Source of the DNA: an uncultured Candidatus Saccharibacteria bacterium
GTDB lineage: Bacteria; Patescibacteriota; Saccharimonadia; UBA4664; CAZJNH01
Reading direction: 5' to 3'
Assembly (NCBI GenBank): GCA_964547425.1
Contig: CAZJNH010000001.1
Span: 5,295 to 69,294 of the forward strand
DNA length: 64,000 bases
Shown: in pieces, positions 1 through 64,000 of the stretch
How positions within the stretch are numbered: position 1 is the first letter of the stretch
Layout: each line of letters begins with the position of its first letter
Notes under the pieces: model-generated
Database searches by the model: none
What the model was told of the DNA's origin: nothing
What the model saw: the letters and a program-made list of their open reading frames with translations, nothing else
Program-made: the position numbers and the translations under genes

Positions 1-159
1 TGGTTCTTGGCTACCTAAGCCTTCTGCCAGTACGACCGTTTTTGGGTGTAAGTCATTCGCGGTGTGATAATACTTATAACCCAAAAAGGCGGCCAGAGCG
101 GCCAGCCCAAGAATCAGAACTTTTACTTTAAGCACTTTTTGTTTTGCGGTCAGTTTCAA
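1..159 (-). CDS. hypothetical secreted/membrane protein, N-terminal part only (continues beyond the window start)
   Basis: Minus-strand frame is open to the window edge. Candidate TTG start at 159 sits 6 nt after an AGGAA. The N-terminus is hydrophobic and signal-like (LKVKVLILGLAALAAFLGY). Not in the ORF track because it is truncated. Confidence 0.3.
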   Translation of the reverse strand, partial: MKLTAKQKVLKVKVLILGLAALAAFLGYKYYHTANDLHPKTVVLAEGLGSQEP

Positions 160-771
160 AATAATTCCTTAATTTACATTCAAATTATAGCATAACCACT
201 TTGCAGCACAGAGAAAGCGGAGCGCGTCGCTCTCCTCAACTAGAACCTTATATTTGATCCTAACAGCCGCCAGTAGAAAGCAAAGATAGTTACAGCCACC
301 AGTAACGCGATTAGCCAAATCACCCGGTTTGTTACTTCAAACCTTTTCTTCATACATAAGATTATCTGACCGGATCAGACAAGCGTCAATAACCATAACG
401 ACTTTGCTTACATTTTTTCTGTAATTTGAGTCAAATTTTTCAGAAAACATGTATTTCGCTAACCTGTTAAGGGTTACACCCTTATCGGTGTCTGCTCCGA
501 AACAAATAAAGACCCGAGTAAGGGTGGTGGTGGTCCCCGCGTACTCAGGTCTTTATCATGCCCTTCAATCGCTTCCGCCCGAAGCGGACTGGTCGATCTC
601 TATTTGGGAGGTCGGGTCGCCTTGGGCGACAGGATTGAAGGGACTGATCCGCCTGTACCGAGCCTAAAGGAGGGTGCGTTTAGGACAGTTCCAGGCGAAT
701 CAGTAAGAAAAATATTGTAAAAGCGTCTCTCGAAGTGCTACGATGACCAAAGTTAACACATTTTGTGAATT

Positions 772-1635
772 ATGTCAACGCGTATTATGCAATTTACCGA
801 ACTAAATCGTCAATCTGACAACTACCCAGCGTTGCTCAGGGAGATTCATCAAGCGCCAAAACAACTGTTTGTAGATGGCGAGATTCCTCTAGATCAGATG
901 GTCTCGATCGTTGGCACGCGCCGCCCTACCGCGTATGGAGAGGAAATCACCTACAAGATCGCTTATGATTTAGCCAAAGCTGGGCTTGTGGTCGTTAGTG
1001 GTCTGGCAATCGGTATTGACGCGATCGCTCACCGGGCTGCCTTGGATGCCGGCGGCAAAACCATCGCCGTTTTGGGCTGCGGACTCGACGTCAATAACCC
1101 GGCCGAGAACAAAAGTTTGCGGGACAAGATTCCATCCAGCGGCGCTGTTATTAGTGAATACAAGCTCGGAACACCGGGAATTTACTACAATTATCCAAGG
1201 CGCAACCGGATCGTAGCCGGACTGTCGCGCGCGACTCTAGTGACCGAAGCCAATGCCGTCAGCGGGGCTCTAATTACCGCTGATTTAGCGCTCAACAACG
1301 ACCGGATGGTTATGGCAATCCCGGGAAACACTACCAGCCACCGAAGCGCGGGTCCAAACAATTTGTTGAAAAAAGGAGCGATCCCGATTACCGACTCAAC
1401 CGATGTGCTACTGGCTCTTGGCATTGAAAAAGAAGGTGACCTAAAGACCATCCGCGCTGATAGCCAAGAGGAAGCAGCAATCATCGCTATGCTAAGCAGC
1501 GGCGTTACGACTACCGAAGAAATAATCTTGCGTCTGAAAATGTCGGCCAGCCAGTTCGCTCAAATCATTTCGCTGATGGAGATAGCGGGCAAGGTCAAAA
1601 ACCTGGGTGCCGGACATTGGAGCCTAAGCCGCTAG
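772..1635 (+). CDS. dprA: DNA processing protein DprA (Smf)
   Basis: 287 aa. Rossmann-like DprA core, consistent with the Smf/DprA family: GTRRPTAYG, LVVVSGLAIGIDAIAHRAAL, IAVLGCGLD. Confidence 0.85.
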   Translation: MSTRIMQFTELNRQSDNYPALLREIHQAPKQLFVDGEIPLDQMVSIVGTRRPTAYGEEITYKIAYDLAKAGLVVVSGLAIGIDAIAHRAALDAGGKTIAVLGCGLDVNNPAENKSLRDKIPSSGAVISEYKLGTPGIYYNYPRRNRIVAGLSRATLVTEANAVSGALITADLALNNDRMVMAIPGNTTSHRSAGPNNLLKKGAIPITDSTDVLLALGIEKEGDLKTIRADSQEEAAIIAMLSSGVTTTEEIILRLKMSASQFAQIISLMEIAGKVKNLGAGHWSLSR

Positions 1636-1650
1636 GCTATACTCTTATGT

Positions 1651-2409
1651 ATGGTTACCAAACCCAGCCAGCCTGAGGATAACGCCGAAGAGCAGGCCAA
1701 GGCTTTATTGGCCGAACTTGAGCACCCCACCCCGAACGAGGATGACGGCGCCGATCAGGAGGAGCCAACCCAAGCCGCGAAAACTATGGCGGTCATTGGC
1801 GGAACCGCGAAGCTGCTGTTTAGCTGGCTTATCACTCCGGCCGCGATAGTGCTGATTCTGCATTTTTTCGTGTTCCAGGCTTACCAGGTCGAGGGGACCA
1901 GCATGGTGCCGACCCTGCATAACTCGGATTATTTAGTAATATCCAAGGTCGGCGCATCGCTAGCCAAACTTAAAGGCGGCAACGCCAAGCATAAATACTT
2001 CATTCCTAAACGCGGCGAAATCGTAGTGTTTATTGCCCCGCCCGAACCCGATAAAACCTTCGTTAAACGGGTAGTAGGATTGCCGGGGGAGCGTGTTGTG
2101 GTTAAAGACGGCCGGATAACCGTCTTCAACCTAAAGCACCCGGAGGGCTTCAATCCGGATGCGACCCACGAGGTAAGCGCCCCAATCACGTTAGGGGTCA
2201 ACGACATCGTCGTGCCGCCAGGTGAAATTTTCGTCGTCGGTGATAACCGCCTACCCGACGCTTCCTACGACTCGCGCGCCTGGGGAACGCTACCGGCGGG
2301 CAATATTATCGGGGTCGCCGTTTTGCGGCTGCTGCCAATTCCTGACTTTAGGTTACTCGACATCCCTCTATTGTCGCTGCACCCGACTCTTACGAGGGCG
2401 TTGCAATAA
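1651..2409 (+). CDS. lepB: signal peptidase I
   Basis: TM segment then the S26 boxes (GTSMVPTL, RGEIVVF, KRVVGLPGE, VVGDNRLPDASYDSRAWG). About 45 aa acidic N-terminal extension. Confidence 0.85.
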   Translation: MVTKPSQPEDNAEEQAKALLAELEHPTPNEDDGADQEEPTQAAKTMAVIGGTAKLLFSWLITPAAIVLILHFFVFQAYQVEGTSMVPTLHNSDYLVISKVGASLAKLKGGNAKHKYFIPKRGEIVVFIAPPEPDKTFVKRVVGLPGERVVVKDGRITVFNLKHPEGFNPDATHEVSAPITLGVNDIVVPPGEIFVVGDNRLPDASYDSRAWGTLPAGNIIGVAVLRLLPIPDFRLLDIPLLSLHPTLTRALQ

Positions 2410-2437
2410 AAAGCAAATCGCTTAGCATAAACAAAGC

Positions 2438-4387
2438 ATGGCGAAGAACGTAGTTATCGTTGAGAGTCCGGCGAAGGCCAAGACTATTGAAAGGTATTTA
2501 GGTACCGGCTATAAGGTTTTGGCCAGCTATGGCCATGTCCGGGATCTGCCGAAGAGCCGGCTGGGCATCGACGTCGAGCACAACTACAAACCCGATTACA
2601 TTATTCCGCGCGGTTCCAGCAAACAGCTAAAAGCCCTGACCAACGAGATCGCCAAAGCCTCCGACATTTATCTAGCTACCGACTATGACCGCGAAGGGGA
2701 GGCCATCGCTTGGCATATATTAGAAGCCATCCCGCCCCAGAAAAACCAGAAGGTCCACCGCATCACCTTTACCGAAATTACCAAGGACGCCGTCACCGAC
2801 GCCATCAACCATCCCCGTGACATCAATGAAGACTTAGTCAACGCCCAGCAGGCCCGCCGGGTGCTTGACCGGCTAGTCGGCTACTCTTTAAGCCCGGTTC
2901 TTTGGAAAAAAGTCCGAAGCGGTCTCTCCGCCGGGCGGGTCCAATCGGTCGCGGTTAAGTTGATCGTCGACCGTGAGCGCGAGATCCAGGGTTTTAAGCC
3001 GGAGGAGTATTGGTCTCTCGAGGCCGAGTTAAGCACCTCTAAGAAAGAGCCGTTCGTCGCCAAGCTGGTTAAGATCGACGGTGAAAAAGCTGAACCGATT
3101 GCTAAGGAAACCGCCGAGATGGCCGAAAAGGATTTAAACCAAGCTTCCTTTAAAGTAGCCAATTACGAAACCAAACCGGTTAACCGCAATCCGTTCCCGC
3201 CATTTATCACCAGCTCCATGCAGCAGGACGCATCGCGCCGGCTCGGTTTTACCGCAAGGCGGACAATGCGGGCCGCGCAGTCGCTGTATGAAGACGGCCA
3301 CATTACCTATATGCGTACCGATAGCTACACTATTAGCAATCAGGCCCAGTCCCAAATCCTAGCCCAAATCACCAAACAGTTCGGCAAGCAGTACGCCGAG
3401 GGACGGCAATTCAAAAAAGCTGTCCGCGGCGCGCAGGAGGCCCACGAAGCTATCCGGATCACCAATCCCGCCGCCCAGGCCAAGGATCTAGGTGTCGATG
3501 GCGACCAAGCTAAACTTTACGATCTAATCTGGAAACGTACCTTAGCCAGCCAAATGGCACCGGCCAGATTCATCCGCAAGACCATTGTCGTCGAGGCCGG
3601 GAAGTACGAACTGCGCGCCTCAAATGAAGAGCTTGCGTTCGATGGCTTTACTAAACTCTATCAAGTCGCGACCGACGAAGAAGAAGGGGAGAAGGCTCAA
3701 AAAATTCCTGAAGTTAAACCCAGCGACAAGCTAAACCTCGAGAAACTGCTCAAGGAGCAACATTTTACGACCCCGCCGCCGCGTTACAACGAAGCCAGCT
3801 TAATTAAGAAGCTGGAAGAGGAGGGGATCGGCCGGCCTTCGACCTACGCGCCAACGATTTCGACCATCATCGACCGGGGTTACATCCAGCGTGAAGCTCG
3901 GCAGTTAGTGCCCCAAGACACCGGTTTTTGGGTAACGGATCTGCTCTCGAAGCATTTTCCGGCTGTGGTCAACGAGAAATTTACCGCCGAGATCGAAGAG
4001 GGCCTGGACGACATTGCCGAAGGCAAAACCGAGTGGCAGCCGGTGGTCAAAAACTTTTACGAGCCTCTTAATCAATTAATTAAGACCGAGCAGATCGACA
4101 AGGTCGAGATCCCCGTGATTGAGACCGACGAAATCTGTGACGTCTGCGGCAACAAGATGGTTATTAAAACCGGCCGGTTCGGGCAATTTATGGCCTGCAG
4201 CGGTTTTCCGGCTTGTAAGAATACCAAACCGATCCTAAAGACTATCGGGGTGACCTGTCCGAAGGACGGGGGAGAGTTAATCGAGCGGCGTACCAAGAAG
4301 GGCAGAACCTTTTACGGCTGCTCAAATTACCCGAAATGCGACTACGCCACCTGGACTAAACCCAAAACCCCAGCCGAAACCACATAA
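2438..4387 (+). CDS. topA: DNA topoisomerase I
   Basis: 649 aa. TOPRIM N-terminus (VVIVESPAKAKTI), active-site region (TYMRTDS), C-terminal Cys4 zinc ribbons (CDVCGNKM..C, CPKDGGEL..C). Confidence 0.9.
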   Translation: MAKNVVIVESPAKAKTIERYLGTGYKVLASYGHVRDLPKSRLGIDVEHNYKPDYIIPRGSSKQLKALTNEIAKASDIYLATDYDREGEAIAWHILEAIPPQKNQKVHRITFTEITKDAVTDAINHPRDINEDLVNAQQARRVLDRLVGYSLSPVLWKKVRSGLSAGRVQSVAVKLIVDREREIQGFKPEEYWSLEAELSTSKKEPFVAKLVKIDGEKAEPIAKETAEMAEKDLNQASFKVANYETKPVNRNPFPPFITSSMQQDASRRLGFTARRTMRAAQSLYEDGHITYMRTDSYTISNQAQSQILAQITKQFGKQYAEGRQFKKAVRGAQEAHEAIRITNPAAQAKDLGVDGDQAKLYDLIWKRTLASQMAPARFIRKTIVVEAGKYELRASNEELAFDGFTKLYQVATDEEEGEKAQKIPEVKPSDKLNLEKLLKEQHFTTPPPRYNEASLIKKLEEEGIGRPSTYAPTISTIIDRGYIQREARQLVPQDTGFWVTDLLSKHFPAVVNEKFTAEIEEGLDDIAEGKTEWQPVVKNFYEPLNQLIKTEQIDKVEIPVIETDEICDVCGNKMVIKTGRFGQFMACSGFPACKNTKPILKTIGVTCPKDGGELIERRTKKGRTFYGCSNYPKCDYATWTKPKTPAETT

Positions 4388-4488
4388 CACAAGTCTAAAT
4401 AATTGTGGTTATGCACAAGAACAGGTATAATAATTTGTGAAATTATACTAAAGTCGGTCGTTTAACCTGACCGAAAGGCGTTTTAGTA

Positions 4489-6753
4489 ATGGCAAAAAAA
4501 TCAAAACCGCAGCAAGAGTTCTATGAGCAGCTGATGGCCTGGACCGACCGTACGATTCCGGCTCTTGGTAATTTCGACTATCGCCGGTTCAAAAAAGAAC
4601 TCAGGATGCTTGGCAGCGATATCTGGGGTTTTATCGGCGCTGGACTCGAGGACGTTGGATTCGTAGCCGCCAAAGCCTGGCACAAAATTGCAGCTCTGAA
4701 CCACAAACGCGCCCGGCGGCTAATTATGCTGCTGGGGGTGGTCGGAATTGTCACTCTGTTTGTGGTTGCAACTCTTTTCATTAGCCGAACCTTAGGCGCT
4801 TACTCCGCCGATCTTAATAACCCTCAAGCACTAATGAACCGTAATCGCCAAGGCACCATTATTACCGACCGCCACGGCTCTGTACTGTACCGCACTGAGG
4901 GAGCGGATAATTCTATCCCGGTTAAATTCAAGGCCGTACCAAAGGAATTGATTGATGCTACCCTTGCTGCCGAGGATCCAGACTTTTACCACCACGACGG
5001 CATTAGTATAAAAGGTACCGCCAGGGCAGTTTGGGCCGACGTGACTCATGGCCAAAAGGCCGAGGGGGGTTCAACGCTAGCTCAACAATTGGTCAAAACC
5101 ACCTTGCTCTCACCGGAAAAAAGCTTCACCCGCAAATTTAAAGAAATGGTTCTAGCGGTGATGCTGGAACGGCACTACACCAAAGACCAGGTCCTGGAAC
5201 TTTACTTCAACGGGGTCTACTACGGCCAAGGCTCAAGAGGAGCCGAAAGAGCGGCTGAAACCTACTTCCATAAAACTCTAAGCAACTTGAGCTTAGGCGA
5301 AGAAGCTATGCTGGCCGGATTGCCGCTTGGCCCGAACCGCTTCGACCCGAACTTTGATCCCGCCGCCGCGAAAGCGCGCCGCGACTACATTCTAGGGCGT
5401 ATGGCCGATCTAAAGTTCATCACAGCCAACGAGGCTTCAGCCGCTAAAAAAGAAAAATTAACGGTTTATCCACAGCAAATCGAGATCAAAGCCCCTCACT
5501 TTGTGTTTTACGTCCTCCAGCAGCTGCGCGACCAATACGGCGAAGACTTTCTGGAGAGGGGCGGCATTACCGTCCGTACCACCCTAGACCTCAAAAAGCA
5601 GCAAATCGGCGAACAGGAGGTGAAAGACCAGATCAGCCGGCTCGGCTACCATCACGTCACCAACGCCGGATTAGTCGCGCTCGACCCTAAAACCGGCGAC
5701 ATCCTGGCGATGGTCGGCAGCGTTGATTTCAACAATCGTCAGTTTGGTAAAGTAAACGTGACTCTCGCTAAGCTCCAGCCAGGTTCTTCCTTTAAGCCTT
5801 TTGTCTACGCCACCGCTTTTAAGGAAGGTTACAACGGCGCCACACTGGTTCAGGACCGGCCAATGAGCGTACCCGACGGCAGCGGCCAAGTCTACCGTCC
5901 GGTAAACTACGACGGCAAATTCCGCGGTCCAGTCTTGCTCCGGCGGGCTCTGGGCAACTCCTTTAATATTCCGGCGCTCAAAGTCATCCAATTAGCCGGC
6001 ATCGAAAACACCATCAAAACCGCGACCGACCTGGGTATCACCACCCTGCAAGACCCCAGCCACTACGGAATCAGCCTGGCCCTCGGTTCGGCGGAGGTCC
6101 GTCCCCTCGACGAAGCCGCCGCGTATGCGACGTTTGCCGAGATGGGCGACAAGGTTACCCCCAAAACCATCCTGCGCATCCACGACCGCTACGGCAAAGA
6201 TATTACGCCCGTCAGTACCAAGGCTACGAACGGTAAATCCGTTCTCGATCCGCGGGTTGCCTATATGATCATCAACATCCTCAGCGATAACTCCGCCCGG
6301 CTAGAGGAATTCGGTCCCAATTCACCGTTAGTGCTATCGCGCCAGGCCTTTGCCAAAACCGGTACTACCAACGACTTCCGCGACAACTTTACCGCCGGCT
6401 CAACCCCGAACCTCACCGCCGTTGTCTGGGTCGGCAACAACGACCACACCCCGATGATCGGCATTAACGGTATCACCGGCGCGGCGCCGATCTGGCACAA
6501 CTTTATGGAGCGCTCACTGGTTGGTATGCCCGTTGAAACCTTCCACCAACCCGACGGCCTGGTTACCCGGACCATCTGCCGCTACGACGGCGGCCTAGCC
6601 CCAAGAGGCCTCGCCGAGCTTTTCCTGCCGGACCACCAGCCAACCAAAACCTGCGGCCAGATCCTGCCAAAGTCAAAATCCAAGCCATCGGACAAAAAAG
6701 CAGGCGCGGCCGACAACCCGGCCGACACCACCAAAAAACACCACGCCCACTAG
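4489..6753 (+). CDS. class A penicillin-binding protein (transglycosylase/transpeptidase, PBP1A-like)
   Basis: GT51 motifs (EDPDFYHHDGIS, GGSTLAQQLVK, RKFKEMVLAVMLER..YFNGVYYG) followed by a transpeptidase domain (SSFKPF, SxN, KTGT). N-terminal TM anchor. Confidence 0.88.
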   Translation: MAKKSKPQQEFYEQLMAWTDRTIPALGNFDYRRFKKELRMLGSDIWGFIGAGLEDVGFVAAKAWHKIAALNHKRARRLIMLLGVVGIVTLFVVATLFISRTLGAYSADLNNPQALMNRNRQGTIITDRHGSVLYRTEGADNSIPVKFKAVPKELIDATLAAEDPDFYHHDGISIKGTARAVWADVTHGQKAEGGSTLAQQLVKTTLLSPEKSFTRKFKEMVLAVMLERHYTKDQVLELYFNGVYYGQGSRGAERAAETYFHKTLSNLSLGEEAMLAGLPLGPNRFDPNFDPAAAKARRDYILGRMADLKFITANEASAAKKEKLTVYPQQIEIKAPHFVFYVLQQLRDQYGEDFLERGGITVRTTLDLKKQQIGEQEVKDQISRLGYHHVTNAGLVALDPKTGDILAMVGSVDFNNRQFGKVNVTLAKLQPGSSFKPFVYATAFKEGYNGATLVQDRPMSVPDGSGQVYRPVNYDGKFRGPVLLRRALGNSFNIPALKVIQLAGIENTIKTATDLGITTLQDPSHYGISLALGSAEVRPLDEAAAYATFAEMGDKVTPKTILRIHDRYGKDITPVSTKATNGKSVLDPRVAYMIINILSDNSARLEEFGPNSPLVLSRQAFAKTGTTNDFRDNFTAGSTPNLTAVVWVGNNDHTPMIGINGITGAAPIWHNFMERSLVGMPVETFHQPDGLVTRTICRYDGGLAPRGLAELFLPDHQPTKTCGQILPKSKSKPSDKKAGAADNPADTTKKHHAH

Positions 6754-6818
6754 CTTGAAGGCTCCTACAATTTATTGTATAATATTGGCTGATTCACTAT
6801 ACTTAAGTATAAGAAGTA

Positions 6819-7838
6819 ATGCCAAATTCCAGTTTCGATTATCAAAAAATCGTTGACTCACTACTAGCCAAGCTGCCAAAGGAGCGTGACCGGGACGTCC
6901 TGGCCCGTCGTTACGGGTTGGGATCTTCGGCTAGTGAAACGCTCGACAAAATCGGCCGCCGCTACGGAGTCACCCGCGAACGAGTCCGCCAAGTTGAACG
7001 GGCAGCCTTAAAACGTTTGGCTGGTGCAACCTCGGGCGAGATGAAGGCCGTCAACCAGCGTTTGGCAGCCGCACTGGCCCGAGAAGGAGGAGTAGCCGAG
7101 CTGTCTGCTTTTTCCGGAAAGCTCGGAGCCGAAACCCCCACCCAAAAATCCCAACTCTACTTTTTGGCGCGGTTGGCACCCGACATCGAGATCATCGACG
7201 AGAACAAAGAACTAGAAACGACTTTATTTGAACGCTCAGCCTTTTCGGCCGCCAAATTAACCGAATTAAGCCGCCAGCTCGCCGAGGCTTTTAAACGCCA
7301 TGGCAAGCCGGCTAGACTTACTGAGATCGCCGCCAAACTGCCCGCGCAACTCAGCCAATCTGCTCTGGGGAACTTAGCCTCCGTCAGCAAGAGCCTATCT
7401 AATTTCGGTCAGCTTTGGGGGCTAAAAACCTGGCCGGCCGTTAACCCTAAAAGCATTAAGGACCGGGCCTATTTGGCTCTGGCCCAACACTCCGAGCCGC
7501 TGCATTTTTCGGCTATCGCCATCCATATCGAAAAAATTACTCCTTCAGGCCGCAAAGTCACCACCCAAGCCGTCCACAACGAACTTATTAAGGACGAACG
7601 CTTTATCTTAATCGGCCGAGGCATTTACGCACTTTCCGATTGGGGCTACACCGCCGGCACTGTGGCTGATATGATTAAAGAAGTTCTGCGCGAGGAGCAG
7701 CCGCTCCATAAAGACGAAATTGTCAGGAGGGTACTTTTGCGGCGTCAGGTGAAGCAGGCAACCATTGCCCTGAACCTTCAGGAAAAAGACCATTTTGAGC
7801 GGGTCGCCAAAGCCACCTACCAGCTAAAGCACACATGA
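6819..7838 (+). CDS. sigma-70 region-4-like HTH protein with an uncharacterised C-terminal domain
   Basis: Residues about 20-70 match sigma-70 region 4.2 (RRYGLG...ETLDKIGRRYGVTRERVRQVERAALKRL). No regions 2 or 3 are recognisable, so the sigma similarity is limited to this segment. ATGA overlap with the downstream ATPase gene. Confidence 0.6.
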   Translation: MPNSSFDYQKIVDSLLAKLPKERDRDVLARRYGLGSSASETLDKIGRRYGVTRERVRQVERAALKRLAGATSGEMKAVNQRLAAALAREGGVAELSAFSGKLGAETPTQKSQLYFLARLAPDIEIIDENKELETTLFERSAFSAAKLTELSRQLAEAFKRHGKPARLTEIAAKLPAQLSQSALGNLASVSKSLSNFGQLWGLKTWPAVNPKSIKDRAYLALAQHSEPLHFSAIAIHIEKITPSGRKVTTQAVHNELIKDERFILIGRGIYALSDWGYTAGTVADMIKEVLREEQPLHKDEIVRRVLLRRQVKQATIALNLQEKDHFERVAKATYQLKHT

Positions 7839-10567
7839 ATATTCTAGGTTTTTTGGGCGAAATACTGCAGGTCGCTGGCCTGATACTGTTCCATTACTAC
7901 GGCTGGGTGCCTCTGGTCGGGGTGGTGGTTTATTTGACTTGGCAAAACCGGCGGCGCGTCGTGTGGCACCAAGGCATCGAGCAGTCTTTGCTATTAATTG
8001 AGGTACCGAAAGAAAATGAGAAGGACGCCCTAAGCGCCGAGCAAATGTTTGCCGCGTTGCATGGAATTTTGAGGCCCAAGTCCGATTTAACCAAGGAGGG
8101 CTCGCTCCAGGAGTACATCAGCTTTGAAATTGCCTCGATTGGCAACCGGATTCATTTCTACGTTTGGACGCCCAAGCACCTCAAAGACTTCGTCGAAGGC
8201 CAAATCTACGCCCAATACCCCAGCGTCCACATCAAAGAAGTCGAAGATGACTATGCCGGGCGGGAACACCTGAAAGGCAAGACCATCCTCGGAACCGAAC
8301 TGGCTCTAGATAAGGACCCGGTCCTGCCGATTAAAACCTACGAAAGTTTTGCCGTTGACCCGATTAGCTCGATCACCCAAGTGCTGTCAAAGCTCGATGA
8401 TGATGAAGAGATTTGGATTCAGGTTTTAGCCCGGCCGATCGAAGATGGCTGGAGCGAGGCCGGCAAAAAATTCCTCGTCGATTTGAAGGGCGGCAAAAAA
8501 GGCAAAACCCTTAAGGACGTTTTTCTTGAGTTGCCGCTTCACATAGTCTCAAACTCACTCCACGCCCTGGCCGCCCCGCCTGAAGAACCCAAAGAGGATA
8601 AGAAGGACGATAAAAAGGACGAGGATCCGACCAAAAAGTCCATCAGTGCCGCCGTTAGCGAAAAGGTGTCCAAACTGGGATACGAGGCCAAGATTAGATT
8701 GGTGTACCTTGGAACAAATAGCGAACAGGCTAGACTACGGATGCAGGCGTTAATCGGTTCATTTAAGCAATACAACACCTTAAATCTCAACGCCTTTGTG
8801 ACGACAGGGAACCGAAGCGACGAGGAACTGGTAGAGGAGTACCGCGCGCGCTTTTTCCCGCCGAAGGGTTCAATTATGAACACGGCGGAGCTGGCCAGTA
8901 TTTTCCATCTGCCGCACAAAAGCGTTGAAACCCCTAACATTGTCTGGAACACCGAACGAACTAGTGAACCGCCACCGACTTTGCCGATCGAAAACGAAGC
9001 CGACGCCGAAAACCTTAGTTTGTTTGGCCTTACCAACTTCCGCGGCCAGAGGCTTAAGTTCGGCATCAAGCGGCGCGACCGCGGGCGGCATCTTTATGTC
9101 ATCGGCCAAACTGGGACGGGTAAATCCATGCTGCTCCAGCTTTTGACTCTGTCCGATATCTACCAGGACCAAGGATTTGCCATCGTCGACCCTCACGGGG
9201 ACCTGGCCACCGACATTATGAAATATATTCCCGAGGAGAGGGTTAAAGACGTGATCTACTTCAACCCGGCCGACATCGAGTTTCCGATCGCCTTCAACCC
9301 AATGGAAGTAACCGACCCTAACTTCAAAAACAACATTTCCTCCGAAATCGTCGGCGTCTTAAAACGGATGTTCGAATCTTGGGGACCGCGGCTGGAGTAT
9401 ATTTTAAGGTTTACGATTCTGGCGCTCCTTGATTATCCGGATTCAACTTTGCTTGGCATTACCCGTATGCTAACCGACAAAGAGTTCCGCAAAAAAGTTG
9501 TCCGCGAGGTCCAAGACCCGGTGGTCAAAAACTTCTGGCTCAACGAGTTCGCTAGCTGGAACGACAAGTTCGCCAACGAGGCCGTCGCACCGGTCTTAAA
9601 CAAAGTCGGGGCCTTCACCGCCAACCCGCTGGTCAGGAACGTCATTGGCCAGCCAAAAAGCGCCATCAACCTGCGCAAGTTAATGGATGAAGGCAAGATC
9701 TTAATCGTCAACTTAAGCCAGGGACTAATAGGGGAGGACAACGCCTCCATCCTCGGCGCGCTAATGGTCACTAAGTTGCAGCTAGCCGCCATGAGCCGGG
9801 CCAATTTACCGCTCGACCAACGCCGGCCATTTTACTTGTACGTCGACGAATTCCAGAACTTCGCCACAGACTCATTTGCGGTCATTTTAAGCGAAGCCCG
9901 TAAGTATGGCTTGTATTTGACCGTTGCAAACCAATATATCGCTCAGATCGCCGAAACGGCCGTTAAAGACGCCGTGTTCGGCAACGTTGGCTCGATTGTA
10001 ACCTTCCGCGTCGGTGCCGACGACGCGACCTACCTTGCCAAGTACTTTAAACCGGTGTTTGAGGATACCGACATCGTCACCTTAAACAACCAACACATCC
10101 TGATTTCGATGAGTATCGACGGCGAGAAGTCTCCGCCATTTTCGGCTACCACCTTGATGATGCCTGAACCGGTCGAGGATATGAGCGCTAGCATTATCGC
10201 TCGCTCACGCCAGGACTACGCTAGCAGTAAGGCAGAGGTTACGGACGCGATCAGCAACTGGTCGTACGACATGCACCAAAAGACCAGAGGAGCAATGGAT
10301 GAGGAAGCGGCACCGGGCGAAGACGCGCCGGTTCGTATGGGTGAACAAAAAGCGAACACACCGAGTGAGCTCAAAAATCCGGAGCCTAGACCTGTCCAAC
10401 AGGAGAAAAAGCCTGAGCACAACAGAGATCATGATCGAGACAGGGATCGTCGTGATCGGCCAAAACACCACCAGCCGGAACCGAGAAAAGAGCAGCCAGC
10501 GGTAAATACACACAATCAGCCGGGCGAGTTGCACCAAGACGAAGTAGTGAAGCTGCACCAAGAATAG
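7835..10567 (+). CDS. membrane-anchored VirD4/TraG-family (type IV coupling-protein-like) ATPase
   Basis: 910 aa. N-terminal TM hairpin, Walker A (GQTGTGKS), DPHGD, Walker B (FYLYVDEFQNF), TraG/VirD4-like C-terminal region, and a charged low-complexity tail (DRDRDRRDRPKHH). No other T4SS genes are nearby. Confidence 0.7.
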   Translation: MNILGFLGEILQVAGLILFHYYGWVPLVGVVVYLTWQNRRRVVWHQGIEQSLLLIEVPKENEKDALSAEQMFAALHGILRPKSDLTKEGSLQEYISFEIASIGNRIHFYVWTPKHLKDFVEGQIYAQYPSVHIKEVEDDYAGREHLKGKTILGTELALDKDPVLPIKTYESFAVDPISSITQVLSKLDDDEEIWIQVLARPIEDGWSEAGKKFLVDLKGGKKGKTLKDVFLELPLHIVSNSLHALAAPPEEPKEDKKDDKKDEDPTKKSISAAVSEKVSKLGYEAKIRLVYLGTNSEQARLRMQALIGSFKQYNTLNLNAFVTTGNRSDEELVEEYRARFFPPKGSIMNTAELASIFHLPHKSVETPNIVWNTERTSEPPPTLPIENEADAENLSLFGLTNFRGQRLKFGIKRRDRGRHLYVIGQTGTGKSMLLQLLTLSDIYQDQGFAIVDPHGDLATDIMKYIPEERVKDVIYFNPADIEFPIAFNPMEVTDPNFKNNISSEIVGVLKRMFESWGPRLEYILRFTILALLDYPDSTLLGITRMLTDKEFRKKVVREVQDPVVKNFWLNEFASWNDKFANEAVAPVLNKVGAFTANPLVRNVIGQPKSAINLRKLMDEGKILIVNLSQGLIGEDNASILGALMVTKLQLAAMSRANLPLDQRRPFYLYVDEFQNFATDSFAVILSEARKYGLYLTVANQYIAQIAETAVKDAVFGNVGSIVTFRVGADDATYLAKYFKPVFEDTDIVTLNNQHILISMSIDGEKSPPFSATTLMMPEPVEDMSASIIARSRQDYASSKAEVTDAISNWSYDMHQKTRGAMDEEAAPGEDAPVRMGEQKANTPSELKNPEPRPVQQEKKPEHNRDHDRDRDRRDRPKHHQPEPRKEQPAVNTHNQPGELHQDEVVKLHQE

Positions 10568-10938
10568 AGCACAGAGTAATTATTTAATTACTAATTCTGG
10601 GATAGGCAGAACCGTTGAATTAGCCGATGAGGCTACGCCGTACAATGTATATTTTGCGACATACAACGTATGGTCATAAAGCAGTATCACTGGACCTGTT
10701 TAATTGGTCTGTGATCTGGGAATACGCCTTATTGAAGCCAAAATCCTAGCACGCGGCCAAAGAATTATAAGCGGGCGGCGGTAAAGAAGCCAAGAGCATG
10801 TAAAGAGCGCCAATTAGCCAACTTCCCTGCCCCGCGGAAAACATACATTGAAAAAAAATTTCCGTTAAGTTGTAGCTACAAAATAAATTAACCACTCACC
10901 CGAATGAAAACCGAACTAAAGGGCAGAGGAGGGTTGCA

Positions 10939-11787
10939 TCACTTATAGTAGGCTTTGCCTTCGACGCGTAGATCCACATACTCCTTTGGCCGCCGACCGC
11001 TCTTGGCCAGGCTGCTCAAAACCAATTGTAGCGCGTGGATCTGGCTCCCCGCCCCCCTAGTGGTATCGAACTTAACCAAAAACCCGCGCGCTAGGTTCAC
11101 ATTCAGCTCGCTTGTAGTGTCACGCACGCTCATATCCTTAACCTTCTCCCCTAACCCAGCTAGTCCGGCCGCGGTATCGAGCGTAAAGGCGACAAATCGG
11201 CTGGGCACCACTCTTTCCCCTGCCTTGACCGGCAGGTTTGTCGTATCTGTTACCACCGCCAGCTTCCCTTGCTTGTCGGTGATTTGGCGAATCACCGTTC
11301 CGTCCCTGTCCAACAGATACAATACTCCCCCGCTCCGCCAGGCCAGTGACGGTTCACGCTCGGAGACAGTAATGATCAGCCGGGTTGGCCACCCTCGTTT
11401 GAATGACAAGTGCTTGATTTCCGGAATCTCCCCTATCACCGACTGTTCCAGCCGGCCGGGGCTAAAGGTAATCAGGTTGTCCCCCAAAAGCTGCGACCGC
11501 AGTCCCTTGCGCACCGACAGTTCGATGAGTTTCGGGCTTATAGTCTGGGCGCCCTGGATCTGGACTTCGCCAATCAAAAAGTACCGCCACAGAAAAAATA
11601 GCGCTGCCGCTCCTAAAACATATTTAACCCACCACAAACGCGAACGGCCAGGCCGCCGGCGCGGGGTGGGAGTGGATGATGGCGCGGGACGCGGGCGGTT
11701 AAAACCTCTCCCGGAAGGAAGGTTCGGCCGGCCAACGTTTCTGACTTGGCGATCAGGCATCGCTTCCTGTTTCTTCTGGCTCATCAA
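10939..11787 (-). CDS. ftsQ: cell division protein FtsQ/DivIB
   Basis: Basic, Pro-rich N-terminus, one TM, then POTRA-like and FtsQ-type domains, as expected for FtsQ/DivIB. Last gene of the dcw cluster. The start may be the internal Met at 11760, which would shorten the overlap with murG. Confidence 0.75.
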   Translation of the reverse strand: MMSQKKQEAMPDRQVRNVGRPNLPSGRGFNRPRPAPSSTPTPRRRPGRSRLWWVKYVLGAAALFFLWRYFLIGEVQIQGAQTISPKLIELSVRKGLRSQLLGDNLITFSPGRLEQSVIGEIPEIKHLSFKRGWPTRLIITVSEREPSLAWRSGGVLYLLDRDGTVIRQITDKQGKLAVVTDTTNLPVKAGERVVPSRFVAFTLDTAAGLAGLGEKVKDMSVRDTTSELNVNLARGFLVKFDTTRGAGSQIHALQLVLSSLAKSGRRPKEYVDLRVEGKAYYK

Positions 11788-12925
11788 CCCGTGCCGCGGC
11801 CAAAATTACCTTGGCCAATCTTTCATCGGCATCCGGCACCGCGAACTCCCCAATCTGTTTTGACAGATAAGATCGCTCCGCTTCACTCTCAAGCAAATGA
11901 TCAACTTCCCTAATCAGCGTCTGGGTCGTTAGCCTGTCTTCGGTTATTACCCGAACCGCGCCTGCCCTGCCCATAATCTGGGCATTGACGGTTTGATGTC
12001 CCCCGGTCAGGTGCGGATTTGGAATCAGGATCGTCGGTTTTTTGAGCTGCGCCAGTTCAGCCAGAGTATTCGCCCCTGCACGAGAGATTACAATGTCGGC
12101 CGCTTCCAGCGCCGCGCCAATCTCGTCATGCAAAAACGCCACCGGGCGGTACTGTGTAACCAGCTGCGGTTCCAGTTTACGGGTTTCAAACTTTACCCTC
12201 TCGATATCCTTCTCACCGGTGACATGGATCAGCTGGACCTTTTGTAATAATTCAGGCAGAGCGGATAGCACCGCTTCGTTGACCCGCTGGGCCCCGCTAG
12301 AGCCTCCAAGTACCAGGACTACTGGCTTTTTCTCGTCGAAGTTAAAGTGTTTTAGCCCGGCCAGGCGATGGGATTTAGTGATTAGGCCGCGGACCGGGTT
12401 GCCGACGTAGACTAACTTGTCGGATGGCTCGCCCCGGTACTTATCAACCGGAAACCCGGTGGCGAGTTTCGCCGCCCAGCGCGACAGGATTCGGTTCGTC
12501 AGACCAGGCACTGCGTCAGAGTCATGGATCACCAGCGGGTATCTCATTAGTCCGGCGGCTATCCCTACCGGCAACCCGACATAACCCCCTTTTACGAACA
12601 CTACGTTCGGATCGTAGGCTTTAATAATTTTGCGGCTTTGCCAAACACCGGCAGCAACCCGGAATAGGTCGGTGAAGTTTCGGCCTATACTTGACAAATT
12701 AGCTATTCTATGTTGTAGCTTTAACTTATGAAAACGGCGGTACTTGCCCGCCGCGATCGGCTTAAACTCCAGGCCAGCTCCCCGCGCCAGCTTGGCCTCA
12801 ACTCCTCCGCCGGTCCCGACGTACAAAATCTCGGCGGACTTATCGAGCCGTTTTAGGGCGTCGGCCGTAGCCAGAATCGGCGAAATGTGACCACCGGTCC
12901 CCCCGCCGCTGACGAGAATTCGCAT
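11753..12925 (-). CDS. murG: undecaprenyldiphospho-muramoylpentapeptide beta-N-acetylglucosaminyltransferase MurG
   Basis: Canonical N-terminus MRILVSGGGTGGHISP, GT28 family, 390 aa. Confidence 0.9.
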   Translation of the reverse strand: MRILVSGGGTGGHISPILATADALKRLDKSAEILYVGTGGGVEAKLARGAGLEFKPIAAGKYRRFHKLKLQHRIANLSSIGRNFTDLFRVAAGVWQSRKIIKAYDPNVVFVKGGYVGLPVGIAAGLMRYPLVIHDSDAVPGLTNRILSRWAAKLATGFPVDKYRGEPSDKLVYVGNPVRGLITKSHRLAGLKHFNFDEKKPVVLVLGGSSGAQRVNEAVLSALPELLQKVQLIHVTGEKDIERVKFETRKLEPQLVTQYRPVAFLHDEIGAALEAADIVISRAGANTLAELAQLKKPTILIPNPHLTGGHQTVNAQIMGRAGAVRVITEDRLTTQTLIREVDHLLESEAERSYLSKQIGEFAVPDADERLAKVILAAARVDEPEETGSDA

Positions 12926-14039
12926 CAGCCTCCTCCGTTACGGTATGTTTGGAAATGTTGTGCAGGATCCCGACCGCCAGCAGTGTGATCACTAAGTTAG
13001 TTCCGCCGAAACTAATAAACGGGAGCGGGATGCCGGTTAAGGGCATCAAACTAAGCATCGCCATGATGTTAATAATCGCCTGGAACATAATCCATAAGGT
13101 AATACCACTAGCCGCTAGCCGCGAAAACATGTCCGGCGCCAGTTTGGCGATTTTAAAGCCGCGGTAGATTACGATTCCTAAAATAGCAATCACTATCATT
13201 GAGCCAATCAGCCCGAACTCTTCGGCGATGACGGCAAAAATCGAGTCATTGGCGGCTTCCGGCAGGTAACCATAAATTTGGACGCTCTTACCCAGGCCGA
13301 CGCCAAGTAATCCGCCGGAACCTATCGCGATCAATGCTTGGTTAATGTGATAACCAACACCAGTGACATCCTTAGATGGATTCAAGAACGCGGTGATTCT
13401 GGCCAAACGGTGTGAGAAGGCTACGACCGCAACGGTTCCTAGAGCCGCAGCGCCGGCCAGCATAGCGCCAAAGTGGCTCCAGCGCATACCGGCAATAAAG
13501 TACATAAACATACAGGCGAGAGCTATAACCGCCATCGTCCCCAAGTCGCGCTGGAAGAACACGACAACCGCCGACACCAGAAGCATGATCAAGCCGAACG
13601 GCGCTAACCCGTCCCACAAACTGCGGATGCTTCCTTTCTGTTTCTCAAACCATGCCGCCAGGTACAGAATAATCGCCGGTTTTAAAAGCTCCGCCGGTTG
13701 AAAGGTAATCGGTCCCAAACTGACCCACCGTGTTGCTCCGTTACGGGCAACACCGAGACCGGGAACTAAGAGCGCCACCAAACCGAGCAGCGCCAAGATA
13801 ATCAGATACTTTGACCACACCCGCCAGCGCTCGTAACTAACGCTCGAAGCCCAGACCCAGGCCACCAACCCGAGTCCGAGACTGACAACCTGGCGCAAGA
13901 AGAAGTAATTGCCCTCACTGCCGCCAACGTTGTTTGAGAGTACCGGGCTCAGGGAATAAATCATGATCAGGCCTATGCCAAGCAGCGCCGCCACGCCGAG
14001 TGTCAGAATATAATCCGGCCGGTGCGCTCGGGGCTTCAT
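12840..14039 (-). CDS. ftsW: SEDS-family peptidoglycan polymerase FtsW
   Basis: Polytopic SEDS protein located in the dcw cluster. The ORF is open up to 14105, but the Met at 14039 forms an ATGA overlap with the mraY stop. The 3' end overlaps murG by 86 nt in a different frame. Confidence 0.8.
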   Translation of the reverse strand: MKPRAHRPDYILTLGVAALLGIGLIMIYSLSPVLSNNVGGSEGNYFFLRQVVSLGLGLVAWVWASSVSYERWRVWSKYLIILALLGLVALLVPGLGVARNGATRWVSLGPITFQPAELLKPAIILYLAAWFEKQKGSIRSLWDGLAPFGLIMLLVSAVVVFFQRDLGTMAVIALACMFMYFIAGMRWSHFGAMLAGAAALGTVAVVAFSHRLARITAFLNPSKDVTGVGYHINQALIAIGSGGLLGVGLGKSVQIYGYLPEAANDSIFAVIAEEFGLIGSMIVIAILGIVIYRGFKIAKLAPDMFSRLAASGITLWIMFQAIINIMAMLSLMPLTGIPLPFISFGGTNLVITLLAVGILHNISKHTVTEEADANSRQRRGDRWSHFADSGYGRRPKTAR

Positions 14040-15076
14040 AAAAGCTTCGTCCCAAAAAGCGCTATCATCAGCCCGACGGCGCCGCAAATCTGCCCAATTA
14101 CCCACAGCCGCATAGTTACCTTCGTTTCCGGCCAGCCCTTAGCAATGAGGTGGTGATGTAGCGGCGCGGAGATAAAGACCTTACGTTTAAAGATTTTCTT
14201 CGACAGGATCTGGATGACGCTAGATCCGGCTTCAAGCACAAACACACCGCCAATAATCGGCAATACAAACGCCGAATTTAAAAGCATCGCTACGACTCCA
14301 AGGGCTGTACCGAAGGCAAAAGCCCCGGTATCACCCATTAGAAAGCGGCATGGGAAAATATTGAACCAGGTGTAGGCCAAAAGCACACCAACCATGGTGG
14401 CGCAAAATCCCGCGATGCCGATGTTGCCGGTCAAAAAGGCGTAAACACCGAAGGTTCCAAACGCCGTTGCCAGTAGTCCACCGGCCAACCCGTCAAGTCC
14501 GTCGGTAATATTAACGGCGTTGGCGGTCGAGACAACCACCGCAATAAAAAGCGGAATATAGAGCCAGCCAATCTCATAATCGCCGAATGCCGGAACATGA
14601 ATCTGGCTGTAACCTAGTTTGTAGAAGAAATAAAGTGCGCCCAAGACAGCGATTCCGAGGATCAACAAAAGCTTCATCTTCGCTTTTAGCCCTCCAGCTA
14701 AGTTGCGGGAGCCGCGGATGTTAATGTAATCGTCAATCAGCCCAACAGCGCCGGCCGCCACCAAGACGAACAGCGGCAAGTAGGTTTGCGAGCGTGACAA
14801 ATTAAGCACCACCGTAACCACAACGGCTGCCGCGATGCCAATAATACCTGCCATGGTCGGAATATCCCGTCGATGCTTTTCGACTTGTTGCTGGTGGGCG
14901 ATCGGCGCCGCCTCCCCCGTTGTGGCGTGGGTCCTAGCTTTTTTCCACCACTGGCGCTTGAAAGCGAAATGTGTATAAACAGGTGTCAGCAGCATCGCCA
15001 AGATAAACGCGTAAACCGCCTGGCCGAAAATTTTGATAATCAAGTGAGCACTGCCAGATCGAAATATGGTTTCCAT
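14036..15076 (-). CDS. mraY: phospho-N-acetylmuramoyl-pentapeptide transferase MraY
   Basis: 346 aa polytopic protein in the MraY position of the dcw cluster, between ftsI and ftsW. Confidence 0.9.
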   Translation of the reverse strand: METIFRSGSAHLIIKIFGQAVYAFILAMLLTPVYTHFAFKRQWWKKARTHATTGEAAPIAHQQQVEKHRRDIPTMAGIIGIAAAVVVTVVLNLSRSQTYLPLFVLVAAGAVGLIDDYINIRGSRNLAGGLKAKMKLLLILGIAVLGALYFFYKLGYSQIHVPAFGDYEIGWLYIPLFIAVVVSTANAVNITDGLDGLAGGLLATAFGTFGVYAFLTGNIGIAGFCATMVGVLLAYTWFNIFPCRFLMGDTGAFAFGTALGVVAMLLNSAFVLPIIGGVFVLEAGSSVIQILSKKIFKRKVFISAPLHHHLIAKGWPETKVTMRLWVIGQICGAVGLMIALFGTKLL

Positions 15077-15092
15077 TAGAAGTATTTTACCA

Positions 15093-16844
15093 TCATGCTG
15101 GTGCTATCCCCAGGTAGCGGATTAAGTATTTGGCGATATTGGCGAAAACCGGCACCGTCGTAGTCTCAGCAAAGGTACCGATCTGCGGCTGGTCAATCCT
15201 GACCATCATCACAAAACGCGGGTGGTTGGCAGGCAAAAAACCAACGAATGAGCCGATGGTTTTGTTGGTCAGGTACCCCGGCGCGTTAGGGTCCGGTATC
15301 TGGGCGGTACCGGTCTTGCCGGCTACCGTGTAGCCTTTAATTTGAGTCAGGTACCCGTTACCATGCTCAACCACCGTAATCATCATCTTGCGTAAATCCG
15401 ACGCAGCGCGCTCGGAAATTATGTGTCCATTGACCAGCCTTGGCGAAGTTTTTTTGACCTCTCCTTTAGGCGAGATAATTTGGTCGATCAACTGAGGCTG
15501 GTACAGCCTACCCCCATTGGCAATCGCCGTTGCCGCCATGACCATCTGCATAACCGTCACCGATAGACCCTGACCGAAACTCATGTTGGCGTAGTTAATG
15601 TTACGGCTGCCCGGCACGGGCACAAATCCAGCCGCCTCCGCCGGCTGCTCCACACCGGTCTTTGAACCAAACCCAAAGTGCTTCGTTATGTAATCAAACA
15701 GCGTCTGCTTCCCTACGGCGGTAATTTTGTCAGGGTCGCCGCCCAGCTGCTTCAGGATGAAGATCACGCCAGTGTTGAGCGAGAAAGTGATAACGTGGGT
15801 CATATCCTGCTTGCCCCATATCCGATTTTCAGCGTTGTGCACCGTGTAGCCGTCCGATTTGAACGAACCGGTGTCTTTGTACTTGGTGGTTGGCTTGACC
15901 TTGCCGGTGTCGAGCCCTGCTGCCATAGTAATAATCTTAAATCCGGAACCAGGCTCAAATAAGTTCGACACCACTCGGTTATCGAATACGTTATAGTCGG
16001 TCACAGCCCCGTAGTTGGCCGGGTCGTAGGTTGGATAGTTGGCCATCGCCCAGACTTTGCCGGTTTGAGGATCAACCACCACGACACTCCCTGATTTTGC
16101 CCGAACCGCTTTCACTCCCGCGGCTAAATATTTTTCGGCTTGAGCCTGGATATTACGGTCAATGGTTAAAACCAGATCGGAGCCATCTACGGGGGGTTTA
16201 ATCAGGTTTTTGGCGGTAGGAATAGGGTTTCCCTGGGTGTCGGTGATAGCTTTTAGCAGGCCGTTTTGGCCGGCTAGGTCTTTGTTGAAGTAACCCTCAA
16301 CCCCGTACTGCCCAGCGCCGTCACCATTAACAAAGCCGAGCAGCTGGGAGGCCAAATCGCCCTCCGGATAAGTGCGGTACTGATTTTCGGTTAAACCGAT
16401 TCCAAGCAGCTTTAACGAACCAATCTTGCTGGCCAGGGCCGACTCAACCCTGCTTTTTAAGACGACATATTGGCCGCCCCGGTTTAGTTTATCCAAATAT
16501 CCTTGAGGGCTATCGCCCGTAACGTGAGCCAGGCTCTTAGCGGTATCGGCCCGATCCTTGTTTTGAATTAAGCTGGGGTCGGCGTAAAGCAGGTACAGAT
16601 TTTGGTTCAGCGCCAGCGGTACGGTCTGGTCACCATCGTGGGCCATGATTTCGCCGCGCCGAGCCGGAACGTCGAATTTGCGCGAGTGCGATTTGGCGGC
16701 CTGAGCGGTATAAAAGCCGTGTTTAACTACCTGCAAACTAAATAGCCTCCAGGCAAGTAAAATTCCAGCCGCGAACATCACAAGCGTCAGCAAACTGATG
16801 CGCCGCGTCTGGACTTTGGTTTCCGTATAGTTAAACTCGGCCAT
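15093..16844 (-). CDS. ftsI: class B PBP, division transpeptidase FtsI
   Basis: N-terminal TM, PBP dimerisation domain, transpeptidase motifs (SGFK, SLN, KTGTA). Confidence 0.85.
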   Translation of the reverse strand: MAEFNYTETKVQTRRISLLTLVMFAAGILLAWRLFSLQVVKHGFYTAQAAKSHSRKFDVPARRGEIMAHDGDQTVPLALNQNLYLLYADPSLIQNKDRADTAKSLAHVTGDSPQGYLDKLNRGGQYVVLKSRVESALASKIGSLKLLGIGLTENQYRTYPEGDLASQLLGFVNGDGAGQYGVEGYFNKDLAGQNGLLKAITDTQGNPIPTAKNLIKPPVDGSDLVLTIDRNIQAQAEKYLAAGVKAVRAKSGSVVVVDPQTGKVWAMANYPTYDPANYGAVTDYNVFDNRVVSNLFEPGSGFKIITMAAGLDTGKVKPTTKYKDTGSFKSDGYTVHNAENRIWGKQDMTHVITFSLNTGVIFILKQLGGDPDKITAVGKQTLFDYITKHFGFGSKTGVEQPAEAAGFVPVPGSRNINYANMSFGQGLSVTVMQMVMAATAIANGGRLYQPQLIDQIISPKGEVKKTSPRLVNGHIISERAASDLRKMMITVVEHGNGYLTQIKGYTVAGKTGTAQIPDPNAPGYLTNKTIGSFVGFLPANHPRFVMMVRIDQPQIGTFAETTTVPVFANIAKYLIRYLGIAPA

Positions 16845-16867
16845 TATCCTAGCCTCTCGTGATGGCT

Positions 16868-17188
16868 CTATTTAATGAATGTGGTGGGCCCTTCGGAGAC
16901 CAATCCTTTAACGGCATTGGACGATGAAATGCTGTGGATCGATTGTAACCTGGCGGCCTCAATTTCAAGATCCTGTTTTTGCGACAGCAGCTGGTTTTTC
17001 TGGCTTTTAAGCTGGTTGAGCTTGGTACCGAAGACGCTGGTTTTGGTGATCTGTGTCAGGTACAAAAGCGCCAGCAAACAAACAACCGCGATGGTAACGA
17101 AGCGGCTTGAGACCGGCCCGACCATAACCTTGCTGCGGCTGCGGTATAAGTTCTGGTTGCGCCTGGCGGCGACTGTGAAGGTGGTCAT
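16868..17188 (-). CDS. ftsL: FtsL-like division protein
   Basis: 106 aa. Short cytoplasmic N-terminus, one TM, coiled-coil tail. Sits between rsmH and ftsI, the usual FtsL position. Confidence 0.5.
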   Translation of the reverse strand: MTTFTVAARRNQNLYRSRSKVMVGPVSSRFVTIAVVCLLALLYLTQITKTSVFGTKLNQLKSQKNQLLSQKQDLEIEAARLQSIHSISSSNAVKGLVSEGPTTFIK

Positions 17189-17329
17189 TTATTTTTCCTT
17201 TGTTTATTTTTGGTTTTGGTGGGGCGTCCGCTCAGGCAACGGATCGCCCCTTTCGTCGCGCCTACTTGCGGCGGCGCAGTACCCGAACTTTGATGGAGAC
17301 GGCGTTTGAGCGTCCCCGTACTGGGATAG

Positions 17330-18205
17330 TCATTTTTTCCCCTCCTTTAGCGTTTTTATTTTCTTGGCGGCTCGCAGCTTGGCGCTGCGGGCGCGCGGGT
17401 TATTGTCAAAATCTCTGCCGGAAAGCGGCTTTTTGGTCAGGATTTCCAGATCGTTTGCCTCTTTGAAGGCTTGCTTCACGATCCGATCCTCCAGCGAGTG
17501 GAAGCTAATCACCGCGATGCGGCCTCCTTCTGCCAGTAGATCGATCATTAATGGCAAACCGCTCCTTAACTGCTCGAGCTCGCCGTTAACTTCGATCCGT
17601 ATAGCCTGGAAGGTCCTCGTCGCCGAGTCGATCTTGCCGGAGTAGCCGACGGCCTTACGAACAGCGTCTGCCAGCTCCTGTGTGCCATTAAACGGACGTT
17701 GGCTGGCGATCGCCCTAGCTACCCTGCCGGCCTTATGCTCCTCGCCGTACTCGCCGATAATGCGTTTGAGGTCGTACTCCGAGTATTTGTTGACTATTTC
17801 GGCGGCGCTAAGCGTTTGGGTCGGGTCCATTCTCATATCGAGCGGACCGTTCCCGCTAAAGCTAAATCCTCTTTCCGGACTGTCAAATTGCGGTGACGAA
17901 ACCCCAACGTCGAGCAAGATCAGATCAAACTGCTCCCCCACATCCAGCAGCTGCTTAGCCGCCTGGACGAACGAAGCCTGGTAGATAGAGGCCCTGTCGC
18001 CGAATTGAGCCTCGAGGTGCTCAACCGCGGTAGGATCTCTATCTACCAGTACCGATTTGCCGCTAGTTTTTTCCAGTATCGCCGCCGCATGCCCTCCGAA
18101 CCCGGCCGTAGCGTCCAAATACGAATCGCCCGGCTGCGGTTCTAGCAGCTCGATTACCTGGTTAAGTAAAACTGGCTGGTGCTGGTGTTTCATTTTCAAG
18201 GTCAC
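17330..18205 (-). CDS. rsmH: 16S rRNA (cytosine1402-N4)-methyltransferase RsmH (MraW)
   Basis: SAM-MTase with the MraW hallmarks (LLDATAGFGGH, GVSSPQFD). Confidence 0.88.
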   Translation of the reverse strand: MTLKMKHQHQPVLLNQVIELLEPQPGDSYLDATAGFGGHAAAILEKTSGKSVLVDRDPTAVEHLEAQFGDRASIYQASFVQAAKQLLDVGEQFDLILLDVGVSSPQFDSPERGFSFSGNGPLDMRMDPTQTLSAAEIVNKYSEYDLKRIIGEYGEEHKAGRVARAIASQRPFNGTQELADAVRKAVGYSGKIDSATRTFQAIRIEVNGELEQLRSGLPLMIDLLAEGGRIAVISFHSLEDRIVKQAFKEANDLEILTKKPLSGRDFDNNPRARSAKLRAAKKIKTLKEGKK

Positions 18206-18469
18206 CTAGTCAGCAGCCAACTTTTTGTTTGAGGTTTGGGTTTTGAGTTGGTTTCCCGCCTGATTCTTTTCAGGGAAGAATCGGGTGGGAGAGTTTGTTG
18301 TGGCAAGGAATTTAGGTTAATAAATTCCTTATCTCGAGAGATGTGTGAGGTGGAGTTTGTGTCAGAAGGTACTGGGACTACGGGTCCCCTACCGGTTTGC
18401 TGACTGCCAACTAGTTAACGGTGAAAATTTTGTTTGGTAGTTTTTGTTTTGTTATCAAAGATCTTGTTG

Positions 18470-18889
18470 CTAGATTTTGGGCTTAACTTTCGCTCTCCGG
18501 ATCCGCCAGTAGTGTCCTGTGTCGGTCGGGATCCGTACCGCCTTCCAGTCTTTGTCTCGATCTAGTCCGCTAAGCTCCAGGAGCTCGGCGTCCAGGGTCG
18601 CCCGACCCCGTTTGGCGTCGATGGTTACCTCTTGCAGTTGGCTGTAGAAAAAGTCTGCTTGCTTCGCTAACTGCTGGTTCAAGACCGTTGGCGTGCGATC
18701 GTCAGTGTTGGGGTTAACCTTTAAAGCCTTTGCCATTTCCCCTGTCCAGATTTTTCTTGGGTACAGGTGAATGGTTTGGTCAAACCCAGGAGTGATCACT
18801 GCAACCTCGTCAGAAAACTCACTTCGCACCGACGGTGGAAGTGTTAAACGATTTTTTTCGTCTAGTCGCCCTCGGAAGTTGTAGATCAT
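18470..18889 (-). CDS. mraZ: transcriptional regulator MraZ
   Basis: Two MraZ-type repeats starting MIYNFRGRLDEKNRLTLP. The ORF is open to 18970 but the family alignment begins at the internal Met at 18889. Confidence 0.7.
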   Translation of the reverse strand: MIYNFRGRLDEKNRLTLPPSVRSEFSDEVAVITPGFDQTIHLYPRKIWTGEMAKALKVNPNTDDRTPTVLNQQLAKQADFFYSQLQEVTIDAKRGRATLDAELLELSGLDRDKDWKAVRIPTDTGHYWRIRRAKVKPKI

Positions 18890-19023
18890 CTTGTTCCTTT
18901 TCAACCCTCCTGGGTTTGCCCACTGCAACCCACTAAATTCAGTATATGCCGTCCCCCACCCACCTGTCAACTATTTTATATCAAAAAAACGCCTCTCCCT
19001 GTTGCCAGGAAGAGGCGCCCCGT

Positions 19024-19320
19024 TTAACCCCCCAAGGTGAACTCCCCATTCACCCTAAGGGCATCAATCGGCCCTATATTGCAGAACGGCACTGCATCCA
19101 TCATTTCAAGCCACCAGAAGACGAAATGATCACCGAGACAAAGTTCCTCCCTAAGGACGGAGACTCTGCTGTCAGCAATCGTAATGCCTCCTACTGGATC
19201 GAGATGGACTAGCTCTGCAGACACTACTTCGACTACTTGGAACACTGCCTCCGAGGGACCTGGATTTAACACCAGCATATCCCCGACCTGCAGGTCTTTC
19301 ATGTCGAAGCAATCGTTCAT
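19024..19320 (-). CDS. hypothetical protein
   Basis: 98 aa ORF in an otherwise empty 470 bp gap. No recognisable motifs. Confidence 0.3.
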   Translation of the reverse strand: MNDCFDMKDLQVGDMLVLNPGPSEAVFQVVEVVSAELVHLDPVGGITIADSRVSVLREELCLGDHFVFWWLEMMDAVPFCNIGPIDALRVNGEFTLGG

Positions 19321-19444
19321 AACCGCTCCTTCCGGTAAGTGTCGGCCACAATGGCGGACTCTTAAGGAAGTGCATCCGGAACGAGTAGTTGAACCGAGAG
19401 ATTATAGCAAGAATAGATCCATCTGTCAATAGTGGTTATGCTGA

Positions 19445-20113
19445 TTAGAGTTTGCGGTAGACGGCTTCGAAGTGGACTTTTTGGCCTGTTTTGGGCGCGT
19501 CGTGGGGTCTCTTAACTTCTTCGATATTCCCCGCTTGCTCGAACCCAAACCTCGCCACGTTCTTGAGTTCATCCCTTGAGAAGTAATGCGCTATTAACCC
19601 TTGTTTTGAGCCGGTGTGATAACGAATCGAAAAACTGCCGTCATCCAGCTGCTCCACCTTTTCATACTCTTCGTCGATTGGCATATCAACCGATCTTACG
19701 CGTACAAACAGCAATCCGTGCGGCTTTAGCAGCTTGGCACACACCTTGAAGTACTCCTCCGCCTGTTTGGCATCTCCATGCTGAAACACCTGAATCGCGA
19801 TGATGTAGCCGTATTTTTCCTGCTCATCAAACTCCAAGAAATTGCCGTGGAGTAATTCGGCATTCGGCTTTTTCTCCAAGACTTGGTCTAGGGCGATGTG
19901 TGATATATCAAGCCCTTCCAGCTTTAGCCCGGCGTCAAGCAGCGGCAGAAAGTTCCGACCGTTGCCACAGCCGACATATAACCCCTTGGCCTTCGTGTGC
20001 CCCGTCCGCTCCAGCGCTATGATTATCCGCTTAATAAACGGCAGCGGGTCCTCGCCGGCATATTTGCCGCCGGCTGAATAAACCTTATCCCAGGCGGCCG
20101 CCACGTCCTCCAT
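19445..20113 (-). CDS. class I SAM-dependent methyltransferase
   Basis: Motif I (LYVGCGNGRN) and following Rossmann elements. Start set at MEDVAAAW, which overlaps the glyS stop (TAATG). The longer ORF would read through glyS. Confidence 0.6.
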   Translation of the reverse strand: MEDVAAAWDKVYSAGGKYAGEDPLPFIKRIIIALERTGHTKAKGLYVGCGNGRNFLPLLDAGLKLEGLDISHIALDQVLEKKPNAELLHGNFLEFDEQEKYGYIIAIQVFQHGDAKQAEEYFKVCAKLLKPHGLLFVRVRSVDMPIDEEYEKVEQLDDGSFSIRYHTGSKQGLIAHYFSRDELKNVARFGFEQAGNIEEVKRPHDAPKTGQKVHFEAVYRKL

Positions 20114-21474
20114 TAGAAGGTGGAGAGTTGTTTTTTGATCTGCTCGTTGAGGTCGGAGATTTTGACGCGGTCTTGCTTCATAGTGTCGCGGTGCCGGATG
20201 GTGACGGACTTGTCGTCTAAGCTGTCGAAGTCGACTGTTACACACAGAGGGGTGCCGATTTCGTCTTGGCGGCGGTAACGGCGGCCGATCGATTGGGTTT
20301 CGTCGTACTCGGTCTTGAATTCGCCCGACAACTGCTGCCAGACATCTTTGGCTAGCGGTGAGAGCTTGGCGTCTTTGGATAAAGGCAGAACGGCGACTTT
20401 GACCGGGGCGATGTCGGGATGGAACTTTAATACCACCCGCTTCTCGTCCTTCACGGTTTCTTCGTTATAAGCGTCGAGCATTAATGCGAGGAACAATCGG
20501 CCGATACCGATTGAAGGTTCGATGACGTATGGGATGTACCGTTTGCCGGATGGTTCGTCGAAGTAACTCAAATCCTTGCCGCTGGTTTTGGCGTGGGCCG
20601 AGAGATCGTAATCGGTGCGATTGGCGATGCCCCACAATTCCTTAAAGCCCATCGGGAAGTTGTACTGGATGTCCACCGAAGCCGCGGCGTAGTGTGCCCG
20701 CTCGTCTTTGGCGTGGTCGTGGAATTTGAGGTTTTCTTTTTTCATACCGATCGAGATCAAGAAATCCCAACAAAACTGCTTCCATTTTTTATACTCCTCT
20801 TCCGCCTGATCCGGCTCAACGAAGTACTCCAGCTCCATCTGTTCAAACTCTCGCACGCGGAAAACAAAATCACCAGGCGTAATTTCGTTTCGAAAAGCCT
20901 TGCCGATCTGCGCAATGCCAAACGGGATTTTTTGCCGGCTAGTTTCGCGGACGTTTAGGAATTGGGCGAAGATGCCACCGGCGGTTTCAGGCCGCAGGTA
21001 AGAAATGCTCGAGTCATCCTGGACCGGGCCGACATGCGTTTTAAACATCATATTAAACTGCCGGGCTTCGGTTAGCTCTTTCTTGCCGCAGTTCGGGCAG
21101 GCCTTGTCTTTTAAGGCATCATTCAACTTCTTAAGATCGTTAGTATCGATTGCGGCGACGTGGTCGGCCCTGAAGCGGTGTTTACAGCTTTTGCAGTCAA
21201 CCATTGGGTCAACGAATGTCTCGACGTGCCCGCTGGCCTCCCACAGCTTGGGGTTTTGGATGATCGTTGAGTCGAGGCCGACGATGTTTTGGTGGCCGTA
21301 AACAAAGGCTTTCCACCAGGCCTTGCGGATGTTGTCGACCATCTCGGTACCGTATGGGCCCCAATCCCAAAAGCCGGAAATTCCGCCGTAAATCTCACTG
21401 GCCTGAAACACAAAACCCCGCCGCTTGGCGAGTGAGACGATTTCATCCATACTGATCGGTTTATTTTGGCTCAT
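20113..21474 (-). CDS. glyQS: glycine--tRNA ligase (dimeric class II GlyQS type)
   Basis: 453 aa. N-terminal GlyRS signature (RRGFVFQASEIYGG), class II catalytic motifs, C-terminal anticodon-binding domain. Confidence 0.88.
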   Translation of the reverse strand: MSQNKPISMDEIVSLAKRRGFVFQASEIYGGISGFWDWGPYGTEMVDNIRKAWWKAFVYGHQNIVGLDSTIIQNPKLWEASGHVETFVDPMVDCKSCKHRFRADHVAAIDTNDLKKLNDALKDKACPNCGKKELTEARQFNMMFKTHVGPVQDDSSISYLRPETAGGIFAQFLNVRETSRQKIPFGIAQIGKAFRNEITPGDFVFRVREFEQMELEYFVEPDQAEEEYKKWKQFCWDFLISIGMKKENLKFHDHAKDERAHYAAASVDIQYNFPMGFKELWGIANRTDYDLSAHAKTSGKDLSYFDEPSGKRYIPYVIEPSIGIGRLFLALMLDAYNEETVKDEKRVVLKFHPDIAPVKVAVLPLSKDAKLSPLAKDVWQQLSGEFKTEYDETQSIGRRYRRQDEIGTPLCVTVDFDSLDDKSVTIRHRDTMKQDRVKISDLNEQIKKQLSTF

Positions 21475-21692
21475 TAAAAGGAAAAATTACTTTCGTTGGT
21501 CACTTCATTGTACTCATCGGGAGTAATTCTGCCTAGTTCGAGCAACCGGTCCATATCGGCAATGAAACTAGCCCTTACTCGGCTGAAGCTCTCAGAACCT
21601 TGATCATTGAGAACTTTGAGCACTGCAATACACTCCGCGATATAACCCTCAACTTCCTCTTCTCTTAATGCGTCAACGGCGTCAGGATCCAA
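21474..21692 (-). CDS. small acidic hypothetical protein
   Basis: 72 aa ORF between recO and glyS, overlapping both ends by a few nt. Co-directional with its neighbours. Confidence 0.3.
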   Translation of the reverse strand: MDPDAVDALREEEVEGYIAECIAVLKVLNDQGSESFSRVRASFIADMDRLLELGRITPDEYNEVTNESNFSF

Positions 21693-22404
21693 CCCTCTCC
21701 TCCATCATATCCCGGCTATTAAAACGCAGACCAAAGGTTTGTTCCAGAAACGCGTTGGACATCGGTAACGACAGCTTAGCTAATTCATCAACCTCGTCCG
21801 GCAGCTGGTTCTTTAGCAGTGCTTGCCAGACCGCCAAAGTCTCCCGGCTCATTTTGTATGGACGGCTGGTGGTACAACCTCCGTCGACCACTCCCCCTTT
21901 TTTCGGATCAAAATAGTACCCCTCGGAAACCTCGCCGCACACCACACAGTTCTCCAGATGCGGCCGATAACCTAAAAGATCCATCAGTCTCAGCTTAAAA
22001 CTTAGTTCCAGTGTTGAGCTGTAACCTCGCCGGTCGAGCTCCCCCAGTAAATCTGCCGCCAGACGAAACACCCGCGGCTCCGCCCTCCCTTCACCAGTCA
22101 GCTTCTCAAGCATCTCCGCCATTAAGTAAGCGAAGGTCAGACTCTGCCAGTTCTCAGCCAAATTCAAATAATGTTTTTTAAGCCTGGCCCCAGCGATCAC
22201 GTCCAAGTTTCGTCCCTTAGCAAACATCAACTCGGTTTCGCTAAACAACTCCAAGTGCCCGGCCATCCGGCTTTTTATCTTCCTCACTCCCCTGGCCACG
22301 CCTTTGATCTTGCCATGGTCGGGCGTCAGAAACGTAATAATCCGGTCCGCCTCGCCAAAATTAATCCGCCTTAAAACTAACCCGGTCGTTTTATAGGTTG
22401 GCAT
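21682..22404 (-). CDS. recO: DNA repair protein RecO
   Basis: N-terminal OB fold (GLVLRRINFGEADRIITFLT) and a central Cys4 zinc motif (CVVCGE..C), as in RecO. Confidence 0.8.
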   Translation of the reverse strand: MPTYKTTGLVLRRINFGEADRIITFLTPDHGKIKGVARGVRKIKSRMAGHLELFSETELMFAKGRNLDVIAGARLKKHYLNLAENWQSLTFAYLMAEMLEKLTGEGRAEPRVFRLAADLLGELDRRGYSSTLELSFKLRLMDLLGYRPHLENCVVCGEVSEGYYFDPKKGGVVDGGCTTSRPYKMSRETLAVWQALLKNQLPDEVDELAKLSLPMSNAFLEQTFGLRFNSRDMMEERVGS

Positions 22405-22424
22405 GCTTCTATTATAGCTTTAAC

Positions 22425-22501
22425 GCTCCGGAGGGGTATTGCCCGAGGCGACGCTTGTCGCAAGGTCGACGGGGAGCCGAGGGCGGTACCCCGGAAGGAG
22501 C
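22425..22501. ncRNA. conserved structured element, copy 1 (unknown family, candidate ncRNA or cis-regulatory RNA)
   Basis: 77-nt imperfect hairpin: GCTCC...GGAGC outer stem, a 12-bp GGGGTATTGCCC/GGGCGGTACCCC stem, conserved core CGACGCTTGTCGCAAGGTCGACGGGGAG. About 80% identical to 37845-37923 with compensatory changes in the 12-bp stem. Strand undetermined. Confidence 0.4.
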
Positions 22502-22885
22502 CTAGCTTTTGACTTCGAGGGCCTTGACGGCTTTTTCTACGACTTCGTCAGGTGTGTGGTGAGACTTTATAAGATAGTCGGCAACACCGAGAGCGCGGGC
22601 CAAGTCCCGGTTCATATCGACCTCGGATTCACCAAGATTCGTCAGCAAAATCACTGGGATCTGCCGCAGCTCAGGATGCTTTTTGACCTCTTTCAAAACA
22701 TGGAAGCCATTAACGCGAGGCATTAAGATGTCGAGTAAAATCAACTCCGGCTTAAAGGTTTCGAGCATCTTCAAACACTCTTCCCCGTTGGTCGCAACCG
22801 TAATGTCGTGGCCTTCCAGCTCAAACTTTGCCTGGTACATCTCTACCAGAATATTGTCGTCCTCTACCAGCATAATTTTGGCCAC
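22502..22885 (-). CDS. response regulator, receiver domain only (CheY-like)
   Basis: 127 aa. Acidic pocket (LVEDD), phospho-acceptor (LLDILMP), conserved lysine. No output domain. Confidence 0.85.
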   Translation of the reverse strand: MAKIMLVEDDNILVEMYQAKFELEGHDITVATNGEECLKMLETFKPELILLDILMPRVNGFHVLKEVKKHPELRQIPVILLTNLGESEVDMNRDLARALGVADYLIKSHHTPDEVVEKAVKALEVKS

Positions 22886-23003
22886 TGATTTCCCTCCTAA
22901 TACTTAAGTGATTCTAACAGCCGACCCGCTAATTCAGAAGCGTAAGAATTTTCCCCAAAACAAACAGTCGCTTCGCTCCTTCGGATTGTTTTGGGGTCCC
23001 CCT

Positions 23004-25340
23004 TCAGTTCAGCAAGGTTAATTGCTTGGCGATCGGCAGTGAAAAGCTAAACTTTGACCCCGCCGACTCTCGGCTGGTCACCCAAATCCGCCCGCCGTGC
23101 GCCTCCACCAAATTCTTCACAATATAGAGTCCCAGCCCTGTCCCCCCAGCCTGCACCGTCATTGGGTTAAACACCCGGCCAAACTTCTGGAACAATTTGC
23201 CAATCTGGCTAGGGGTAATCCCCACTCCTTTGTCGGTGATGCTGGTGATCAGTTCGTCCCCGTGGATTTTGAAATCAATCGTCACCTCGCTTTTTGGCAT
23301 CGAGTATTTAATACCGTTATCAACTAAATTAGTCAGGATCTGCCGCAGCCGGCTTTCGTCGGCCAAGACTAACGGCAAGCGGTAGCGCCGGTTAACTTTG
23401 AGGGTAATGTCGCGTTCGAAGCCTTTGCCGGCCAGTTCGGTAACAACATCGCGGATAATGTTCTCCATCGCCAGCGGCCGTAGATCCAGATTAATTTTGC
23501 CGCCTTCGATGTGGCTGATGTCTAAAAGGTCTTCAACAAGATCGATCATCCGTTGGTTGCTTTGGTAAACCCGCGACAGGTAGTGGAACTGTTTGTCGGT
23601 TAAATCCCCAAAGTCTTTTTTCAGCAACATACTCATAAAACCTTTGATCGCCGAGAGCGGCGTGCGCAGCTCGTGCGAGACGATCGAGATGAAATCGCTT
23701 TTGATCTCTTCAATCTCCCGGTCGCGCTGGATGTTACGAATAACGGCGATGCCGGAGGTAACGTTGCCGTCGTGGTCGAGCATCGGCGAGTAGCTTATCT
23801 GGGCCCAGAACCGGTTGCCGGCTTTGCCTTCGATCAGCTGCTCGGTTTTAGGGATGGTTTTGCCGCCTGAGAGCACCTGTTTAATCGGTGATCGACCCGA
23901 CAGATCTATCCCCTCCGGTGAGACGGTCCGGATAATTTTAGTAAACGGCTGGCCGATAGCTTCGGTCACGGAGTATTGAGTCAATCCGGCGCAGGTGGCG
24001 TTAAAGCCGACGATCCGGCCTTCGTGGTCGTAGATGACAATTCCGTCCTCGGTAAATTTAAACACCGCCTCCCAGCGTTCCCGCCTGGCGTTAACCTCCT
24101 GGTAAAGGTTGGCGTTTTCGATCAAGATGCCTTTGCGCATCGCCGCGATCTTGAGGAAGTTAAGGTCGCTTTTGGTGTAAGGTTTATCCTGACGCGTAGC
24201 CAAGATACAACCCATAACTTTAGAGTGGATGGTAATCGGAACGCTAATCGAGTAATGAGCAAAAACCGACTTCGGTTCGCCCTCCCCTAGATTGTTGATC
24301 TCGGCCTTGCGCGTCAAAAATACCCGCCCCACTAAATCTTTTTTTGTCGGTGATACCTCGTCCGGATGTTCATTAAAGTTAGTGCTGGTCGCCATTCGGG
24401 CGAGTTTCTTCTGCCTCGGTGAATAAAGGTAAATGCTGGTATAGGGTGATTCGAGTAATGTAGATAAGTGAGTGGTGAATTTTTTGTAAAGCTGTTCCGG
24501 CCGCAAGCTGAAAATAGCCGACAGGTCGGTCAGCTCATTTAATTTACGCGCATTTTTTTGCTCCTCCATCGCCAGCGCGTTGGCCTCAACGGTCTTTTCA
24601 ACTAAGGCAGTGATGTCTCGGCCGGTGGCGATCATACCGGTCACTTTACCCTCAACCTTGAGCGGTCCGCAGGAAAACTGAATGTGCCGGTTGGTTTTAG
24701 TGGCAAAGCAGTAGACCAGAATTTTCTTGCCTTGCATCACCTGCTTAAAAACATCGGCCGGATCCCGGTCGAACTCCAGAGGCGGCTGGGCTTTTAAGAC
24801 CTCCGCCATCTTTAGTCCGACGATCGGCTGGTCGATACCAAAAAGTTCCAGCCACTCCCGGTTGTGGTCTAGCACCGTATCGGTCCGGTCGATCACTACA
24901 AATCCATCATTAAAGTTTGAGATCACCGCAGCCAGCCGCTCCTTTACCCATGACAGTGCGGTGACATCGCGTACCAGCATCAAATACCCGGCCATTTCAC
25001 CGTCCTCGATGCATGCCTGGCGAATTATCTCAACCGCCCGGTTTTGGAGATGGGCAATGTAGCTTGAGTCGCCCTGCCGCACCAAACCTTTTCGGATAAT
25101 TTCGGGTTTTTCTTTGGCCGATTCCGCCAGCAGCGTAATTAAATCCTGGCCGCTCAACTCCTCTCCGAGTAACGACCGGGCAGTTGTGTTGGCATAAGCC
25201 ACCTTGTAGTCCAGTGAGGTCACCATCATCCCGTGGTGCATCAGTTCTGCAGCTGGACGAATTTTGGCGCAAACCGATTCCAGCAGGGTAGCTGATTTGC
25301 CCGCGGTCGGCTGTTTGGTCTTAAGATCTTTAGTCGGCAC
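23004..25340 (-). CDS. cytoplasmic multi-domain sensor histidine kinase (PAS/GAF-HisKA-HATPase)
   Basis: 778 aa with no TM segment. H-box (SHELRTPLSAIKGF), N-box (DNGIKYS), G2 box (GGTGLGLYIV), preceded by about 500 aa of PAS/GAF-like repeats. Confidence 0.85.
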   Translation of the reverse strand: MPTKDLKTKQPTAGKSATLLESVCAKIRPAAELMHHGMMVTSLDYKVAYANTTARSLLGEELSGQDLITLLAESAKEKPEIIRKGLVRQGDSSYIAHLQNRAVEIIRQACIEDGEMAGYLMLVRDVTALSWVKERLAAVISNFNDGFVVIDRTDTVLDHNREWLELFGIDQPIVGLKMAEVLKAQPPLEFDRDPADVFKQVMQGKKILVYCFATKTNRHIQFSCGPLKVEGKVTGMIATGRDITALVEKTVEANALAMEEQKNARKLNELTDLSAIFSLRPEQLYKKFTTHLSTLLESPYTSIYLYSPRQKKLARMATSTNFNEHPDEVSPTKKDLVGRVFLTRKAEINNLGEGEPKSVFAHYSISVPITIHSKVMGCILATRQDKPYTKSDLNFLKIAAMRKGILIENANLYQEVNARRERWEAVFKFTEDGIVIYDHEGRIVGFNATCAGLTQYSVTEAIGQPFTKIIRTVSPEGIDLSGRSPIKQVLSGGKTIPKTEQLIEGKAGNRFWAQISYSPMLDHDGNVTSGIAVIRNIQRDREIEEIKSDFISIVSHELRTPLSAIKGFMSMLLKKDFGDLTDKQFHYLSRVYQSNQRMIDLVEDLLDISHIEGGKINLDLRPLAMENIIRDVVTELAGKGFERDITLKVNRRYRLPLVLADESRLRQILTNLVDNGIKYSMPKSEVTIDFKIHGDELITSITDKGVGITPSQIGKLFQKFGRVFNPMTVQAGGTGLGLYIVKNLVEAHGGRIWVTSRESAGSKFSFSLPIAKQLTLLN

Positions 25341-25394
25341 TTACACCCTTCCTTCAACTGTCTAACTTACCACCCGCCAGAAGCCCCCTCAAGC

Positions 25395-25898
25395 TTAAGC
25401 TTTTACAGACTTGGTGCCATATTCGTATATGTAGAAATTAGTACCTCGGACCGCCGGCTTCTTGTCTGGAATTGCAAACGCGAAACTGACCAATCTGGTC
25501 GGTGAGGTAATGCGGCGCTTTAGCTCCCGATCGAGTTTGGGCATATAACGGTCGATTAAAAAAACAAATATACCGTCCGCCTTAGGCCACTGGGCGTGCC
25601 AATAATTACCAAGCTTAATCGATACCAGACGGCGGTAGCGCCAGCAATTAATCCTCGCCGCTGCGTAAAGCCAGGGATTGATTTCATAGCCTACGCCTCG
25701 GATACCTCTCTTAGCGGCAGCTTTAAGCAGGCGTCCTTCACCGCAGCCCAAATCCAGAAGTACCTGGCCCGGTTTTAGCTCTAAAGCGTCAACCAGCGGC
25801 TGCACTTGACTGCCAAGCGTCGGCACATACGGAGCTCCTAACAGAGCACCTAGACTAAAGCCGATAACTATCAGCGAGCCCAGTAGAACAAGGATCAA
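25395..25898 (-). CDS. small membrane-anchored class I SAM methyltransferase
   Basis: N-terminal TM, motif I (LDLGCGEGR). 167 aa. The stop overlaps the xseB start. Confidence 0.55.
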   Translation of the reverse strand: MILVLLGSLIVIGFSLGALLGAPYVPTLGSQVQPLVDALELKPGQVLLDLGCGEGRLLKAAAKRGIRGVGYEINPWLYAAARINCWRYRRLVSIKLGNYWHAQWPKADGIFVFLIDRYMPKLDRELKRRITSPTRLVSFAFAIPDKKPAVRGTNFYIYEYGTKSVKA

Positions 25899-26128
25899 AC
25901 CGCGGCCGGGTCGTCCGGTCCGGCAGGTGCCGGGGTGTCGTATTTTTGCTTAATTTCTTCGATCTTGTTTTCGACTTTGTCCAACCGGCCCTTCAGGTCT
26001 TGCCACAGTTTCATCCCCTGCTCGAATTGCTCCAGGCCTTTATCTAAATCCACCTCACCACTCTCTAATTGGGCGGCGATTTTTTCCAGTTCGGCTAGCT
26101 TGTCACCAAAGTTATCTTTGTCTGTCAT
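25895..26128 (-). CDS. xseB: exodeoxyribonuclease VII small subunit
   Basis: 77 aa coiled-coil protein with the XseB signature (LEELEKIAAQLESGEVDLD). Confidence 0.8.
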   Translation of the reverse strand: MTDKDNFGDKLAELEKIAAQLESGEVDLDKGLEQFEQGMKLWQDLKGRLDKVENKIEEIKQKYDTPAPAGPDDPAAV

Positions 26129-27290
26129 CGACTTTTGCTCCCAATTTACCTGCGTGCAATTGTATCACCAGATCATCACCGGCCTTAACCTGCGACGCAT
26201 CTTTTACAATTGTGTTTCCGGCGAAGGTGATCGAATAACCTCGCGACAACAGCCCTTGCGGATTAGCTGCTGCCAATAAACGCGACAATCCAGCCAGGTT
26301 TTGCTGGTAAGTCGCCACCTGCCCACTGAAGCGGGTCAAAAATTGCCGCAACCTGGTTTCGGCGTTTCTAATTTGTTCCAGCGGTTGCTTCAGGACCGCT
26401 TCGAGGCTTCCGGCGAGCAGCTGGAGCCGGCGTCCGGACTCGTCAACTAGCTGCCTGATCGATCGGGTCAGGTCCGCTTTTTGTTGATCCAAATGCCTGC
26501 TAACCTCTTCCCGGCTCGGCGCCACCAAGTGGGCTGCCTGAGTCGGCGTCGGCGCCCGCAGGTCCGCTACCAAATCGGCGAGGCTAATGTCGGGTTCGTG
26601 CCCGACCCCAACTACGATCGGTGTCCGGCTGCCAGCTACCGCCCGGGCCACCGGCTCAGAGTTAAAGGCCTGTAAATCATCCAGGCTGCCGCCGCCGCGG
26701 ATCAGTACTAAGGTGTCGAGCGGCTCCGCTAATTGGTTAAGGTATCCCAGCGCCCCAACGATCTGGTCGACAGCACCAATCCCTTGTACCATCACCGGCG
26801 TAAAAACAATCTCTAGGCCACCCCAACGAGAATTTAGCACCCGCATGAAGTCATGCAATACGGCACCCTCTTTCGAAGTCACCAACCCGATCCGGCGCGG
26901 AAACTCAGGGATAGGACGCTTGCGGGCCGGGTCAAACAATCCTTCCTGTTCCAGCTTGGCTTTAAGTAGTTCATAGGCTCGGCGCAGCTCGCCTTCCCCA
27001 GCCAGTTCAAGAGTTTCGATCTGAAAACTAAAACCGTACTGCGGGTGCAGCTTCGGCGTACCGGTCGCCCGGATCTTCATCCCATCCTCCAGCGGATGCT
27101 GCAGCCGGTTCTTAAAGATCACACTGCGCAGCATCGCCTCCTCTTCCTTCAAGTTGAATTGGTACGTCGCCGGCGTTGCTCGGTAACCGGAAATCTCCCC
27201 CTCCACCACAACGCTTTGATAGCCGAACTGCAGATGCAGATCAACAGCGTGAATAAACTCTTTGACGCTAAGAGGTTTTTGCGGATTCAT
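26112..27290 (-). CDS. xseA: exodeoxyribonuclease VII large subunit
   Basis: N-terminal OB fold, central catalytic domain (RGGGSLDDLQAFNSE). Overlaps the xseB start by 17 nt. Confidence 0.85.
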   Translation of the reverse strand: MNPQKPLSVKEFIHAVDLHLQFGYQSVVVEGEISGYRATPATYQFNLKEEEAMLRSVIFKNRLQHPLEDGMKIRATGTPKLHPQYGFSFQIETLELAGEGELRRAYELLKAKLEQEGLFDPARKRPIPEFPRRIGLVTSKEGAVLHDFMRVLNSRWGGLEIVFTPVMVQGIGAVDQIVGALGYLNQLAEPLDTLVLIRGGGSLDDLQAFNSEPVARAVAGSRTPIVVGVGHEPDISLADLVADLRAPTPTQAAHLVAPSREEVSRHLDQQKADLTRSIRQLVDESGRRLQLLAGSLEAVLKQPLEQIRNAETRLRQFLTRFSGQVATYQQNLAGLSRLLAAANPQGLLSRGYSITFAGNTIVKDASQVKAGDDLVIQLHAGKLGAKVDDRQR

Positions 27291-28303
27291 GCCAAAACCT
27301 CCTTTTTGGTCACCCTTTGGCGGTAGTAGTAAAATCCAACCGGCAAAAAGACCGCCATATTCACGAGCCGGTAAACCAAGACTATCGAAAAACTTAGGCT
27401 AAAGGGCTGGCCTAAAGCCACTAGAGTCGCGATCATCGCCGCCTCATAAGCTCCGGCGCCGTTGGTAGCCACCCCGGTCAGGCTAAAGATATTAGCCAAA
27501 GTATAGGCGGCAACCACCACGCCCGGGTTAATCCAAACCCCAAAAGCCGCGAACACCACATAAACCGTTGCTACCTCGGTTACATTGCCGACTATCGAGT
27601 AAATCGCCGGTTGATGCCATAATCCGTGCCGCTGAAACAGCAGCTGCTTACCCTGGTAAAATTCATCCAGAAAACCCCCAATCTGCTCGCTGGTAACCAG
27701 TTGACGGTGCCGCAGCCGCTGCCACAGGCGGTTAGCAAACCTCACCATAGGCATCAGTAGCCGCTCCACTAACCCGCGCTGGTTAATCACCGCCGCCAGA
27801 AAAATGCCAATGCCGAGCAGCAGCATAATAAACAGCAAGATCACCCTCACCGTCACACGGTTGACGTTGCCGCCATAAAAAAGCAGTAAGAACCCGATTC
27901 CCAGTACTACCAAAAAGGACAAGTACCCGAAAACCTGCCAGCCAAGCTGCGCCAGCGTGGTTTTGCCGGACGGCACTTCGTCGCTTAAATCTTTGGCGAA
28001 GTAGGAAATCCCGGATATGCCGGCTGAAGGAAACGCCTGGTTAACGAAGTTAATCGCGATAGCGGCTTTGTATAGTCTCTTGAGATCGATTTTGTAGCCC
28101 AAGATCGAAAGAAAACTCTCGTAAAACTTGGCGTTAAAGTAGTAGCCGACCAATTGGATCGGAATTAATAAAATCAGAATCAACGGGTTTACGTGCCGGA
28201 AAATTTCCGGCAGCTGGCTTAGTCGGCCGAGGTTAGCCGCGACGATACCAATTAGAGCGACTAGGCCGACGCTAACCAATAATCTGCGAGCAGTCATAAC
28301 CAA
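27287..28303 (-). CDS. polytopic membrane protein, UPF0104/flippase-like (lysylphosphatidylglycerol-synthase TM-region-like)
   Basis: 338 aa with about 8 predicted TM helices. Similarity to the family is by overall architecture only. Confidence 0.5.
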   Translation of the reverse strand: MVMTARRLLVSVGLVALIGIVAANLGRLSQLPEIFRHVNPLILILLIPIQLVGYYFNAKFYESFLSILGYKIDLKRLYKAAIAINFVNQAFPSAGISGISYFAKDLSDEVPSGKTTLAQLGWQVFGYLSFLVVLGIGFLLLFYGGNVNRVTVRVILLFIMLLLGIGIFLAAVINQRGLVERLLMPMVRFANRLWQRLRHRQLVTSEQIGGFLDEFYQGKQLLFQRHGLWHQPAIYSIVGNVTEVATVYVVFAAFGVWINPGVVVAAYTLANIFSLTGVATNGAGAYEAAMIATLVALGQPFSLSFSIVLVYRLVNMAVFLPVGFYYYRQRVTKKEVLA

Positions 28304-28343
28304 TATTATATCGAGGATTCAGGATACACGATACACTTAGACT

Positions 28344-29459
28344 ATGAAGTATCTTGCGGTATTGGGCCGGGAAGCTGAACTGTCGCTAGCGGAACTGGAG
28401 AGTGTGCTTGGCGGGGTGGAGCCGTTCGGCGGCTGTGCCTTAATCCCAGCCTTGCCGGATCAAAACCAACTGGGAGGTTCGGTTAAGCTGGCCAAAGTTG
28501 TTCGGCGATCGCCTTGGGCAGGCTGGGACAAGCTGAAGCTTAACCTCGACCAATTACCGCTCACTGAAGGCAAAACCACCTTCGGAGTCAGTTTTTACGG
28601 ACCTCCAACCCTAGCCGGAGGCGCGAAGAAATTCGCTCTTGAACTCAAAAAGCAGCTTCCTGGTTCCGCCCGAGCTGTCGTCTCCGACTCTCCTCTAACC
28701 GCGGCTCAACTCAAGTTCAATAAAGTGCTCGATAAGGGGTTTGAGCTAATCGTGGCGGTCAACGCCAACGAGGCGATTTTAGCTCTAACTGAATCGTTCC
28801 AGGACATCGATTGGTACTCAAAGCGTGACTATGACCGGCCAGGCCGCGACGCCAAAGTCGGAATGCTGCCTCCTAAGCTCGCCCAAATAATGATCAACCT
28901 GTCTAAGGGCGATAAAATTTATGACCCGTTCTGCGGCACCGGCGTAGTTCTCCAGGAAGCCCTGCTAATGGGCAAGCCGGCCAGCGGGTCTGATCTTGAG
29001 CCTCGGATGGTTGAGCTAACCGAAAAAAACCTCGCCTGGCTGCGCCAGCAAGTTGAAAGTGAATTGGCCGACGCTGAAGTAAGCCAGGCCGACGCTCGTA
29101 CGGTGCAAATTCCGGCAGGCTTCTCGGTTGTGTCCGAAGGTTACCTGGGCCCGCCCTTAACCAAAGCCCCTTCTCCGGACGAATTAGGTAAACTGAAGGC
29201 TGAGCTAGGTACTCTATTTACTGGGTGCTTAAGCAGCTGGAGCAAACAAAACGTTAGCCGGGTTTGCTTGGCGATCCCTTCCTGGCGAGTTAATTGGTCA
29301 TCGAGCTTCGGCCCCCTCCAAGCCCCAGCGCTCATTGACCATCTCGATACAGTTGGGTATAATTTGGTGCGATTTAAACACGCCGACAGCCGTAAGTTAA
29401 TTTATGCCCGGAAAGACCAATTGGTCGGGCGCCAGCTGTTGGTCCTGGAGAAAAAATAA
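28344..29459 (+). CDS. putative RNA (guanine-N2) methyltransferase, Trm11/RlmL-like
   Basis: Motif I (YDPFCGTGVVLQEA) and a degenerate motif IV (GYLGPP). N-terminal THUMP-like region. Confidence 0.5.
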   Translation: MKYLAVLGREAELSLAELESVLGGVEPFGGCALIPALPDQNQLGGSVKLAKVVRRSPWAGWDKLKLNLDQLPLTEGKTTFGVSFYGPPTLAGGAKKFALELKKQLPGSARAVVSDSPLTAAQLKFNKVLDKGFELIVAVNANEAILALTESFQDIDWYSKRDYDRPGRDAKVGMLPPKLAQIMINLSKGDKIYDPFCGTGVVLQEALLMGKPASGSDLEPRMVELTEKNLAWLRQQVESELADAEVSQADARTVQIPAGFSVVSEGYLGPPLTKAPSPDELGKLKAELGTLFTGCLSSWSKQNVSRVCLAIPSWRVNWSSSFGPLQAPALIDHLDTVGYNLVRFKHADSRKLIYARKDQLVGRQLLVLEKK

Positions 29460-29462
29460 GTC

Positions 29463-29741
29463 ATGGCACACGTAAAAGCAGGGGGAACATCACGGTTAGG
29501 GAGAGACTCGGAGTCAAAACGGCTCGGGGTTAAATTGTTTGGCGGCGAAACCGTAACCGCCGGCCAAATCATCGTGCGCCAGCGCGGCACTAAAATGATC
29601 GCCGGCCCCGGCACTTCCCTGGGCAAAGACCACACCATTCATGCCACCCAAGCCGGTAAAGTTAATTACTCCGTCAAACGCAAAACCGACTTCTCAAGCG
29701 CCCACACTCGCCGTACGCACGTCTCCGTAATTTCTAATTAG
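29463..29741 (+). CDS. rpmA: 50S ribosomal protein L27
   Basis: [16 protein letters not shown]...[11 protein letters not shown], the L27 signature. Confidence 0.85.
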
Positions 29742-29761
29742 TAATTATTAGTAATTTCGAA

Positions 29762-31417
29762 TTAGGCTCGCGAGAGCCTCATTTTTAGTTTCTCGACCAT
29801 TCGCCGGTCGTCCCAGTAATGGGCAACGGCGGCTTGAATGAAGCCGTTAAACAACGGATGAGGCTGGTCGGGACGTGATTTGAACTCCGGATGGAATTGG
29901 CTGGCTACAAAAAACGGATGGTCCTTCAGCTCAACTAACTCAACCAACTTGTTATCGGGACTAACGCCGGCAAACACCAAGCCGGCTTTATTTAATTTCG
30001 CCCGGTAAGCATTGTTTAGCTCATAGCGATGTCGGTGACGTTCCAAGACTTGAGTTTTACCGTAAAGTTTCCGGCTTAATGTGCCAGCGGCTAATTTGCA
30101 GGGATAATTGCCCAGCCGCATGGTGCCCCCTTTTTCGGTAACGGTCTTTTGGTCGGCCATAATGTCGATCACCGGATGTTTGGTGTTGGGGTCAACTTCG
30201 GTGGTATTTACCTTGTCGGTATCTAGTATTCTGCGCGCTATCGCTATAGTAGCGGTTTGCATACCGAGGCACAGGCCCAAATAAGGCAGTTTGTTGTCTA
30301 TCGAGTAATTAGCGGCGATGATTTTGCCTTCAACCCCCCGCGAACCAAACCCGCCCGGTACAATCAGCCCGTCGAAACCGCTTAAAAGCGACGCTCCGTC
30401 CTCACTTTCGACCTTTTCGGCATCAACCCACTTGATGTCGACGCTGACACCATTGGCCCACCCGGCAGCCTTGGTCGCTTCGAAAACACTCATATAGGTG
30501 TCAACATTACTCATATACTTTGCGACAACGCCGACGCGAATCACCGGATGCGGGCCTTTGATGGTTTTCACCAGCTTCTCCCAGCCATTGTGCTGGGGTT
30601 TTTTGCGCGGCAAGCCTAAGTGTTTGCAAACGTAGTCACCAAATCCTTCAGCCTCCAAAAGCAATGGGACCTCATAGACCGTTTCGACGTTCGGCAGAGC
30701 AATGATTCCGCCCTGATCGACATCACAAAATAAGCTCAACTTTTTGATCGTGGCTTCATCGACCGGTTTCTCGGACCGGGCAAAAATAATTTCCGGCTGG
30801 ATACCCGCTTCCCGCAAATCCCTGACGGTGTTTTGGGCCGGCTTTGTTTTGAGCTCCTTACTGGTTTCGATGTAGGGCAAATAAACTAAGTGGGCGTAAA
30901 GCGCGTTCTCGGCCCCTACGCGGCGTTTAAACTGCCGAATAGCTTCGAGAAATCCCAGACTTTCGTAGTCCCCGACCGTCCCGCCAATCTCAACAATATG
31001 GACATCGTAGCCTTTACCGGCCGCCTCGATAGCCTTTTGCATCTCGGTGGTGACGTGAGGAATAATCTGGACCGTTTTGCCCAAGTACTTCCCCGCCCTT
31101 TCCGCCGCAATGATGTTGGCGTAGATTTGGCCGCTCATTAACGAGCTTTTGCGTTCCAGCTCCTGGTTCAAAAACCGTTCATAGTGTCCGAGGTCCAAAT
31201 CGGTTTCGGCGCCGTCTTTAGTCACAAAAACTTCGCCGTGCTCCCCAGGATTCAGGGTGCCGGCGTCGGTGTTTAGGTAGGGGTCGCATTTTTGGATGTT
31301 GACGGAAAATCCGCGGGCTTTGAGCAGATGTCCTATGGCGGCGGAGGTGATGCCTTTGCCGAGTCCGGAAAGGACTCCGCCGGTCACAAATATGTACTTA
31401 GTCTGCCCCTTGGCCAC
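29762..31417 (-). CDS. pyrG: CTP synthase
   Basis: 551 aa. N-terminal synthase domain (YIFVTGGVLSGLGKG), C-terminal glutamine amidotransferase (GLCLGMQ). Confidence 0.9.
   Translation of the reverse strand: MAKGQTKYIFVTGGVLSGLGKGITSAAIGHLLKARGFSVNIQKCDPYLNTDAGTLNPGEHGEVFVTKDGAETDLDLGHYERFLNQELERKSSLMSGQIYANIIAAERAGKYLGKTVQIIPHVTTEMQKAIEAAGKGYDVHIVEIGGTVGDYESLGFLEAIRQFKRRVGAENALYAHLVYLPYIETSKELKTKPAQNTVRDLREAGIQPEIIFARSEKPVDEATIKKLSLFCDVDQGGIIALPNVETVYEVPLLLEAEGFGDYVCKHLGLPRKKPQHNGWEKLVKTIKGPHPVIRVGVVAKYMSNVDTYMSVFEATKAAGWANGVSVDIKWVDAEKVESEDGASLLSGFDGLIVPGGFGSRGVEGKIIAANYSIDNKLPYLGLCLGMQTATIAIARRILDTDKVNTTEVDPNTKHPVIDIMADQKTVTEKGGTMRLGNYPCKLAAGTLSRKLYGKTQVLERHRHRYELNNAYRAKLNKAGLVFAGVSPDNKLVELVELKDHPFFVASQFHPEFKSRPDQPHPLFNGFIQAAVAHYWDDRRMVEKLKMRLSRA
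29764..29786 (+). terminator. intrinsic terminator for rpmA (hairpin lies inside the 3' codons of convergent pyrG)
   Basis: AGGCTC-GCGA-GAGCCT stem-loop followed by CATTTTT. Confidence 0.4.
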
Positions 31418-31521
31418 AAACCCCCATTTAGCTTATGCTCTAAAACTTCTTACCAATGATACTAAAAGCTAGTAAGAGAATCTAGTATGCGCGCCTTGAT
31501 TCTAGCTTCTCATTCTAACTT

Positions 31522-32691
31522 CTATTTGAAGAGTTGGAGGGTGCGTTCGAGTTGAGGATCAACCAAGCTGTTCTTGTTGTCAGGCTGCTTAATTTCAACA
31601 TCCGGCTTAATCCCCAGATGGTCAATCCCCCGCCCTTTCGGGGTAAACCAATGTGCGATCGTGACCTTTAGTTCACTGCCGCCATCTAGGTTAATTATGT
31701 CCTGGACGCTCCCTTTGCCGAAGCTCTTCTCCCCAACTAGTTTCGCTGCACCTTGGTCCTGCAAAGCTCCAGCAACAATTTCGCTGGCCGAGGCGCTGCC
31801 GCCGTTGATCATTACTAGGAGCTGGGCACCTATTAGTTTACCGCCGGCTTGGGCCTTCAAGACCTTTTCGGTCTTGCCGGCGTGCCTCTCGGAGACCACT
31901 ACTTTACCGGCCGGCAGAAATTGGCTCGCTACTTGAACCGCTGCATCGAGATAACCACCGGGATCGTTTCGTAAGTCGAGCAAAAACTTGGTGGCGCCTT
32001 TTGCCCTCAGCTCCGTTGCTGCTTGGTCGAGCTTGGTACCGGTATCATCAGCGAACCGGGTAACTTGAATATAGCCGACTCCGCCTTTCATACTCCACTT
32101 CACGCTTGGCACCATGATGATCTGGCGCTTGATAGTGACGTCAAAAACCTTCAGCCCGCGGGCTAACTTGAGCTTAACTGAACTGCCGGCTGTGCCGCGG
32201 ATTTTGGTGACGGCTTGGTCGACCGTCAAACCTTGGGTGTCTTTGCCGTCGATGGCGATAACTTCGTCTCCGGGCCGCAAACCTGCCGACTGAGCCGGTG
32301 AGCCCTCGAGCGGCGCAACTATTATCAGCTGGCCGTCTTTTTGGCCGAGCTCAGCCCCAATTCCGCTCAAGGTGCCGTTTAGATCGTCATCGAGCTCCTT
32401 GGCCTCCCCGGCCGTCAAATAGACCGTATAGGGATCTCCGGCCGCTGCTACTAAACCAGCTTTTGCCCCGTCGAGCAGCTTGCCTTGTTCGAGCTTGCCG
32501 TCGAATTTGTCTTTTAGCAGCTGCTCGATCTTGGTTAAAGAATAATAACTGTTCGTCGATTTGGCTTGGTATTGGGAGTAAACCACGCCCATCCCGAAAC
32601 CATAGCCAATCAGTCCAACGGCAATAAAAAAACCGAGCGCCGCTCGCTTGGCTCTAGCGGACTTTTTGGGATGCCTTAATGAATGAACCAC
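31522..32691 (-). CDS. ctpA: carboxy-terminal processing peptidase (S41, PDZ-containing)
   Basis: TM/signal, PDZ (GLRPGDEVIAIDG), S41 catalytic region (GGSASASEI). Confidence 0.8.
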   Translation of the reverse strand: MVHSLRHPKKSARAKRAALGFFIAVGLIGYGFGMGVVYSQYQAKSTNSYYSLTKIEQLLKDKFDGKLEQGKLLDGAKAGLVAAAGDPYTVYLTAGEAKELDDDLNGTLSGIGAELGQKDGQLIIVAPLEGSPAQSAGLRPGDEVIAIDGKDTQGLTVDQAVTKIRGTAGSSVKLKLARGLKVFDVTIKRQIIMVPSVKWSMKGGVGYIQVTRFADDTGTKLDQAATELRAKGATKFLLDLRNDPGGYLDAAVQVASQFLPAGKVVVSERHAGKTEKVLKAQAGGKLIGAQLLVMINGGSASASEIVAGALQDQGAAKLVGEKSFGKGSVQDIINLDGGSELKVTIAHWFTPKGRGIDHLGIKPDVEIKQPDNKNSLVDPQLERTLQLFK

Positions 32692-33875
32692 AGAGACGAG
32701 GAATTCCAGTAACTTTCACTATAACGGCCGCTAAAGTCGGCGTTGTATTGGCTAACAAAAACCTGAGCGCCGGTTACCGCCTCAACGATCATAACGTGGC
32801 CGAACTCGCCGCCGGTGTAAACGCCGATGGCACCGTACTCGGGATTGTGGTCGACCCTCATCCCGGACGCGTGGGCCCAGTTGACCCAGTCTTTGGCATT
32901 AGCCTGGCCCATGTAACCCCAAGCCGGAATCGGACGGCCGATCGCTGAACGTTTCCAGGCTGCGTAGGACGTGCACTCTCTCCAGTAGAAGCCCCAAGGG
33001 TCGACTCCGCCATCCTGAGGCTCACCGGCCCAGGGATATCCGCCGGTGCCGCCGTAGACTGAACCGCCGGAGTTGGCAGCGATCAAAGCCGCCTGCTGAG
33101 CTTCGAGTTGCGATAGTTTAGCTTTGTCGCCCTTTAGTTTGGATTGATAAACCGACTCTTGCCCTTGGGTCTCAGCCAACAACGCGTTGACTTCATTCTG
33201 CTGCTGGCTCAAACCGTATAGTAAAGACTGCTGCTGGGCGATGGTAGATTCCAGTTGTTTGGATTCATCTTCCAGCTGCCGTTTTAAATCAGCGATTTGG
33301 GCTACCGCCCGCTGGATATTGTCTTTAATCCGCTCCAAGTATTGCTGACCGTCTAAAAAGTCGCTTAAGTTGCCGCTGGAAAACAACATTTCCAGAGGTG
33401 TAACTTGGTTGGTCTGATAAATCAGCCGAACATTCTCGCCTAAAATAGCCTGTTTCTTTTTCAAATCGGCGTTGGCTTTGGCGATTTCATCGCTAAGCTG
33501 GGCCTGGCGGGCTCGAGCCAAATCCAGGGCCGCCTGGTTAGCGGCGATTTTGGCATTAAGTAACGCTAAGTGATTGTTCAAGGTGTCGGCCTTGGCCTGC
33601 CACTCATTCACCTGAGCTTGGCTCTGGGCGACCTGGCGGTTGGCGGCGTCGATCTGGTCCTGCAAACTGTCGGCCTTAACGGTCCGGCTATGCGCGATTA
33701 ACAAAAAAGCAGCCAAAGCTATCGCTAGCCTGGCTATATGATCGAACCGAACCGTCGAGAGAACCTTGGTCTGACTCTTTTGGTATTGCATTTTTCGCCT
33801 GCGAAAGGCTACCCCCATTGTACCGCTTATGCTCTGTCGGTCAAGATTATAACTTGAGGTACCGTGACATCGCAA
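32676..33875 (-). CDS. secreted coiled-coil protein with C-terminal CHAP peptidoglycan hydrolase domain (PcsB-like)
   Basis: Signal/TM, about 200 aa coiled-coil, then a CHAP-like C-terminal domain of about 110 aa (the catalytic Cys/His pair was not mapped). Immediately downstream of ftsX. An alternative start is the Met at 33791. Confidence 0.7.
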   Translation of the reverse strand: MRCHGTSSYNLDRQSISGTMGVAFRRRKMQYQKSQTKVLSTVRFDHIARLAIALAAFLLIAHSRTVKADSLQDQIDAANRQVAQSQAQVNEWQAKADTLNNHLALLNAKIAANQAALDLARARQAQLSDEIAKANADLKKKQAILGENVRLIYQTNQVTPLEMLFSSGNLSDFLDGQQYLERIKDNIQRAVAQIADLKRQLEDESKQLESTIAQQQSLLYGLSQQQNEVNALLAETQGQESVYQSKLKGDKAKLSQLEAQQAALIAANSGGSVYGGTGGYPWAGEPQDGGVDPWGFYWRECTSYAAWKRSAIGRPIPAWGYMGQANAKDWVNWAHASGMRVDHNPEYGAIGVYTGGEFGHVMIVEAVTGAQVFVSQYNADFSGRYSESYWNSSSLWFIH

Positions 33876-34770
33876 GCAAGGAGGAACCCATGCCGATTAC
33901 AGCGCCTAATCCGAGCTCGCCGAGCAGTATCAAATGCGGCGAGGAGTGGAACAAATGATTGACCCGGACCATGTCAAAGTTTTTGGCGAGCAACTGGCTC
34001 GGAGCGGTCACCAGCGAGTACACCACAACGGTCGCGATCACCGCGGCGATAATGCCGTAAAGCGCCGCCTCAAATAGGAATGGGCCGCGGATAAACCAGT
34101 TGGTCGCCCCTACCAGCCTCATAATTTCGATCTCCTCCCGCCGGGTAAAGATGGCCATCCGAATCGTGTTGAAAATAATCAGTGTAGAGATGGTCACAAA
34201 CAGCAAACTGGCGATCAGTCCGAAGGTACGAATGAAGTTACTGGAACGGATAATTTTGTCGATCGTCGCTTTGCGCTCGCCGCTATAACTGGTTGGCGTA
34301 ATCGGATCGAGCAGTTTCTTTACTTCCGGCCGAGCCACAAACGCGCTAATCGGGTCGAGCTTGTTTTGATCCCTAACCTTAATTTCAAACGAGGCGTTGA
34401 GTGGGTTATTCTGTTCGTTAACGGCCTCAAGCAACAAAGGATTGTCTTTGTTCTGCTCCCGATAGCGGGCCAGAGCGTCGGTCTTGGAAACGAAATTGAC
34501 CTCTTCGACATTATCGAGCCCGCGCAGATCCTGGCCCATCTTAATGATCTGGGGTTTGGTGGTGGTATCCGCGAGGTACACAGAGATGTCGATTTTGTTG
34601 ACGATCCCTTTAATGGTGTCGGTTAAAGCAATGTTCGCCACAAACGACAGCAGGATCACCGACAGTGTTACGGTCATCACGACCGCGGCGGCGGTAGAAA
34701 GCCAGGCGTTACGGAATAAATTGCGCGAACCGGCGCGCATAATCCGGCTAAACGAGACGTGCCAGGTCAT
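33847..34770 (-). CDS. ftsX: cell division ABC transporter permease FtsX
   Basis: Four-TM FtsX topology with a large extracellular loop. ATGA-coupled to ftsE. Confidence 0.85.
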   Translation of the reverse strand: MTWHVSFSRIMRAGSRNLFRNAWLSTAAAVVMTVTLSVILLSFVANIALTDTIKGIVNKIDISVYLADTTTKPQIIKMGQDLRGLDNVEEVNFVSKTDALARYREQNKDNPLLLEAVNEQNNPLNASFEIKVRDQNKLDPISAFVARPEVKKLLDPITPTSYSGERKATIDKIIRSSNFIRTFGLIASLLFVTISTLIIFNTIRMAIFTRREEIEIMRLVGATNWFIRGPFLFEAALYGIIAAVIATVVVYSLVTAPSQLLAKNFDMVRVNHLFHSSPHLILLGELGLGAVIGMGSSLLAMSRYLKL

Positions 34771-35447
34771 AGCGTATACCTCCCCTGCTGTTCGTCTTTG
34801 ACCAGCCGCCCACGGTTAATCGTGATCACCCGGCGCTTCAAGGCGTTAACGATTTCTTTGTTGTGTGTGGTTAAAAGTACGGTCGTACCGAAGCGGTTAA
34901 TTTTTAGCAGTAGTTCAATAATCTCCCAGGCTGTTTTGGGATCCAAGTTTCCAGTCGGTTCATCGGCTACCAGTATTTTTGGTTGGCGTACCAGGGCTCT
35001 GGCAATTGCCGCCCGCTGGCGTTCTCCACCGGATAATTCATCGGGAAAGTTATTGTGCTTAGCCGAAAGCCCGACCAGCTGCAACACCTTAGGAACCGCC
35101 CGTTTGATTTCCTTGTTTTTGGCCCCAGATACCTCCATCGCAAAGGCTACGTTTTCGTAGACGTTGCGCTGGGGCAGTAACTTAAAATCCTGGAACACAA
35201 CACCGATTTTACGCCGCACCTGCGGTATGTCTTTTTCTTTGAGCGTATCGTAATCCAAACCGGCAACAACGATTTTGCCGGAGGTCTGCTTTTCTTCGCG
35301 GGTCAGCAGTTTAATCAAAGTCGATTTACCGGCGCCGGATGAACCGACGATCGTCACAAACTCCTTTGGCTGGATGTGCAGGTTCACGCCTGACAGCGCG
35401 ACACTTTTGTTGGGGTAAATTTTGGTAACGCGGTCAAACAGTATCAC
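34767..35447 (-). CDS. ftsE: cell division ATP-binding protein FtsE
   Basis: Walker A (GSSGAGKST), ABC signature (LSGGERQR), Walker B (ILVADE). Confidence 0.9.
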   Translation of the reverse strand: MILFDRVTKIYPNKSVALSGVNLHIQPKEFVTIVGSSGAGKSTLIKLLTREEKQTSGKIVVAGLDYDTLKEKDIPQVRRKIGVVFQDFKLLPQRNVYENVAFAMEVSGAKNKEIKRAVPKVLQLVGLSAKHNNFPDELSGGERQRAAIARALVRQPKILVADEPTGNLDPKTAWEIIELLLKINRFGTTVLLTTHNKEIVNALKRRVITINRGRLVKDEQQGRYTL

Positions 35448-35497
35448 TCGGACATTCTATCAAACATTAGCAGTAAGTAGTAATTGAGTAGGGCTAG

Positions 35498-36580
35498 TTA
35501 TTGCATGTGGCCGTAGAGAGTCCATAGACCGTTGCCGTGGTCAATAACGATGTAGTGGCCGAAACCGTAAGCTTGGAAGCCGTTCATAATGATGTTGCCG
35601 CTGGCGGCGGCGTGGACCGGCTCGCCGTACGGGCCGCCAAGGTCGATACCGTCGTGGAAATGATACGACGGACAGCTGGCGTCATAAGCTTCAAAAGTGT
35701 AGGTGGTGCAGCCGAAGCCCTGATTGACCGTAAACTCATCCAGCGGCCAGCGCATTGAACTACCGGCGTAGTTGTTGGGGTTTTGAGGGTTACGGTTAAG
35801 GTAAACGCTCCAGTGAAGGTGGGCTCCGGTTGAGTTACCGGTCGAACCCTCATGCCCGATCACCTGGCCCTTAAACACAAAGCCGTACGATTTAGTGCTG
35901 CCGGTACCGATCATCGCCGAGATACTGGCAACAATCCGGTCCTCTTCGGCGCTCGCCTGTTTCAGCAACTGCTCGTAGCGCGACTGCTCGCCGCGCGTCT
36001 TGGTCAATAGATCCTGGATAGAGCGTTCCTGGGCCGCCAAGGCCTGTTTAGCCTGGCCAAGTTTGGTCATCTCCGCGTCCAGCTGCTTTTTGTCGGCCGC
36101 GATTTCGTCCACCAGCGCCTGAATCTTCATTTGCGAGGTCGTAAGATACTGCTGGCCGTCGAGGTACTGGCTGATGCTACCGGAACTGTAAAGCATCTCC
36201 AGTGGTGTCACCTGCGAATTAACGTATTGAGTTCTAACGTATTGGTCTAAAACTTTCTGCTTCGCGGCAATCCTCTCGTTGATGGCGTCTATCTGAGACT
36301 GCACGTCGTCGATCTCAGCCTGAAGTTTGGCGGCCTTATCCCGCATAATTCCCAGCTGTTGCTCCAGACTCGCGGCCTCGTCGGCCTTGGCGTTAGCCTG
36401 GCTCTTGAGATGCTGAACTTTGTTATCCAGGTTTTGAGCCTGCTGGGTCAGCGAGTCAACCGATTGGGCCCTGGCTACGGCCGGCGCCAAAATTAAAGCC
36501 GCCCCCAGCAAACTGCTGAATAAGCGGCGATAAAATCGTTCCTTGCCCAACTCCACGAAGTCTATTTTTACGGGACTCAT
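35498..36580 (-). CDS. secreted coiled-coil M23 (LytM-type) peptidase, EnvC-like
   Basis: Signal, about 200 aa coiled-coil, M23 motifs (GHEGSTGNSTGAHLHWSVY). Directly upstream of ftsEX. Confidence 0.75.
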   Translation of the reverse strand: MSPVKIDFVELGKERFYRRLFSSLLGAALILAPAVARAQSVDSLTQQAQNLDNKVQHLKSQANAKADEAASLEQQLGIMRDKAAKLQAEIDDVQSQIDAINERIAAKQKVLDQYVRTQYVNSQVTPLEMLYSSGSISQYLDGQQYLTTSQMKIQALVDEIAADKKQLDAEMTKLGQAKQALAAQERSIQDLLTKTRGEQSRYEQLLKQASAEEDRIVASISAMIGTGSTKSYGFVFKGQVIGHEGSTGNSTGAHLHWSVYLNRNPQNPNNYAGSSMRWPLDEFTVNQGFGCTTYTFEAYDASCPSYHFHDGIDLGGPYGEPVHAAASGNIIMNGFQAYGFGHYIVIDHGNGLWTLYGHMQ

Positions 36581-36717
36581 CGTTCCAAGTCAAATCGGAA
36601 TTTGCCTTGCCTAAGCCGAAAATACTCGGCTGGTCAAAAAAATTATCGCCCGGAATGGGCTTAAGCTAGGCAAAAATCCAAAATCGGACAGCGTTTGGAA
36701 ACACTTTTTTGGAATAT

Positions 36718-37797
36718 CTATTGAATCTGGCTTTTTAGATAAGCTTCGATGAACAAATCGATGTTGCCGCCCAAAACTCCGGCGGTGTCACTGGTCTCGG
36801 CGCCGGTGCGATGGTCTTTGACTAAGTTATACGGATGCAAAACGTAAGAGCGGATTTGGCTCCCCCACTGCTCGGTACCGCTCGATACTTTGATCTCCGA
36901 CAGCTTTTCACGGTGCTGCTCCTCCATCAACGCCGCCAGCCGGGCTCGCAGTACTTCCATCGCCTTCTCCTTGTTTTGCATCTGCGATCGCTCGTTTTGG
37001 ATGCTGACCGTCACCCTTGTCGGAATATGAGTAATCCTGACCGCCGAATCTGTGGTGTTAACCGACTGGCCACCATGCCCTCCGCTGCGAAATACGTCAG
37101 TCTTCAGATCCTTGGGATCAATTTCTAGTTGTGGCCCGCTGATCTGCGGCATCACCTCAACCAGGGCGAAGGAAGTCTGGCGCAAATGGTCGGCGTTAAA
37201 CGGACTTTGGCGCACCAGGCGGTGAACCCCTTTTTCGCTTTTGAGATTCCCGTAAGCATAGGGCCCATTAACCTCGAAGGTTACGCTTTTGATCCCGGCT
37301 TCCTCCCCTTTTGATAAATCCAAAACCTGAGCCGTGAACTGTTTTTTCTCCGCCCATCGCAAATACATCCGCTGAAGCATCTCCGCCCAATCCTGCGCGT
37401 CGGTGCCGCCGGTACCGGCATAAATCGAGATGATCGCTGAATCCTTGTCGTAGTTGCCTGCCATCTTTAGCTCAAACTCCATCGCCACAAACTCGGCCTC
37501 TAGCTGCTGGGAAGTTTTGCCAATCTCGGCCGCCATCGCAACATCGGCGTCTTCAAGTAGAGATAAGTTACCCATGATCTCGCTTTCGAGATTGCGCCAA
37601 CTTTCAATGTGCTTATTGAGCCGGGCGTGTTCGCTGGAAATCTTGGCGGCTTGGGCTTGATTGGACCAAAAATCAGGCTCCTGCATCTGCTTCTCCAGCT
37701 CAGCAACCTTCCTCTCTTCGTCCTCAATTTTAATTTGGACGATCGCCTGGCGAACCTCGGCCAGCAAATTCTCCAAATTCTTCCGCACTTCTTGCAT
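36718..37797 (-). CDS. prfB: peptide chain release factor 2 (single intact frame, no programmed frameshift)
   Basis: SPF tripeptide (VRQSPFNADHLRQTSF) and GGQ (RSGGHGGQSVNT). 359 aa uninterrupted. Confidence 0.85.
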   Translation of the reverse strand: MQEVRKNLENLLAEVRQAIVQIKIEDEERKVAELEKQMQEPDFWSNQAQAAKISSEHARLNKHIESWRNLESEIMGNLSLLEDADVAMAAEIGKTSQQLEAEFVAMEFELKMAGNYDKDSAIISIYAGTGGTDAQDWAEMLQRMYLRWAEKKQFTAQVLDLSKGEEAGIKSVTFEVNGPYAYGNLKSEKGVHRLVRQSPFNADHLRQTSFALVEVMPQISGPQLEIDPKDLKTDVFRSGGHGGQSVNTTDSAVRITHIPTRVTVSIQNERSQMQNKEKAMEVLRARLAALMEEQHREKLSEIKVSSGTEQWGSQIRSYVLHPYNLVKDHRTGAETSDTAGVLGGNIDLFIEAYLKSQIQ

Positions 37798-37844
37798 CCC
37801 TCTATTCTACCTTCCCTACCCTACTCTGAGGAGCCTTCGCAACC

Positions 37845-37923
37845 GCTCCGTAGGGGTATTATCCGAAAACGACCCTTGTCGCAACGTCGACCGGGGAGTT
37901 GAGGATGGTACCCCGAAAGGAGC
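37845..37923. ncRNA. conserved structured element, copy 2 (same family as 22425-22501)
   Basis: GCTCC...GGAGC outer stem and GGGGTATTATCC/GGATGGTACCCC inner stem; the GCCC/GGGC of copy 1 is replaced by ATCC/GGAT here, which keeps the pairing. Core CGACCCTTGTCGCAACGTCGACCGGGGAG. Confidence 0.4.
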
Positions 37924-38024
37924 AAATTCCCAAACAAAAAAGGACTCCGAAGAGTCCTTTTTTGCCTTGCCATCTCGCGACAAGCGCCATAGTTACGGGG
38001 CCGAAGCCCCGCGACTATATTGCG

Positions 38025-39176
38025 TTATCGCTTTAAAGCCTTAAGTAAGTCGCGCTTAGAGCGGATCCAGGCCCGGGCAGAATATCCCAGAGCGCTGAAA
38101 CCGACTAGGCCGCCAGCCGCGCCTTCGGCACCGGTCTGCGGCAATGGGCCGCTAGGCAGGTGGCCGCCGCCAACGTTACAGTTGACTTTGCAAACCGGGG
38201 GCTTGTGGTTACAGTTGAACGTACAAACCGGAGGTTTACAGTTGTTCTGCTCTTGGCAGGTAGGCGGTTTACAGGTGTTAGTCTGCTCACAGGGCGGGGT
38301 TTGAGTGACGATCTTTACGATCGCAACGTCACACCCGTGCTGGTTCCCGTTAGCAGTGAAACACGCTTGGTTAGTAATGAACCCGGCAGTACTTTGGGTA
38401 ACTTTGACGGTGATGTCAAAGAACTTCAGTTTACCGGCCGCAATGTCTCCAAAGTTGGATTGAATGTGGCGGGTGGACGGGTTGCTAACTAACTCAACTC
38501 CAGCGGGCAGATCGTCGGTCATAACCACGTTCTGCATTACTGAAGTACCATTGTTGGTAATGGTGACATCGTATTTTAGGGTGTCACCGGTGTTGACCTC
38601 AACGGCGTGGGCCTGATCGTCGGCGGCGTGGTTGGTGTTAGGGTCGGTAGTCTCATCAATCACACGCTTAAAGATCTGGCCGAACGGGGCGGAAATCTGT
38701 TTTACGGGGTTGCCGCAAGATTTGATGATCGCCCAGTGGAAGGTACCACCAGAAACGTTAACGAACGCCGGCAACGAGTTGCTGACGAACGACACTGAAG
38801 TCGGGCGCATCCACAGGCTGCCGTCATGGACGGAACCTTGCAGGAATTCGCGGCCTGAGCTCCAGACGTTGGTGGCTACAACGTGACCATTTACGATCAC
38901 TTGACCGCTTTTGGTAACCGAGCCATCAACCGTTGAGCTGGACAAAATGCCAGCCTCGGTGATGCCGCGGCCTTCGTTGTAATAGATTTGTTTTAGGTTG
39001 GCGGAGCTGTTTACTCCGTCACCTTGGTTAATACGTTTAACTAAAGTCGCTTTGTCGCCCGCACCACCGTTCATCACGGCGTTGGAGCTAAAGTCAGCGG
39101 CCAAAACATGTTTGGCGCCAACAGCAATTCCGGTCACTAGCGCTAAGGCTAGTAAAATTTTCTTGATCTTGAACAT
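38025..39176 (-). CDS. LPXTG-anchored surface protein with Cys-rich CxPPxC repeats
   Basis: Signal peptide. C-terminal LPQTG followed by a hydrophobic stretch and a basic tail (sortase sorting signal). Four CKPP(T/V)C-type repeats. Strong SD (AAAGGAGG). Confidence 0.7.
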   Translation of the reverse strand: MFKIKKILLALALVTGIAVGAKHVLAADFSSNAVMNGGAGDKATLVKRINQGDGVNSSANLKQIYYNEGRGITEAGILSSSTVDGSVTKSGQVIVNGHVVATNVWSSGREFLQGSVHDGSLWMRPTSVSFVSNSLPAFVNVSGGTFHWAIIKSCGNPVKQISAPFGQIFKRVIDETTDPNTNHAADDQAHAVEVNTGDTLKYDVTITNNGTSVMQNVVMTDDLPAGVELVSNPSTRHIQSNFGDIAAGKLKFFDITVKVTQSTAGFITNQACFTANGNQHGCDVAIVKIVTQTPPCEQTNTCKPPTCQEQNNCKPPVCTFNCNHKPPVCKVNCNVGGGHLPSGPLPQTGAEGAAGGLVGFSALGYSARAWIRSKRDLLKALKR

Positions 39177-39314
39177 TAATGTTCCTCCTTTGAGGAAAAG
39201 TTTGTTAATTAATAGAAAGCTAGAAGCTAATCGCTAAAAGCTTTGTAAGGCTTTAAATGATGACAATGTCAAAGGGCCTCTGCCCTGCAGCCGAATAGTC
39301 AAAGATCTTCAAGA

Positions 39315-39366
39315 AGTTCAAAAAAGTGAAACTCCCGGGAGGAGGAGTAAGTATCCTCCTCCCGGG
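39315..39366 (-). terminator. intrinsic terminator of the GC-rich island operon
   Basis: Perfect 13-bp GC stem (CCCGGGAGGAGGA/TCCTCCTCCCGGG), followed on the minus strand by AGUUUCACUUUUUU. Confidence 0.45.
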
Positions 39367-39389
39367 TTACAGCTGATGCTGCGTTCGCT

Positions 39390-40322
39390 CTACGCGCTTC
39401 CGGCACTTGTGCCGTTGCCCGTAGAGCATGTGCCGTCCCCATTTGCGTGGGCATTGGGGTCGGAACAGTTACCGCCGCCCTGGTTCTGGTCCGGCTGTTT
39501 GCCGTTGCTGACCTTCCCAGGACCGTTGGTGTCACCCGTTGACGTCGGGTTGTTCGTCGGCTTGGTGTTGGTTGGCGTTGTTGTGCCACCGCCACCGGAC
39601 GGAGTCACCACGGTTGTTCCGGGGCTAACCGGAGTTACCGGTGCTGACGGGACCGTCGTCGACGTCTGCGGAGCCGTATTCCCCTGCGGCGACGAGGCTC
39701 TGTGGGGAGCCACGTTGCTGTCAGGCGTCGGTGCTTTGTTGGTCGACGGCGCGGCCTTGCCTTGCGGCTTGGCCGGTGCCGACACCTTCGGCGCCGGTTT
39801 GGCAACCGGCTCCGTACTGGTGCTGCGACCCGTGACCGTGGCAGCCGCGAGGGCCAGTACGATCAGCACCCACCAAGGCTTTCGGCGCTTGCGGGACCTG
39901 GCGGTCTCGAGCGTCGTGGTCTTGGTGCCCTGCGGCAGAGTCAGAACCTGAGTCTGCATTGCGGTCGTGTCGCCACGAGCCGTCCTGCGAATCAGGTCTG
40001 TGGCCACCGCCGTGACGATCGCCTTCTCTTCGACCGTCAGCCGTGGCTGGGGAGCCAGGTTGACCGTGCGAACCGCGAGGTTCGCGTCGGCCGTCGGCTC
40101 GACGATCGTGATCTTCGGCACCGGCCGGGTCGCGGTCTGCGCCTGCTGCGGAGCGACTCCCAACATCTGGGACAGCTCCTCGTTCAAACGCGAATCGCCC
40201 GGGCGGTCACCGAAGTGGTGAAGCCGCCTGATCTCCTCGCGCTCGAGCTCCTTCTCCGCCGCCTCCCGCTCGATGCGGACTCGGAGAGGATCCTTGTGCA
40301 GCGTTGAGCTTGCCATTGTCAC
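39390..40322 (-). CDS. island protein: N-in single-pass membrane protein with a Pro/Thr-rich disordered ectodomain and a C-terminal Cys motif
   Basis: 310 aa. Cytoplasmic charged N-terminus, TM (WWVLIVLALAAATV), low-complexity P/T/S-rich tail ending GNCSDPNAHANGDGTCSTGNGTSAGS. Strong SD (GGGGAGGTG). Higher GC than the flanks. Confidence 0.5.
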   Translation of the reverse strand: MTMASSTLHKDPLRVRIEREAAEKELEREEIRRLHHFGDRPGDSRLNEELSQMLGVAPQQAQTATRPVPKITIVEPTADANLAVRTVNLAPQPRLTVEEKAIVTAVATDLIRRTARGDTTAMQTQVLTLPQGTKTTTLETARSRKRRKPWWVLIVLALAAATVTGRSTSTEPVAKPAPKVSAPAKPQGKAAPSTNKAPTPDSNVAPHRASSPQGNTAPQTSTTVPSAPVTPVSPGTTVVTPSGGGGTTTPTNTKPTNNPTSTGDTNGPGKVSNGKQPDQNQGGGNCSDPNAHANGDGTCSTGNGTSAGSA

Positions 40323-40327
40323 CTCCC

Positions 40328-40927
40328 CTACTTTGATCCGGCGCTTTCGCCGCCGGTAACGCAGTTGCCGTCACCATCCGGATGGGTGGTATCGGCCGGA
40401 CAGGTCTCGCCGTGCTGGGCATCGGTTACCCGCTGCCCTTGGCTCTGGCTCGACGATGACGATGCTGAACTTGAATCGCCGCTCAGTGCCGGGAGGTTGG
40501 CTAATGCGCCGCCCGACCCGGAACTGCTGTTGCTACTCGAACTCGAACCGTTGGTTGCGGCCGAATTCGAGTTTGAAGCGTCAGACGAGGTACTGGAACT
40601 GCTTCCCGGAGCCGCCGTCGCCGATGGTTTCGGCGTGTAAATCGGCATCTGGGATGAATCGGTGGCCTTGGACGCGGGATCGAACACCGTGTGCGTCTTC
40701 GATCCCAGGAGGAAAAACACCCCGGCGATCGCGACGAACAAGAAAGCCACCCACGCCCAACCCTTGCGGTTTGCGGGCAGGAAGCGCTTCTCGTGCTGCT
40801 CACGCATGTCGATGTTCTGCGTCTGGTCCGGCGGCGTCTGGGGCACGGCGGGGATGTGTTGCGTCTCCGCGTGTGCCTGGTCATACGCTGCAGCCCACTC
40901 GTTCCGCTCTTCGGTACCGAGTGCCAC
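40328..40927 (-). CDS. island protein: paralogous single-pass membrane protein with a Ser-rich ectodomain and the same C-terminal Cys motif
   Basis: 199 aa. GTG start with a GAGGAGG SD. TM (WAWVAFLFVAIAGVFFLL). Ser-rich tail ending GETCPADTTHPDGDGNCVTGGESAGS. Confidence 0.5.
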   Translation of the reverse strand: MALGTEERNEWAAAYDQAHAETQHIPAVPQTPPDQTQNIDMREQHEKRFLPANRKGWAWVAFLFVAIAGVFFLLGSKTHTVFDPASKATDSSQMPIYTPKPSATAAPGSSSSTSSDASNSNSAATNGSSSSSNSSSGSGGALANLPALSGDSSSASSSSSQSQGQRVTDAQHGETCPADTTHPDGDGNCVTGGESAGSK

Positions 40928-41958
40928 TATGCCTTCACCTCCTCGTACGTGTGTGCGACGGCCTCAAGGATCTGATCTCTGTCGTAGCTGTCGTGGGCTT
41001 TGGTGAGTTCTTTCATCAGCTCACCTCTGTCTCCACCACCTCTTACGGCAGCGACCATCACGTTGACGGCCTTGAGGAAATCCTTATCCAGCCGCCAGGC
41101 GTCCTTGTCCTTTTTCTTGCGCCGTTTCGGCTTGTCGGGTTTGGAACCGTTGCTCGACGGCTTGGACTTGGAGTTGTCCTCCGGCAGCTTAGGTCGCTGC
41201 TGGAGCACGTCATCGCGGAGCTGTTCGATGTGATGAACGAACTCGCTGCGCGCGTTGTCGATCAACTCCTTGACCCGGTCGCCATGGCGGCGATCCCGGC
41301 GGTCAAGTTCGTCTTGGAGGCTCTTACCGAAATCGGTAAGCAGTTCCTCCACAACGGTTCGGATCGCGGCGATCGAGACAGACTCGTCGCCGGCCCGATT
41401 TGCGTCCGGCTTACTGCCCTGCTCGACCACTACGTTCCCCTTTCGGTTGGATTCTGGCCTGATCCGCAGCCCCTCGGACTCTCTCAGAGAGTCTGCCAGC
41501 GTGCTCGGGAGGAGCTCTCCCGACATCAATTGTTTCGCTACAGCGGTCTCCGGCTTGTTGGCCGGATCCTCTTGACGGCGAAACTCGGCATACTCTCTGA
41601 GGTACGGGACAAACTGCAATGCTTCGCGGAGGGCGTTGACGGTCTGGTTGCGCGAAGCACGTTTCGCGTTCTCATCGAGATCGCGATAGTACTCCAGCAA
41701 CCGTTCGAGCGTCTTCACTGCCGCCTTTGAGGGCTTTCCTGAAAACTTCACGTTCTCCGGCAACATCTCCCCGAGCAGGAGCTTGACCGCTAGTGAAGCG
41801 GCCTTCTCCTCTTCGAGATTAAAACCCGGCAGTTGCTCGACTAGCTCCAGCATATTGCCGAGGCAGTCGAGCTTTGCTTCTTCATCCAAGTTACCGGCGG
41901 CATCCTCTTTCTGGTAGGCCGCGGCGCCTTCTCGGATGACTTTTTTCACATCCTCCAT
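40927..41958 (-). CDS. island protein: charged cytoplasmic hypothetical protein
   Basis: 343 aa, no TM, highly charged. Strong SD (GAGGAGGTG). First gene of the three-gene island operon. Confidence 0.5.
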   Translation of the reverse strand: MEDVKKVIREGAAAYQKEDAAGNLDEEAKLDCLGNMLELVEQLPGFNLEEEKAASLAVKLLLGEMLPENVKFSGKPSKAAVKTLERLLEYYRDLDENAKRASRNQTVNALREALQFVPYLREYAEFRRQEDPANKPETAVAKQLMSGELLPSTLADSLRESEGLRIRPESNRKGNVVVEQGSKPDANRAGDESVSIAAIRTVVEELLTDFGKSLQDELDRRDRRHGDRVKELIDNARSEFVHHIEQLRDDVLQQRPKLPEDNSKSKPSSNGSKPDKPKRRKKKDKDAWRLDKDFLKAVNVMVAAVRGGGDRGELMKELTKAHDSYDRDQILEAVAHTYEEVKA

Positions 41959-42070
41959 CCCACCTCCTCATCCGGTAACCCAATCCGCCAATCAGGCGAA
42001 ACTTATTTTTCAAAGTTTTGCGCCCAGTCGGGCGAACAAGGCCTCGGTTTAAGAGGCGATTCGGTGATGC

Positions 42071-42156
42071 GTCTGTAGACAGTAGCCTGCCAGCGCCTTA
42101 CCTGGGCGGCAAGTAAGGGTGCTGGCAGATTGCTGCCTACAGACTGTTTTGGTTTT
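42071..42156 (+). other. orphan long imperfect hairpin with a 3' T-tract (terminator-like; possible small-RNA 3' end)
   Basis: GTCTGTAGACAGTAGCCTGCCAGCGCC ... GGTGCTGGCAGATTGCTGCCTACAGAC followed by TGTTTTGGTTTT. No upstream plus-strand gene. Confidence 0.3.
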
Positions 42157-42377
42157 AGGTCTTGATTGACCTTTGACTATTCGGCTGTCAAGGACCCGCG
42201 TTTTGGCAAAAATAAAACCCCGGGTCAAGCCCAGAGGATTGTTTGGTCCGCCCACATTATGTTGGCGATCCGCCTCACAGCTTGCCAGAACGTGAATGCG
42301 ATAAGCCTAGCATAATTCGTCAATCTTGTCAATGCTTATTATGCTTTATGCCAAAACTCTTATGGCTTTTTGCCAAA

Positions 42378-45041
42378 TTACTTCGAGTGAGCCTGATGTT
42401 CAGGAGAGTTGATTAATCCGCATTTTTTGTACTTTAAACCGCTTCCGCAAGGACAAGGATCGTTGCGGCCTATCTTCTTTTTAGAATCTAGTGGAGAGGC
42501 GCTAGCAACGAGAGGTTTGGTAGTAGTAACGCCTGATTGTTTGCGCGTTGCCGGTTTCTTTTTGAATTCCTCTCCCCCTCCGCCAGTCAAAGCTTTCTCT
42601 GCGGCCTTGGTTAAGGCCGTTTCTACCGGCGCTTGCTGCTGCTGCATCGTAATCTCAACCTTAAAGATCGTAGCGGCGATTTCAGCCTCCATCGCCCCAA
42701 TTAACTGCTGAAACAACTTGTAACCCTCAGCTTTATACTCCACTAACGGGTCTTTTTGCCCGACAGCTCGCAGTCCAATACCCTCCCGTAATCCGGTCAT
42801 AGCATCTAGGTGCTCGATCCATAAATTATCCATCACACGAAGATACGTTAGACGCTCCGCCAGCTTCATTAGCTCCTGGCCAACTTGCTCCGTTCGCCAG
42901 TCATACAAAGCCTCCGCATGCTTCATTAATATATGGACGACCTCCTCCGGCAGTGATTTCTTGATCTGGGCAATCAGTTTGTCATCGAGTGGCACGATGT
43001 TCGCAACCGCCGTCACCACTTTGTCGTGGTCCATGACAGTAGTCCTAACGTCGGTGTGGGCGGTTACGATAGCCTTAAATTCGCCGTCAATCATCTCTAT
43101 AATTTCGGGTCGTAGGTTCTGGTTCTCGAGAGCTTTGCGACGTTTGGCGTAAATCACCTCACGGTGGCGGTTCATCACATCATCGTACTCAACCAGGTTT
43201 TTGCGGATATCGAAGTTGTGGCCTTCCACCTTTTTCTGGGCGCTCTCGATAGATTTTGACACCATCGAGTTCTCGATCGGCGTGTCATCATCGATCCCTA
43301 AACTGCCCATTAGTCCGGCAATGCGCTCACCGCCAAAAATCCGCATCAAATCATCTTCCAGCGACACGTAAAACCGGCTAAAACCAGGGTCGCCTTGCCG
43401 ACCAGAACGACCTCGCAGCTGATTGTCGATCCGGCGAGCTTCGTGGCGTTCCGACCCAACCACAGCCAACCCGCCGAGCTTATCGACGCCCTTTTCCAGC
43501 ACAATGTCGGTACCACGACCTGCAATGTTGGTCGCCAGTGTAACCGCGCCCTTTTGCCCGGCGCCTGCCACGATCGTAGCTTCTTTCTCGTTGTTCTTGG
43601 CGTTTAGGATTTCGTGAGGCACCTTCAGTTGTTTCAAGAAACTGCCTAATAATTCATTCTTCTCGATCGAAACCGTACCAATTAGCACCGGCTGGCCCTT
43701 GTCGTGCATCTCCTTCACGTCCATAGCGATCGCCCGAAACTTGCCCTCTTCGGTCTTATAAATCTTATCGGGGAAGTCCTGGCGAACCATATCGCGGTTG
43801 GTCGGGATTACCACCACGTCTAGCCCATAAATTTTGTGGAACTCCTCGCTCTCGGTCTCGGCGGTACCGGTCATTCCCGATAGTTTCTCGTACAACCGGA
43901 AGTAGTTCTGGAAGGTTATAGTCGCCAGCGTCAGTGACTCCTGCTGGATGTGTACTCCTTCCTTTGCCTCAACCGCCTGGTGCAAACCCTCGCTCCAGCG
44001 CCGGCCGGGCATTAACCGACCGGTAAACTCGTCGACAATAATAACTTCGTCGTCTCGCACCACGTAATCCCGGTCGCGGCGAAACAACGCCTTGGCCTTC
44101 AGCGCCTGCTCGATGTGGTGAACCTCGTCGATCCGCCCCGCCTCATAGATATTATCGACTCCCAGAGCCTTTTCGATCTTGGCGATCCCCTCATCGGTTA
44201 AGCTCGCGGCTTTGAGCTTTTCATCCAGCGTGTAATCTTTTTCCTCATTTAAAGTCTCCGAGAGTTTCGCGAACTGATAATACTTGTCGGTCGACTCTTC
44301 TGCTGGAGAAGAAATAATCAAAGGCGTTCGGGCTTCATCAATTAAAATCGAGTCGACTTCGTCCACGATCGCGAAATGCAGCGGCCTCTGGACCATTTTA
44401 GCCACATCATCCACCATGTTGTCACGCAAATAGTCAAAGCCAAATTCGTTGTTGGTTCCGTAGGTAATGTCGGCCTGATACGCCTCTTGCCGGCTAACTG
44501 GCTTCAAGCGCTTGAGCCGCTCATCGTCGTGGTCCGGATTATTAAATTTTGGGTCAAACAATAATGCCTGCTCATGAATAATCACTCCGGTGGTTAAGCC
44601 GAGTAAATTATAAATTTCGCCCATCCAGCCAGCGTCACGTTGCACCAGGTAATCGTTCACACTGACTACGTGGACACCTTTGCCCGTCAGCGCGTTTAAA
44701 TACACCGGCAGCGTGGCCACCAGCGTTTTACCCTCACCCGTCTTCATTTCGGCGATTTTACCCTCGTGGAGCACCATACCGCCTATTAACTGGACATCGT
44801 AATGCCGCTGCTTCAGCTTGCGTTTACCGGCCTCACGCACCAGCGCAAACGCCTCCGGCAATACGTCATCAAGAGTTTTACCGCCGACGATCTCTTTCTT
44901 AAGCCGCGCGGTCTCTTTAGATAAATCCTTAACTTTCTCAAACTTGGCTTCAAGATCGTTGATTTGGGCAACAATCGGCTCCAGACGCTTCACCGCCTTG
45001 GCGTTCTGATCCCCGAGTAGTTTGGTGATTAAATTCCGCAT
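42378..45041 (-). CDS. secA: preprotein translocase ATPase SecA
   Basis: 887 aa. DEAD-like motor motifs and a C-terminal zinc-binding tail (CPCGSGLKYKKC). Confidence 0.92.
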   Translation of the reverse strand: MRNLITKLLGDQNAKAVKRLEPIVAQINDLEAKFEKVKDLSKETARLKKEIVGGKTLDDVLPEAFALVREAGKRKLKQRHYDVQLIGGMVLHEGKIAEMKTGEGKTLVATLPVYLNALTGKGVHVVSVNDYLVQRDAGWMGEIYNLLGLTTGVIIHEQALLFDPKFNNPDHDDERLKRLKPVSRQEAYQADITYGTNNEFGFDYLRDNMVDDVAKMVQRPLHFAIVDEVDSILIDEARTPLIISSPAEESTDKYYQFAKLSETLNEEKDYTLDEKLKAASLTDEGIAKIEKALGVDNIYEAGRIDEVHHIEQALKAKALFRRDRDYVVRDDEVIIVDEFTGRLMPGRRWSEGLHQAVEAKEGVHIQQESLTLATITFQNYFRLYEKLSGMTGTAETESEEFHKIYGLDVVVIPTNRDMVRQDFPDKIYKTEEGKFRAIAMDVKEMHDKGQPVLIGTVSIEKNELLGSFLKQLKVPHEILNAKNNEKEATIVAGAGQKGAVTLATNIAGRGTDIVLEKGVDKLGGLAVVGSERHEARRIDNQLRGRSGRQGDPGFSRFYVSLEDDLMRIFGGERIAGLMGSLGIDDDTPIENSMVSKSIESAQKKVEGHNFDIRKNLVEYDDVMNRHREVIYAKRRKALENQNLRPEIIEMIDGEFKAIVTAHTDVRTTVMDHDKVVTAVANIVPLDDKLIAQIKKSLPEEVVHILMKHAEALYDWRTEQVGQELMKLAERLTYLRVMDNLWIEHLDAMTGLREGIGLRAVGQKDPLVEYKAEGYKLFQQLIGAMEAEIAATIFKVEITMQQQQAPVETALTKAAEKALTGGGGEEFKKKPATRKQSGVTTTKPLVASASPLDSKKKIGRNDPCPCGSGLKYKKCGLINSPEHQAHSK

Positions 45042-45069
45042 AATAACCGTAAAATCCTACCATTTTCAG

Positions 45070-45112
45070 GAGTAAAACAAAAGAGTCCCACACCGTATTG
45101 GTGTGAGACTCT
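45070..45112 (-). terminator. intrinsic terminator downstream of the cupin gene
   Basis: AGAGTCTCACACC-loop-GGTGTGGGACTCT on the minus strand, followed by UUUUGUUUUAC. Confidence 0.5.
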
Positions 45113-45125
45113 GTCCTCTTTGTTG

Positions 45126-45476
45126 CTAGCCGAGGAGCTCGCCTGGCGATCCCTGAATGGATGGCTCGCGAACTTCGACGTTGAACTCGAACATCTCCAT
45201 CTTCCCCTCGTATGAGTAGGAAGAGCCGGGGGGAATGATGAATAGGTCATTTGCCTCGGCCCTGAAAGACTTCTCTTCGAAGTGGAACCAGCCCTCACCG
45301 GAGATGATGAAGTAGACGCGAGCGGCGTCAACTTCCTTCAACGGGTGTTGGCCCTCGACGTGGGCACGTAGGGCTGTGAAGCCCAGGTCGCCAAACTCGG
45401 CAACGTACTTCCATCCACCATAGTCTCCGCGGTCGAAGTGCTCGATGTCTTCCAGTCTGACTCTGTGAGCGTTCAT
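45126..45476 (-). CDS. cupin-domain protein
   Basis: Cupin beta-barrel motifs (HVEGQHPLKEVDAARVYFIISGEGWF). Start chosen at MNAH, which has a GGAGAGGA SD. Confidence 0.55.
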   Translation of the reverse strand: MNAHRVRLEDIEHFDRGDYGGWKYVAEFGDLGFTALRAHVEGQHPLKEVDAARVYFIISGEGWFHFEEKSFRAEANDLFIIPPGSSYSYEGKMEMFEFNVEVREPSIQGSPGELLG

Positions 45477-45513
45477 TCCTCTCCTTTGGTCGGAAATGAA
45501 AATGGCTGCGGAA

Positions 45514-45729
45514 TTAGTACCTCTTGATCCCACCGATCGCTCCGGCAATCACCACTATCAGTGGTAGGCCGAAGAGAAACCCCTCCGCCGCAGCAGCGAA
45601 CCCGCCGTGGCTGATTGCGGCTACATTGGCCGACCAGTCAGCAACAAACAGGAGCTCCCAGACCGCCACGGTGATCAACAGGATCCACCATACCGGGTCG
45701 GGACTGAAGAACAACCTAAACCGTCGCAA
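45514..45729 (-). CDS. small two-TM membrane protein (TTG start)
   Basis: 71 aa with two hydrophobic helices. AAGGAG lies 5 nt upstream of TTG. Shares a near-identical 32-nt leader with the cupin gene. Confidence 0.4.
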   Translation of the reverse strand: MRRFRLFFSPDPVWWILLITVAVWELLFVADWSANVAAISHGGFAAAAEGFLFGLPLIVVIAGAIGGIKRY

Positions 45730-45958
45730 CTTTGCTCCTTTGCTCGGAAATGAAAATGGCTGCGGAGCTGGTTACTGCAACAGTTACGGGAAAGTTAGGA
45801 AAAGCGTTTCAAGTTTGTAAGTTTGGGCTTTTCTAACTGAAAACCATAAAGAGAAAATAACCAGGTCTGCAGCCACTTGGGCTAGCAACTCAAAGAACGA
45901 ATGGGCACAAGTATACCAAAGCATTACCCTTTTGTCAACCCTTCTACACCGCTCAGGG

Positions 45959-46330
45959 CTAGGAGGACTCTTCTTCGTGGCCGAAAAGGTTGCGAACGGC
46001 GGTACGAACCCGGCGTTTTTCGCCTTGGTGCTTGTCTTTGTATTTCAGAAACTGGATTTTAGCCTTAGCCTCAACAATGTCGACGGCGGCGTAAAAACTG
46101 ACCGTTGCCTCCTTGGCCATAACCTCATGACCTGGCAATTTCACAATAAATTCACAGACAAACCGATTGTCCTCGCGCCCGCTAACGTCTTCTTCGAGGA
46201 CTACCTTTCCTGCCGGATTTTTGGTATTGCGCGGCAAATACTTATCCAATCGACCCAATTTGTGCTCAATATAGCGTTTAATCTTTTCGTCCAGCTCGTA
46301 ATTCAGACCCGTAATGTGCAGTTTGATCAT
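45959..46330 (-). CDS. hpf: ribosome hibernation promoting factor (HPF/RaiA)
   Basis: 123 aa. Typical N-terminus MIKLHITGLNYELDEKIKRYIE. Confidence 0.8.
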   Translation of the reverse strand: MIKLHITGLNYELDEKIKRYIEHKLGRLDKYLPRNTKNPAGKVVLEEDVSGREDNRFVCEFIVKLPGHEVMAKEATVSFYAAVDIVEAKAKIQFLKYKDKHQGEKRRVRTAVRNLFGHEEESS

Positions 46331-47544
46331 AAGTGCTTCCCTCCGTAATATTTCGCCAGCTTAGCCGACAATTCCACCTTGCCGTCCTTGTGGTGGTTTT
46401 CGATCACCGCTATCAGCGCCCGGCTGGTGGCAATCGCCGTGGCGTTTAGCGTATGCACCGGCTCATTGCCTTTCTCGCCCTTGGTCCGAATATTAAGCCG
46501 CCGAGCCTGGAAATCGGTACAGTTACTAGCGCTGGTTAACTCTCGGTACTCGCCATCCGCCGGGCTCCAATACTCCAGGTCGTATTTCTGGTAGGCCGGC
46601 GCGCTCATATCGCCCGCCGCGGTTCGAGTTACCCGGTACGGTACACCCAAAGCCTGGACTATGTCTTCTTCTAATTTCACTAATTTTTCGAGAGTTTTAT
46701 GGCTTTCGTCTGGAGCGCAAAAAACGTACATTTCGAGTTTGTTGAATTGATGGACCCGGAAAAGACCCTTCGAATGCTTGCCGTAAGCGCCCGCTTCCCT
46801 CCTGTAGGCTGGTGACAATGCGGCGTACAGCTTGGGCAATTGTTCGGCCGGAATAATTTCGTCGGCATGAAATCCAGTCAGCGGGATCTCGGCAGTTGCG
46901 ATCAGATGCAGATCTTCGTTATCGACGCTGTAAACCTGTTTCTCCTCCCCTCGAGGCAAAAAACCGGTGCCGGCAGAGACCCGGCTGTTAGCCAGATGAG
47001 GCACGCTCATCAGCGTAAACCCAGCCTCGGCCACCATATCCATCGCCAGATGAACGATCGCCCGCTCAAGCTTAACCGCTTCGCCTATGAGGTAGTAAAA
47101 CCTGCTTCCTGCGACCTTCGCGCCTCGTTCAAAATCGATTAATCCTCTCTGTTCCAAAAAGGTTAGGTGGTCTACCCCGCCGGCTTTTTTAGGTTTGCCC
47201 CACTTCCGCTCGACTTTGTTGGCATCCTCCCCTCCCTTTGGGGTATCCTTGGCCATCAGATTAGGCACCGACAGCAGCATCTCTTCCAGTTCGGTGTCGG
47301 CGCTGATCTGCTCCGCCTCCTTGACCGTTAGAACCGCTTTAACCTTTTGCAGTTTCTCGAGCGCCGCTTTGTCCGGTTTGCCTTTGAGGTTAAGCTGGGA
47401 ACGCAGTTCATCAACATCCTGAATCAGCTTTAGCCGCTCCTCATCAAGCTTCTTGATACGAGCAAAATCGACCTTAAGCCCACGCAGTTTGGCCGATTCT
47501 TCGTAATCACGGGGGTGCTCCCGGAAGTGTTTAATATCGATCAT
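46327..47544 (-). CDS. serS: serine--tRNA ligase
   Basis: N-terminal coiled-coil arm, class II core (FRREAGAYGKHSKGLFRVHQF). 405 aa. Confidence 0.9.
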   Translation of the reverse strand: MIDIKHFREHPRDYEESAKLRGLKVDFARIKKLDEERLKLIQDVDELRSQLNLKGKPDKAALEKLQKVKAVLTVKEAEQISADTELEEMLLSVPNLMAKDTPKGGEDANKVERKWGKPKKAGGVDHLTFLEQRGLIDFERGAKVAGSRFYYLIGEAVKLERAIVHLAMDMVAEAGFTLMSVPHLANSRVSAGTGFLPRGEEKQVYSVDNEDLHLIATAEIPLTGFHADEIIPAEQLPKLYAALSPAYRREAGAYGKHSKGLFRVHQFNKLEMYVFCAPDESHKTLEKLVKLEEDIVQALGVPYRVTRTAAGDMSAPAYQKYDLEYWSPADGEYRELTSASNCTDFQARRLNIRTKGEKGNEPVHTLNATAIATSRALIAVIENHHKDGKVELSAKLAKYYGGKHL

Positions 47545-47575
47545 TTGATCTCAAGTATACCAGCTTTTGGCTGTC

Positions 47576-49042
47576 TTAAGCCTTCAGGCGGAGGCGGTTT
47601 AGGACGAATTTACGGTCTAGGGTCTCGAGGAACCAGCCTGCTCTGGGACCGCTATCTTTGCCCAGTAACACCTTATAAACGGCCTGGAAGGCCTCTATTG
47701 GCCTCAAATCGGCCTTCTCGCGGCAAGCATAAACAAGATCGTGAATTCCCTGCCCCGTCAGGTCTTCTTCCTTCTCGAGACCATCCGCCAGATCTGCCAA
47801 AAACGCCTTCTGGTCGCCTGATAGATCGATCTTCGGCAGTTTCTCCTGAACCTCGAATTTCACCTCTTCCGGGGCGTATTTGGCCAGCCAATGCTTAACG
47901 TAGTCCAATTCCCTCGTAAGTACCGCTTTTTGGTCCTTTACCGCCGCCTCGTAGCCTGTTCTCTCTAAGATTTCAGACACCTGATCAGGCTTGCCTAGCG
48001 CCGCTTGGTACGACGCTACCAAATGGCTAAAAGGTACGGAGGAGATGGTTTGCTCCTTGGTTCCGCCGCTGGCGATCTCATACGCCCTGCGGAACTCGTG
48101 GAATTCGTTGGACCTGACCGCCTGTTCGATCTGGGAGTACTCTTCGATCAGGTTATATATGCCCAACCCGGAATCGAACTGCAACGTCCGCTCCGGCCGG
48201 CTTTTGAGTATGAAGTAACGCAAGATCTCGGCCGGCATAACTTTAAGTACGTCCGCCGGAGTTAGGCCGGTGCCGGCTGAAGCGCTCATTTTTTTGCTCT
48301 GGCCCTTAGGGTTAATAAATTCGTAGGGAACAGGATAAGGCGCTTCGCCGCTAAATACCTGTTTGACCAATTCCTTACCCGAGTCATAAGATCCGCCTTT
48401 TGAAGCATGGTCGCGGCCGAAAGGTTCAACCTGCACACCATAAAGCGCCCAGCGGGCCGGCCAGTCCAGCCGCCAGCTTAGTTTCGTCGTTCCATCTGGA
48501 TATTCGTCAATAGGTGTCCAGTCCTCCGGCAACTTGCGGCCGGTGACCTCGGTGATTATCTTTTTAACTGCGTCGAGCTTTTCGGTGACTTTGGCGATGG
48601 AGTCATTGAATTTGCCAGCTTCGTAGAGTTCGTGGCTGCGTAAAACCTCCATATCGATTTTGAGAGGTTCGATAACATCCAAAAATTCCGCTAAATAGTG
48701 CTCGGCATAACTTTTGTGGCAGTTATTGGGATCGGGCACAGCATTTAAGGTTTGTCCGATAAATTCATTGTATTTTTCGGGCACCCCGGCCGGAACTTTC
48801 CGGAAAGGATCTAAATCGTCGCAAAAATGCAGATGCCTGGCTTCTCTTCCTGCTTCTTTGAGAGCATAAGTAACCGCGTCAGCGGTCAGAACTTCTCGCA
48901 AATGCCCAACGTGATAAATTCCTGATGGCGCCACGCCACTCGAGACAATAATTTCACCCTTCGGGTGCTTATCGATAATGTCCGCCACCACGATATCCAG
49001 CCAGTATTTAGAGCCGCTCGCCTGCTTTTCCATCTGCCTCAT
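47576..49042 (-). CDS. lysS: class I aminoacyl-tRNA synthetase, most consistent with class I lysyl-tRNA synthetase (LysK type)
   Basis: HIGH region (APSGIYHVGHLREVL) and KMSAS (KKMSASAGTG). Size 488 aa. The PSGxxHxGHxRE pattern favours LysRS-I over GluRS or ArgRS, but this was not verified by alignment. Confidence 0.65.
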   Translation of the reverse strand: MRQMEKQASGSKYWLDIVVADIIDKHPKGEIIVSSGVAPSGIYHVGHLREVLTADAVTYALKEAGREARHLHFCDDLDPFRKVPAGVPEKYNEFIGQTLNAVPDPNNCHKSYAEHYLAEFLDVIEPLKIDMEVLRSHELYEAGKFNDSIAKVTEKLDAVKKIITEVTGRKLPEDWTPIDEYPDGTTKLSWRLDWPARWALYGVQVEPFGRDHASKGGSYDSGKELVKQVFSGEAPYPVPYEFINPKGQSKKMSASAGTGLTPADVLKVMPAEILRYFILKSRPERTLQFDSGLGIYNLIEEYSQIEQAVRSNEFHEFRRAYEIASGGTKEQTISSVPFSHLVASYQAALGKPDQVSEILERTGYEAAVKDQKAVLTRELDYVKHWLAKYAPEEVKFEVQEKLPKIDLSGDQKAFLADLADGLEKEEDLTGQGIHDLVYACREKADLRPIEAFQAVYKVLLGKDSGPRAGWFLETLDRKFVLNRLRLKA

Positions 49043-49044
49043 TG

Positions 49045-49073
49045 TAAAACAAAAGAACCCGTTTCAGGGTTCT
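49045..49073 (-). terminator. intrinsic terminator downstream of greA
   Basis: AGAACCC-loop-GGGTTCT followed on the minus strand by UUUUGUUUUAC. Confidence 0.45.
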
Positions 49074-49137
49074 TTAGAAGTTTGTAATTCTCTAATCTGT
49101 TAAGGGTGTAACCCTTTTCAGGTTGGCGATTTACAAG

Positions 49138-49611
49138 TTACTCGATTTTGAGGATTTTGTAGGTCATGGTGCCGGACGGGACTTTGACTTCAACTTCGTC
49201 GCCGGCCTTGCAGCCCATTAAGGCCATGCCGATCGGGGATTCATTCGAGATTTTGCCCTCTTCGGGGTTGGCTTCGGTTGAGCCAACGATAGTGTATTTC
49301 TGCTTGCCTTCCTCGAGTTCGACGTGCACGGTAGTGCCCAAGTCGACGGTGTCTTTTTTGCGCGGCGACTCAATGATCGAAGCGTGCTTTAAGATGTGGT
49401 CGATTTCGGCGATACGGCCTTCAATGAAAGCCTGCTGGTCCTTGGCGTCATCCCACTGGATGTTTTCCGAGAGGTCGCCGTACTCTTTGGCCTCACGCAG
49501 TTTGACGGCGATCTTTTGCCTCTGGTTGCCGGTTAAATCCTCCAGCTCTTCCTTCAGCTTGTCGATACCATCCTTGGTCAGGTAATACTCTTTTTTGATG
49601 CTGTTGTTCAT
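49138..49611 (-). CDS. greA: transcription elongation factor GreA
   Basis: 157 aa. N-terminal coiled-coil with the acidic tip (DLSENIQWDDAKD), C-terminal FKBP-like domain. Confidence 0.88.
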   Translation of the reverse strand: MNNSIKKEYYLTKDGIDKLKEELEDLTGNQRQKIAVKLREAKEYGDLSENIQWDDAKDQQAFIEGRIAEIDHILKHASIIESPRKKDTVDLGTTVHVELEEGKQKYTIVGSTEANPEEGKISNESPIGMALMGCKAGDEVEVKVPSGTMTYKILKIE

Positions 49612-49781
49612 ATCTTTTCCTTCCCCTCTCTTCTGATAAAAAAGCCCGGTTCGACCCGAGACCTGCGGTAATTTCTGTTATTTGCTAATTGATTTTGGCC
49701 CCGCTTTCAAAAAGTGTCAATAGTTACTATTGTCAAAAATCTTTAGAAACAGTTATGTCTCCTGAAGACCGATTTAACAGA

Positions 49782-51800
49782 TTATTTGCGGTGTTTCGTG
49801 AAGTACCATTGGAGCGTTTCTTTAACCGCCGGCCCGGCCCAAACCGACCCTTCACCGGCGTTTTCAATTAGCGCCACAATTTCGATTCTGGGGTGGTCGT
49901 ACGGCGCGAAGGCAGTAAACCAGGCGTGCGGTTTTCGGTGGCCGTTGGGGTCGGTTTCGGCGGTGCCGGTCTTGGCCGCGACCGCTACCGGGAACTTATC
50001 GCCGAAAACGAAGTGGGCGGTACCGGCCGTTACTACCAGCCGCATGGCGTTGCGGACGATTTGTAAGTTGGCCTGATCGATGAAGTTTTGCCGGACAAGA
50101 GTTGGCTTAAAGTTTTGGCTTACCTTATCACCGTCAAATACCTGATCAAGCAGCTTTGGCTGATACACCTTACCGCCGTTTGCTACCGCCGCCTCGGCCA
50201 CCGCCATTTGGAGCGGCGAGGCTAGAAAATCTCCTTGGCCGACGCCCATATTGTAAGTGTCGCCCAAATACCAGGTTTCACCGGTCGCCTGTTTTTTCCA
50301 CTCAGGGGTCGGAACTCGGCCACTGGTCTCCCCTGGCACGTCGATACCGGTCGTCTCCCCCAGCCCAAACTTGTGCATGTACTCGGCTAGTTTCGTGGCG
50401 CCAATGCCTTTAATCGGGCCGAAGCCGCCGGCCACCGTATAGAAAAAAATGTTTGATGATAGTTGGATGGCGCGGGTAATATTAACAATCCCTAATCCTC
50501 CAGGCTCGTAGCTGTGAAATACGTATTTGATTTTCGGATTGTACCGGTTAGGAATTTCCAGGCCGGCACCGGTGTCATCAACGGTGGTTTCGGGCGTTAC
50601 CACATGTTCTTGGAGAACCGACGAGGCCACAATCGGCTTGATGATCGACCCGGTGGGATAGGCCCCGCCGATGGCTTTGTTAAACAGCGGCTCGGCGGGG
50701 TTATTGAGAAGTTGGTTGTAGTCCGACTGCTTAATGCCGTTGGTAAACAAATTGCCGTTGTAACTCGGCAGACTCACAGCCGCCAAGACTTCGCCGGTTC
50801 GCGGGTCGATCGCGACTCCGGCTGCCTGGGTCGAACCCGCCCGCCGCATTTGTTTTTGGAGCGCGGCGGCGAAGACTTTTTCCAAACCAAAATCGATGGT
50901 TAAGCGAATGTCGTGGCCGATCTGGGCCGGGACCGAGGCCAGGACTTTGACGGGGTTGCCCTGGGCGTCAACCTCGATTTGCTGGCTGCCGCTGCGGCCA
51001 CGCAAAATCTGTTCGTACTGGCGCTCGATGCCAAGCTTGCCGATGTAGTCGGTCTGCAAATAACTGGGGTCCTGGGCCAAATCGTCCTGGCTCACCCGGC
51101 CGATGTAGCCGAGAAAGTGGCTGAGCAACCCACCATCCAGGTACTGGCGCGTCGGGTTAACGTCGAGATGAAAGCCCGGCAGTTTGGGCAGGTCCTGCTC
51201 CACTAGCAATGCCTGGTCGCGGGTTAAGCCCGAGGCGATTAGTTCGGGCTGGAGCGGATTGAGTTTTTTGTTTTCGGAAATTGCGGCGATCTTGGCGGGC
51301 CTCATCTTCAGCAGCTGCCCTAAACGGCTGTACGCCGCCTGCCGGTCGCTGTCTGATTTGGCCAGCAAACTGGGGGTGACGCTAACATCAAAGGCCGGGA
51401 TGTTTTTTACCAGCGCCACGCCGTTTCGGTCGTAGATTGCTCCCCGCGGCGCCCGGTCGATCTTCTCCCGAATCCGGTTGCCTTCGGCCAGGCCGAGGTT
51501 TCGCGCGCCTTGAATAATTTGCAGGCTAAACAGCCGGCTGGTTAAAAGCCCGACTAAAACGACCGCAAACACCGACAACAGTACTACCGGGCGGCGATTA
51601 AACCGCTCTTCGATTTTGCCGGCGTCCCGGTCGCCTTTCATCATGGCCTCCGGCCCAATCTCCTGGCCCTCGCTGCCTTTCTTGACCTTAAGTTTCCCGC
51701 CGCGCGGCATTTTGTGGTCGTCGAGGCTAAATTTGGGACCGAATTTGGCGCTCACGAAGCCAACACCCCTTCCGGCGGCAGCCGCAGCAGTCTCATCCAC
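49782..51800 (-). CDS. mrdA: class B PBP, elongation transpeptidase PBP2 (MrdA)
   Basis: TM, dimerisation domain, transpeptidase motifs (STIKP, SSN, KTGTA). Immediately downstream of mreBCD. The true start is probably an internal Met (51710 or 51641), which would reduce the overlap with mreD. Confidence 0.85.
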   Translation of the reverse strand: MDETAAAAAGRGVGFVSAKFGPKFSLDDHKMPRGGKLKVKKGSEGQEIGPEAMMKGDRDAGKIEERFNRRPVVLLSVFAVVLVGLLTSRLFSLQIIQGARNLGLAEGNRIREKIDRAPRGAIYDRNGVALVKNIPAFDVSVTPSLLAKSDSDRQAAYSRLGQLLKMRPAKIAAISENKKLNPLQPELIASGLTRDQALLVEQDLPKLPGFHLDVNPTRQYLDGGLLSHFLGYIGRVSQDDLAQDPSYLQTDYIGKLGIERQYEQILRGRSGSQQIEVDAQGNPVKVLASVPAQIGHDIRLTIDFGLEKVFAAALQKQMRRAGSTQAAGVAIDPRTGEVLAAVSLPSYNGNLFTNGIKQSDYNQLLNNPAEPLFNKAIGGAYPTGSIIKPIVASSVLQEHVVTPETTVDDTGAGLEIPNRYNPKIKYVFHSYEPGGLGIVNITRAIQLSSNIFFYTVAGGFGPIKGIGATKLAEYMHKFGLGETTGIDVPGETSGRVPTPEWKKQATGETWYLGDTYNMGVGQGDFLASPLQMAVAEAAVANGGKVYQPKLLDQVFDGDKVSQNFKPTLVRQNFIDQANLQIVRNAMRLVVTAGTAHFVFGDKFPVAVAAKTGTAETDPNGHRKPHAWFTAFAPYDHPRIEIVALIENAGEGSVWAGPAVKETLQWYFTKHRK

Positions 51801-52255
51801 AGCCGGTGAAAAACGACGGTCAATAGCAAGTTAAGCAGCAGCTCCAGGCCGATCAGCCGGCCAACTGTTAGCCAGGGAATCTGGGTTCTCCCGAGAATTA
51901 AACTGCCCAGAACGGCGAAGTTGTAGCCGACCGTGCCGAGCGCTACTATCGCGGCCGCACTGCCGAGATTCTCACTGGCCGCGCCGGCCTGCCGCAAAAA
52001 AACCACCGCTAAGGCGTAGAAACTATAAAAGGCCATCCGTAAACCAAAGTCCGCCCCGCTGGCAAAATCAAGCAGCAGCCCGCCAACTAACGCCGCCGCC
52101 AGGGTTTGGCTGGCCGGACGCATCAAAGCAAAATAAGTAATAGTAATAAGCAACAAGTTTGGCAGTACCCCCAGCGGCCGGGCGGCGCCCAGGAAGTTAA
52201 TCTGCAGCCAGACCGTAACAATTAGGACCGCGGCAGCAGCTATCGTGTATCTCAC
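51752..52255 (-). CDS. mreD: rod shape-determining protein MreD
   Basis: 167 aa polytopic protein immediately after mreC. Confidence 0.6.
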   Translation of the reverse strand: MRYTIAAAAVLIVTVWLQINFLGAARPLGVLPNLLLITITYFALMRPASQTLAAALVGGLLLDFASGADFGLRMAFYSFYALAVVFLRQAGAASENLGSAAAIVALGTVGYNFAVLGSLILGRTQIPWLTVGRLIGLELLLNLLLTVVFHRLWMRLLRLPPEGVLAS

Positions 52256-53067
52256 TGCTTAACGACCGAAACCAGCTCGAGTTTGGGCAGGCTTAAACCG
52301 CTAGACAACCTGGCCGACTGGAAAACCGCACCCTTGGAGCTCGACACGCTGTCGACCCGGCCGATAATCAGGCCCCGCGGGAACTCTCCGCCCAAGCCGC
52401 TGGTGATAACGGTGTTGCCGGGTTGGATGGTGTCGCTTTGGGCGATTTTGTCCATCAATAAACCTCCTCCAATCTGGCCGCTAATAATGCCAGTCGCGCG
52501 GGTTTCCTGGCACAACCCAGCCACCCGAAAGTCCGGATCGCTGACCAAAAAGACCTTGGCGCCGCTACGGCTGACTTCGCTGATTTTGCCGACCAATACG
52601 CCCTCCGAAATCACGGCCATGCCAACTTTGAGACCGTCTCCGGTACCGCGGTTGATAGTTAAAAACTGCCGAAAATTGTCGGGCTGGTATGCCACGACGC
52701 GGGCCAATACTAACTTGAGCGAGCTGTTTTCGTTGAAATTGAGCTGACGGCGCAGGTTGGCGTTCTCGACCTTAAGCTCCGCATCCTGGCTCAGCTGAGT
52801 CCTTAAGTCCGCCACTTCAGCTTCGAGCCGGGAGTTGTCGGATGCTAGATGGGACAAGTCACCCGCAGTACTCAAAAAGCCACCGGTGCCGCGGCCAAGG
52901 CCGGCGAACCACGAGCCGATTGGCGCTACGGTGTAGTCGGTCACGACGTGTAAAGGCCCCAACCAGCCCTCCCTTTGGGCACCAACCAGCAGGGCGCCAG
53001 CCAGGACCAAGCCCAGAATTCGGCGGCCAGCGGGCCGGTTAAAGTTTGAGTGTTTAAGCTTGGCCAT
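52252..53067 (-). CDS. mreC: rod shape-determining protein MreC
   Basis: N-terminal TM, coiled-coil, beta-rich C-terminal domains. Sits between mreB and mreD. Confidence 0.8.
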   Translation of the reverse strand: MAKLKHSNFNRPAGRRILGLVLAGALLVGAQREGWLGPLHVVTDYTVAPIGSWFAGLGRGTGGFLSTAGDLSHLASDNSRLEAEVADLRTQLSQDAELKVENANLRRQLNFNENSSLKLVLARVVAYQPDNFRQFLTINRGTGDGLKVGMAVISEGVLVGKISEVSRSGAKVFLVSDPDFRVAGLCQETRATGIISGQIGGGLLMDKIAQSDTIQPGNTVITSGLGGEFPRGLIIGRVDSVSSSKGAVFQSARLSSGLSLPKLELVSVVKQ

Positions 53068-53073
53068 TCGTTA

Positions 53074-54132
53074 TCATCGGGGGATTTTGCCAAATTGGGT
53101 TGGCACGATAATGTCCTTTAATTTATCGAGGTCTTCCAGGACCAGCCCAGTTCCGCGGACAACAGTGGTTAATGGATCTTCGGTAATTTTGACCGGCATC
53201 CGGGTTTCGCGGTGGACGAGCAGGTTCAGACCCGACAGCAGCGCGCCGCCGCCGGCCAGATAAATCCCCCTGTCCATAATGTCGGCCACCAGCTCAGGCG
53301 GAGTTTCTTCGATGGTAATTTTAATGGCCTCGACAATTTCGCGGACACTGCGAGCCAGCGCCATTCGAATCTGTTCAGGATTTACCATAATCTCCCGTGG
53401 CAGCCCGCTAACCAAATCGCGGCCGCGCATCGGCATTTGATGCTTTTCGTCTTTGCCGGTTGGGTATGCGGACCCGATGCCGATTTTAATACTCTCGGCT
53501 GTACGCTCCCCGATTTGCAGGTTAAATTCGTCACGGGCGTATTGGATAATGTCGTCGTTTAGCTCGTCGCCGGCGATCCTTAAAGATCGAGAGGCCACAA
53601 TTCCGCCAAGAGAAATAATCGCCACCTCCGTCGTCCCCCCACCTATGTCGACGATCATCGAACCGGCAGCGTCATGAATCGGCAGCCGGCTGCCGATCGC
53701 CGCTGCCATTGGCTCCTCAACCAGGAAAGTTTGGCGAGCACCGGCGTTGGTAGCGGCGTCTTCAACCGCCCGTTTCTCTACCTCTGTAACTCCAGACGGA
53801 ATACCGATCACCACCCGCGGACGCGGTACCACCGTAAAGCTCTCTTTGTGGACCTTGTCGATGAAGTAGCGCAGCATTTGCTCGGTCACTTCGAAGTCAC
53901 TGACCACGCCATCAACCAGCGGCCGTGTGGCTACAATGTTAGCCGGCGTCTTGCCGACCATTTGCTTGGCCTCCTCACCTATCGCCAGGATCTGGTTATT
54001 GTGCTTGTTGATAGCAACGACACTCGGTTCGTTGATGACGATGCCTTTTCCGCGGACGTATACCAGCGTATTGGCGGTACCCAAATCGATCCCCACATCG
54101 TGCGAGAATTTGCCCAAAAACCGCTTAATCAA
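53074..54132 (-). CDS. mreB: rod shape-determining actin homologue MreB
   Basis: Actin-fold phosphate motifs (GIDLGTANT, DIGGGTTE). TTG start with a GGGGAG SD. Confidence 0.92.
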   Translation of the reverse strand: MIKRFLGKFSHDVGIDLGTANTLVYVRGKGIVINEPSVVAINKHNNQILAIGEEAKQMVGKTPANIVATRPLVDGVVSDFEVTEQMLRYFIDKVHKESFTVVPRPRVVIGIPSGVTEVEKRAVEDAATNAGARQTFLVEEPMAAAIGSRLPIHDAAGSMIVDIGGGTTEVAIISLGGIVASRSLRIAGDELNDDIIQYARDEFNLQIGERTAESIKIGIGSAYPTGKDEKHQMPMRGRDLVSGLPREIMVNPEQIRMALARSVREIVEAIKITIEETPPELVADIMDRGIYLAGGGALLSGLNLLVHRETRMPVKITEDPLTTVVRGTGLVLEDLDKLKDIIVPTQFGKIPR

Positions 54133-54320
54133 AACTCCCCACTTCCACTCTCATTCAATTTAGTTTAACAGGGTTTTACAGATTAGCTCAACCGTTATAG
54201 ACGACATTTATTGAACACCTAAAAAGACCAGGCCTAAACCTGATAGAAAGCATAACAATTGTGTTCAACTTTCCAATGATAAGAGCCCCAAATAGCTGAC
54301 TCTTATCAACTACTTAGGGC

Positions 54321-54695
54321 TCAGTAAAGCCCGGAGAGGCGGCGCTCAACTCTCCAATCCTCCAATTCATCCTGAAGCTGCCGATCTCGACGGAGAGTCC
54401 GGGCCGATAGAGACAGTGGTGGATACGGCCCAACTATCCGTTTTCCGCGAAGACGATGGCCGGCTCTCCACCAATCCCGCTCAATTAGATCGGGGATGGA
54501 GTCACCGCGGACCCGAACGATGACATCGTTGAAGTCGAAGACGACCAATGGGCCAGCTCTGTACTCCGTCGAAACGCTCCCAGGGCTTGCGTGCTGCCGC
54601 GAGATCCCGATCGCTGTCTCGATGGCTGCACGAATGCCCGTTCCAGTTACCACGCGCAGTTCGAGCTTTTCAACATACACCAGCGTGCGGTCCAT
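54321..54695 (-). CDS. hypothetical protein in a small, locally GC-rich insert
   Basis: 124 aa ORF between mreB and murB. GC is visibly higher than the neighbours. No motif recognised. Confidence 0.3.
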   Translation of the reverse strand: MDRTLVYVEKLELRVVTGTGIRAAIETAIGISRQHASPGSVSTEYRAGPLVVFDFNDVIVRVRGDSIPDLIERDWWRAGHRLRGKRIVGPYPPLSLSARTLRRDRQLQDELEDWRVERRLSGLY

Positions 54696-54777
54696 ATCCG
54701 CTCCATTCTGATAGGTACGACGTGCTGTCAGCAGCAGATTATGGACTTAGCCAAGAAGCAAGTCAATCGAGAGCGGC

Positions 54778-55671
54778 TTAAAATTCGCCGATGAAGCCGA
54801 TCTCGGTTTCCAGCTGATGGCCAGTTTCTTCCTTAACGGTTTTCTTGGCTAAGTCGATTAATGCCATTACATCAGACGCTTTGGCGTGGCCTAAATTAAT
54901 AATGGTGTTGGCATGCCGGCCAGAGATCATCGCGTCGCCGATTCGAGCCCTTTTGAGTCCTGCCTCATCAATTAATCTGCCAGCTCCCACTCCTTCGATT
55001 TTCTTAAAGACAGATCCGCAAGACGCGAACTCGTATAGTTGAGGTTGCCGGCGCTCACGCCAAGCCAAGTTCTTTTTTATTTGTGAGCGCATCGCTTCTT
55101 CGTCACCCGGTTGCAGTGAAAACGTAACTTCAAGAACAGTCACTGGCTTGTGGTGCAAGATGCTGTCGTCGTAGCCAAATTTAAAGTACTCCGGATCGAC
55201 GGTCTTAACCTCGTTATCTTCGAGTACCTCTGCCGATTTAATAATCGATTCGATGTAGAGAGTCGACTTGCGGTCCGGCGATAAAAAATGCAGATTCTGC
55301 CAAATCGCTCCTCCAACACTCGAGGGAATACCGGCAAAATGCTCAAGACCGGATAATCGCTTCTCCATGGAAGCTTCGATTAAGTCTGCGGCAATCGCAC
55401 CGCTCTCGGCGATCAAGTCCTGGCCCTCAAATCTGAAGTTATCGGCTTGGTTATGAATTACCAACCCCCGAAAACCTTTGTCGCCAACCAGGATATTGGC
55501 GCCGCTTCCGAGTAGAAAGTAATTGGTATCCTCTTCTTTGGCAGCCTTAATCGCCGCCGCTAACTCGGTTTTAGATTTAACCTCAACAAAGTAATCCGCC
55601 GGACCGCCGATCTGATATGTAGTCAGCGGCGCCAGCGGCACGTCTTTCTGGAGATTTTTGAGTTTAATCAA
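54778..55671 (-). CDS. murB: UDP-N-acetylenolpyruvoylglucosamine reductase MurB
   Basis: FAD-binding motifs (TTYQIGGPADYF, LLGSGANIL). The proposed TTG start overlaps the proS stop (TTGATTAA). The longer ATG-initiated ORF would overlap proS by 128 nt. Confidence 0.8.
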   Translation of the reverse strand: MIKLKNLQKDVPLAPLTTYQIGGPADYFVEVKSKTELAAAIKAAKEEDTNYFLLGSGANILVGDKGFRGLVIHNQADNFRFEGQDLIAESGAIAADLIEASMEKRLSGLEHFAGIPSSVGGAIWQNLHFLSPDRKSTLYIESIIKSAEVLEDNEVKTVDPEYFKFGYDDSILHHKPVTVLEVTFSLQPGDEEAMRSQIKKNLAWRERRQPQLYEFASCGSVFKKIEGVGAGRLIDEAGLKRARIGDAMISGRHANTIINLGHAKASDVMALIDLAKKTVKEETGHQLETEIGFIGEF

Positions 55672-56902
55672 GGGCGGTTTGGATTTTGGAGAGTTCGACC
55701 AGTTTGGAGTCTTTTTCGTCGCGGGCTTTGAGCTCGACGGACTTCTTTTCGATGGTTTTGGGGCTAACAGTGACTCGCAGCGGGACGCCAATCAGGTCGG
55801 CGTCTGCGAACTTGGTGCCAGCCGATTCTTCGCGGTCGTCGTAGATGACGGTTTTGCCGGAGTCTTCTAAAAGCGAATGCAGTTTGTCGGCGGTTTCGAT
55901 GACGGCTTTGTCGTCGCCAAGGGCAATCAAGTGAATGTCGGCCGGAGCCACGCTCTTGGGCCAGATCAACCCATGCTCGTCGTTAAACTTTTCGGCAATG
56001 ACCCCCATTACCCGACTAACTCCTAAGCCGAAGCAGCCCATAATCGGATAAATCGGCTTATTGGCGGGGTCGCTGACCGAAAGATCAAAGGCCTTGGAGT
56101 ACTTCTGGCCGAGATCAAAGACGTTACCGACCTCCGAAGCTTTTGCCTTTTTTAACTTGCCTTTGCCGCAAGTCGGACACTTGTCGCCAACCTTGGCCTT
56201 GGCGATCTCGACATTGATGCAGTAATCGCACTCGTCGCAGTAGAGAATGTCGTCCTCACCGGCATCGGTCAGCACCTCAAACTCGTACGATATCTTCTCG
56301 CTAAACAACCCGCCGGACGCCTCGGTAACTTTGGCCTGCAACCCCAAACGGTCATAAATCCGCAGATACGCCTGCTTCACCGTTTCGTAGTAAGTATCAA
56401 AATCGGCCTGGTCAGTGTGGAAGCTATACATATCCTTCATATAAAACTCGCGGCCGCGCAAAATGCCCGATTTGGCTCGCAGCTCGTCGCGGTACTTCCA
56501 GTGGATCTGGTAAACACTCTTCGGCAGGTCCTTGTAGGACTTCAGCCGGTTCATCACCAGCGGCGTCACGATTTCCTCCTCGCTTTGGCCTAGCGCGTAT
56601 TCCGCGTCCGTCCGGCTTTTGAGTTTAAAGAGAATGTCGATGGCGTCCCAGCCGCCGGTCTTTACCCAGTTGGCTTTGGGATGCAGGATCGGCATTAACA
56701 CTTCCTCGCCGCCAATGCCATTCATCTCTTCGCGAACGATGTTTTCAATCTTGCGCAGTACCCGCAGTCCCAACGGCAAATAGCTGTAAATCCCAGCCGC
56801 TAGTTGGTCTATAAACCCGGCGCGGACCAGCAGCTTGTAGTGAGTTGCCTCGTTCTCGGCGACCGATTTTTGGGTTTTAGCGAAGGTTTCAGATAATCGC
56901 AT
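55664..56902 (-). CDS. proS: proline--tRNA ligase (bacterial type, lacking the INS editing domain)
   Basis: Class II motifs and a ProRS anticodon-binding C-terminus. 412 aa. A Cys4 zinc-ribbon-like insert (CDECDYC...CPTCGKGK) sits where INS is found in longer ProRS. Confidence 0.85.
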   Translation of the reverse strand: MRLSETFAKTQKSVAENEATHYKLLVRAGFIDQLAAGIYSYLPLGLRVLRKIENIVREEMNGIGGEEVLMPILHPKANWVKTGGWDAIDILFKLKSRTDAEYALGQSEEEIVTPLVMNRLKSYKDLPKSVYQIHWKYRDELRAKSGILRGREFYMKDMYSFHTDQADFDTYYETVKQAYLRIYDRLGLQAKVTEASGGLFSEKISYEFEVLTDAGEDDILYCDECDYCINVEIAKAKVGDKCPTCGKGKLKKAKASEVGNVFDLGQKYSKAFDLSVSDPANKPIYPIMGCFGLGVSRVMGVIAEKFNDEHGLIWPKSVAPADIHLIALGDDKAVIETADKLHSLLEDSGKTVIYDDREESAGTKFADADLIGVPLRVTVSPKTIEKKSVELKARDEKDSKLVELSKIQTALD

Positions 56903-57624
56903 TACTTTCCTACTATCGCGGTAAAGGCCAGGTAATTATTTAATAGGTGGAGGAAGATGCCCGGCCAGATCGACTTGGTCTTGCGGTACATTATACAGAG
57001 TAGGCAACCGAGCACAAAAGTGTAGACCGAGACGTTGAGCTGCAGGTGTGCAAAGGCAAACAGCAAACTTGAACCGACAATGCCCGCGATAAGTCCAAAC
57101 CGATCAGCTAAAGCCGGGAAAATAAAACCGCGAAACACCACCTCTTCGATCGCCGGCGGGATAAACACTAAGGCGATCAAACTTAAACTTGGAGACGAGG
57201 ACGCTCCCTTGGTGAATTCATTTACTTGAGGCTGGGTTGGGTTGAAACTGGGAAACAAATGACCAACGAGACTGAATAGAACCGCCGAGGTAATTAGGAA
57301 CACAGCGCCGGCCAGCAGGATATAAAGCGAGGCTTTAAACAGATTAAAGTGCTTGAGCCCCAGCCTTTCCCAGCCAACCTTATACTTGACCAGAAAATGA
57401 CGCATTAGGGCAAAAGCCGCAATGCCATCTAGAACTAACAGTACAAACGAGGCTCTGACTTCGCCTTTAAGCAGTCCGTGCAGTAGAGACGAGGCAGGCG
57501 GCAAAACCGGCGCCAAGACGCGTAGGACCAGGACGATCAACGCAGGCAGCCCAATCCAAGCCGCGAAGAACACCACCAAAGCTTGCTTCCAGTTCCATGG
57601 AACGTTGAACGGTTTGGCGCTCAA
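56902..57624 (-). CDS. CPBP-family (CAAX/Abi) intramembrane metalloprotease
   Basis: EEVVFRG motif and FAFAHL, polytopic. Confidence 0.7.
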   Translation of the reverse strand: MSAKPFNVPWNWKQALVVFFAAWIGLPALIVLVLRVLAPVLPPASSLLHGLLKGEVRASFVLLVLDGIAAFALMRHFLVKYKVGWERLGLKHFNLFKASLYILLAGAVFLITSAVLFSLVGHLFPSFNPTQPQVNEFTKGASSSPSLSLIALVFIPPAIEEVVFRGFIFPALADRFGLIAGIVGSSLLFAFAHLQLNVSVYTFVLGCLLCIMYRKTKSIWPGIFLHLLNNYLAFTAIVGK

Positions 57625-58721
57625 ATAATCCGCCTGATGTCGAAGTAGGTAATTAAAATTATCAGCAAAATCAGCGCCACAAACCCAACACTGTTGATCA
57701 CCGACTCCACCTTGTGCGAAAGTTCCTTGCCGGCCAGCTTAGTGATCGCCAGCATCGCCAACCGGCCGCCGTCCAGCGCCGGGATCGGGAAGGAGTTGAT
57801 AACAGCTAATGAAACCGTAATCGAGACCACAATAAGCGCGATATAGCGCCAGCCAAGAAACAAAATGTTGCTAATGATTGAGGTAATACCAACTGGCCCG
57901 ACAGCCGTAGCTTCAGTCGGAACAGCTTTACTAAACAGTGAGCCGATCAAGTGCGGGATACTAACGATCAGGCGGCCGAATCCGGCAACTGTGCCGGCCG
58001 CGATCTGCCCAAACAGCTTGGCCGATACCACAACTGCCTTAACCGGGGAGTATCTGAGCAAATAAGTCTCAAACGGCAAAACCCCAAGTTGGCCGCCCTC
58101 TTTTGTACCTTTATGCAGTTTGATGTCTTGGGTTAAATTTTGGCCCTTTCGCACTATTTCAAACTTCACGCTTTGGCCGGCGTGAGCCAGAGTAAAGACC
58201 TTGAGCTCTTCGGTTTTACTGAAACTTTGACCGTTACCGCTTGCGACGATATCCCCTTTTTGCAGTCCAGCTTGCTTTGCGGCCGAGTCAGGTGTGATGT
58301 CTAAAACCAGTACTTGGGATGGCTTTGCAAAGCTGGCCTCGGTTTGGTCAACGGCAAAGTTAGGGATCGGGGGCAAGCCGGTTGAAGCTAAGTAAAACAG
58401 CAGGATAAAGCCCAAAAGTGCGTTCATCGCGACGCCAGCTAAGAGAATTTTGGCTTGTTTACCAAATTTCGCGGCTCCGAAACTGCCAGGAGTTTTGGTA
58501 GCAGAATTCTCACCCTTCAGCCGAACAAAACCTCCAATCGGCAACCAGTTAACTGACAGGATCGTGCCGCCTCGTTTGACGCCGTATAAGCGCGGCGGCA
58601 AGCCGAACCCAAACTCCTCAACATCAACGCCCGAACGTTTTGCGGCAATAAAATGCCCCAGCTCATGGATAAAAACGAGCAGGGACAGCGTTAACACCAT
58701 AATCAAAATGCTTATGATCAT
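57621..58721 (-). CDS. rseP: site-2 protease RseP (M50 zinc metalloprotease with PDZ)
   Basis: HELGHF zinc motif, PDZ region, LDGG motif. Confidence 0.8.
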   Translation of the reverse strand: MIISILIMVLTLSLLVFIHELGHFIAAKRSGVDVEEFGFGLPPRLYGVKRGGTILSVNWLPIGGFVRLKGENSATKTPGSFGAAKFGKQAKILLAGVAMNALLGFILLFYLASTGLPPIPNFAVDQTEASFAKPSQVLVLDITPDSAAKQAGLQKGDIVASGNGQSFSKTEELKVFTLAHAGQSVKFEIVRKGQNLTQDIKLHKGTKEGGQLGVLPFETYLLRYSPVKAVVVSAKLFGQIAAGTVAGFGRLIVSIPHLIGSLFSKAVPTEATAVGPVGITSIISNILFLGWRYIALIVVSITVSLAVINSFPIPALDGGRLAMLAITKLAGKELSHKVESVINSVGFVALILLIILITYFDIRRII

Positions 58722-58745
58722 ACCCTACTAGGATATCACGGCGAG

Positions 58746-59474
58746 CTATTTGCCGAAGCGGCGGTGGCGAGTTGCGTAGTCTTTGATTGCGGCGTCGAGA
58801 TCGGCCTCATTAAAATCAGGCCAGTGTTTATCGACAAATCGTAATTCCGACCAGGCAGATCGCCAGAGCATGAAGTCACTGATTCTTTGTTCTCCCGAAG
58901 TGCGAATCACCAGATCGATCGGCGGAATATCGGGCGCATACAAGTACTCGGCGAACTTGTCGATAGTAATATCCTCGGCATTAACCCCCTCTTTTACCAT
59001 CTTTGCCGCAGCGTCGGCTAGCTCCTGATGGCCAGTATAATTTAGGCAGAGCGCCAAGGTACCGGCGGTATTTTTAGCCGTAGTTTCCTCTGCCGCATCG
59101 ATTGCTTTCAAGATCTTTGGCGATAAATTATCCCTAGAACCTAACACCCTTACCCGAATGTTCTCTTTATTTAGCTCCTCGACTTCTTTCGTCGCCACCC
59201 AGTAAAGCAGCTTCATTAAGTAATCGACTTCTTCTTGGCTACGATTCAAATTTTGGGTTGATAATACAAAAGCTGAGATGAACTTAATCCCTCTTTTGAT
59301 ACCGATCTTGCCAATCTCTTTAAGGTTCAGATAACCCTGCTTGTGACCATCATAGGTCGGCAGGCCTTGTGATCTGGCCCAGCGGCGATTCCCATCCATA
59401 ATTAGTCCAATATGTCGGGGAACTATCGTGTCTTCGGCAATCTTGGTGGACTCTAATTTTGATTGGGGTGTCAT
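58746..59474 (-). CDS. uppS: undecaprenyl diphosphate synthase
   Basis: HIGLIMDGNRRWA and the cis-prenyltransferase core. Confidence 0.9.
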   Translation of the reverse strand: MTPQSKLESTKIAEDTIVPRHIGLIMDGNRRWARSQGLPTYDGHKQGYLNLKEIGKIGIKRGIKFISAFVLSTQNLNRSQEEVDYLMKLLYWVATKEVEELNKENIRVRVLGSRDNLSPKILKAIDAAEETTAKNTAGTLALCLNYTGHQELADAAAKMVKEGVNAEDITIDKFAEYLYAPDIPPIDLVIRTSGEQRISDFMLWRSAWSELRFVDKHWPDFNEADLDAAIKDYATRHRRFGK

Positions 59475-59502
59475 TGCGTTGATTATACCTAAAAGCTTGC
59501 GC

Positions 59503-60066
59503 TTAGACTTCCATAATTTCTTTAGTTTTGGCTTCTTCTATGTTTTTAATTTTGTCGCGGTACTCGTCGATTTTCTTGTTCAGATCGGTCTCGGCGCGCT
59601 TGACGTCGTCTTGGGTCGCCGACTTAGACGCTTCCAACTTTTTGACTTCATCCATCAGTTCTCGGCGAATGTTGCGGATGGCGATCTGGCACTGCTCGAG
59701 CTTATCGCCAAGGGCCTTAACCAAATTGCGGCGGGTTTCTTCGTTCAAGGGTGGTAGGTTAATGCGAATAACCGAGCCATCGTTGTTCGGGTTTAATCCC
59801 AACGATTGAGACTCGCGAATCGCTTTTTCGATCACCGGCAGCATCGTTGGATCCCAGGGGGTGATTTGGATCGTGCGAGCGTCCGGCGTCGATAGCGTGG
59901 CAACTTGCTTTAATGCCATGTTTTGGCCGTACTGCTCAACAACAATTCCTTCAACAAGGGCGGTTGAGGCGCGGCCGGTGCGCAGACCCCGCAGTTCGTC
60001 CTGGAGATGGTCCAGGGCTTTATCCATTTTCGGATTTGCCTGGGCTACAACTTCGCTAGTTGTCAC
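59503..60066 (-). CDS. frr: ribosome recycling factor
   Basis: 187 aa with family-wide similarity. The start could be the internal MDKALDHL Met at 60027. Confidence 0.9.
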
Positions 60067-60649
60067 TGACTTCGCCCAGTTCCCAGCGTTCGAAACGCCG
60101 GATTACTACGTTCTCCCCGATTTTAGCGATCAGTTCCGTCATTAGTTCCTCAACGTTTTTGTCGGGATCTTTAATAAACGGCTGTTTGGTTAAACAAACA
60201 TCGGAGTAATACTTTTCCAGCTTACCGGCAACAATCTTCTCCGCCACTTCGGCCGGCTTGCCTTTGATTTCGGCCCGGTAAATCTCCTTTTCCTTTTCGA
60301 TGTCCTCTTCCGGAATACTCTCTGGCGACAAATACTCGGGATTGCTGGCCGCGACGTGCATAGCAATGTCATGGACAAAAGTTTTGAAGTCGTCGGTTCG
60401 GGCCACAAAGTCGGTTTCGCAGTTCACTTCTACCAACGCGCCAAGGCGGCCGCCATGGGTGTAAGCCTCAATCAGCCCCTGCTTAGCCTCGCGCGAAGCC
60501 TTTTTGGCGGCGCTGGCCAACCCTTTTTTGCGCAGCAACTCCACCGCCTTATCCATATCCCCGTTAGCTTCATCCAAAGCTTCTTTGGCGCTAGAAAAAC
60601 CGGCCCCGGTCATTTCTCTTAGCTTTTTGACGTCGTCGATATTAGACAT
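60056..60649 (-). CDS. tsf: elongation factor Ts (short form)
   Basis: N-terminal UBA-like region ([19 protein letters not shown]), 197 aa. Confidence 0.88.
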
Positions 60650-61385
60650 TAGCCGCCTCTTTCGGTTCCTCCTCGACCTTAGCCGCCGCTGATTTGAGGT
60701 ACTTCTCGTGCCCGTCGAGTGCCGCTTCGGCGATCTGTTTAGTAATCAATGAGATTGCCTTAATCGCGTCGTCGTTAGCCGGGATCGGATAATCGATGTC
60801 GTCTGGGTCGGAGTTGGTGTCGGCGATACCGATCACCGGAATACCAAGTTTTTTGGCTTCGGCGATAGGGATCTGCTCCCGAACCGAATCCACTACGTAG
60901 ACAGCTCCCGGCACCTCACCCATTTCTTTAATCCCTCCGAGCACAAGTTCGAGCTTCTTGGCTTCGGCTTTGAGCAAGGAGGCTTCTTTCTTGTTGTACT
61001 TCGAAGCGACGTCGCCGCTTTCGAGGTCGGCTTCTAGCTTCTTTAACCGGTCGATCTGGCGTTTAATGGTCTGCCAGTTGGTTAGAGTACCGCCAAGCCA
61101 GCGCTCCGTCACGTACGGCATACCGGCCTGTTTGGCAGCGTCTTCAATTAATTGCCGGGCCTGGCGCTTGGTCGCCACAAATAAGACCTGTTTGCCGGAA
61201 GTGGTCAGGCTCTTCGTAAAATCTACGGCTTGAGCAATATAGTCGGCCGTTTTGGTTAAATCGATAATATGGACACCGCCGCGGGCGCCATAAATAAAGC
61301 GCTCCATTTTGGGGTTCCACCGCTTGGTTTGGTGGCCAAAATGCGCGCCGGCTTCGAGCAATTCTTTAAGGTCTACTGAGGGCAT
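60642..61385 (-). CDS. rpsB: 30S ribosomal protein S2
   Basis: S2 signatures ([19 protein letters not shown]). SD AAGGAAAGG. Confidence 0.9.
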
Positions 61386-61502
61386 AAAATCCTTTCCTTC
61401 ACCCGCTGCGCCCCAAAGGGAGGATTTAGTCGCGGGTTGTTTCGTTAATTAGAACTAGACTAGATTACCACCAGATCGGATTTGTTTCAACCTATACATA
61501 AA

Positions 61503-61532
61503 GGAGGCCCGGGACTACAAGTCCGGGCCTCC
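61503..61532 (-). terminator. GC-rich hairpin at the 3' end of the islet operon (contains the stop codon of the last gene)
   Basis: GGAGGCCCGGGACT-ACA-AGTCCGGGCCTCC, a perfect 13-14 bp stem. On the minus strand it is followed by UUUAUGUAUAGG, a weak U-tract. Confidence 0.4.
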
Positions 61533-61838
61533 AATTATCCTGATCAGGTTGAGATAGCGATGTCCGGCATCGGCGAACGCGTCATCTAGGCGCGAGCCAT
61601 ACTGGGCAAAGATCTCGAAGTCGGTGATCAGATTCTGAAGCTGCTGGATCGGCTTCCGCCCGGTTTTGAAGGCGAAGCTTACGATCCAGTACAAGCACAG
61701 GTTCGACAACTGCAGATCGCTGCGCGGCTTCTTCGGATCGATCGGATCGACCGAGAACTTGAGAGCCGCCGTGGCGATCTCGTTCAGCTCGCCGAGGACG
61801 TCCGCGCTCAGCAGCCTGTCGTCAGGCGGTGCCAGCAT
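61515..61838 (-). CDS. islet hypothetical protein (108 aa)
   Basis: Start at MLAPPDD with an AAGGAGGA SD. GC-rich. Overlaps the upstream gene by 17 nt. Confidence 0.4.
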   Translation of the reverse strand: MLAPPDDRLLSADVLGELNEIATAALKFSVDPIDPKKPRSDLQLSNLCLYWIVSFAFKTGRKPIQQLQNLITDFEIFAQYGSRLDDAFADAGHRYLNLIRIIGGPDL

Positions 61839-62118
61839 CGCGCATCCTCCTTGCGAGCTCGTCGTCGTAGCGCCGGGCCTCCTTGATCGCCTCACGGAGT
61901 GCTCCGTAGATCCCTTCCGCGTCATCAGCGTCGAATAGAGCGAAGCCGTCGATGGAGATTACAACCATTCCGTGGCCAGCTACGCCGCACATCGGCTTCG
62001 CCCGTACCGCTGAAACAACCATCCTGCCGACGGAGGGGCACTTCGCTTCCGAGAAGACCCCTCCCCGCAACACAACCTTGCCGTCGGGCGACCTGCGTTT
62101 CAAATGCCTTAATCGCAT
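61822..62118 (-). CDS. islet hypothetical protein (98 aa)
   Basis: Start at MRLRHLKRR with a CAGGGGGA SD. No motif recognised. Confidence 0.4.
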   Translation of the reverse strand: MRLRHLKRRSPDGKVVLRGGVFSEAKCPSVGRMVVSAVRAKPMCGVAGHGMVVISIDGFALFDADDAEGIYGALREAIKEARRYDDELARRMRDAGTA

Positions 62119-62340
62119 TGTGTCCCCCTGGACCAAGCAACGAACCCGATGTTCCTTGCTTCTCTTAAATCCTGAAGTCTTCAGAGCTTAAGAGATTACC
62201 TCTCACCATTTTAACCCCGCTGGTTCATCCAGCGAGAAATGGTGAGAGGCTCAGGGTTTTTTGTATGGCGCGACCCTGTTTAAACGCGCCTAGGGTAATT
62301 CGGAATTCACCGTATCTCCCTTGATCGAGGCGGACAGCGG

Positions 62341-62472
62341 CTACAGCTTGTCGCGCTGGAGCCGTTCGTGGCGGTAATTCTTGGCCGCGAGGCCCGCCAT
62401 CGCAACTGCAGTGCAGAAGGCGATGACCAGTCCCCGATGCCTCCGGGCGAATTGCTTGATCGCGTCGATCAT
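62341..62472 (-). CDS. islet small membrane peptide (43 aa)
   Basis: MIDAIKQFARRHRGLVIAFCTAVAMAGLAAKNY.... A GGAGGGGG SD precedes the ATG, which follows the upstream stop after 1 nt. Below the 60 aa cutoff of the ORF track. Confidence 0.3.
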   Translation of the reverse strand: MIDAIKQFARRHRGLVIAFCTAVAMAGLAAKNYRHERLQRDKL

Positions 62473-62473
62473 G

Positions 62474-62674
62474 TCACCCCCTCCGCCGTCTGCCGGGGAT
62501 CCGGCCGGTCAGCATGAAGATGATGATAGCGACCATAGCCGCTATCACGATCAGGTACGCGAGGACTGCGACGACAAAGCCGCGGAACGCGTAGAGCACA
62601 AGTGCGCCTACGACGAACACGACCAGGATCTGGACGAACTCCGAACGCCACCACGGCCGGCGCTGCTGCTGCAT
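62474..62674 (-). CDS. islet small two-TM membrane protein (66 aa)
   Basis: MQQQRRPWW...VVFVVGALVLYAF...LAYLIVIAAMVAIIIFML with a basic tail. AAAGGGGGAAAG SD. Confidence 0.4.
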   Translation of the reverse strand: MQQQRRPWWRSEFVQILVVFVVGALVLYAFRGFVVAVLAYLIVIAAMVAIIIFMLTGRIPGRRRRG

Positions 62675-62767
62675 CTTTCCCCCTTTGTAAGCAACCAAGA
62701 AGTGTCCCCGAACGGGCCGCGGGCTGCGGGCATGCTGCATACGACCCGCCCGGGGACTTCCGTCGAC

Positions 62768-62929
62768 GTGGCTCGGCTAAACCGATTTACAGCGGCGCTG
62801 GCGGTACGGCTGGCTCAAGAGCCATTGCCGATGCCTGCGATCGCGTTTGGCATCCGGGCTGTAACGCCGGTGGACGTAGCTAGCCGTTCCCACCGTAGCG
62901 AGAAGGCAAAGCACTATCCCCACACCCGT
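62768..62929 (-). CDS. islet small membrane peptide (53 aa, GTG start)
   Basis: AAAGGAG lies 7 nt before the GTG. One TM (LLTGVGIVLCLLATVGTASYV) followed by a strongly basic tail. Confidence 0.3.
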
Positions 62930-63191
62930 CAAAAGCACGCTGTATCTCCTTTGGTTGAATGGCTACGTAACTGGCTGCAGGAGGGTGCTTGCAACCAGAT
63001 ACGCAGCCACAAAACCAGAGGAGTTGTGGCTGCTAAAAACCTGCCTTGCGGCAGATTTATGTAAGGAGCGATCACCCGGATCCGCCGATTGGCGGACCGA
63101 ATGAACCGGCCAATATTAGCATAAACACTATGATTTGTCAATGGTCCCTACTCTTGATTCTTGATTCATAATTCTGTATTCTTGTTTAGTT

Positions 63192-63524
63192 ATGAAAGCA
63201 GATATTCACCCCGAATATATGGTGACGAAGGTCCACTGCAACGGCTGTGGCACCGAGTTCGAAACCCACTCGACTATTCCTTCTATCGAAGTGGAGATCT
63301 GTTCGAATTGCCATCCTTTTTACACCGGTAAACAGAAGCTGGTCGACACCGCCGGCCGCGTTGACAAGTTTAACGCCCGCCGCGCTGCCGCGCAGAAATC
63401 CAAAGCTCAAAATCCGAAATCCGAAAAGGCCGAGGAAGCCGTAGTGGAAAAGATCGAGGAAGAGCTCGAAGCCAAGACGGTTGATCTGCCCGAAACCGAA
63501 GAAGCCAAAGACGACCAGCAATAA
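63192..63524 (+). CDS. rpmE: 50S ribosomal protein L31 (with C-terminal extension)
   Basis: MKADIHPEY...CxxC...[10 protein letters not shown], the L31 zinc-ribbon signature, plus a charged C-terminal tail of about 40 aa. Confidence 0.85.
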
Positions 63525-63537
63525 CTGATCAAGGAGG

Positions 63538-63568
63538 ACGCCTGCTAAACTTTTGGTAGGCGTTTTTT
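63538..63568 (+). terminator. intrinsic terminator after rpmE
   Basis: ACGCCT-loop-AGGCGT followed by TTTTTT. Confidence 0.4.
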
Positions 63569-63574
63569 GATTAT

Positions 63575-64000
63575 ATGAACCCTCAAGAGCAAAAAATCAG
63601 GTCAGATTACGAATCACTCGGCCACCGGCTAGCCGAGATTGGTTATAGTTCTCCAGATTACGGCAAGTTGAGTAAGCAGCTGAACGATCTTCAAAAAGTT
63701 ATATCCCTGTTTGATCGACAGCATCAATTAGAAAAAGACTTGGCCGACAGCCAGGAAGCACTCAAAGATACGGATTTAGCAGAACTTGCCCAAGAAGAAA
63801 TCCCCAGAATCGAAAGTGAGCTGCGCCAAACCAATAACCTACTGGCAGAGGAGCTCGAGCCAAAGGACCCCAACGACCAAAAGGACGCTATAGTTGAAAT
63901 CCGCGCGGGGGCAGGCGGAGACGAAGCCTCCCTATTTGCCGGCGAACTATACCGGATGTACGTGCGTTATGGCGAATCGCGCGATTGGAAAGCAGAGCTC
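63575..64000 (+). CDS. prfA: peptide chain release factor 1, N-terminal part only (continues past the window end)
   Basis: [15 protein letters not shown]...[21 protein letters not shown], the RF1 N-terminal domains. No stop before the window ends. Confidence 0.8.

What the first reader, a model, noticed from the sequence alone, without database searches (positions are those of the whole stretch)
6819..10567. Translationally coupled pair: sigma-70 region-4-only protein and a membrane-anchored VirD4/TraG-like ATPase without any other T4SS genes
The 339-aa protein carries only a sigma region 4.2 HTH followed by about 250 aa of unknown sequence. Its stop overlaps (ATGA) the start of a 910-aa protein. 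That protein has an N-terminal TM hairpin, an uncharacterised domain of about 350 aa, a coupling-protein-type P-loop ATPase (GQTGTGKS, DPHGD, YLYVDEFQNF) and a charged DRDRDR-rich tail. No relaxase, VirB4, pilin or other conjugation genes are present. This looks like a stand-alone DNA-translocase-like module on the chromosome, with a DNA-binding adaptor. Together with dprA 5 kb upstream, a role in DNA uptake or export rather than classical conjugation is a reasonable hypothesis. The pairing itself may be a lineage-specific conserved module.
Basis: partly seen in the sequence, partly recalled or inferred. Interest (0 to 1): 0.55.

Follow-up and report, generated by a model that had tools for sequence, protein, structure and literature searches.

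The report
Core Patescibacteria secretion-type ATPase operon
This two-gene operon, conserved across the ultra-small Patescibacteria, pairs a sigma-factor-fragment protein (essential in a cultured relative) with a membrane-anchored motor ATPase that joins a VirB4-like front half to a VirD4-type coupling-protein engine; what it does is still unknown.

Summary
ORF A (6819-7838, 339 aa) and ORF B (7835-10567, 910 aa) overlap by ATGA and sit among housekeeping genes (dprA, lepB, topA, PBP1a | ftsQ-murG-ftsW-mraY-ftsI). No type IV secretion (T4SS) gene was found in the 50 window ORFs scanned.

The pair is not lineage-specific. A lies directly upstream of B in 57 of 77 informative genome loci. A DUF8128 gene lies directly downstream of A in 12 of 14 informative metagenome loci. 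In Parcubacteria, B is split into a DUF8128 membrane protein and a soluble ATPase.

New here:
- The "unknown 350-aa domain" of B (Pfam DUF8128) has the fold of the VirB4 N-terminal domain.
- The ATPase half of B is closest to coupling proteins (TrwB, DotL), not to FtsK or HerA.
- A is sigma region 4, with an intact -35 recognition helix, plus two HARE-HTH winged helices of the RNA-polymerase-delta type.

Published Tn-seq in Southlakia scores the A ortholog essential. It scores the B ortholog dispensable, though mutant reads fall about 4-fold. So A is more than an adaptor for B.

B corresponds to the "orphan T4CP" already reported in 96% of Patescibacteria genomes. I found no published description of the pairing or of the VirB4-like domain. 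The link to dprA and DNA uptake is not supported.

The parts
6755..6783 (+). Sigma-70-type promoter-like site, TTGAAG-17 nt-TATAAT, ending 36 nt before A's ATG.
   Evidence: 10 of 12 consensus positions. This is a consensus match only: 4 sites were found in the region against 2.8 expected.
6819..7838 (+). Gene A, 339 aa: sigma region 4, a linker or helical region, then two HARE-HTH winged helices. It is the ortholog of Southlakia SEML1_0294.
6864..7019 (+). Sigma-70 region 4 (residues 16-67), including the recognition helix GVTRERVRQVE.
   Evidence: Pfam PF04545, E 1e-11. Alignments to RpoD/RpoS region 4 are. R53, E54, R55, R57 and Q58 are invariant in 21 diverse homologs.
7452..7646 (+). First HARE-HTH winged helix (residues 212-276), of the RNA-polymerase-delta type.
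   Evidence: TIGR04567 hit at 212-276, E 9.6e-6, below its cut-off. Pfam HARE-HTH reports 2 stretches. DPAM places a winged-helix domain at 216-285 in the Southlakia ortholog.
7656..7826 (+). Second HARE-HTH winged helix (residues 280-336).
   Evidence: PF05066 best stretch 280-336, 29.6 bits against a cut-off of 25.9.
7835..7838 (+). ATGA overlap of A's stop codon and B's start codon.
   Evidence: Across 67 pairs the estimated gap has a median of 35 nt, and 56 of 67 are 101 nt or less. Tight operonic adjacency is conserved; the exact overlap is not.
7835..10567 (+). Gene B, 910 aa: membrane anchor, DUF8128 (VirB4-NTD-like), T4CP-type ATPase, then a disordered charged tail. It is the ortholog of Southlakia SEML1_0293.
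7835..7975 (+). N-terminal hydrophobic anchor (residues 1-47), modelled as two helices (3-20 and 24-47) and followed by QNRRR.
   Evidence: Hydropathy; AF2 models. Whether it is a hairpin or a kinked single TM helix was not determined. Either topology leaves the rest of the protein in the cytoplasm (inference from the positive-inside rule).
7976..8992 (+). DUF8128 (PF26449), residues 48-386, with a VirB4 N-terminal-domain-like fold. It ends at ...EPPPTLPIE, which is exactly where the gene is split in Parcubacteria.
   Evidence: PF26449 is precomputed for the 100%-identical P0001 and for L081. AF2 model pLDDT is 88.4. The top 13 Foldseek hits are all TrwK/VirB4.
9020..10264 (+). ATPase module (residues 396-810): an FtsK/HerA-superfamily nucleotide-binding domain of the coupling-protein type.
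   Evidence: Pfam and NCBIfam. Profile against PDB. Foldseek: TrwB TM-score 0.65-0.67 (target-normalised), rmsd 4.3 A. It is 54-58% identical to Parcubacteria ATPase-only proteins.
9104..9127 (+). Walker A motif, GQTGTGKS (residues 424-431).
   Evidence: Conserved in all homologs and paralogs examined.
9317..9646 (+). All-alpha insertion (residues ~495-604) between Walker A and Walker B, in the position of a T4CP all-alpha domain.
   Evidence: Secondary structure of the full-length model. The TrwB_AAD_bind alignment spans it. It is highly conserved.
9833..9862 (+). Walker B motif, YLYVDEFQNF (residues 667-676).
10295..10564 (+). Disordered, charged C-terminal tail (residues ~821-910), including HNRDHDRDRDRRDR.
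   Evidence: pLDDT is below 50 from residue ~830. The tail varies in the family; Parcubacteria carry a treble-clef zinc ribbon there.

Best explanation
What it is (high confidence, about 0.85):
- This is a vertically inherited core operon of Patescibacteria.
- Gene B encodes a membrane-anchored ATPase of the T4SS branch of the FtsK/HerA superfamily, with an unusual composite build: an N-terminal anchor (in the position VirB3 has relative to VirB4), a VirB4-N-terminal-domain-like module (DUF8128), a VirD4/TrwB-type nucleotide-binding domain with an all-alpha insertion, and a variable tail.
- It matches the 'orphan T4CP' counted in 96% of Patescibacteria genomes, and its Southlakia ortholog SEML1_0293 is the t4cp homologue that paper cites.
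- Gene A encodes a protein that is not a sigma factor. It has sigma region 4 with the complete -35-recognition helix, followed by delta-subunit-type HARE-HTH winged helices.

How it most likely works (inferred, about 0.35):
- A and the DUF8128 part of B form a complex at the cytoplasmic membrane.
- A supplies binding to double-stranded DNA (-35-like sites) and/or to RNA polymerase.
- The hexameric ATPase supplies ATP-driven translocation or remodelling of that nucleoprotein substrate.
- Where the chromosomal Patescibacteria T4SS is present, B docks to it through the VirB4-like domain and acts as its coupling ATPase. This role is helpful but not required in co-culture, as VirD4 is dispensable for pilus formation in Agrobacterium (general knowledge).
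- A must also have a second, essential role. Either it acts as a general RNA-polymerase-associated factor, or it restrains B.
For: Shown by tool results:
1. Architecture. PF26449/DUF8128 is assigned to the identical protein. The AF2 models are confident (pLDDT 88.4 and 85.3).
2. DUF8128 fold. The N-terminal model's top 13 Foldseek hits are all R388 TrwK/VirB4 (E 6e-6 to 3e-4, probability 1.0). The next hits have probability below 0.4.
3. Whole protein. The full-length model aligns to VirB4 over ~900 columns (E 1.8e-16). Its ATPase half superposes best on TrwB (TM-score 0.66, rmsd 4.3 A), ahead of DotL, Cag-beta and HerA.
4. Autonomy of the two halves. In Parcubacteria-type loci, DUF8128 with its anchor and the soluble ATPase are separate adjacent genes, split at the domain border. 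This mirrors the TrsD/TrsE split of VirB4 described in PMC12102498.
5. Linkage of A. A is directly upstream on the same strand in 57 of 83 loci, which is 57 of 77 informative loci. DUF8128 is directly downstream of A in 12 of 14 informative metagenome loci. The wider context changes (topA/dcw, secDF/mnmA, leuS/mltG), but the A-DUF8128 adjacency stays.
6. Core status. More than 7,415 B homologs and 4,161 DUF8128 clusters at 50% identity were found. The ATPase is 54-58% identical across classes. All contexts examined are housekeeping.
7. Catalytic motifs are invariant.
8. A's sigma-4 helix TRERVRQ(I/V)E matches the recognition helix (TRER[IV]RQI) of RpoD and RpoS chains, and R53, E54, R55, R57 and Q58 are invariant in the family.

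From papers:
- T4CP homologs occur in 2,918 of 3,035 genomes, only 148 of them near virB4; VirB4 occurs in 2,417 genomes (PMC12102498).
- In Southlakia, SEML1_0294 (A) is essential at all three time points. SEML1_0293 (B) is scored non-essential, with normalised reads of 5817, 2940 and 1372.
- Both are flagged as core and Patescibacteria-enriched families (PMC10633639 Table S1).
Against: - No direct evidence exists that A and B interact. No A-B fusion protein was seen. The one apparent fusion was an N-run artefact.
- A is essential while B is not, so their functions are at least partly separable.
- About a quarter of informative loci have B without an adjacent A. Two loci have A-DUF8128 with no ATPase nearby.
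- The ATPase family is present in more genomes than VirB4 (96% against 80%) and is almost never near it. This fits a T4SS-independent role at least as well.
- The VirB4-like fold rests on predicted models and on Foldseek local scores. Global TM-scores are only 0.27-0.41.
- hhalign against pSK41 TrsD found nothing.
- The substrate (DNA, protein or RNA) is not known.
Confidence: 0.4

Rival explanations
1. Two functionally independent genes share an old operon. A is an essential, Patescibacteria-specific RNA-polymerase accessory or transcription factor, a sigma-4 plus delta-like protein. B is simply the T4SS coupling ATPase, or some other motor. There is no A-B complex.
For: - A is essential and B is not.
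- A's domains are both RNA-polymerase-binding modules in known proteins: sigma-4 binds the beta flap, and the HARE-HTH of delta binds RNAP (general knowledge; hits).
- B occurs without an adjacent A in 20 of 77 informative loci.
- A occurs without B in code-25 lineages.
Against: Adjacency on the same strand persists across class-level divergence while the flanking genes change completely. From general knowledge, that pattern is typical of physically interacting products. The gaps are short (median 35 nt). The link is to the DUF8128 gene specifically, even where the ATPase gene is absent.
Confidence: 0.25
2. A is a brake on B. It represses the operon or inhibits the ATPase, and unrestrained B is toxic. 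That would explain why A is essential and B dispensable, in an antitoxin-like genetic relationship.
For: - The genetic pattern is the one expected: A essential, B non-essential.
- A lies upstream and is tightly coupled to B.
- A has a DNA-binding helix able to read -35-like sequences, and a promoter-like site sits just upstream.
Against: - B mutants lose fitness rather than being neutral.
- Both proteins are universal core families under strong purifying selection, unlike toxin-antitoxin pairs.
- A persists in lineages and loci where B is not adjacent.
Confidence: 0.12
3. One reading: a stand-alone DNA uptake or export translocase working with dprA and the competence machinery, with A as its DNA-binding adaptor.
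For: - The ATPase belongs to a DNA-pumping superfamily.
- dprA-topA-A-B order is conserved in Saccharimonadia.
- Patescibacteria are naturally competent (PMC10633639).
Against: - The dprA linkage disappears outside Saccharimonadia.
- Deleting comEC abolishes transformation but not viability. Yet A is essential and B mutants decline, so the module's importance does not run through transformation.
- No competence gene apart from dprA is linked to it.
Confidence: 0.08
4. An FtsK/SpoIIIE-like role in chromosome segregation or cell division, suggested by the position next to the dcw cluster and PBP1a.
For: - In Saccharimonadia the pair lies next to ftsQ-murG-ftsW-mraY-ftsI and PBP1a.
- Other contexts also include envelope genes such as secDF, mltG and LytR_C.
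Against: - Pfam FtsK_SpoIIIE scores only 13.1 bits against a cut-off of 24.
- No FtsK chain appears in the PDB profile search.
- Southlakia has a canonical, essential FtsK with a gamma domain (SEML1_0096).
- The dcw neighbourhood is specific to Saccharimonadia.
Confidence: 0.07
5. An anti-phage defence module or a remnant of a mobile element. The best PADLOC hit for B is mad8 (MADS), and A's sigma-4 hits MzaA.
For: PADLOC gives mad8 at 9.8e-17 and several HerA models for B, and MzaA at 1.5e-8 for A. NCBIfam gives MzaA at 2.9e-14.
Against: - The hits cover only the generic ATPase core and sigma region 4.
- No other MADS or MZA gene is nearby.
- Housekeeping context, near-universal presence, 55% identity across classes and a roughly taxon-congruent tree are the opposite of what defence islands or mobile elements show.
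- No integrase or relaxase is present.
Confidence: 0.03

Closest known systems
VirD4/TrwB/TraD/DotL type IV coupling proteins (T4CP)
   Same: - N-terminal membrane anchor.
- Walker A/B nucleotide-binding domain with an all-alpha insertion.
- Best sequence matches in Pfam, NCBIfam and PDB.
- Best structural superposition of the ATPase half: TrwB TM-score 0.66, rmsd 4.3 A, 16-17% identity.
- The family is already counted as 'T4CP homologous to VirD4' in Patescibacteria (PMC12102498).
   Different: - A ~340-aa VirB4-NTD-like domain lies between the anchor and the ATPase. From general knowledge, canonical T4CPs have none.
- The protein can be split into two genes.
- It is encoded in housekeeping context, not with a relaxase or T4SS.
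- It is vertically inherited and far more conserved than plasmid T4CPs.
- All NCBIfam T4CP models score far below their cut-offs (48.9 against 366; 45 against 250).
- It is non-essential where the T4SS is essential.
VirB4/TrwK/TraC ATPases, with VirB3 and with the split TrsD/TrsE form of pGO1/pSK41
   Same: - The order of parts is the same: membrane helices (VirB3 position), N-terminal domain, C-terminal ATPase.
- DUF8128 matches only VirB4 chains with confidence.
- The full-length model aligns collinearly with VirB4 (E 1.8e-16).
- The same fused/split polymorphism exists: TrsD is described as homologous to the VirB4 N-terminus (PMC12102498).
   Different: - Sequence signatures of VirB4 are absent. 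AAA_10 scores 14 bits against a cut-off of 27.5, TIGR00929 scores 15.6 against 643, and no CagE_TrbE_VirB hit appears.
- hhalign of DUF8128 against pSK41 TrsD is negative.
- Global TM-score is low (0.27-0.41).
- Patescibacteria have a separate, genuine VirB4 in their T4SS cluster (for example SEML1_0008).
Sigma-70 region 4 and the RNA-polymerase delta subunit (RpoE of Firmicutes)
   Same: - A's residues 16-67 align to region 4.1-4.2 of RpoD, RpoS and SigA, with the same TRER[IV]RQ recognition-helix residues.
- A's C-terminal winged helices are HARE-HTH, the fold of delta's N-terminal domain (DPAM hit e7f75L1).
   Different: - A has no sigma regions 1.2, 2 or 3, so it cannot open promoters. It is not a sigma factor, despite 'RpoS' annotations.
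- A has no acidic C-terminal tail like delta's, and it has two or three winged helices instead of one.
- The TIGR04567 score is below its cut-off (25.7 against 42).
- A canonical RpoD exists in the related Southlakia genome.
T4CP plus DNA-binding accessory pairs, such as TraD-TraM and TrwB-TrwA (general knowledge)
   Same: A small multi-HTH DNA-binding protein is encoded with a coupling-type ATPase. This offers a plausible logic of substrate recruitment.
   Different: - The accessory proteins of plasmids are ribbon-helix-helix or tetramerisation proteins, not sigma-4/HARE proteins.
- Plasmid systems need a relaxase and oriT, and none is found here.
- A is essential for growth, unlike the accessory factors of plasmids.
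FtsK/SpoIIIE and HerA
   Same: They belong to the same ATPase superfamily. The DUF87 (HerA central) Pfam model is above its cut-off. HerA is a significant structural hit (E 8.7e-13, TM-score 0.51).
   Different: - B has no FtsK alpha or gamma domains and no HAS barrel.
- FtsK_SpoIIIE scores below its cut-off.
- No NurA partner is present.
- A canonical FtsK is present in Southlakia.

Membership tests
VirD4-type coupling protein (T4CP) | N-terminal transmembrane anchor | tested here: met
   Residues 1-35 are hydrophobic. They are modelled as helices 3-20 and 24-47.
VirD4-type coupling protein (T4CP) | FtsK/HerA-superfamily nucleotide-binding domain matching T4CP profiles, with Walker A and B | tested here: met
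   PF10412 scores 30.1 (cut-off 20.5) and PF12696 scores 23.6 (cut-off 22). TrwB and DotL are the only significant PDB sequence hits. The catalytic motifs are invariant.
VirD4-type coupling protein (T4CP) | All-alpha domain inserted in the nucleotide-binding domain | tested here: met
   Helices ~495-604 lie between Walker A and Walker B in the model. Superposition on TrwB gives TM-score 0.66. This rests on a predicted structure.
VirD4-type coupling protein (T4CP) | Membership of a curated T4CP family (NCBIfam cut-offs) | tested here: not met
   TIGR03743 scores 48.9 against 366. NF045973 scores 45 against 250. TIGR03754 scores 33 against 648. TIGR02759 scores 14.7 against 521.
VirD4-type coupling protein (T4CP) | Encoded with a T4SS and/or a relaxase | tested here: not met
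   No T4SS or relaxase gene was found in the 50 window ORFs scanned. None was found in the flanks that were annotated (L081-L083) or Pfam-scanned (L072, L074, L090-L094, L100). In the literature, only 148 of 5,713 homologs are near virB4.
VirD4-type coupling protein (T4CP) | Recruits substrates to a T4SS channel | not testable with these tools
   This needs genetics or biochemistry. Published Tn-seq shows that the ortholog is dispensable while the T4SS is essential.
VirB4/TraC/TrbE ATPase | Two-domain build: a specific N-terminal domain followed by a C-terminal ATPase | tested here: met
   The N-terminal model hits only VirB4 chains with confidence. The full-length model aligns collinearly over ~900 columns at E 1.8e-16. 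This is similarity between a predicted fold and solved structures, with low global TM-scores.
VirB4/TraC/TrbE ATPase | VirB4 sequence signatures (CagE_TrbE_VirB, AAA_10, TIGR00929) | tested here: not met
   AAA_10 scores 14 against 27.5. TIGR00929 scores 15.6 against 643. NF045971 scores 15.2 against 325. hhalign against pSK41 TrsE matched the Walker A region only, and TrsD gave no match.
VirB4/TraC/TrbE ATPase | Neighbouring VirB3, VirB6 and VirB8 genes | tested here: not met
   None was found in the window ORFs scanned or in the related loci that were annotated or Pfam-scanned.
Pfam DUF8128 (PF26449) | Match to the family model | tested here: met
   Precomputed PF26449 hits exist for P0001 (100% identical to B) and for all listed homologs. 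The name is given. The model is missing from the local Pfam copy, so it could not be rerun.
FtsK/SpoIIIE | FtsK_SpoIIIE motor domain and gamma winged helix | tested here: not met
   PF01580 scores 13.1 against 24. No gamma domain is found, and no FtsK chain appears in the PDB profile search.
HerA | HAS-barrel N-domain, HerA ATPase and a NurA partner | tested here: not met
   Only the generic DUF87 core matches (28.4 against 23.2). HerA_C scores 11.7 against 22. The N-domain is VirB4-like, not a HAS barrel. No NurA gene is nearby.
Sigma-70 family sigma factor (for A) | Regions 2 and 4 both present (region 2 is needed for core binding and -10 melting) | tested here: not met
   Only Sigma70_r4 is found. 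No r2, r3 or r1.2 appears at E up to 1. All sigma NCBIfam hits cover only the last ~60 model positions and score far below their cut-offs.
RNA-polymerase delta subunit (for A) | Single N-terminal HARE-HTH plus an acidic C-terminal tail; match to TIGR04567 | tested here: not met
   TIGR04567 scores 25.7 against 42. The HARE-HTH domains are C-terminal and duplicated, and there is no acidic tail.
HARE-HTH domain (PF05066) (for A) | Match above the gathering score | tested here: met
   29.6 bits against 25.9, in 2 stretches.
MADS / MZA defence systems | Full gene set of the system in one locus | tested here: not met
   Only partial domain hits were found, to mad8 and MzaA. The neighbours are housekeeping genes.

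The most novel reading that the evidence does not exclude
B may be a surviving 'missing link' between the two T4SS ATPases: a protein that keeps a VirB3/VirB4-type front end on a VirD4-type engine. On this reading it was domesticated early in Patescibacteria as a universal cellular machine that works independently of the T4SS. Its obligate partner would be an essential sigma-4/delta-like protein that ties RNA polymerase or promoter DNA to the membrane motor. One possible use is to couple the state of the cell-surface apparatus to transcription, in the way flagellar FlgM export does. Another is to move host-derived or own nucleic acid across the membrane.
Probability: 0.15. Interest if true: 0.8.

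Novelty: new variant of a known kind. Interest (0 to 1): 0.55.

Why it matters
Patescibacteria make up a large share of bacterial diversity, and most of their lineage-specific core genes have no known function. This operon contains two of them.

- **A** is essential in the only Patescibacteria Tn-seq data set I found.
- **B** belongs to an ATPase family reported in 96% of genomes. That family is currently filed as an unexplained "orphan coupling protein".

Three results turn a loose annotation into testable hypotheses:
1. DUF8128 is VirB4-like.
2. The ATPase can be split at that domain border.
3. The sigma-4/HARE protein is its conserved operon partner.

The hypotheses are an A-DUF8128 complex, suppression of A's essentiality by deleting B, and docking of B to the T4SS. 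They can be tested in a system where genetics now exists (Southlakia, Nanosynbacter).

The result also bears on how VirB4 and VirD4 diverged.

Tried and rejected
- **Apparent A-B fusion in L007 (1,341 aa).** It is an artefact of a run of N in the contig.
- **Stop-codon recoding at the split sites.** The in-frame stops between DUF8128 and the ATPase in five loci are real TAA/TAG stops followed by an ATG, so these are genuine gene splits.
- **hhalign against pSK41 proteins.** DUF8128 against TrsD gave no similarity (E 0.23). The ATPase profile against TrsK (T4CP) gave E 1.2e-4 over the Walker B region, and against TrsE (VirB4) E 1.2e-5 over Walker A only. This does not discriminate.
- **R388.** Its record was not in the plasmid collection.
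- **TTGACA as a possible A-binding or loading site.** There were 20 matches against 24 expected. The strand bias follows gene orientation and is not informative.
- **RNA genes.** No Rfam family and no tRNA was found in the window, so no RNA element is associated with the operon. The only tandem repeat (8597-8622) is the KEDKKDDK low-complexity loop of DUF8128.
- **Exact look-ups.** The look-up of P0001's contig failed. Cluster look-ups gave no organism names.
- **Literature.** No paper mentions DUF8128. The HARE-HTH founding paper is not held. The T4SS paper never mentions a sigma-like partner.
- **Defence-system reading.** Rejected, because only the generic domains match and the context is housekeeping.
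- **FtsK-substitute reading.** Rejected, because a canonical essential FtsK exists in the related Southlakia genome.

Full report
**1. Observation**

ORF A (6819-7838, 339 aa) and ORF B (7835-10567, 910 aa) are present as described. The stop codon of A and the start codon of B share ATGA. All motifs quoted for B are in place: GQTGTGKS at 424-431, DPHGD at 452-456, YLYVDEFQNF at 667-676 and the DRDRDR tail at 867-872. The first ~35 residues are hydrophobic and are followed by QNRRR. A promoter-like TTGAAG-17-TATAAT lies 36 nt upstream of A, but this is only a consensus match.

The neighbours are:
- dprA, lepB, topA and a class A PBP upstream;
- downstream and convergent, ftsQ-murG-ftsW-mraY-ftsI, followed by rsmH and mraZ.

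I scanned 50 window ORFs besides A and B. They include every listed ORF of 150 aa or more after 17 kb, except four that overlap scanned ORFs. Most are housekeeping genes and none is a T4SS or relaxase gene. Seven gave no Pfam hit, and short pilins were not excluded. The closest named relatives are Candidatus Saccharimonadia/Saccharimonadales. The window is therefore, by inference, a chromosomal stretch of a Saccharibacteria-type Patescibacterium.

**2. Protein A**

Pfam finds only sigma region 4 (residues 16-67, E 1e-11) and HARE-HTH (two stretches, best at 280-336, above the cut-off). NCBIfam sigma models match only with their last ~60 positions. The RNA-polymerase-delta model TIGR04567 matches 212-276, below its cut-off.

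Residue-level alignments to solved RpoD, RpoS and SigA chains show the region 4.2 helix TRERVRQVE aligned to their TRER[IV]RQI. In an alignment of 21 diverse homologs, R53, E54, R55, R57 and Q58 are invariant. From general knowledge of sigma-DNA complexes, these are the residues that read the -35 hexamer. DNA recognition of -35-like sequences, and/or beta-flap binding, is therefore plausible but untested.

A is not a sigma factor, because it has no region 2 or 3. The last ~130 aa are two winged helices of the type found in the delta subunit. The published structure-based annotation of the Southlakia ortholog divides it into a sigma-like tri-helical domain plus three winged helices (PMC10633639 Table S2).

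**3. Protein B**

The sequence hits are those of coupling proteins:
- TrwB_AAD_bind, TraG-D_C and DUF87 are above their Pfam cut-offs.
- NCBIfam T4CP models reach 1e-8 to 1e-13, while VirB4 models reach only about 4e-3. All are far below their family cut-offs.
- TrwB and DotL are the only significant PDB sequence matches, both with the single protein and with a profile of eight diverse ATPase domains. That profile gives TrwB 5.7e-8, DotL 1.2e-6, HerA 0.1 or worse and no FtsK chain.

The N-terminal ~350 aa are Pfam DUF8128 (PF26449), according to the precomputed annotation of the identical database protein. No paper mentions this family.

I modelled residues 1-395 with a 61-sequence alignment that included 28-32%-identical Parcubacteria proteins (pLDDT 88.4, pTM 0.81). 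Foldseek against PDB returned thirteen significant hits, all of them TrwK/VirB4 chains of the R388 T4SS (E 6e-6 to 3e-4, probability 1.0). Everything below had probability under 0.4.

The full-length model (pLDDT 85.3) gave these results:
- It aligns with VirB4 over ~900 columns (E 1.8e-16).
- Its ATPase half superposes best on TrwB (TM-score 0.65-0.67, rmsd 4.3 A).
- Next come DotL (0.55), Cag-beta (0.52) and HerA (0.51).

An all-alpha block (~495-604) lies between Walker A and Walker B, where T4CPs carry their all-alpha domain. The tail from ~825 is disordered.

B is therefore a composite of four parts: an anchor in the position VirB3 has relative to VirB4, a VirB4-NTD-like domain, a VirD4-type engine and a variable tail. 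One caveat applies. Global TM-scores to VirB4 are low (0.27-0.41), and hhalign found no sequence similarity between DUF8128 and pSK41 TrsD.

**4. Distribution and synteny**

B has more than 7,415 database homologs and matched more than 583 stretches in the species-representative genome collection. The 80 loci kept are mostly labelled Saccharibacteria. Some are labelled Peregrinibacteria, Peribacteria, Buchananbacteria, Daviesbacteria or Nomurabacteria. A DUF8128 profile finds 4,161 clusters at 50% identity.

Linkage between A and B:
- A homolog of A lies directly upstream on the same strand in 57 of 83 loci. That is 57 of the 77 loci that have enough upstream sequence.
- The estimated gap has a median of 35 nt.
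- Starting from A instead, 17 full-length homologs were found in metagenome contigs. Of these, 12 of 14 informative ones have DUF8128 directly downstream. The two exceptions come from lineages that read TGA as glycine.

Variation in the form of B:
- In Parcubacteria-type genomes, B is two genes: a 410-690-aa DUF8128 membrane protein and a soluble ATPase of 500-668 aa. The break is exactly at ...EPPxxLP(I/T)x | M..ITxFGxTNFR.
- In five of five such loci the two genes are in the same reading frame and are separated by real stop codons.
- Two loci have A-DUF8128 followed by mltG, with no ATPase nearby.

The wider context changes (topA/PBP1a/dcw in Saccharimonadia, secDF...mnmA/alaS in Parcubacteria, leuS...mltG elsewhere), while the A-DUF8128 adjacency persists. 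The second refutation test (no synteny) is therefore also not met, and the module is phylum-wide rather than lineage-specific.

A rough NJ tree puts the A-linked genes in the main Saccharimonadia and Parcubacteria clades. The A-less genes fall in one Saccharimonadia sublineage, in a few deep branches and in an extra paralog B'. All of them, B' included, keep the catalytic motifs. The ATPase half is 54-58% identical between classes. Within a locus it is about as conserved as MraY or TopA.

**5. What is already known**

Quinonero-Coronel et al. 2025 (PMC12102498) report three relevant numbers for 3,035 Patescibacteria genomes:
- 5,713 VirD4-type T4CP homologs in 2,918 genomes;
- only 148 of these near virB4;
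- VirB4 in 2,417 genomes.

[quoted passage not shown] They mention neither a sigma-like partner nor a VirB4-like N-domain.

Wang et al. 2023 (PMC10633639) say that the Southlakia T4SS lacks a recognisable coupling protein. Their tables nevertheless list SEML1_0293 (2,766 bp, TrwB_AAD_bind at 402-719) next to SEML1_0294 (1,050 bp, Sigma70_r4 plus HARE-HTH, annotated 'RpoS'), in the order dprA...topA...A-B. The Tn-seq data for these genes are:
- Both are flagged as core and Patescibacteria-enriched.
- A is essential at all three time points.
- B is called non-essential, but its normalised reads fall from 5817 to 2940 to 1372, while the neighbouring genes stay flat.

The same genome has a canonical essential FtsK and RpoD. 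The main text does not discuss either gene.

**6. Interpretation**

Shown:
- the composite architecture;
- the split/fused polymorphism;
- the phylum-wide A-DUF8128-ATPase operon;
- intact catalytic and DNA-reading motifs;
- housekeeping context;
- the genetic asymmetry, from published data.

Inferred:
- A and DUF8128 form a membrane complex, because gene order conserved at this depth usually reflects physical interaction.
- A brings DNA or RNA polymerase to the complex.
- B is a hexameric translocation motor that can dock to the T4SS through its VirB4-like domain.

The Tn-seq pattern (T4SS and pilins essential, T4CP-like gene only beneficial) resembles the known dispensability of VirD4 for pilus biogenesis (general knowledge). 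However, the ATPase family is more widespread than VirB4 and is almost never near it. A T4SS-independent core role is therefore about as likely.

A's essentiality requires either an independent function, such as acting as an RNA-polymerase-associated factor, or a role in restraining B. A double-mutant experiment would separate these two.

The dprA/DNA-uptake idea is weak for three reasons. The linkage is lineage-specific, dprA-topA adjacency is common in bacteria, and loss of comEC is neutral for growth. The defence and FtsK readings are rejected.

**7. Verdict**

The gene family is known and partly discussed in the literature, so this is not categorically new.

I found no published description of three things:
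- the VirB4-like identity of DUF8128;
- the composite VirB4/VirD4 build and its split variants;
- the conserved pairing with a sigma-4/HARE protein whose Southlakia ortholog is essential.

I rate it a new variant of a known kind, of moderate to good interest. It is directly testable in the Saccharibacteria genetic systems that now exist.

Noticed in passing
window 38025-41958 (minus strand): A DUF11 surface-type protein (38025-39176) is followed by three ORFs with no Pfam hit (39390-40322, 40328-40927, 40927-41958). They lie in the only high-GC stretch of the window (40-42 kb, GC 0.61). Long antisense ORFs there (39376-39951, 40456-41730) look like GC-driven shadows. This may be a cell-surface gene cluster.
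   Followed up: partly
L069, L070, L076, L078, L079 (junctions given): Where B is split, the DUF8128 gene and the ATPase gene are in the same reading frame in 5 of 5 loci. They are separated only by one or two real stop codons and 3-24 nt. This suggests fission or fusion by gain or loss of a stop codon. The loci may not be independent events.
   Followed up: partly
L063:1670-4216, L066:858-3404, L075:1782-4154, L061:1232-3679, L067:1128-3587: A second, divergent paralog of B lies just upstream, as B'-A-B or as a B'-B tandem. It is 33-36% identical to the window's B. Its Walker A, Walker B and sensor motifs are intact. The one paralog scanned (L063) gave no Pfam hit at 1e-4.
   Followed up: partly
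L097:4501-5517, L098:2169-3185: These homologs of A have in-frame TGA at conserved glycine positions, which points to lineages using genetic code 25 (Gracilibacteria/Absconditabacteria-like). tblastn (E 1e-5) found no B in the downstream sequence held (about 4.5 kb in L097, about 2 kb in L098).
   Followed up: partly
L082:9466-11151, L090:5424-7277, and others in alignment A2: Parcubacteria ATPase-only proteins end in a treble-clef zinc ribbon, CxxC...FxPDGKRPxFCKxC (PF23477). The window protein has a DRDRDR-rich disordered tail instead. The tails may be alternative substrate-binding or nucleic-acid-binding modules.
   Followed up: no
L092:5550-7860, L093:5008-7296: In these loci the order is leuS - A - DUF8128 - mltG (YceG), with no ATPase gene within the locus. 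The link between A and DUF8128 seems tighter than the link to the ATPase.
   Followed up: partly
window 1-64000: No tRNA gene (ARAGORN) and no Rfam family at gathering threshold was found in 64 kb.
   Followed up: yes
window 47576-49042 (minus strand): The lysyl-tRNA synthetase is of the class I (archaeal-type, tRNA-synt_1f) kind.
   Followed up: no
window 23004-25340 (minus strand): A 778-aa multi-PAS/GAF histidine kinase is present in what is presumably a reduced genome.
   Followed up: no
window 10955-11863 (+), compared with 10939-11787 (-): A 302-aa ORF with no Pfam hit lies antisense to ftsQ and is almost certainly a shadow ORF. The listed murG/ftsW and ftsW/mraY ORFs overlap by 70-86 nt, probably because the first-start rule over-extends them.
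   Followed up: partly
L045, L057, L069 (record titles): Loci carrying this Patescibacteria module are labelled Bulleidia sp., Chlamydiae bacterium and Gammaproteobacteria. This is probably mis-binning of metagenome-assembled genomes.
   Followed up: no

Follow-up and report, generated by a model that had tools for sequence, protein, structure and literature searches.

A structured element with compensatory base changes in two copies beside recO and prfB of an uncultured Saccharibacteria bacterium

Two copies of one hairpin element and their genes

The window, which is the whole stretch of 64,000 nt analysed here, comes from an uncultured Candidatus Saccharibacteria bacterium and carries two copies of a hairpin element, one between recO and a response-regulator gene and the other upstream of prfB. 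The features of the two loci are as follows, with positions counted from the first letter of the window.

21682-22404, minus strand: recO (TIGR00613)
22410-22416, both strands: predicted near-symmetric -10 box of recO, TATAAT on the minus strand (22416 to 22411) and TATTAT on the plus strand (22410-22415)
22422-22424, plus strand: AAC tail 5' of stem P1, found also in copy 2 and in the L162 contig introduced below
22425-22501, plus strand: copy 1 (W1), 77 nt, covariance-model score 101 bits
22425-22429 with 22497-22501, plus strand: stem P1 of copy 1, GCUCC/GGAGC
between P1 and P2 of copy 1, plus strand: internal loop L1, GGA/GGAA
22433-22444 with 22481-22492, plus strand: stem P2 of copy 1, 12 bp with two U.G pairs
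between P2 and P3 of copy 1, plus strand: internal loop L2, GA/GA
22447-22449 with 22476-22478, plus strand: stem P3 of copy 1
apical part of copy 1, plus strand: stem CUUGUCG/CGACGGG with loop CAAGGU
22502-22885, minus strand: single-domain response regulator, whose stop codon touches copy 1
36718-37797, minus strand: prfB (TIGR00020), an uninterrupted ORF
37803-37809, both strands: predicted near-symmetric -10 box of prfB, TAGAAT on the minus strand (37809 to 37804) and TATTCT on the plus strand (37803-37808)
37845-37923, plus strand: copy 2 (W2), 79 nt, covariance-model score 105.7 bits
37845-37849 with 37919-37923, plus strand: stem P1 of copy 2
between P1 and P2 of copy 2, plus strand: internal loop L1, GUA/GAAA
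37853-37864 with 37903-37914, plus strand: stem P2 of copy 2
between P2 and P3 of copy 2, plus strand: internal loop L2, GAA/GA
next to L2 of copy 2, plus strand: stem P3, AAC/GUU, followed by the same apical stem as in copy 1
37936-37963, both strands: bidirectional intrinsic terminator (A6, GGACTC, CGAA, GAGTCC, T6), read by eye and not listed by a simple scanner
38025-39176, minus strand: DUF11/CLIPPER-repeat protein, upstream of the terminator

Nearly all genes between 11 and 62 kb of the window lie on the minus strand, and the GC skew of the plus strand is negative throughout the window. The best relatives of the encoded proteins are Saccharimonadia/Patescibacteria MAG proteins at 42-76% identity, and thus the host is an uncultured CPR bacterium with few sequenced close relatives.

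The original prediction had described two diverged copies at these positions that fold into the same long hairpin, and both the bounds and the fold hold. The two copies agree in 66 of 81 aligned columns (about 81%), and when they are aligned together with their flanks, the similarity begins at (C)GCTCC and stops at GGAGC, with unrelated sequence on either side. RNAalifold returns a single common hairpin of 28 pairs, none of them broken and four of them compensatory, and these compensatory pairs take up 8 of the approximately 14 differences between the copies. The double compensatory change predicted for the 12-bp stem (GC/CG to AU/UA) is present, and a second double change, GGC/GCC to AAC/GUU, lies in the helix next to that stem. 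The two T-G wobbles expected in the 12-bp stem were found together with two more in the apical stem, and the described gene context, with recO and prfB on the minus strand and the response-regulator stop codon abutting copy 1, is likewise correct.

No third copy was found within the 64-kb window by blastn, nhmmer or a covariance-model search with filters off. Two independent Logan assemblies contain copy 1 in identical form, and a third contains the 5' half of copy 2; the organism is present in samples SRR9179560 and SRR9179562. We also observed that a Logan contig of the window organism (L183, positions 1-91) breaks inside copy 2 at ...CGACCCTTGT; it may be the hairpin or repeat that disrupts assembly from short reads, and metagenome assemblies could then under-represent the family.

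Homologues in related genomes and selection for base pairing

Two further members were reached by walking RecO and PrfB homologues and the contigs that encode them. The first lies on a Logan contig (L162) of a related uncultured member of the Patescibacteria from the same sample as the window organism, which encodes the closest RecO relative (P0002, 73% identity); it occupies the same spacer between the response regulator and recO (122 nt) in the same orientation, and was found with a first covariance model (R1) at 44.8 bits and an E-value of 1e-8, its scores ranging from 44.8 to 57.6 bits. The second, on Logan contig L178 (PrfB 76% identical), lies in the same spacer between the terminator and prfB and was found at 27.6 bits and an E-value of 2e-4 with a model (R2) rebuilt on the three sequences W1, W2 and L162; both E-values are rough owing to a shortened calibration. 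The L178 member stands 47 nt from the prfB ATG, the same distance as in the window, and is followed after 10 nt by a terminator whose stem-loop GGACTCCGAAGAGTCC is identical to that of the window. Its unconstrained minimum free energy (MFE) fold by itself reproduces P1, L1 and P2. The known family thus comprises four members from three uncultured genomes.

Pairing is maintained across these members in the manner expected of a selected structure. In the four-way alignment, which was fitted to the model and so favours the structure, 98.0% of 101 cells are paired and 11 of the 28 pairs have changed on both sides, a result matched by none of 500 shuffles, and the single-sequence MFE folds give the same basal helices. 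One-sided variation occurs in only one of the 28 pairs. As a control, partners slid by 1-3 columns gave 29-51% paired cells and at most three compensatory pairs. The covariation argued for in the original prediction has therefore grown, from four compensatory pairs to 11, with the addition of the two homologues from other genomes, and the covariance-model search that it proposed did recover further covarying homologues in related genomes.

What the four members share is P1 of 5 bp, L1, the 12-bp P2 and the small G/A loop L2. P1 is GCUCC/GGAGC and has flipped in a compensatory manner to GGUCC/GGACC in L178, and L1 is purine-rich and asymmetric, with GGA or GUA opposite GGAA, GAAA or AAA; the AAGGA on the 3' side is invariant in all four. 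The length of the apical part varies from 27 nt in both window copies through 46 nt in L162 to about 60 nt in L178, and little of its sequence is shared. The original prediction had singled out a nearly invariant apical core, CGAC-N-CTTGTCGCAA-N-GTCGAC-GGGGAG. That core is indeed invariant between the two window copies, but the apical part differs, and is longer, in both homologues from other genomes; judged from the four aligned sequences, the conserved module is the basal stem with its loops and not the apical core.

Strand preference

The folding energies distinguish the two strands. For copies 1 and 2, the plus strand reaches -50.6 and -45.5 kcal/mol (z -6.0 and -6.8), as against -38.0 and -35.1 kcal/mol (z -3.2 and -4.1) for the minus strand, and in all four members it is the plus strand that folds better, by 10-13 kcal/mol. 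The MFE folds of the four members contain 4, 3, 4 and 5 G.U pairs on the plus strand versus 1, 0, 2 and 2 on the minus strand, and P1 and P2 taken together hold seven G.U cells and no A.C cell over the four. L178 has C-G in place of one U.G pair of P2 that the other three members retain, and its next pair is a flip, from the U.G of the window copies to G.U. The claim that the wobbles favour the plus strand, made from the two copies, thus extends to all four members. The plus strand is antisense to every flanking gene. Because the wobbles would be mismatches for a function in duplex DNA or on the minus strand, the pattern points to a single-stranded plus strand molecule, and it fits RNA and ssDNA alike, because G.T wobbles are tolerated in single-stranded DNA too. 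Taken together, the results identify a genuine structured element, not classified before, in which pairing on the strand opposite to the neighbouring genes is clearly under selection.

This strand preference bears on the explanation that the element works in minus-strand mRNA, as a 3'-UTR or intercistronic hairpin (of the kind of a REP stabiliser, an RNase III site or a U-less terminator) that would end or protect the upstream transcript and uncouple recO from the two-component operon. The element follows the response-regulator stop codon directly in copy 1 and by 3 nt in L162, and its minus strand still forms a stable hairpin with the z-scores given above. In a relative (L004, GCA_964478595.1, 9979-10001), the spacer between the response regulator and recO is 21 nt with a Shine-Dalgarno (SD) sequence and no element, so that the two genes are coupled, whereas in the window (22405-22501) and in L162 they are kept apart by the element and a -10 box. 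The element is thus accompanied by a change in operon structure, which suggests that it separates the operon. However, on the minus strand the wobbles become A.C mismatches and the fold is weaker in all four members by the margin given above, and only GUU follows the hairpin there, with no U tract. In addition, the prfB-site element of two genomes has, in the minus-strand direction, a strong terminator before it and the prfB -10 box after it, and little minus-strand transcription is expected in that stretch. We therefore consider a role in minus-strand mRNA very unlikely.

Predicted promoters and terminators around the element

In each of the four members, a predicted -10 box is situated between the element and the ATG. 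The recO TATAAT and the prfB TAGAAT of the window both end 6 nt before the ATG; recO of L162 has a -10-like box, TGGTAGAAT in the minus-strand sense, also 6 nt before its ATG, and prfB of L178 has the -10-like box TAAAAT at 9 nt. The same arrangement recurs in the window at large, as several of the first-in-operon genes (starts at 1651, 15076, 22404, 28344, 35447, 37797 and 59474) have a TAnnnT box that ends 6-7 nt ahead of the start codon and lack an SD, and internal genes have AGGAGG-type SDs. On this pattern of boxes and SDs, these first-in-operon genes, including recO and prfB, look leaderless, and the element would therefore lie upstream of their start sites rather than within a 5' UTR. 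The original prediction had placed each copy directly upstream of a gene start, which is right as to position; most likely, the element sits behind the promoter of a leaderless gene and is not part of the recO or prfB 5' UTR. A riboswitch or other 5'-UTR regulator of recO or prfB was also considered and rejected, as the better-folding strand is the opposite one, a -10 box intervenes (with the transcript start placed by its position) and Rfam is negative.

A consensus promoter scan found no -35/-10 promoter on either strand. The only candidate for a promoter of the plus strand itself is the weak -10 box that it shares with the divergent gene, which reads TATTAT, TATTCT, AATTCT and TATTTT in the four members. 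Near-symmetry is characteristic of bacterial -10 boxes, which often initiate transcription in both directions from start sites separated by 18 bp (PMC10268837).

As to terminators, a scanner asking for a GC-rich stem with a U tract within 0-2 nt lists no intrinsic terminator at either element. Next to the element, reading by eye gives CUAGCUUUU on the plus strand and GUUAAAG on the minus strand. A terminator does lie 10-12 nt downstream in copy 2 and L178 and is absent in copy 1 and L162; that of the window also serves as the minus-strand terminator of the upstream DUF11 gene. The recO site (copy 1 and L162) has no clean terminator after the hairpin, and a short U run (CUUUU) begins there 5-8 nt past P1.

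These features bring in the explanation that the element is a cis-acting stop or insulator, in which the plus strand hairpin terminates or pauses the antisense transcript back-fired from recO or prfB before it enters the upstream gene, with an RNA product that has no function. The plus strand is the one favoured, the recO-site hairpin begins 3-4 nt after the predicted divergent start and abuts the response-regulator stop codon, the U run of copy 1 and L162 lies close behind P1, and a variable apical part is what would be expected if stem stability alone mattered. Intrinsic terminators, including bidirectional ones, also resemble the element in being GC-rich hairpins between co-directional genes. 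Unlike them, however, the element is far longer, has conserved internal loops and lacks an adjoining U tract on either strand, and the terminator scan was negative. A terminator needs neither conserved internal-loop sequences nor a U.G pair that is kept in three of four members. At the prfB site, moreover, a true, canonical bidirectional terminator adjoins the element, and one of the same type is present in relatives that have no element, which would make the element redundant there. For these reasons, we regard an antisense stop as distinctly unlikely.

We also observed that the prfB-site leader carries GGAGCC or GGAGACC about 10 nt before P1 (window 37826-37849 and L178 434-457), which is able to base-pair with the 5' side of P1 (GCUCC or GGUCC); the two have changed together. 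This motif may form an alternative helix, as far as a comparison of two sequences (n = 2) can suggest.

Searches against known families and collections

No known family accounts for the element, in agreement with its predicted unclassified status. Rfam 15 gave no match on either strand of the window at gathering thresholds, and local Rfam scans by E-value with both copies, L162 and L178 gave noise only, with best scores of 14-19 bits against thresholds of 39-100. A weak match to the Actinomyces-1 family, at 14.3 bits and E 4.6 where the threshold is 39.1, was discarded. ARAGORN found no tRNA or tmRNA gene in the window, blastn against plasmid and phage collections found no match, and no known REP or MITE family matches. 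A search of the literature on non-coding RNAs of CPR bacteria and Saccharibacteria found nothing relevant.

Pattern searches gave a similar outcome. The exact apical-core pattern, CTTGTCGCAANGTCGAC(N)GGGG, has no match in GTDB genomes, and its sole match in JGI metagenomes (L003) is due to chance, being without flanking homology. This pattern, the only one run on the JGI metagenomes, is genome-specific and hence a poor query for relatives. A pattern built on the conserved basal part of the hairpin has 15 matches in GTDB genomes, which belong to unrelated phyla, approach the number expected by chance and have none of the stems. In IMG/VR, three patterns, among them a shorter core and the basal pattern, gave chance matches or none, the basal pattern giving none.

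Several known motifs and elements were also tried and rejected. Compared by hand, the P3/P4 junction of copy 1 has GGGGAGCC as in Kt-7, but the bulged strand lacks the G-A that a K-turn requires and copy 2 does not fit; L1 (GUA/GAAA or GGA/GGAA) comes close to the AGUA/GAA of the sarcin-ricin motif and does not match it. An integron attC site is not supported, as there are no paired R''/R' core sites (RYYYAAC ... GTTRRRY): AAC occurs at one end only, where it is unpaired, and the opposite end is GGAGC followed by unrelated bases. No conserved small ORF lies downstream of the SD-like AAGGAG. A palindromic protein operator is incompatible with arms that covary between two copies of one genome. 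A possible target-site duplication, TAGCTTT (7 nt), flanks copy 1 only, with nothing comparable at copy 2, L162 or L178.

Distribution and a possible origin as a selfish repeat

The element is absent at the same sites in five to six relatives, and it is therefore dispensable. The spacers between the response regulator and recO in L006 and L007 (236 and 124 nt) are of unrelated sequence, and folding and model search detected no member in them; the regions upstream of prfB in L179, L180, L181 and L182 also have no element, and in them a terminator of the type seen in the window comes immediately next to the prfB -10 box. Some 73 kb of sequence from related genomes contained no copy beyond the two positional homologues. 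The element is thus confined to a small clade made up of the window organism, the L162 organism and the L178/L006 organism, and in the last of these it has been lost, or was never present, at one site. In the 236-nt spacer of that organism (L006, 1633-1868), a different long hairpin was seen beside the response-regulator stop. Model R2 does not detect it, and it may be what is left of a decayed copy of the element or have no relation to it.

Identities over the basal part are 78% for W1-W2, 76% for W2-L162, 68% for W1-L162, 65% for W1-L178, 56% for W2-L178 and 54% for L162-L178, so that the copies group by genome and not by locus. Together with the positional homology, this requires gene conversion or re-copying within a genome, and such grouping is shown by multi-copy RNA genes and by repeat families alike.

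The second of these brings in the explanation that the element is selfish DNA, a palindromic repeat like REP/REPIN sequences or MITEs: its single-stranded DNA hairpin would be recognised by a transposase encoded elsewhere, its copies would spread or replace one another within the genome, and any RNA would be incidental. The likeness is considerable. REP/REPIN sequences are extragenic and non-coding, form long imperfect hairpins of about 70-110 nt in several copies per genome, are more alike within a genome than between genomes and keep their pairing by compensatory change; MITEs such as the Correia elements of Neisseria and the pneumococcal RUP and BOX are likewise small and non-coding, have terminal inverted repeats, insert beside promoters or terminators and leave empty sites in relatives. 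Here, two copies with sharp ends and unrelated flanks occupy unrelated loci of one genome, the distribution is patchy with empty sites in relatives, and the size is REPIN-like. MITE-type terminal inverted repeats are present, the whole element being an imperfect inverted repeat throughout. The copies are alike by genome in the identities given above (W1-W2 78% and W2-L162 76% vs W2-L178 56%), and compensatory change is also expected of hairpins that a transposase recognises.

Nevertheless, the differences from such repeats are considerable too. REPs come in tens to hundreds of copies and are associated with a cognate RAYT gene and with a tetranucleotide conserved 5' of the hairpin, whereas the element has two copies in 64 kb, no tetranucleotide and no transposase in view in the window. 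The sampled sequence of relatives contained positional homologues only, and both loci are shared, at the same ATG distance, with genomes at 73-76% protein identity, which argues for long retention and not for turnover. Compared with MITEs, the element is very rare and has no consistent target-site duplication, and both of its arms covary, which neutral decay of terminal inverted repeats would not produce. No GTAG-type 5' motif is found, the flanks being AAC in three members and CCCT in L178; no transposase occurs among the window genes, which are syntenic housekeeping genes throughout, and no mobile-element gene lies near either copy. The core or base patterns recovered no homologue in GTDB genomes, JGI metagenomes (core only) or IMG/VR. 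Moreover, the folding strand has lagging-strand composition, as seen from its negative GC skew, and would therefore not be the lagging-strand template on which such transposases act. Taking both sides together, we consider a selfish repeat an unlikely origin, though a more probable one than the antisense stop or the minus-strand mRNA element.

A putative small RNA from divergent transcription

The reading that we favour, tentatively and somewhat short of an even chance, is that the element belongs to a small structured plus strand RNA produced by divergent transcription from the leaderless recO and prfB promoters, with a base that binds a protein. It is favoured because it would account for the strand asymmetry, the conserved loops on stems whose sequence changes, the positional conservation between deeply diverged genomes and the geometry of promoters and terminators. 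The model of divergent transcription draws solely on the -10 boxes, and strand and ends are those predicted from the sequence.

According to this model, the recO and prfB -10 boxes, which end 6 nt before the ATG, would fire both ways from start sites separated by 18 bp. The plus strand transcript of the recO site would begin 3-4 nt before P1, at A22422, the first base of the AAC tail, in the window and at the C/A that immediately precedes AAC in L162. The predicted start of the prfB site precedes P1 by about 25-30 nt; in the window it falls near 37815, so that copy 2 would have a leader of about 30 nt. The transcript would end there at the bidirectional terminator 10-12 nt past the hairpin, with a 3' end at 37958-37965 in the window, and an RNA of about 150 nt is predicted. 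A protein or RNP partner may recognise the conserved base (P1, L1 and P2, including the invariant AAGGA), and the apical part would be free to vary. The family would be kept at two loci and homogenised within each genome by gene conversion.

The architecture of such an RNA would recall small protein-binding RNAs anchored by a stem and present as paralogues, such as the Y RNA/YrlA type and sibling sRNAs, in which the 5' and 3' ends form a basal stem, a conserved asymmetric loop is purine-rich, the apical domain is variable, the length is about 80-110 nt and more than one paralogue is present per genome. Unlike those RNAs, the element has no Rfam match to Y_RNA or YrlA, and no Ro/Rsr gene or other candidate partner gene lies nearby, so that the resemblance is architectural only. 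The other likeness is to the non-coding divergent transcripts of bidirectional bacterial promoters, described in PMC10268837 and in Warman et al. 2021 as cited therein. As in those transcripts, the start is predicted on the strand opposite to a leaderless gene, at 18 bp from that gene's own start, and the transcript would be antisense to the upstream gene. Divergent promoter transcripts are generally regarded as unstructured by-products, whereas here the first 80-110 nt of a transcript that is itself predicted form a selected hairpin.

We speculate further that this may be a new small structured RNA family of a Saccharimonadia-like CPR lineage, a "back-fire" transcript of bidirectional leaderless-gene promoters whose module of a purine-rich loop and U.G pairs recruits a protein, with two homogenised paralogues beside recO and prfB. 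In this full form the proposal is improbable on present evidence, and we put it forward as a conjecture. If it is true, a reduced genome has turned divergent transcription from its promoters into a functional RNA gene.

On either reading, as a small structured RNA or as a palindromic repeat, the element is a new family of a familiar general kind. To our knowledge, almost no regulatory RNAs have been described in CPR/Patescibacteria, whose genomes are tiny. If the element acts as RNA, it would be among the first lineage-specific structured RNAs of this group, and it would offer a concrete test case of whether divergent transcripts of symmetric bacterial promoters can gain a function. If it is instead a REPIN-like repeat, it would show that such elements persist at very low copy number in a reduced genome. 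The covariance model provides a handle for surveying CPR genomes, whichever reading holds.

Other features of the window

Apart from the element, prfB itself (36718-37797) is a single ORF that spans the whole RF2 profile without the programmed +1 frameshift typical of prfB in many bacteria, and the corresponding NCBI protein (P0121, PrfB) starts three codons later, at a GTG. Two other short repeats were noticed. An intergenic motif of about 37 nt, TGTAWTTCNCTAAYCTGTTAAGGGT..ACCCTT, occurs at 450-486 and 49083-49119, where it forms a small hairpin and is 81% identical; it could be a shared promoter or operator, or another small repeat. The second is a 32-nt repeat at 45481-45512 and 45735-45766, 97% identical and reading TCCGCAGCCATTTTCATTTCCGA(C/G)CAAAGGAG on the minus strand, which is a shared leader with SD before two adjacent small genes, a cupin/AraC_binding-like ORF of 140 aa and a membrane ORF of 71 aa.

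Follow-up and report, generated by a model that had tools for sequence, protein, structure and literature searches.

Saccharibacteria live attached to host bacteria, and most of their envelope proteins are unannotated orphans; given this host-attached life, such proteins are likely to be determinants of host range. The locus described here raises the question of what a pair of inverted repeats around a block of envelope genes signifies. In the stretch of DNA that we analysed, which is 64 kb long (the window), CAGCCGAATAGTCAAAG at 39288-39304 of the plus strand is matched 17/17 by its exact reverse complement at 42171-42187, and the pair encloses three co-directional genes. A first-pass annotation had reported this perfect 17-bp repeat, three co-directional genes with strong SD sequences and a GC-rich hairpin at the 3' end of the block, and had taken the whole for a mobile or foreign cassette. 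All of these structural features were confirmed. Its guess at a Saccharibacteria-like organism also held, the nearest SecA relatives being Candidatus Saccharibacteria/Saccharimonadia MAGs.

The repeat arms and the elements around them

When the 64-kb window was scanned for the 17-mer with up to 3 mismatches, 3 matches were found against 0.15 expected, in line with the earlier view that the repeats are non-random. The third match (44423-44439, 3 mismatches) lies within secA and is also found in the secA of unrelated genomes; it was set aside as a coding coincidence. No second copy of the arm pair is present in the 64 kb. Complementarity covers 20 nt at 95%, and about 35-40 nt if a bulge and G·U pairs are allowed, and sequence comparison shows each 17-mer to be the conserved core of an arm of about 30 nt, the two arms being complementary. 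The upstream arm (IR-L, 42153..42196, minus strand, 17-mer core at 42171-42187) is a 44-nt block that is 100% identical at the related locus L002, and it contains a palindrome, TTGAC-N9-GTCAA. The downstream arm (IR-R, 39283..39315, minus strand) has its core at 39288-39304.

The arm pair, together with a cassette of two or three genes upstream of a DUF11 gene, was found in the window and at L002, L006 and L041, three Saccharimonadia relatives with the same pair in the same place and with SecA 84%, 64% and 65% identical. At L006 and L041 the arms are the longest inverted repeat of the region (31-32 nt, 84-88% complementarity). Four further loci (L039, L040, L042 and L048) lie on truncated contigs in which the downstream arm alone is visible, at the same position. 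One locus, L037, has a cassette without arms, so the arms are not obligatory, and more distant relatives include sites without a cassette.

At the head of the locus on the coding strand is a promoter-like element, P (42304..42332, minus strand), in which a 17-nt spacer separates TTGACA from TAGGCT and a TRTG precedes the second hexamer. The sequence of P is conserved in L002, the arrangement TTGACA...TRTGnTAnnnT is also seen at L006, L041, L043, L044, L004 and L005, and counterparts precede the locus in filled and empty relatives alike; we infer that P is a promoter. Between P and IR-L a consensus scan found a terminator-like hairpin with a U run (42208..42236, minus strand), which may be an attenuator. 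L002 has an equivalent with a T run, and it is absent from L006 and L041.

Just downstream of IR-L, inside the arm pair, lies a leader hairpin (42071..42144, minus strand) with a conserved loop, UUGCCGCCCAGG. Across the alignment 95.5% of cells are paired and 13 of 19 pairs are changed on both sides, which none of 500 shuffles matched; covariance-model scores are 67-76 bits on the sense strand against 19-30 bits on the antisense strand, and the G·U pairs fall on the sense strand. The covariation and these G·U pairs indicate an RNA element. Its apical part (32 nt) is 100% identical between the window and L002. Rfam at gathering thresholds gave zero matches for the leader hairpin or the arms, and at E values up to 10 it returned just chance matches to microRNA-type hairpins.

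The cassette is closed by a GC-rich hairpin with a 13-bp stem (39334..39366, minus strand). Counterparts unrelated in sequence lie 11-29 nt ahead of the downstream arm in six other loci (-30 to -46 kcal/mol, z-scores -2.7 to -9.3). The hairpin always stands before the downstream arm, and in 4 of 7 loci it has no U tract after it; in the window a T run lies at a distance and the score is terminator-like, as it is weakly in L002 and L041. Beyond the downstream arm is a second -35-like TTGACA, P2 (39255..39272, minus strand), ahead of the surface-protein gene. P2 is conserved between the window and L002, with a comparable element at L042 and L048, and may serve as a promoter, its -10 being weak in the window.

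The gene behind P2 (38025..39176, minus strand) is a conserved neighbour of the cassette and encodes a wall-anchored surface protein with a DUF11 domain (PF01345, Pfam 3e-13) and 78 homologues. Behind its signal peptide the protein has a beta-rich N-terminal domain that is conserved, then the DUF11 beta-sandwich and a Cys/Pro-rich stalk; an LPQTG motif, a transmembrane helix and a basic tail complete it. AlphaFold2 modelled residues 30-290 with pLDDT >90, and the model gave Ig-like fold matches.

The three cassette genes, all on the minus strand, are each preceded by an SD sequence of the GAGGAGG/GGGGAGG type. The first, g1 (40927..41958), encodes a soluble, charged, predicted helical protein of 343 aa, an orphan whose sole match in 5.8 billion clusters and in 1.84 billion representatives was itself and which had no Pfam, PHROG, NCBIfam or PADLOC matches; its AlphaFold2 model (pLDDT 45.7) was unusable. 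The g2 product (40328..40927, 199 aa) has one transmembrane segment at residues 55-79, a Ser-rich tail, a Cys loop and a C-terminal motif, VTDAQHGET. The third gene, g3 (39390..40322), encodes an orphan of 308-310 aa, for which the ATG at 40316, giving 308 aa as in the public gene call, is the more likely start. Its product combines a cytoplasmic N-terminal part with the hydrophobic segment PWWVLIVLALAAATVTG; the tail is rich in Pro and Thr, and at the C-terminus lies a Cys loop that is a paralogue of the g2 loop. Besides itself, no homologue of g3 was found in 1.8-5.8 billion proteins.

Composition and the question of mobility

That the block is GC-rich was borne out: its genes have 58-66% GC (g1 0.578, g2 0.627, g3 0.660) against a background of 53% (0.534 +/- 0.025 for the 42 other window ORFs). 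In g2 and g3, amino-acid composition accounts for +0.066 to +0.084 of GC; codon choice accounts for +0.025 to +0.042 in g1, g2 and g3. A composition rich in Pro, Thr, Ala, Gly and Ser explains about two thirds of the g2 and g3 excess. The raised GC stems mainly from the low-complexity amino-acid make-up of the proteins, with a smaller, moderate GC3 excess on top (z-scores of 1.5-2.5 for the cassette genes). At L002 the GC3 excess is large (0.72-0.80 against 0.49-0.59 in flanking genes).

The earlier reading was of a foreign island or of a non-autonomous cassette ending in terminal inverted repeats, recently received from a donor of high GC, an actinobacterial host being one candidate. It has in its favour the repeats themselves (17/17 exact, about 30 nt imperfect), the raised GC with GC3 above the native level, and the cassette-free sites in more distant relatives. 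However, the outer flanks of the arms (gccctg| and |tcaagg) contain no direct repeat and no target-site duplication, there is one arm pair in 64 kb and one position in the four complete loci, and arms and position are unchanged across genomes with SecA merely 64-84% identical. A Pfam scan of the 50 window ORFs found no transposase, recombinase, integrase or reverse transcriptase domain, which agrees with the earlier remark that the segment holds no transposase and runs counter to the suggestion of a recombinase-flanked module.

A high-GC donor fared no better: g1 and g3 are without homologues in the 1.8-5.8 billion proteins searched, so no donor can be named, and there was no phage or plasmid DNA match. 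Nor does the segment look like a single inserted unit, since the leader hairpin inside the arms also occurs at L004, L005 and L044, loci with neither cassette nor arms. In addition, a motif common to the cassettes, described below, points to descent within the lineage. We consider a mobile or foreign origin very improbable. What stands of the earlier reading is that the repeats delimit a module, whose gene content differs completely among close relatives. The locus resembles MITEs and non-autonomous transposons in having inverted repeats at both ends and no transposase, and differs from them in its single copy (in 64 kb), its lack of target-site duplication, its position conserved across genera and the presence inside the arm pair of an element that predates the cassette.

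Three other classes were set aside. The composition is that of a genomic island, with the qualification that two thirds of the g2 and g3 excess comes from amino acids, and neither donor homologues of g1 and g3 nor a border integrase or direct repeat were found; tRNA genes are absent altogether. An integron cassette does not fit: there is no integrase, the repeats are inverted and enclose three genes plus a leader, and the 3' hairpins share no sequence. For a diversity-generating retroelement, the window lacks an RT domain and the region a long direct repeat. We conclude from comparison of the loci that the arms are part of a vertically inherited, lineage-specific locus of some Saccharimonadia and not the ends of a mobile element. 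A perfect inverted repeat bordering a compositional island, as met in genome scans, need not mean mobility or foreign origin.

Probable pairing of the arms

In an RNA-duplex search of the 64-kb strand, IR-R was the best partner of IR-L at -53.7 kcal/mol, against -20.8 +/- 4.7 kcal/mol for random windows (z-score about -7). Across four genomes the arm duplexes are 28-40 bp long and have energies of -44 to -54 kcal/mol, and the sense-strand duplex is stabler than the antisense in all four (-53.7/-47.4, -52.8/-47.2, -44.2/-37.6 and -50.3/-39.7 kcal/mol, sense/antisense). The 18 core pairs are 100% paired in 4/4 genomes and five of them are altered on both sides; for example, ATAGTCAAAG is changed to ACAGTCATAG in both L041 arms. 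These values were reached by 1-4 of 500 shuffles, and slid controls gave 27-45% pairing. Within the in-register helix all differences between the arms are G·U on the coding strand (six G·U cells, zero C·A), and the variable distal positions remain complementary through differing sequences and G·U pairs. The G·U preference (p about 0.1) is suggestive at best, because both arms are present in only three or four independent lineages. The arm pair probably pairs in RNA.

Duplexes of this kind are cut by RNase III in the transcripts of phages T7 and lambda and on either side of rRNAs. Our preferred reading, to which we give a probability of roughly 0.45, is that the two arms pair at long range into an RNA stem of 30-40 bp that encloses the cassette and serves processing of the RNase III type. 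On the coding strand the order is a conserved promoter, arm 1, the structured leader hairpin, two or three cassette genes, a GC-rich 3' hairpin, arm 2 and the gene for the LPXTG-anchored DUF11 surface protein. Transcription from the upstream promoter would pass through the cassette and, on the assumption that one transcript carries both arms, arm 1 in the 5' leader could pair with arm 2 behind the cassette. The stem might then loop out or excise a cassette mRNA with a hairpin cap at each end, and thereby set how strongly the cassette message is expressed, or how stable it is, relative to the surface-protein message. The two terminator-like hairpins, one between P and arm 1 (in the window and L002) and one before arm 2, count against read-through, and the 3' hairpin could halt transcripts ahead of arm 2.

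The locus shares with the stems of 16S/23S rRNA precursors, T7 early mRNAs and lambda sib retroregulation a set of complementary stretches of at least 20 nt, on the same strand and kilobases apart, that enclose a functional RNA, with compensatory changes and transcribed-strand G·U pairs (here in three or four independent lineages) and protective hairpins at the ends of the enclosed RNA. Unlike those stems, the RNA enclosed here is a protein-coding operon of orphan genes, the core is also conserved in sequence, and both cleavage and co-transcription are putative. If the arms are a processing stem, they would represent a clear case of rRNA-style long-range processing of a protein-coding operon in a CPR bacterium, and as Saccharibacteria can now be transformed, the idea is open to compensatory mutagenesis.

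The 10-nt core CTTTGACTAT is kept in sequence at seven of the eight loci, which exceeds what a helix requires; it may be recognised by a protein or by an RNA acting in trans. This conservation favours an alternative in which each arm binds one DNA-binding regulator, possibly with DNA looping, that controls the cassette and the surface-protein gene. The palindrome within arm 1 would suit such an operator, as would the position of arm 2 about 30 nt upstream of the -35-like TTGACA, which is of the activator type; moreover, the -10 is strong in the arm-less L037 and L046 and weak in loci carrying arms. However, independent sites should drift apart at uncontacted positions, whereas the variable distal positions of the arms stay complementary, reaching past the core via different sequences and G·U pairs, and no regulator gene is linked to the locus. 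Paired operators therefore appear unlikely.

We rate no higher the possibility that the arms are sites of an invertase encoded elsewhere, so that a flip of the 2.9-kb segment would uncouple the cassette from its promoter and give phase variation. Hin/Gin-type systems typically consist of about 3 kb of DNA between imperfect inverted repeats of about 30 nt, and the locus is similar in this to the Mu G segment, Salmonella Hin and Bacteroides invertons, whose segments are surface-related; the promoter lies outside the arms with all genes inside, and envelope proteins are the usual targets of phase variation. Against this, a single orientation was found in 4/4 complete loci from independent assemblies, down to an asymmetric G/A beside the core. 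No invertase lies in or next to the segment among the 50 window ORFs, and no recombinase in the 64 kb. The genes all run in the same direction, and the segment has neither an outward promoter nor an alternative gene copy. Nor would a recombinase site predict covariation of distal positions and strand-specific G·U mismatches.

Variation of the enclosed genes

Between the window and L002, SecA is 84%, PrfB 73% and FtsE 92% identical, but the cassette proteins are unrelated and the N-terminal domain of the surface protein differs; that of the window has 42-69% identity with genomes far more distant than L002. The promoter, the new structured leader RNA, the arm pair and the 3' hairpins form a conserved regulatory frame; genomes with core proteins 73-92% identical have entirely different blocks of envelope genes inside it. 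The cassette genes seem to be very fast-evolving or reshuffled, and would encode a cytoplasmic helical protein plus membrane proteins with disordered Pro/Thr/Ser-rich ectodomains. Proteins from different genomes have no recognisable sequence similarity to one another, yet share this architecture. The exception is L2_g1, which matches L37_a, the gene that opens the cassette of the distant locus L037, with E = 7e-8. In 5/5 complete cassettes one protein has the motif [ST]D(x0-2)HG within its last 35 or so residues, against a background of 2 matches in 14,219 residues of other ORFs. The shared architecture and this C-terminal motif suggest that the cassette proteins are diverged or reshuffled relatives, and the motif indicates common descent within the lineage.

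A further possibility is that the conserved flanks serve mainly as homology for swapping cassette alleles after natural transformation, making the locus a hot spot of exchange in which GC-biased gene conversion produced the GC3 excess. Natural transformation, with integration of DNA through homologous recombination, occurs in Saccharibacteria (PMC10633639). The contrast between close core proteins and unrelated cassette proteins would fit such exchange, as would the differing N-terminal domain, the link between L2_g1 and L037, the 100% identity of the 44-nt arm 1 block and the 32-nt leader apex between the window and L002, and the presence of DprA and RecO in the window. But 17-44 nt is a short stretch of homology for an exchange that depends on RecA, the inverted orientation would play no role, and near-neutral disordered proteins would also lose detectable similarity at this divergence. 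We consider it improbable, more so than either operators or inversion. It is compatible with, and not exclusive of, an RNA stem.

Marginally less doubtful than allele swapping by itself, though still unlikely, is that these epibionts possess a dedicated system, with the arm pair as its cis element, for switching or swapping the envelope-gene block, by inversion or by post-uptake exchange at the arms. This would amount to programmed surface variation tied to host attachment, with the excess GC3 as the footprint of frequent gene conversion, and would be a type of cassette system so far undescribed in Patescibacteria.

In its fixed position between core genes, atypical composition and variable content the locus is similar to O-antigen and capsule clusters with JUMPStart/ops, which likewise have a conserved non-coding leader downstream of the promoter. 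It is unlike them in having an arm pair, in its leader, which is not ops but a hairpin of 70 nt with a conserved loop of its own, and in coding for two or three orphan membrane proteins where they code for sugar enzymes. A parallel from the CPR is a locally hypervariable gene of Gracilibacterium for a Pro/Thr-rich extracellular protein (PMC6851277); there, the number of tandem 9-mer repeats varies within one gene, and no flanking inverted repeats are described (PMC6851277).

Repeat arms, cassette and their counterparts in related genomes

We conclude that the feature is a regulatory frame, conserved and specific to the lineage, that encloses a hypervariable envelope operon. Among known kinds of locus it resembles two, long-range processing stems and hypervariable surface loci whose leaders are conserved, and it is a variant of these in a form not previously described.

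The first-pass annotation had reported a pair of perfect 17-nt inverted repeats, and these are indeed present: CAGCCGAATAGTCAAAG occupies 39288-39304, and 42171-42187 carries its exact reverse complement. They lie within a downstream arm (arm 2, 39283-39315) and an upstream arm (arm 1, 42153-42196) with the core CTTTGACTAT, and the inverted repeat stretches to 20 nt at 95%. When up to three mismatches were allowed, shuffled sequence returned 0.15 matches to the 17-mer, and the sole further match, at 44423-44439, falls within secA, where it codes for a conserved SecA peptide that recurs in unrelated genomes. The 17-mer was ruled out as a sigma-70 promoter, since no -10 element is found at the correct spacing in any locus.

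As also described, three minus-strand ORFs lie between the arms, each preceded by a GAGGAGG-type ribosome-binding site: g1 (40927-41958), g2 (40328-40927) and g3 (39390-40322). These coordinates are accurate except that g3 more probably starts at the ATG at 40316. The segment holds the expected GC-rich hairpin (39334-39366, minus strand, 13-bp stem), and its GC content is above background (g1 0.578, g2 0.627 and g3 0.660 vs 0.534 +/- 0.025 for 42 other ORFs). The minus-strand gene order is serS, hpf, secA, the segment, a DUF11 surface-protein gene, prfB, an M23 peptidase gene, ftsE and ftsX, and the closest SecA relatives are from Saccharibacteria/Saccharimonadia MAGs.

In the nearest relative, L002 (SecA 84%, PrfB 73% and FtsE 92% identical), the same site is occupied by a different GC-rich three-gene block (GC 0.61-0.63; GC3 0.72-0.80 vs 0.49-0.59 for flanking genes), which is bounded by the 17-mer of the window, one copy being exact and the other having a single mismatch. 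No similarity between the window and L002 cassette proteins was detected by BLASTP. Alignment of the non-coding DNA showed that a promoter-like element (P, 42304-42332, minus strand), a 44-nt block at arm 1 and a long leader hairpin (42071-42144, minus strand) are all conserved, the 44-nt block and 32 nt of the apical part of the hairpin being 100% identical. Similarity ends directly after the leader hairpin and restarts approximately 10 nt before arm 2.

In two more distant loci, L006 and L041 (SecA 64% and 65% identical; L041 is a 1.09-Mb contig), secA is separated from the module by murD and an M16 peptidase gene. The module runs in the order promoter, arm, orphan-gene cassette (three genes in L006, two in L041), GC hairpin, arm and DUF11 gene. 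The leader hairpin follows the first arm in L006, and in neither locus does the region have a longer inverted repeat than the arm pair (31-32 nt, 84-88% complementary). Downstream arms, with the end of a very GC-rich gene before them, are visible in truncated contigs L039, L040, L042 and L048, and one JGI contig, represented by gene content only, has M16, three genes without a Pfam match and then DUF11. From these arrangements we conclude that it is the surface-protein gene, rather than secA, to which the module is linked.

In L043, L044/L045, L004 and L005 both cassette and arms are absent, and M16 is followed by a promoter of the same type, with the surface-protein homologue immediately behind it. 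A leader hairpin with the loop UGCCGCCCAUG is nevertheless found between promoter and gene in three of these loci (L004, L005 and L044). Because this hairpin lies inside the arm pair in carriers and is also present where there is no cassette, the arm-bounded segment is not a unit of insertion. Locus L037 has five orphan genes and no arms.

We therefore largely reject the earlier reading, in which the segment was a mobile or foreign island, given that the same frame holds different content in relatives and that the leader hairpin also occurs at cassette-free sites. A Pfam scan of the 50 window ORFs identified housekeeping genes, DprA and RecO, and no transposase, integrase, invertase or reverse transcriptase; there are no tRNA genes in the window. 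A transposon-like cassette with the arms as its termini is thus highly improbable, and the bases immediately outside the arms form no direct repeat of the kind expected from target-site duplication. The inverted orientation of the arms would also suit an inversion switch, which we consider unlikely. Looking up the exact SecA sequence for alternative junctions recovered no record.

Breaks in contigs close to the cassette could have been a sign of population heterogeneity, a reading that was rejected, as they sit at hairpins or in GC-rich DNA. Logan contig L001 corresponds exactly to window 37945-42113, with both ends within perfect hairpins, and the other breaks are at hairpins or in 72-80% GC DNA (including the starts of L042, L049 and L038). 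The repeated short-read breaks are an artefact of assembly; they split the locus in MAGs and could conceal it from comparative studies.

The leader hairpin as an RNA structure and the arms as a proposed RNA stem

The 18 core arm pairs are always complementary in the four loci with a complete arm pair (the window, L002, L006 and L041), and 5 of the 18 have changed on both sides; in L041 both arms have ACAGTCATAG in place of ATAGTCAAAG. Variable distal arm positions likewise remain complementary, and the outward continuation of the pairing uses different sequences in different genomes. In the in-register helix every arm difference is a G·U pair on the coding (minus) strand and none is C·A. In line with this, all four genomes give a sense-strand RNA duplex whose stability exceeds that of the antisense duplex by 5.6-10.6 kcal/mol. 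Nothing on the whole strand of the window pairs better with arm 1 than arm 2 does (-53.7 kcal/mol vs -20.8 +/- 4.7 for random windows). In seven of seven loci a very stable hairpin, unrelated in sequence between loci, ends 11-29 nt before arm 2, and in four of them it is not followed by a U tract.

RNase III processes rRNA precursors and phage transcripts via long-range stems, and we liken the arms to these, with the cassette mRNA as the enclosed RNA. A transcript from P would cover both arms, assuming that they are co-transcribed; the arms would then pair into a long-range stem around the cassette mRNA, capped by the 5' and 3' hairpins, and RNase III-type cleavage of this stem would have a regulatory outcome. 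The arm pairing, the hairpins and the conserved upstream promoter together support this model. Against it stand the terminator-like tail behind the 3' hairpin of the window and the attenuator-like hairpin before arm 1, and the sample comprises few independent lineages. The comparative evidence bears on the pairing; that the arms act as an RNA stem is the most probable reading, at a little under one half (roughly 0.45), with co-transcription, cleavage and regulation as its predicted parts.

A 10-nt arm core is conserved in sequence beyond what pairing requires, which suggests that something besides the helix also reads it. Paired operators would fit such a core; as the variable distal positions stay complementary, we regard that explanation of the arms as unlikely.

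Between P and arm 1 a terminator-like hairpin with a U run is found in the window (42208-42236, minus strand) and in L002 (~3440-3475), while L006 and L041 lack it. This hairpin may act as a transcription attenuator. Immediately before arm 2, L041 has three copies of GATACAGACCCGGCCATAGGCTAATC (7725-7870) at intervals of 51-56 nt, and every copy sits within a small hairpin of its own.

The leader hairpin is ~65-75 nt long, and its apical loop, UGCCGCCCA(G/U)G, is conserved. It precedes the cassette or, in cassette-free loci, stands directly before the surface-protein gene, and is found in L002 (3559-3624), L006 (8734-8793), L004 (14989-15050), L005 (13979-14040) and L044 (4182-4244) as well as in the window. 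Across the six sequences 95.5% of cells are paired and 13 of 19 pairs have changed on both sides, a level of pairing reached by 0 of 500 shuffles, with slid controls 31-49% paired. Some of the pairs are of the G·U type on the coding strand, and a covariance model scores 67-76 bits in sense vs 19-30 bits in antisense, with one copy per locus. No Rfam family matches it. On this comparative evidence the leader hairpin is a previously undescribed RNA structure.

Composition, kinship and possible reshuffling of the cassette proteins

With native codon usage, amino-acid composition alone gives a GC gain of 0.084 for g3, 0.066 for g2 and 0.009 for g1, to which codon choice adds 0.025-0.042. Cassette GC3 is 0.71-0.78 vs 0.627 +/- 0.045 (z-scores 1.5-2.5). 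In L002 this excess is greater, and in L006 it is small. Expression-linked codon bias was ruled out as its cause, since the highly expressed genes rpsB, tsf and frr have GC3 of only 0.61-0.63.

The g1 protein matched only itself, whether searched by word index against 5.8 billion clusters or by full HMMER against 1.84 billion representatives; g3 also recovered only itself. The proteins g1-g3 and those of the relatives' cassettes gave only sub-threshold, composition-driven matches to Pfam, PHROGs, NCBIfam and PADLOC, and the AlphaFold2 model of g1, built with no alignment, has a pLDDT of 45.7. The island DNA had no blastn match in phage and plasmid collections. With g1 and g3 matching only themselves and the DNA matching no phage or plasmid, no donor can be named for the island, including the high-GC actinobacterial source suggested earlier. 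A metagenome scan for the arm-plus-loop pattern returned two matches, both chance: one is a proteobacterial nar operon and the other an unrelated 1.4-kb contig with both halves of the pattern within coding sequence. The same scan of viral sequences returned none.

Every cassette encodes a soluble, charged helical protein along with membrane proteins that have long Pro/Thr/Ala/Ser-rich tails. In all five complete cassettes one membrane protein has the motif [ST]D(x0-2)HG within its last ~35 residues; this pattern, defined post hoc, matches twice in 14,219 residues of other ORFs. Often in the form V[ST]DAxHGET, it is VTDAQHGET in g2 (residues 168-176) and VSDAAHGET in L037 (6044-6541, residue 130), and is also found in L002 (5388-6773, residue 451), L006 (10755-11816, residue 322) and L041 (6082-7569, residue 460), in proteins that are otherwise unalignable. 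A C-terminal Cys loop is common to g2 and g3. The first cassette genes of L002 (3651-4535) and L037 (3369-4346), whose flanking genes are distant, form a small family with a CxxC motif (E = 7e-8, 31% identity over 97 aa), which points to some reshuffling. As judged from their sequences, the cassettes are related to each other and are not random imports. The L037 member has a sub-threshold Pfam match to a phage small-terminase-like helix-turn-helix region (E = 9e-4).

The L002 surface protein (6992-8122) differs from that of the window (38025-39176, minus strand) in its N-terminal domain, so that the two have in common only the DUF11 part (29% identity) and the anchor. The N-terminal domain of the window protein is kept at 42-69% identity in all other loci, including much more distant genomes, which suggests domain or allele replacement beside the cassette. 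Saccharibacteria are documented to undergo natural transformation with homologous recombination (PMC10633639), and allele replacement is therefore plausible; near-neutral divergence of disordered proteins is an alternative. Conserved arms on either side of exchanged content could serve as recombination anchors, a role that we consider quite improbable beside that of an RNA stem.

The neighbouring surface protein and its promoters

The surface protein (383 aa) has a signal peptide, a DUF11 domain (PF01345) and an LPQTG anchor. Its AlphaFold2 model, built with an alignment, has pLDDT above 90 over residues 30-290, which form two beta-rich domains, followed by a disordered Cys/Pro stalk and then the anchor helix. 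A fold search with this model found only generic Ig-like beta-sandwiches, and the model is consistent with a wall-anchored adhesin-like protein. A 33-nt tandem repeat at 38175-38237 encodes CKPP(T/V)C Cys/Pro-rich units of the stalk just before LPQTG.

In loci that lack arms, the surface gene is preceded by a strong sigma-70-like promoter (TTGACA, 17 nt, TAAAAT or TAATAT; L037 7765-7800, L046 430-462), whereas those with arms have a -35 but a weak -10 (window 39255-39272). The -35 and spacer of the L004 promoter (14950-14985; TTGACTATTTTCGACT) are similar to the arm 2 core at L042 18-34 (TTGACTATTCGACT), a likeness that may be fortuitous or may hint at a promoter origin of the arm.
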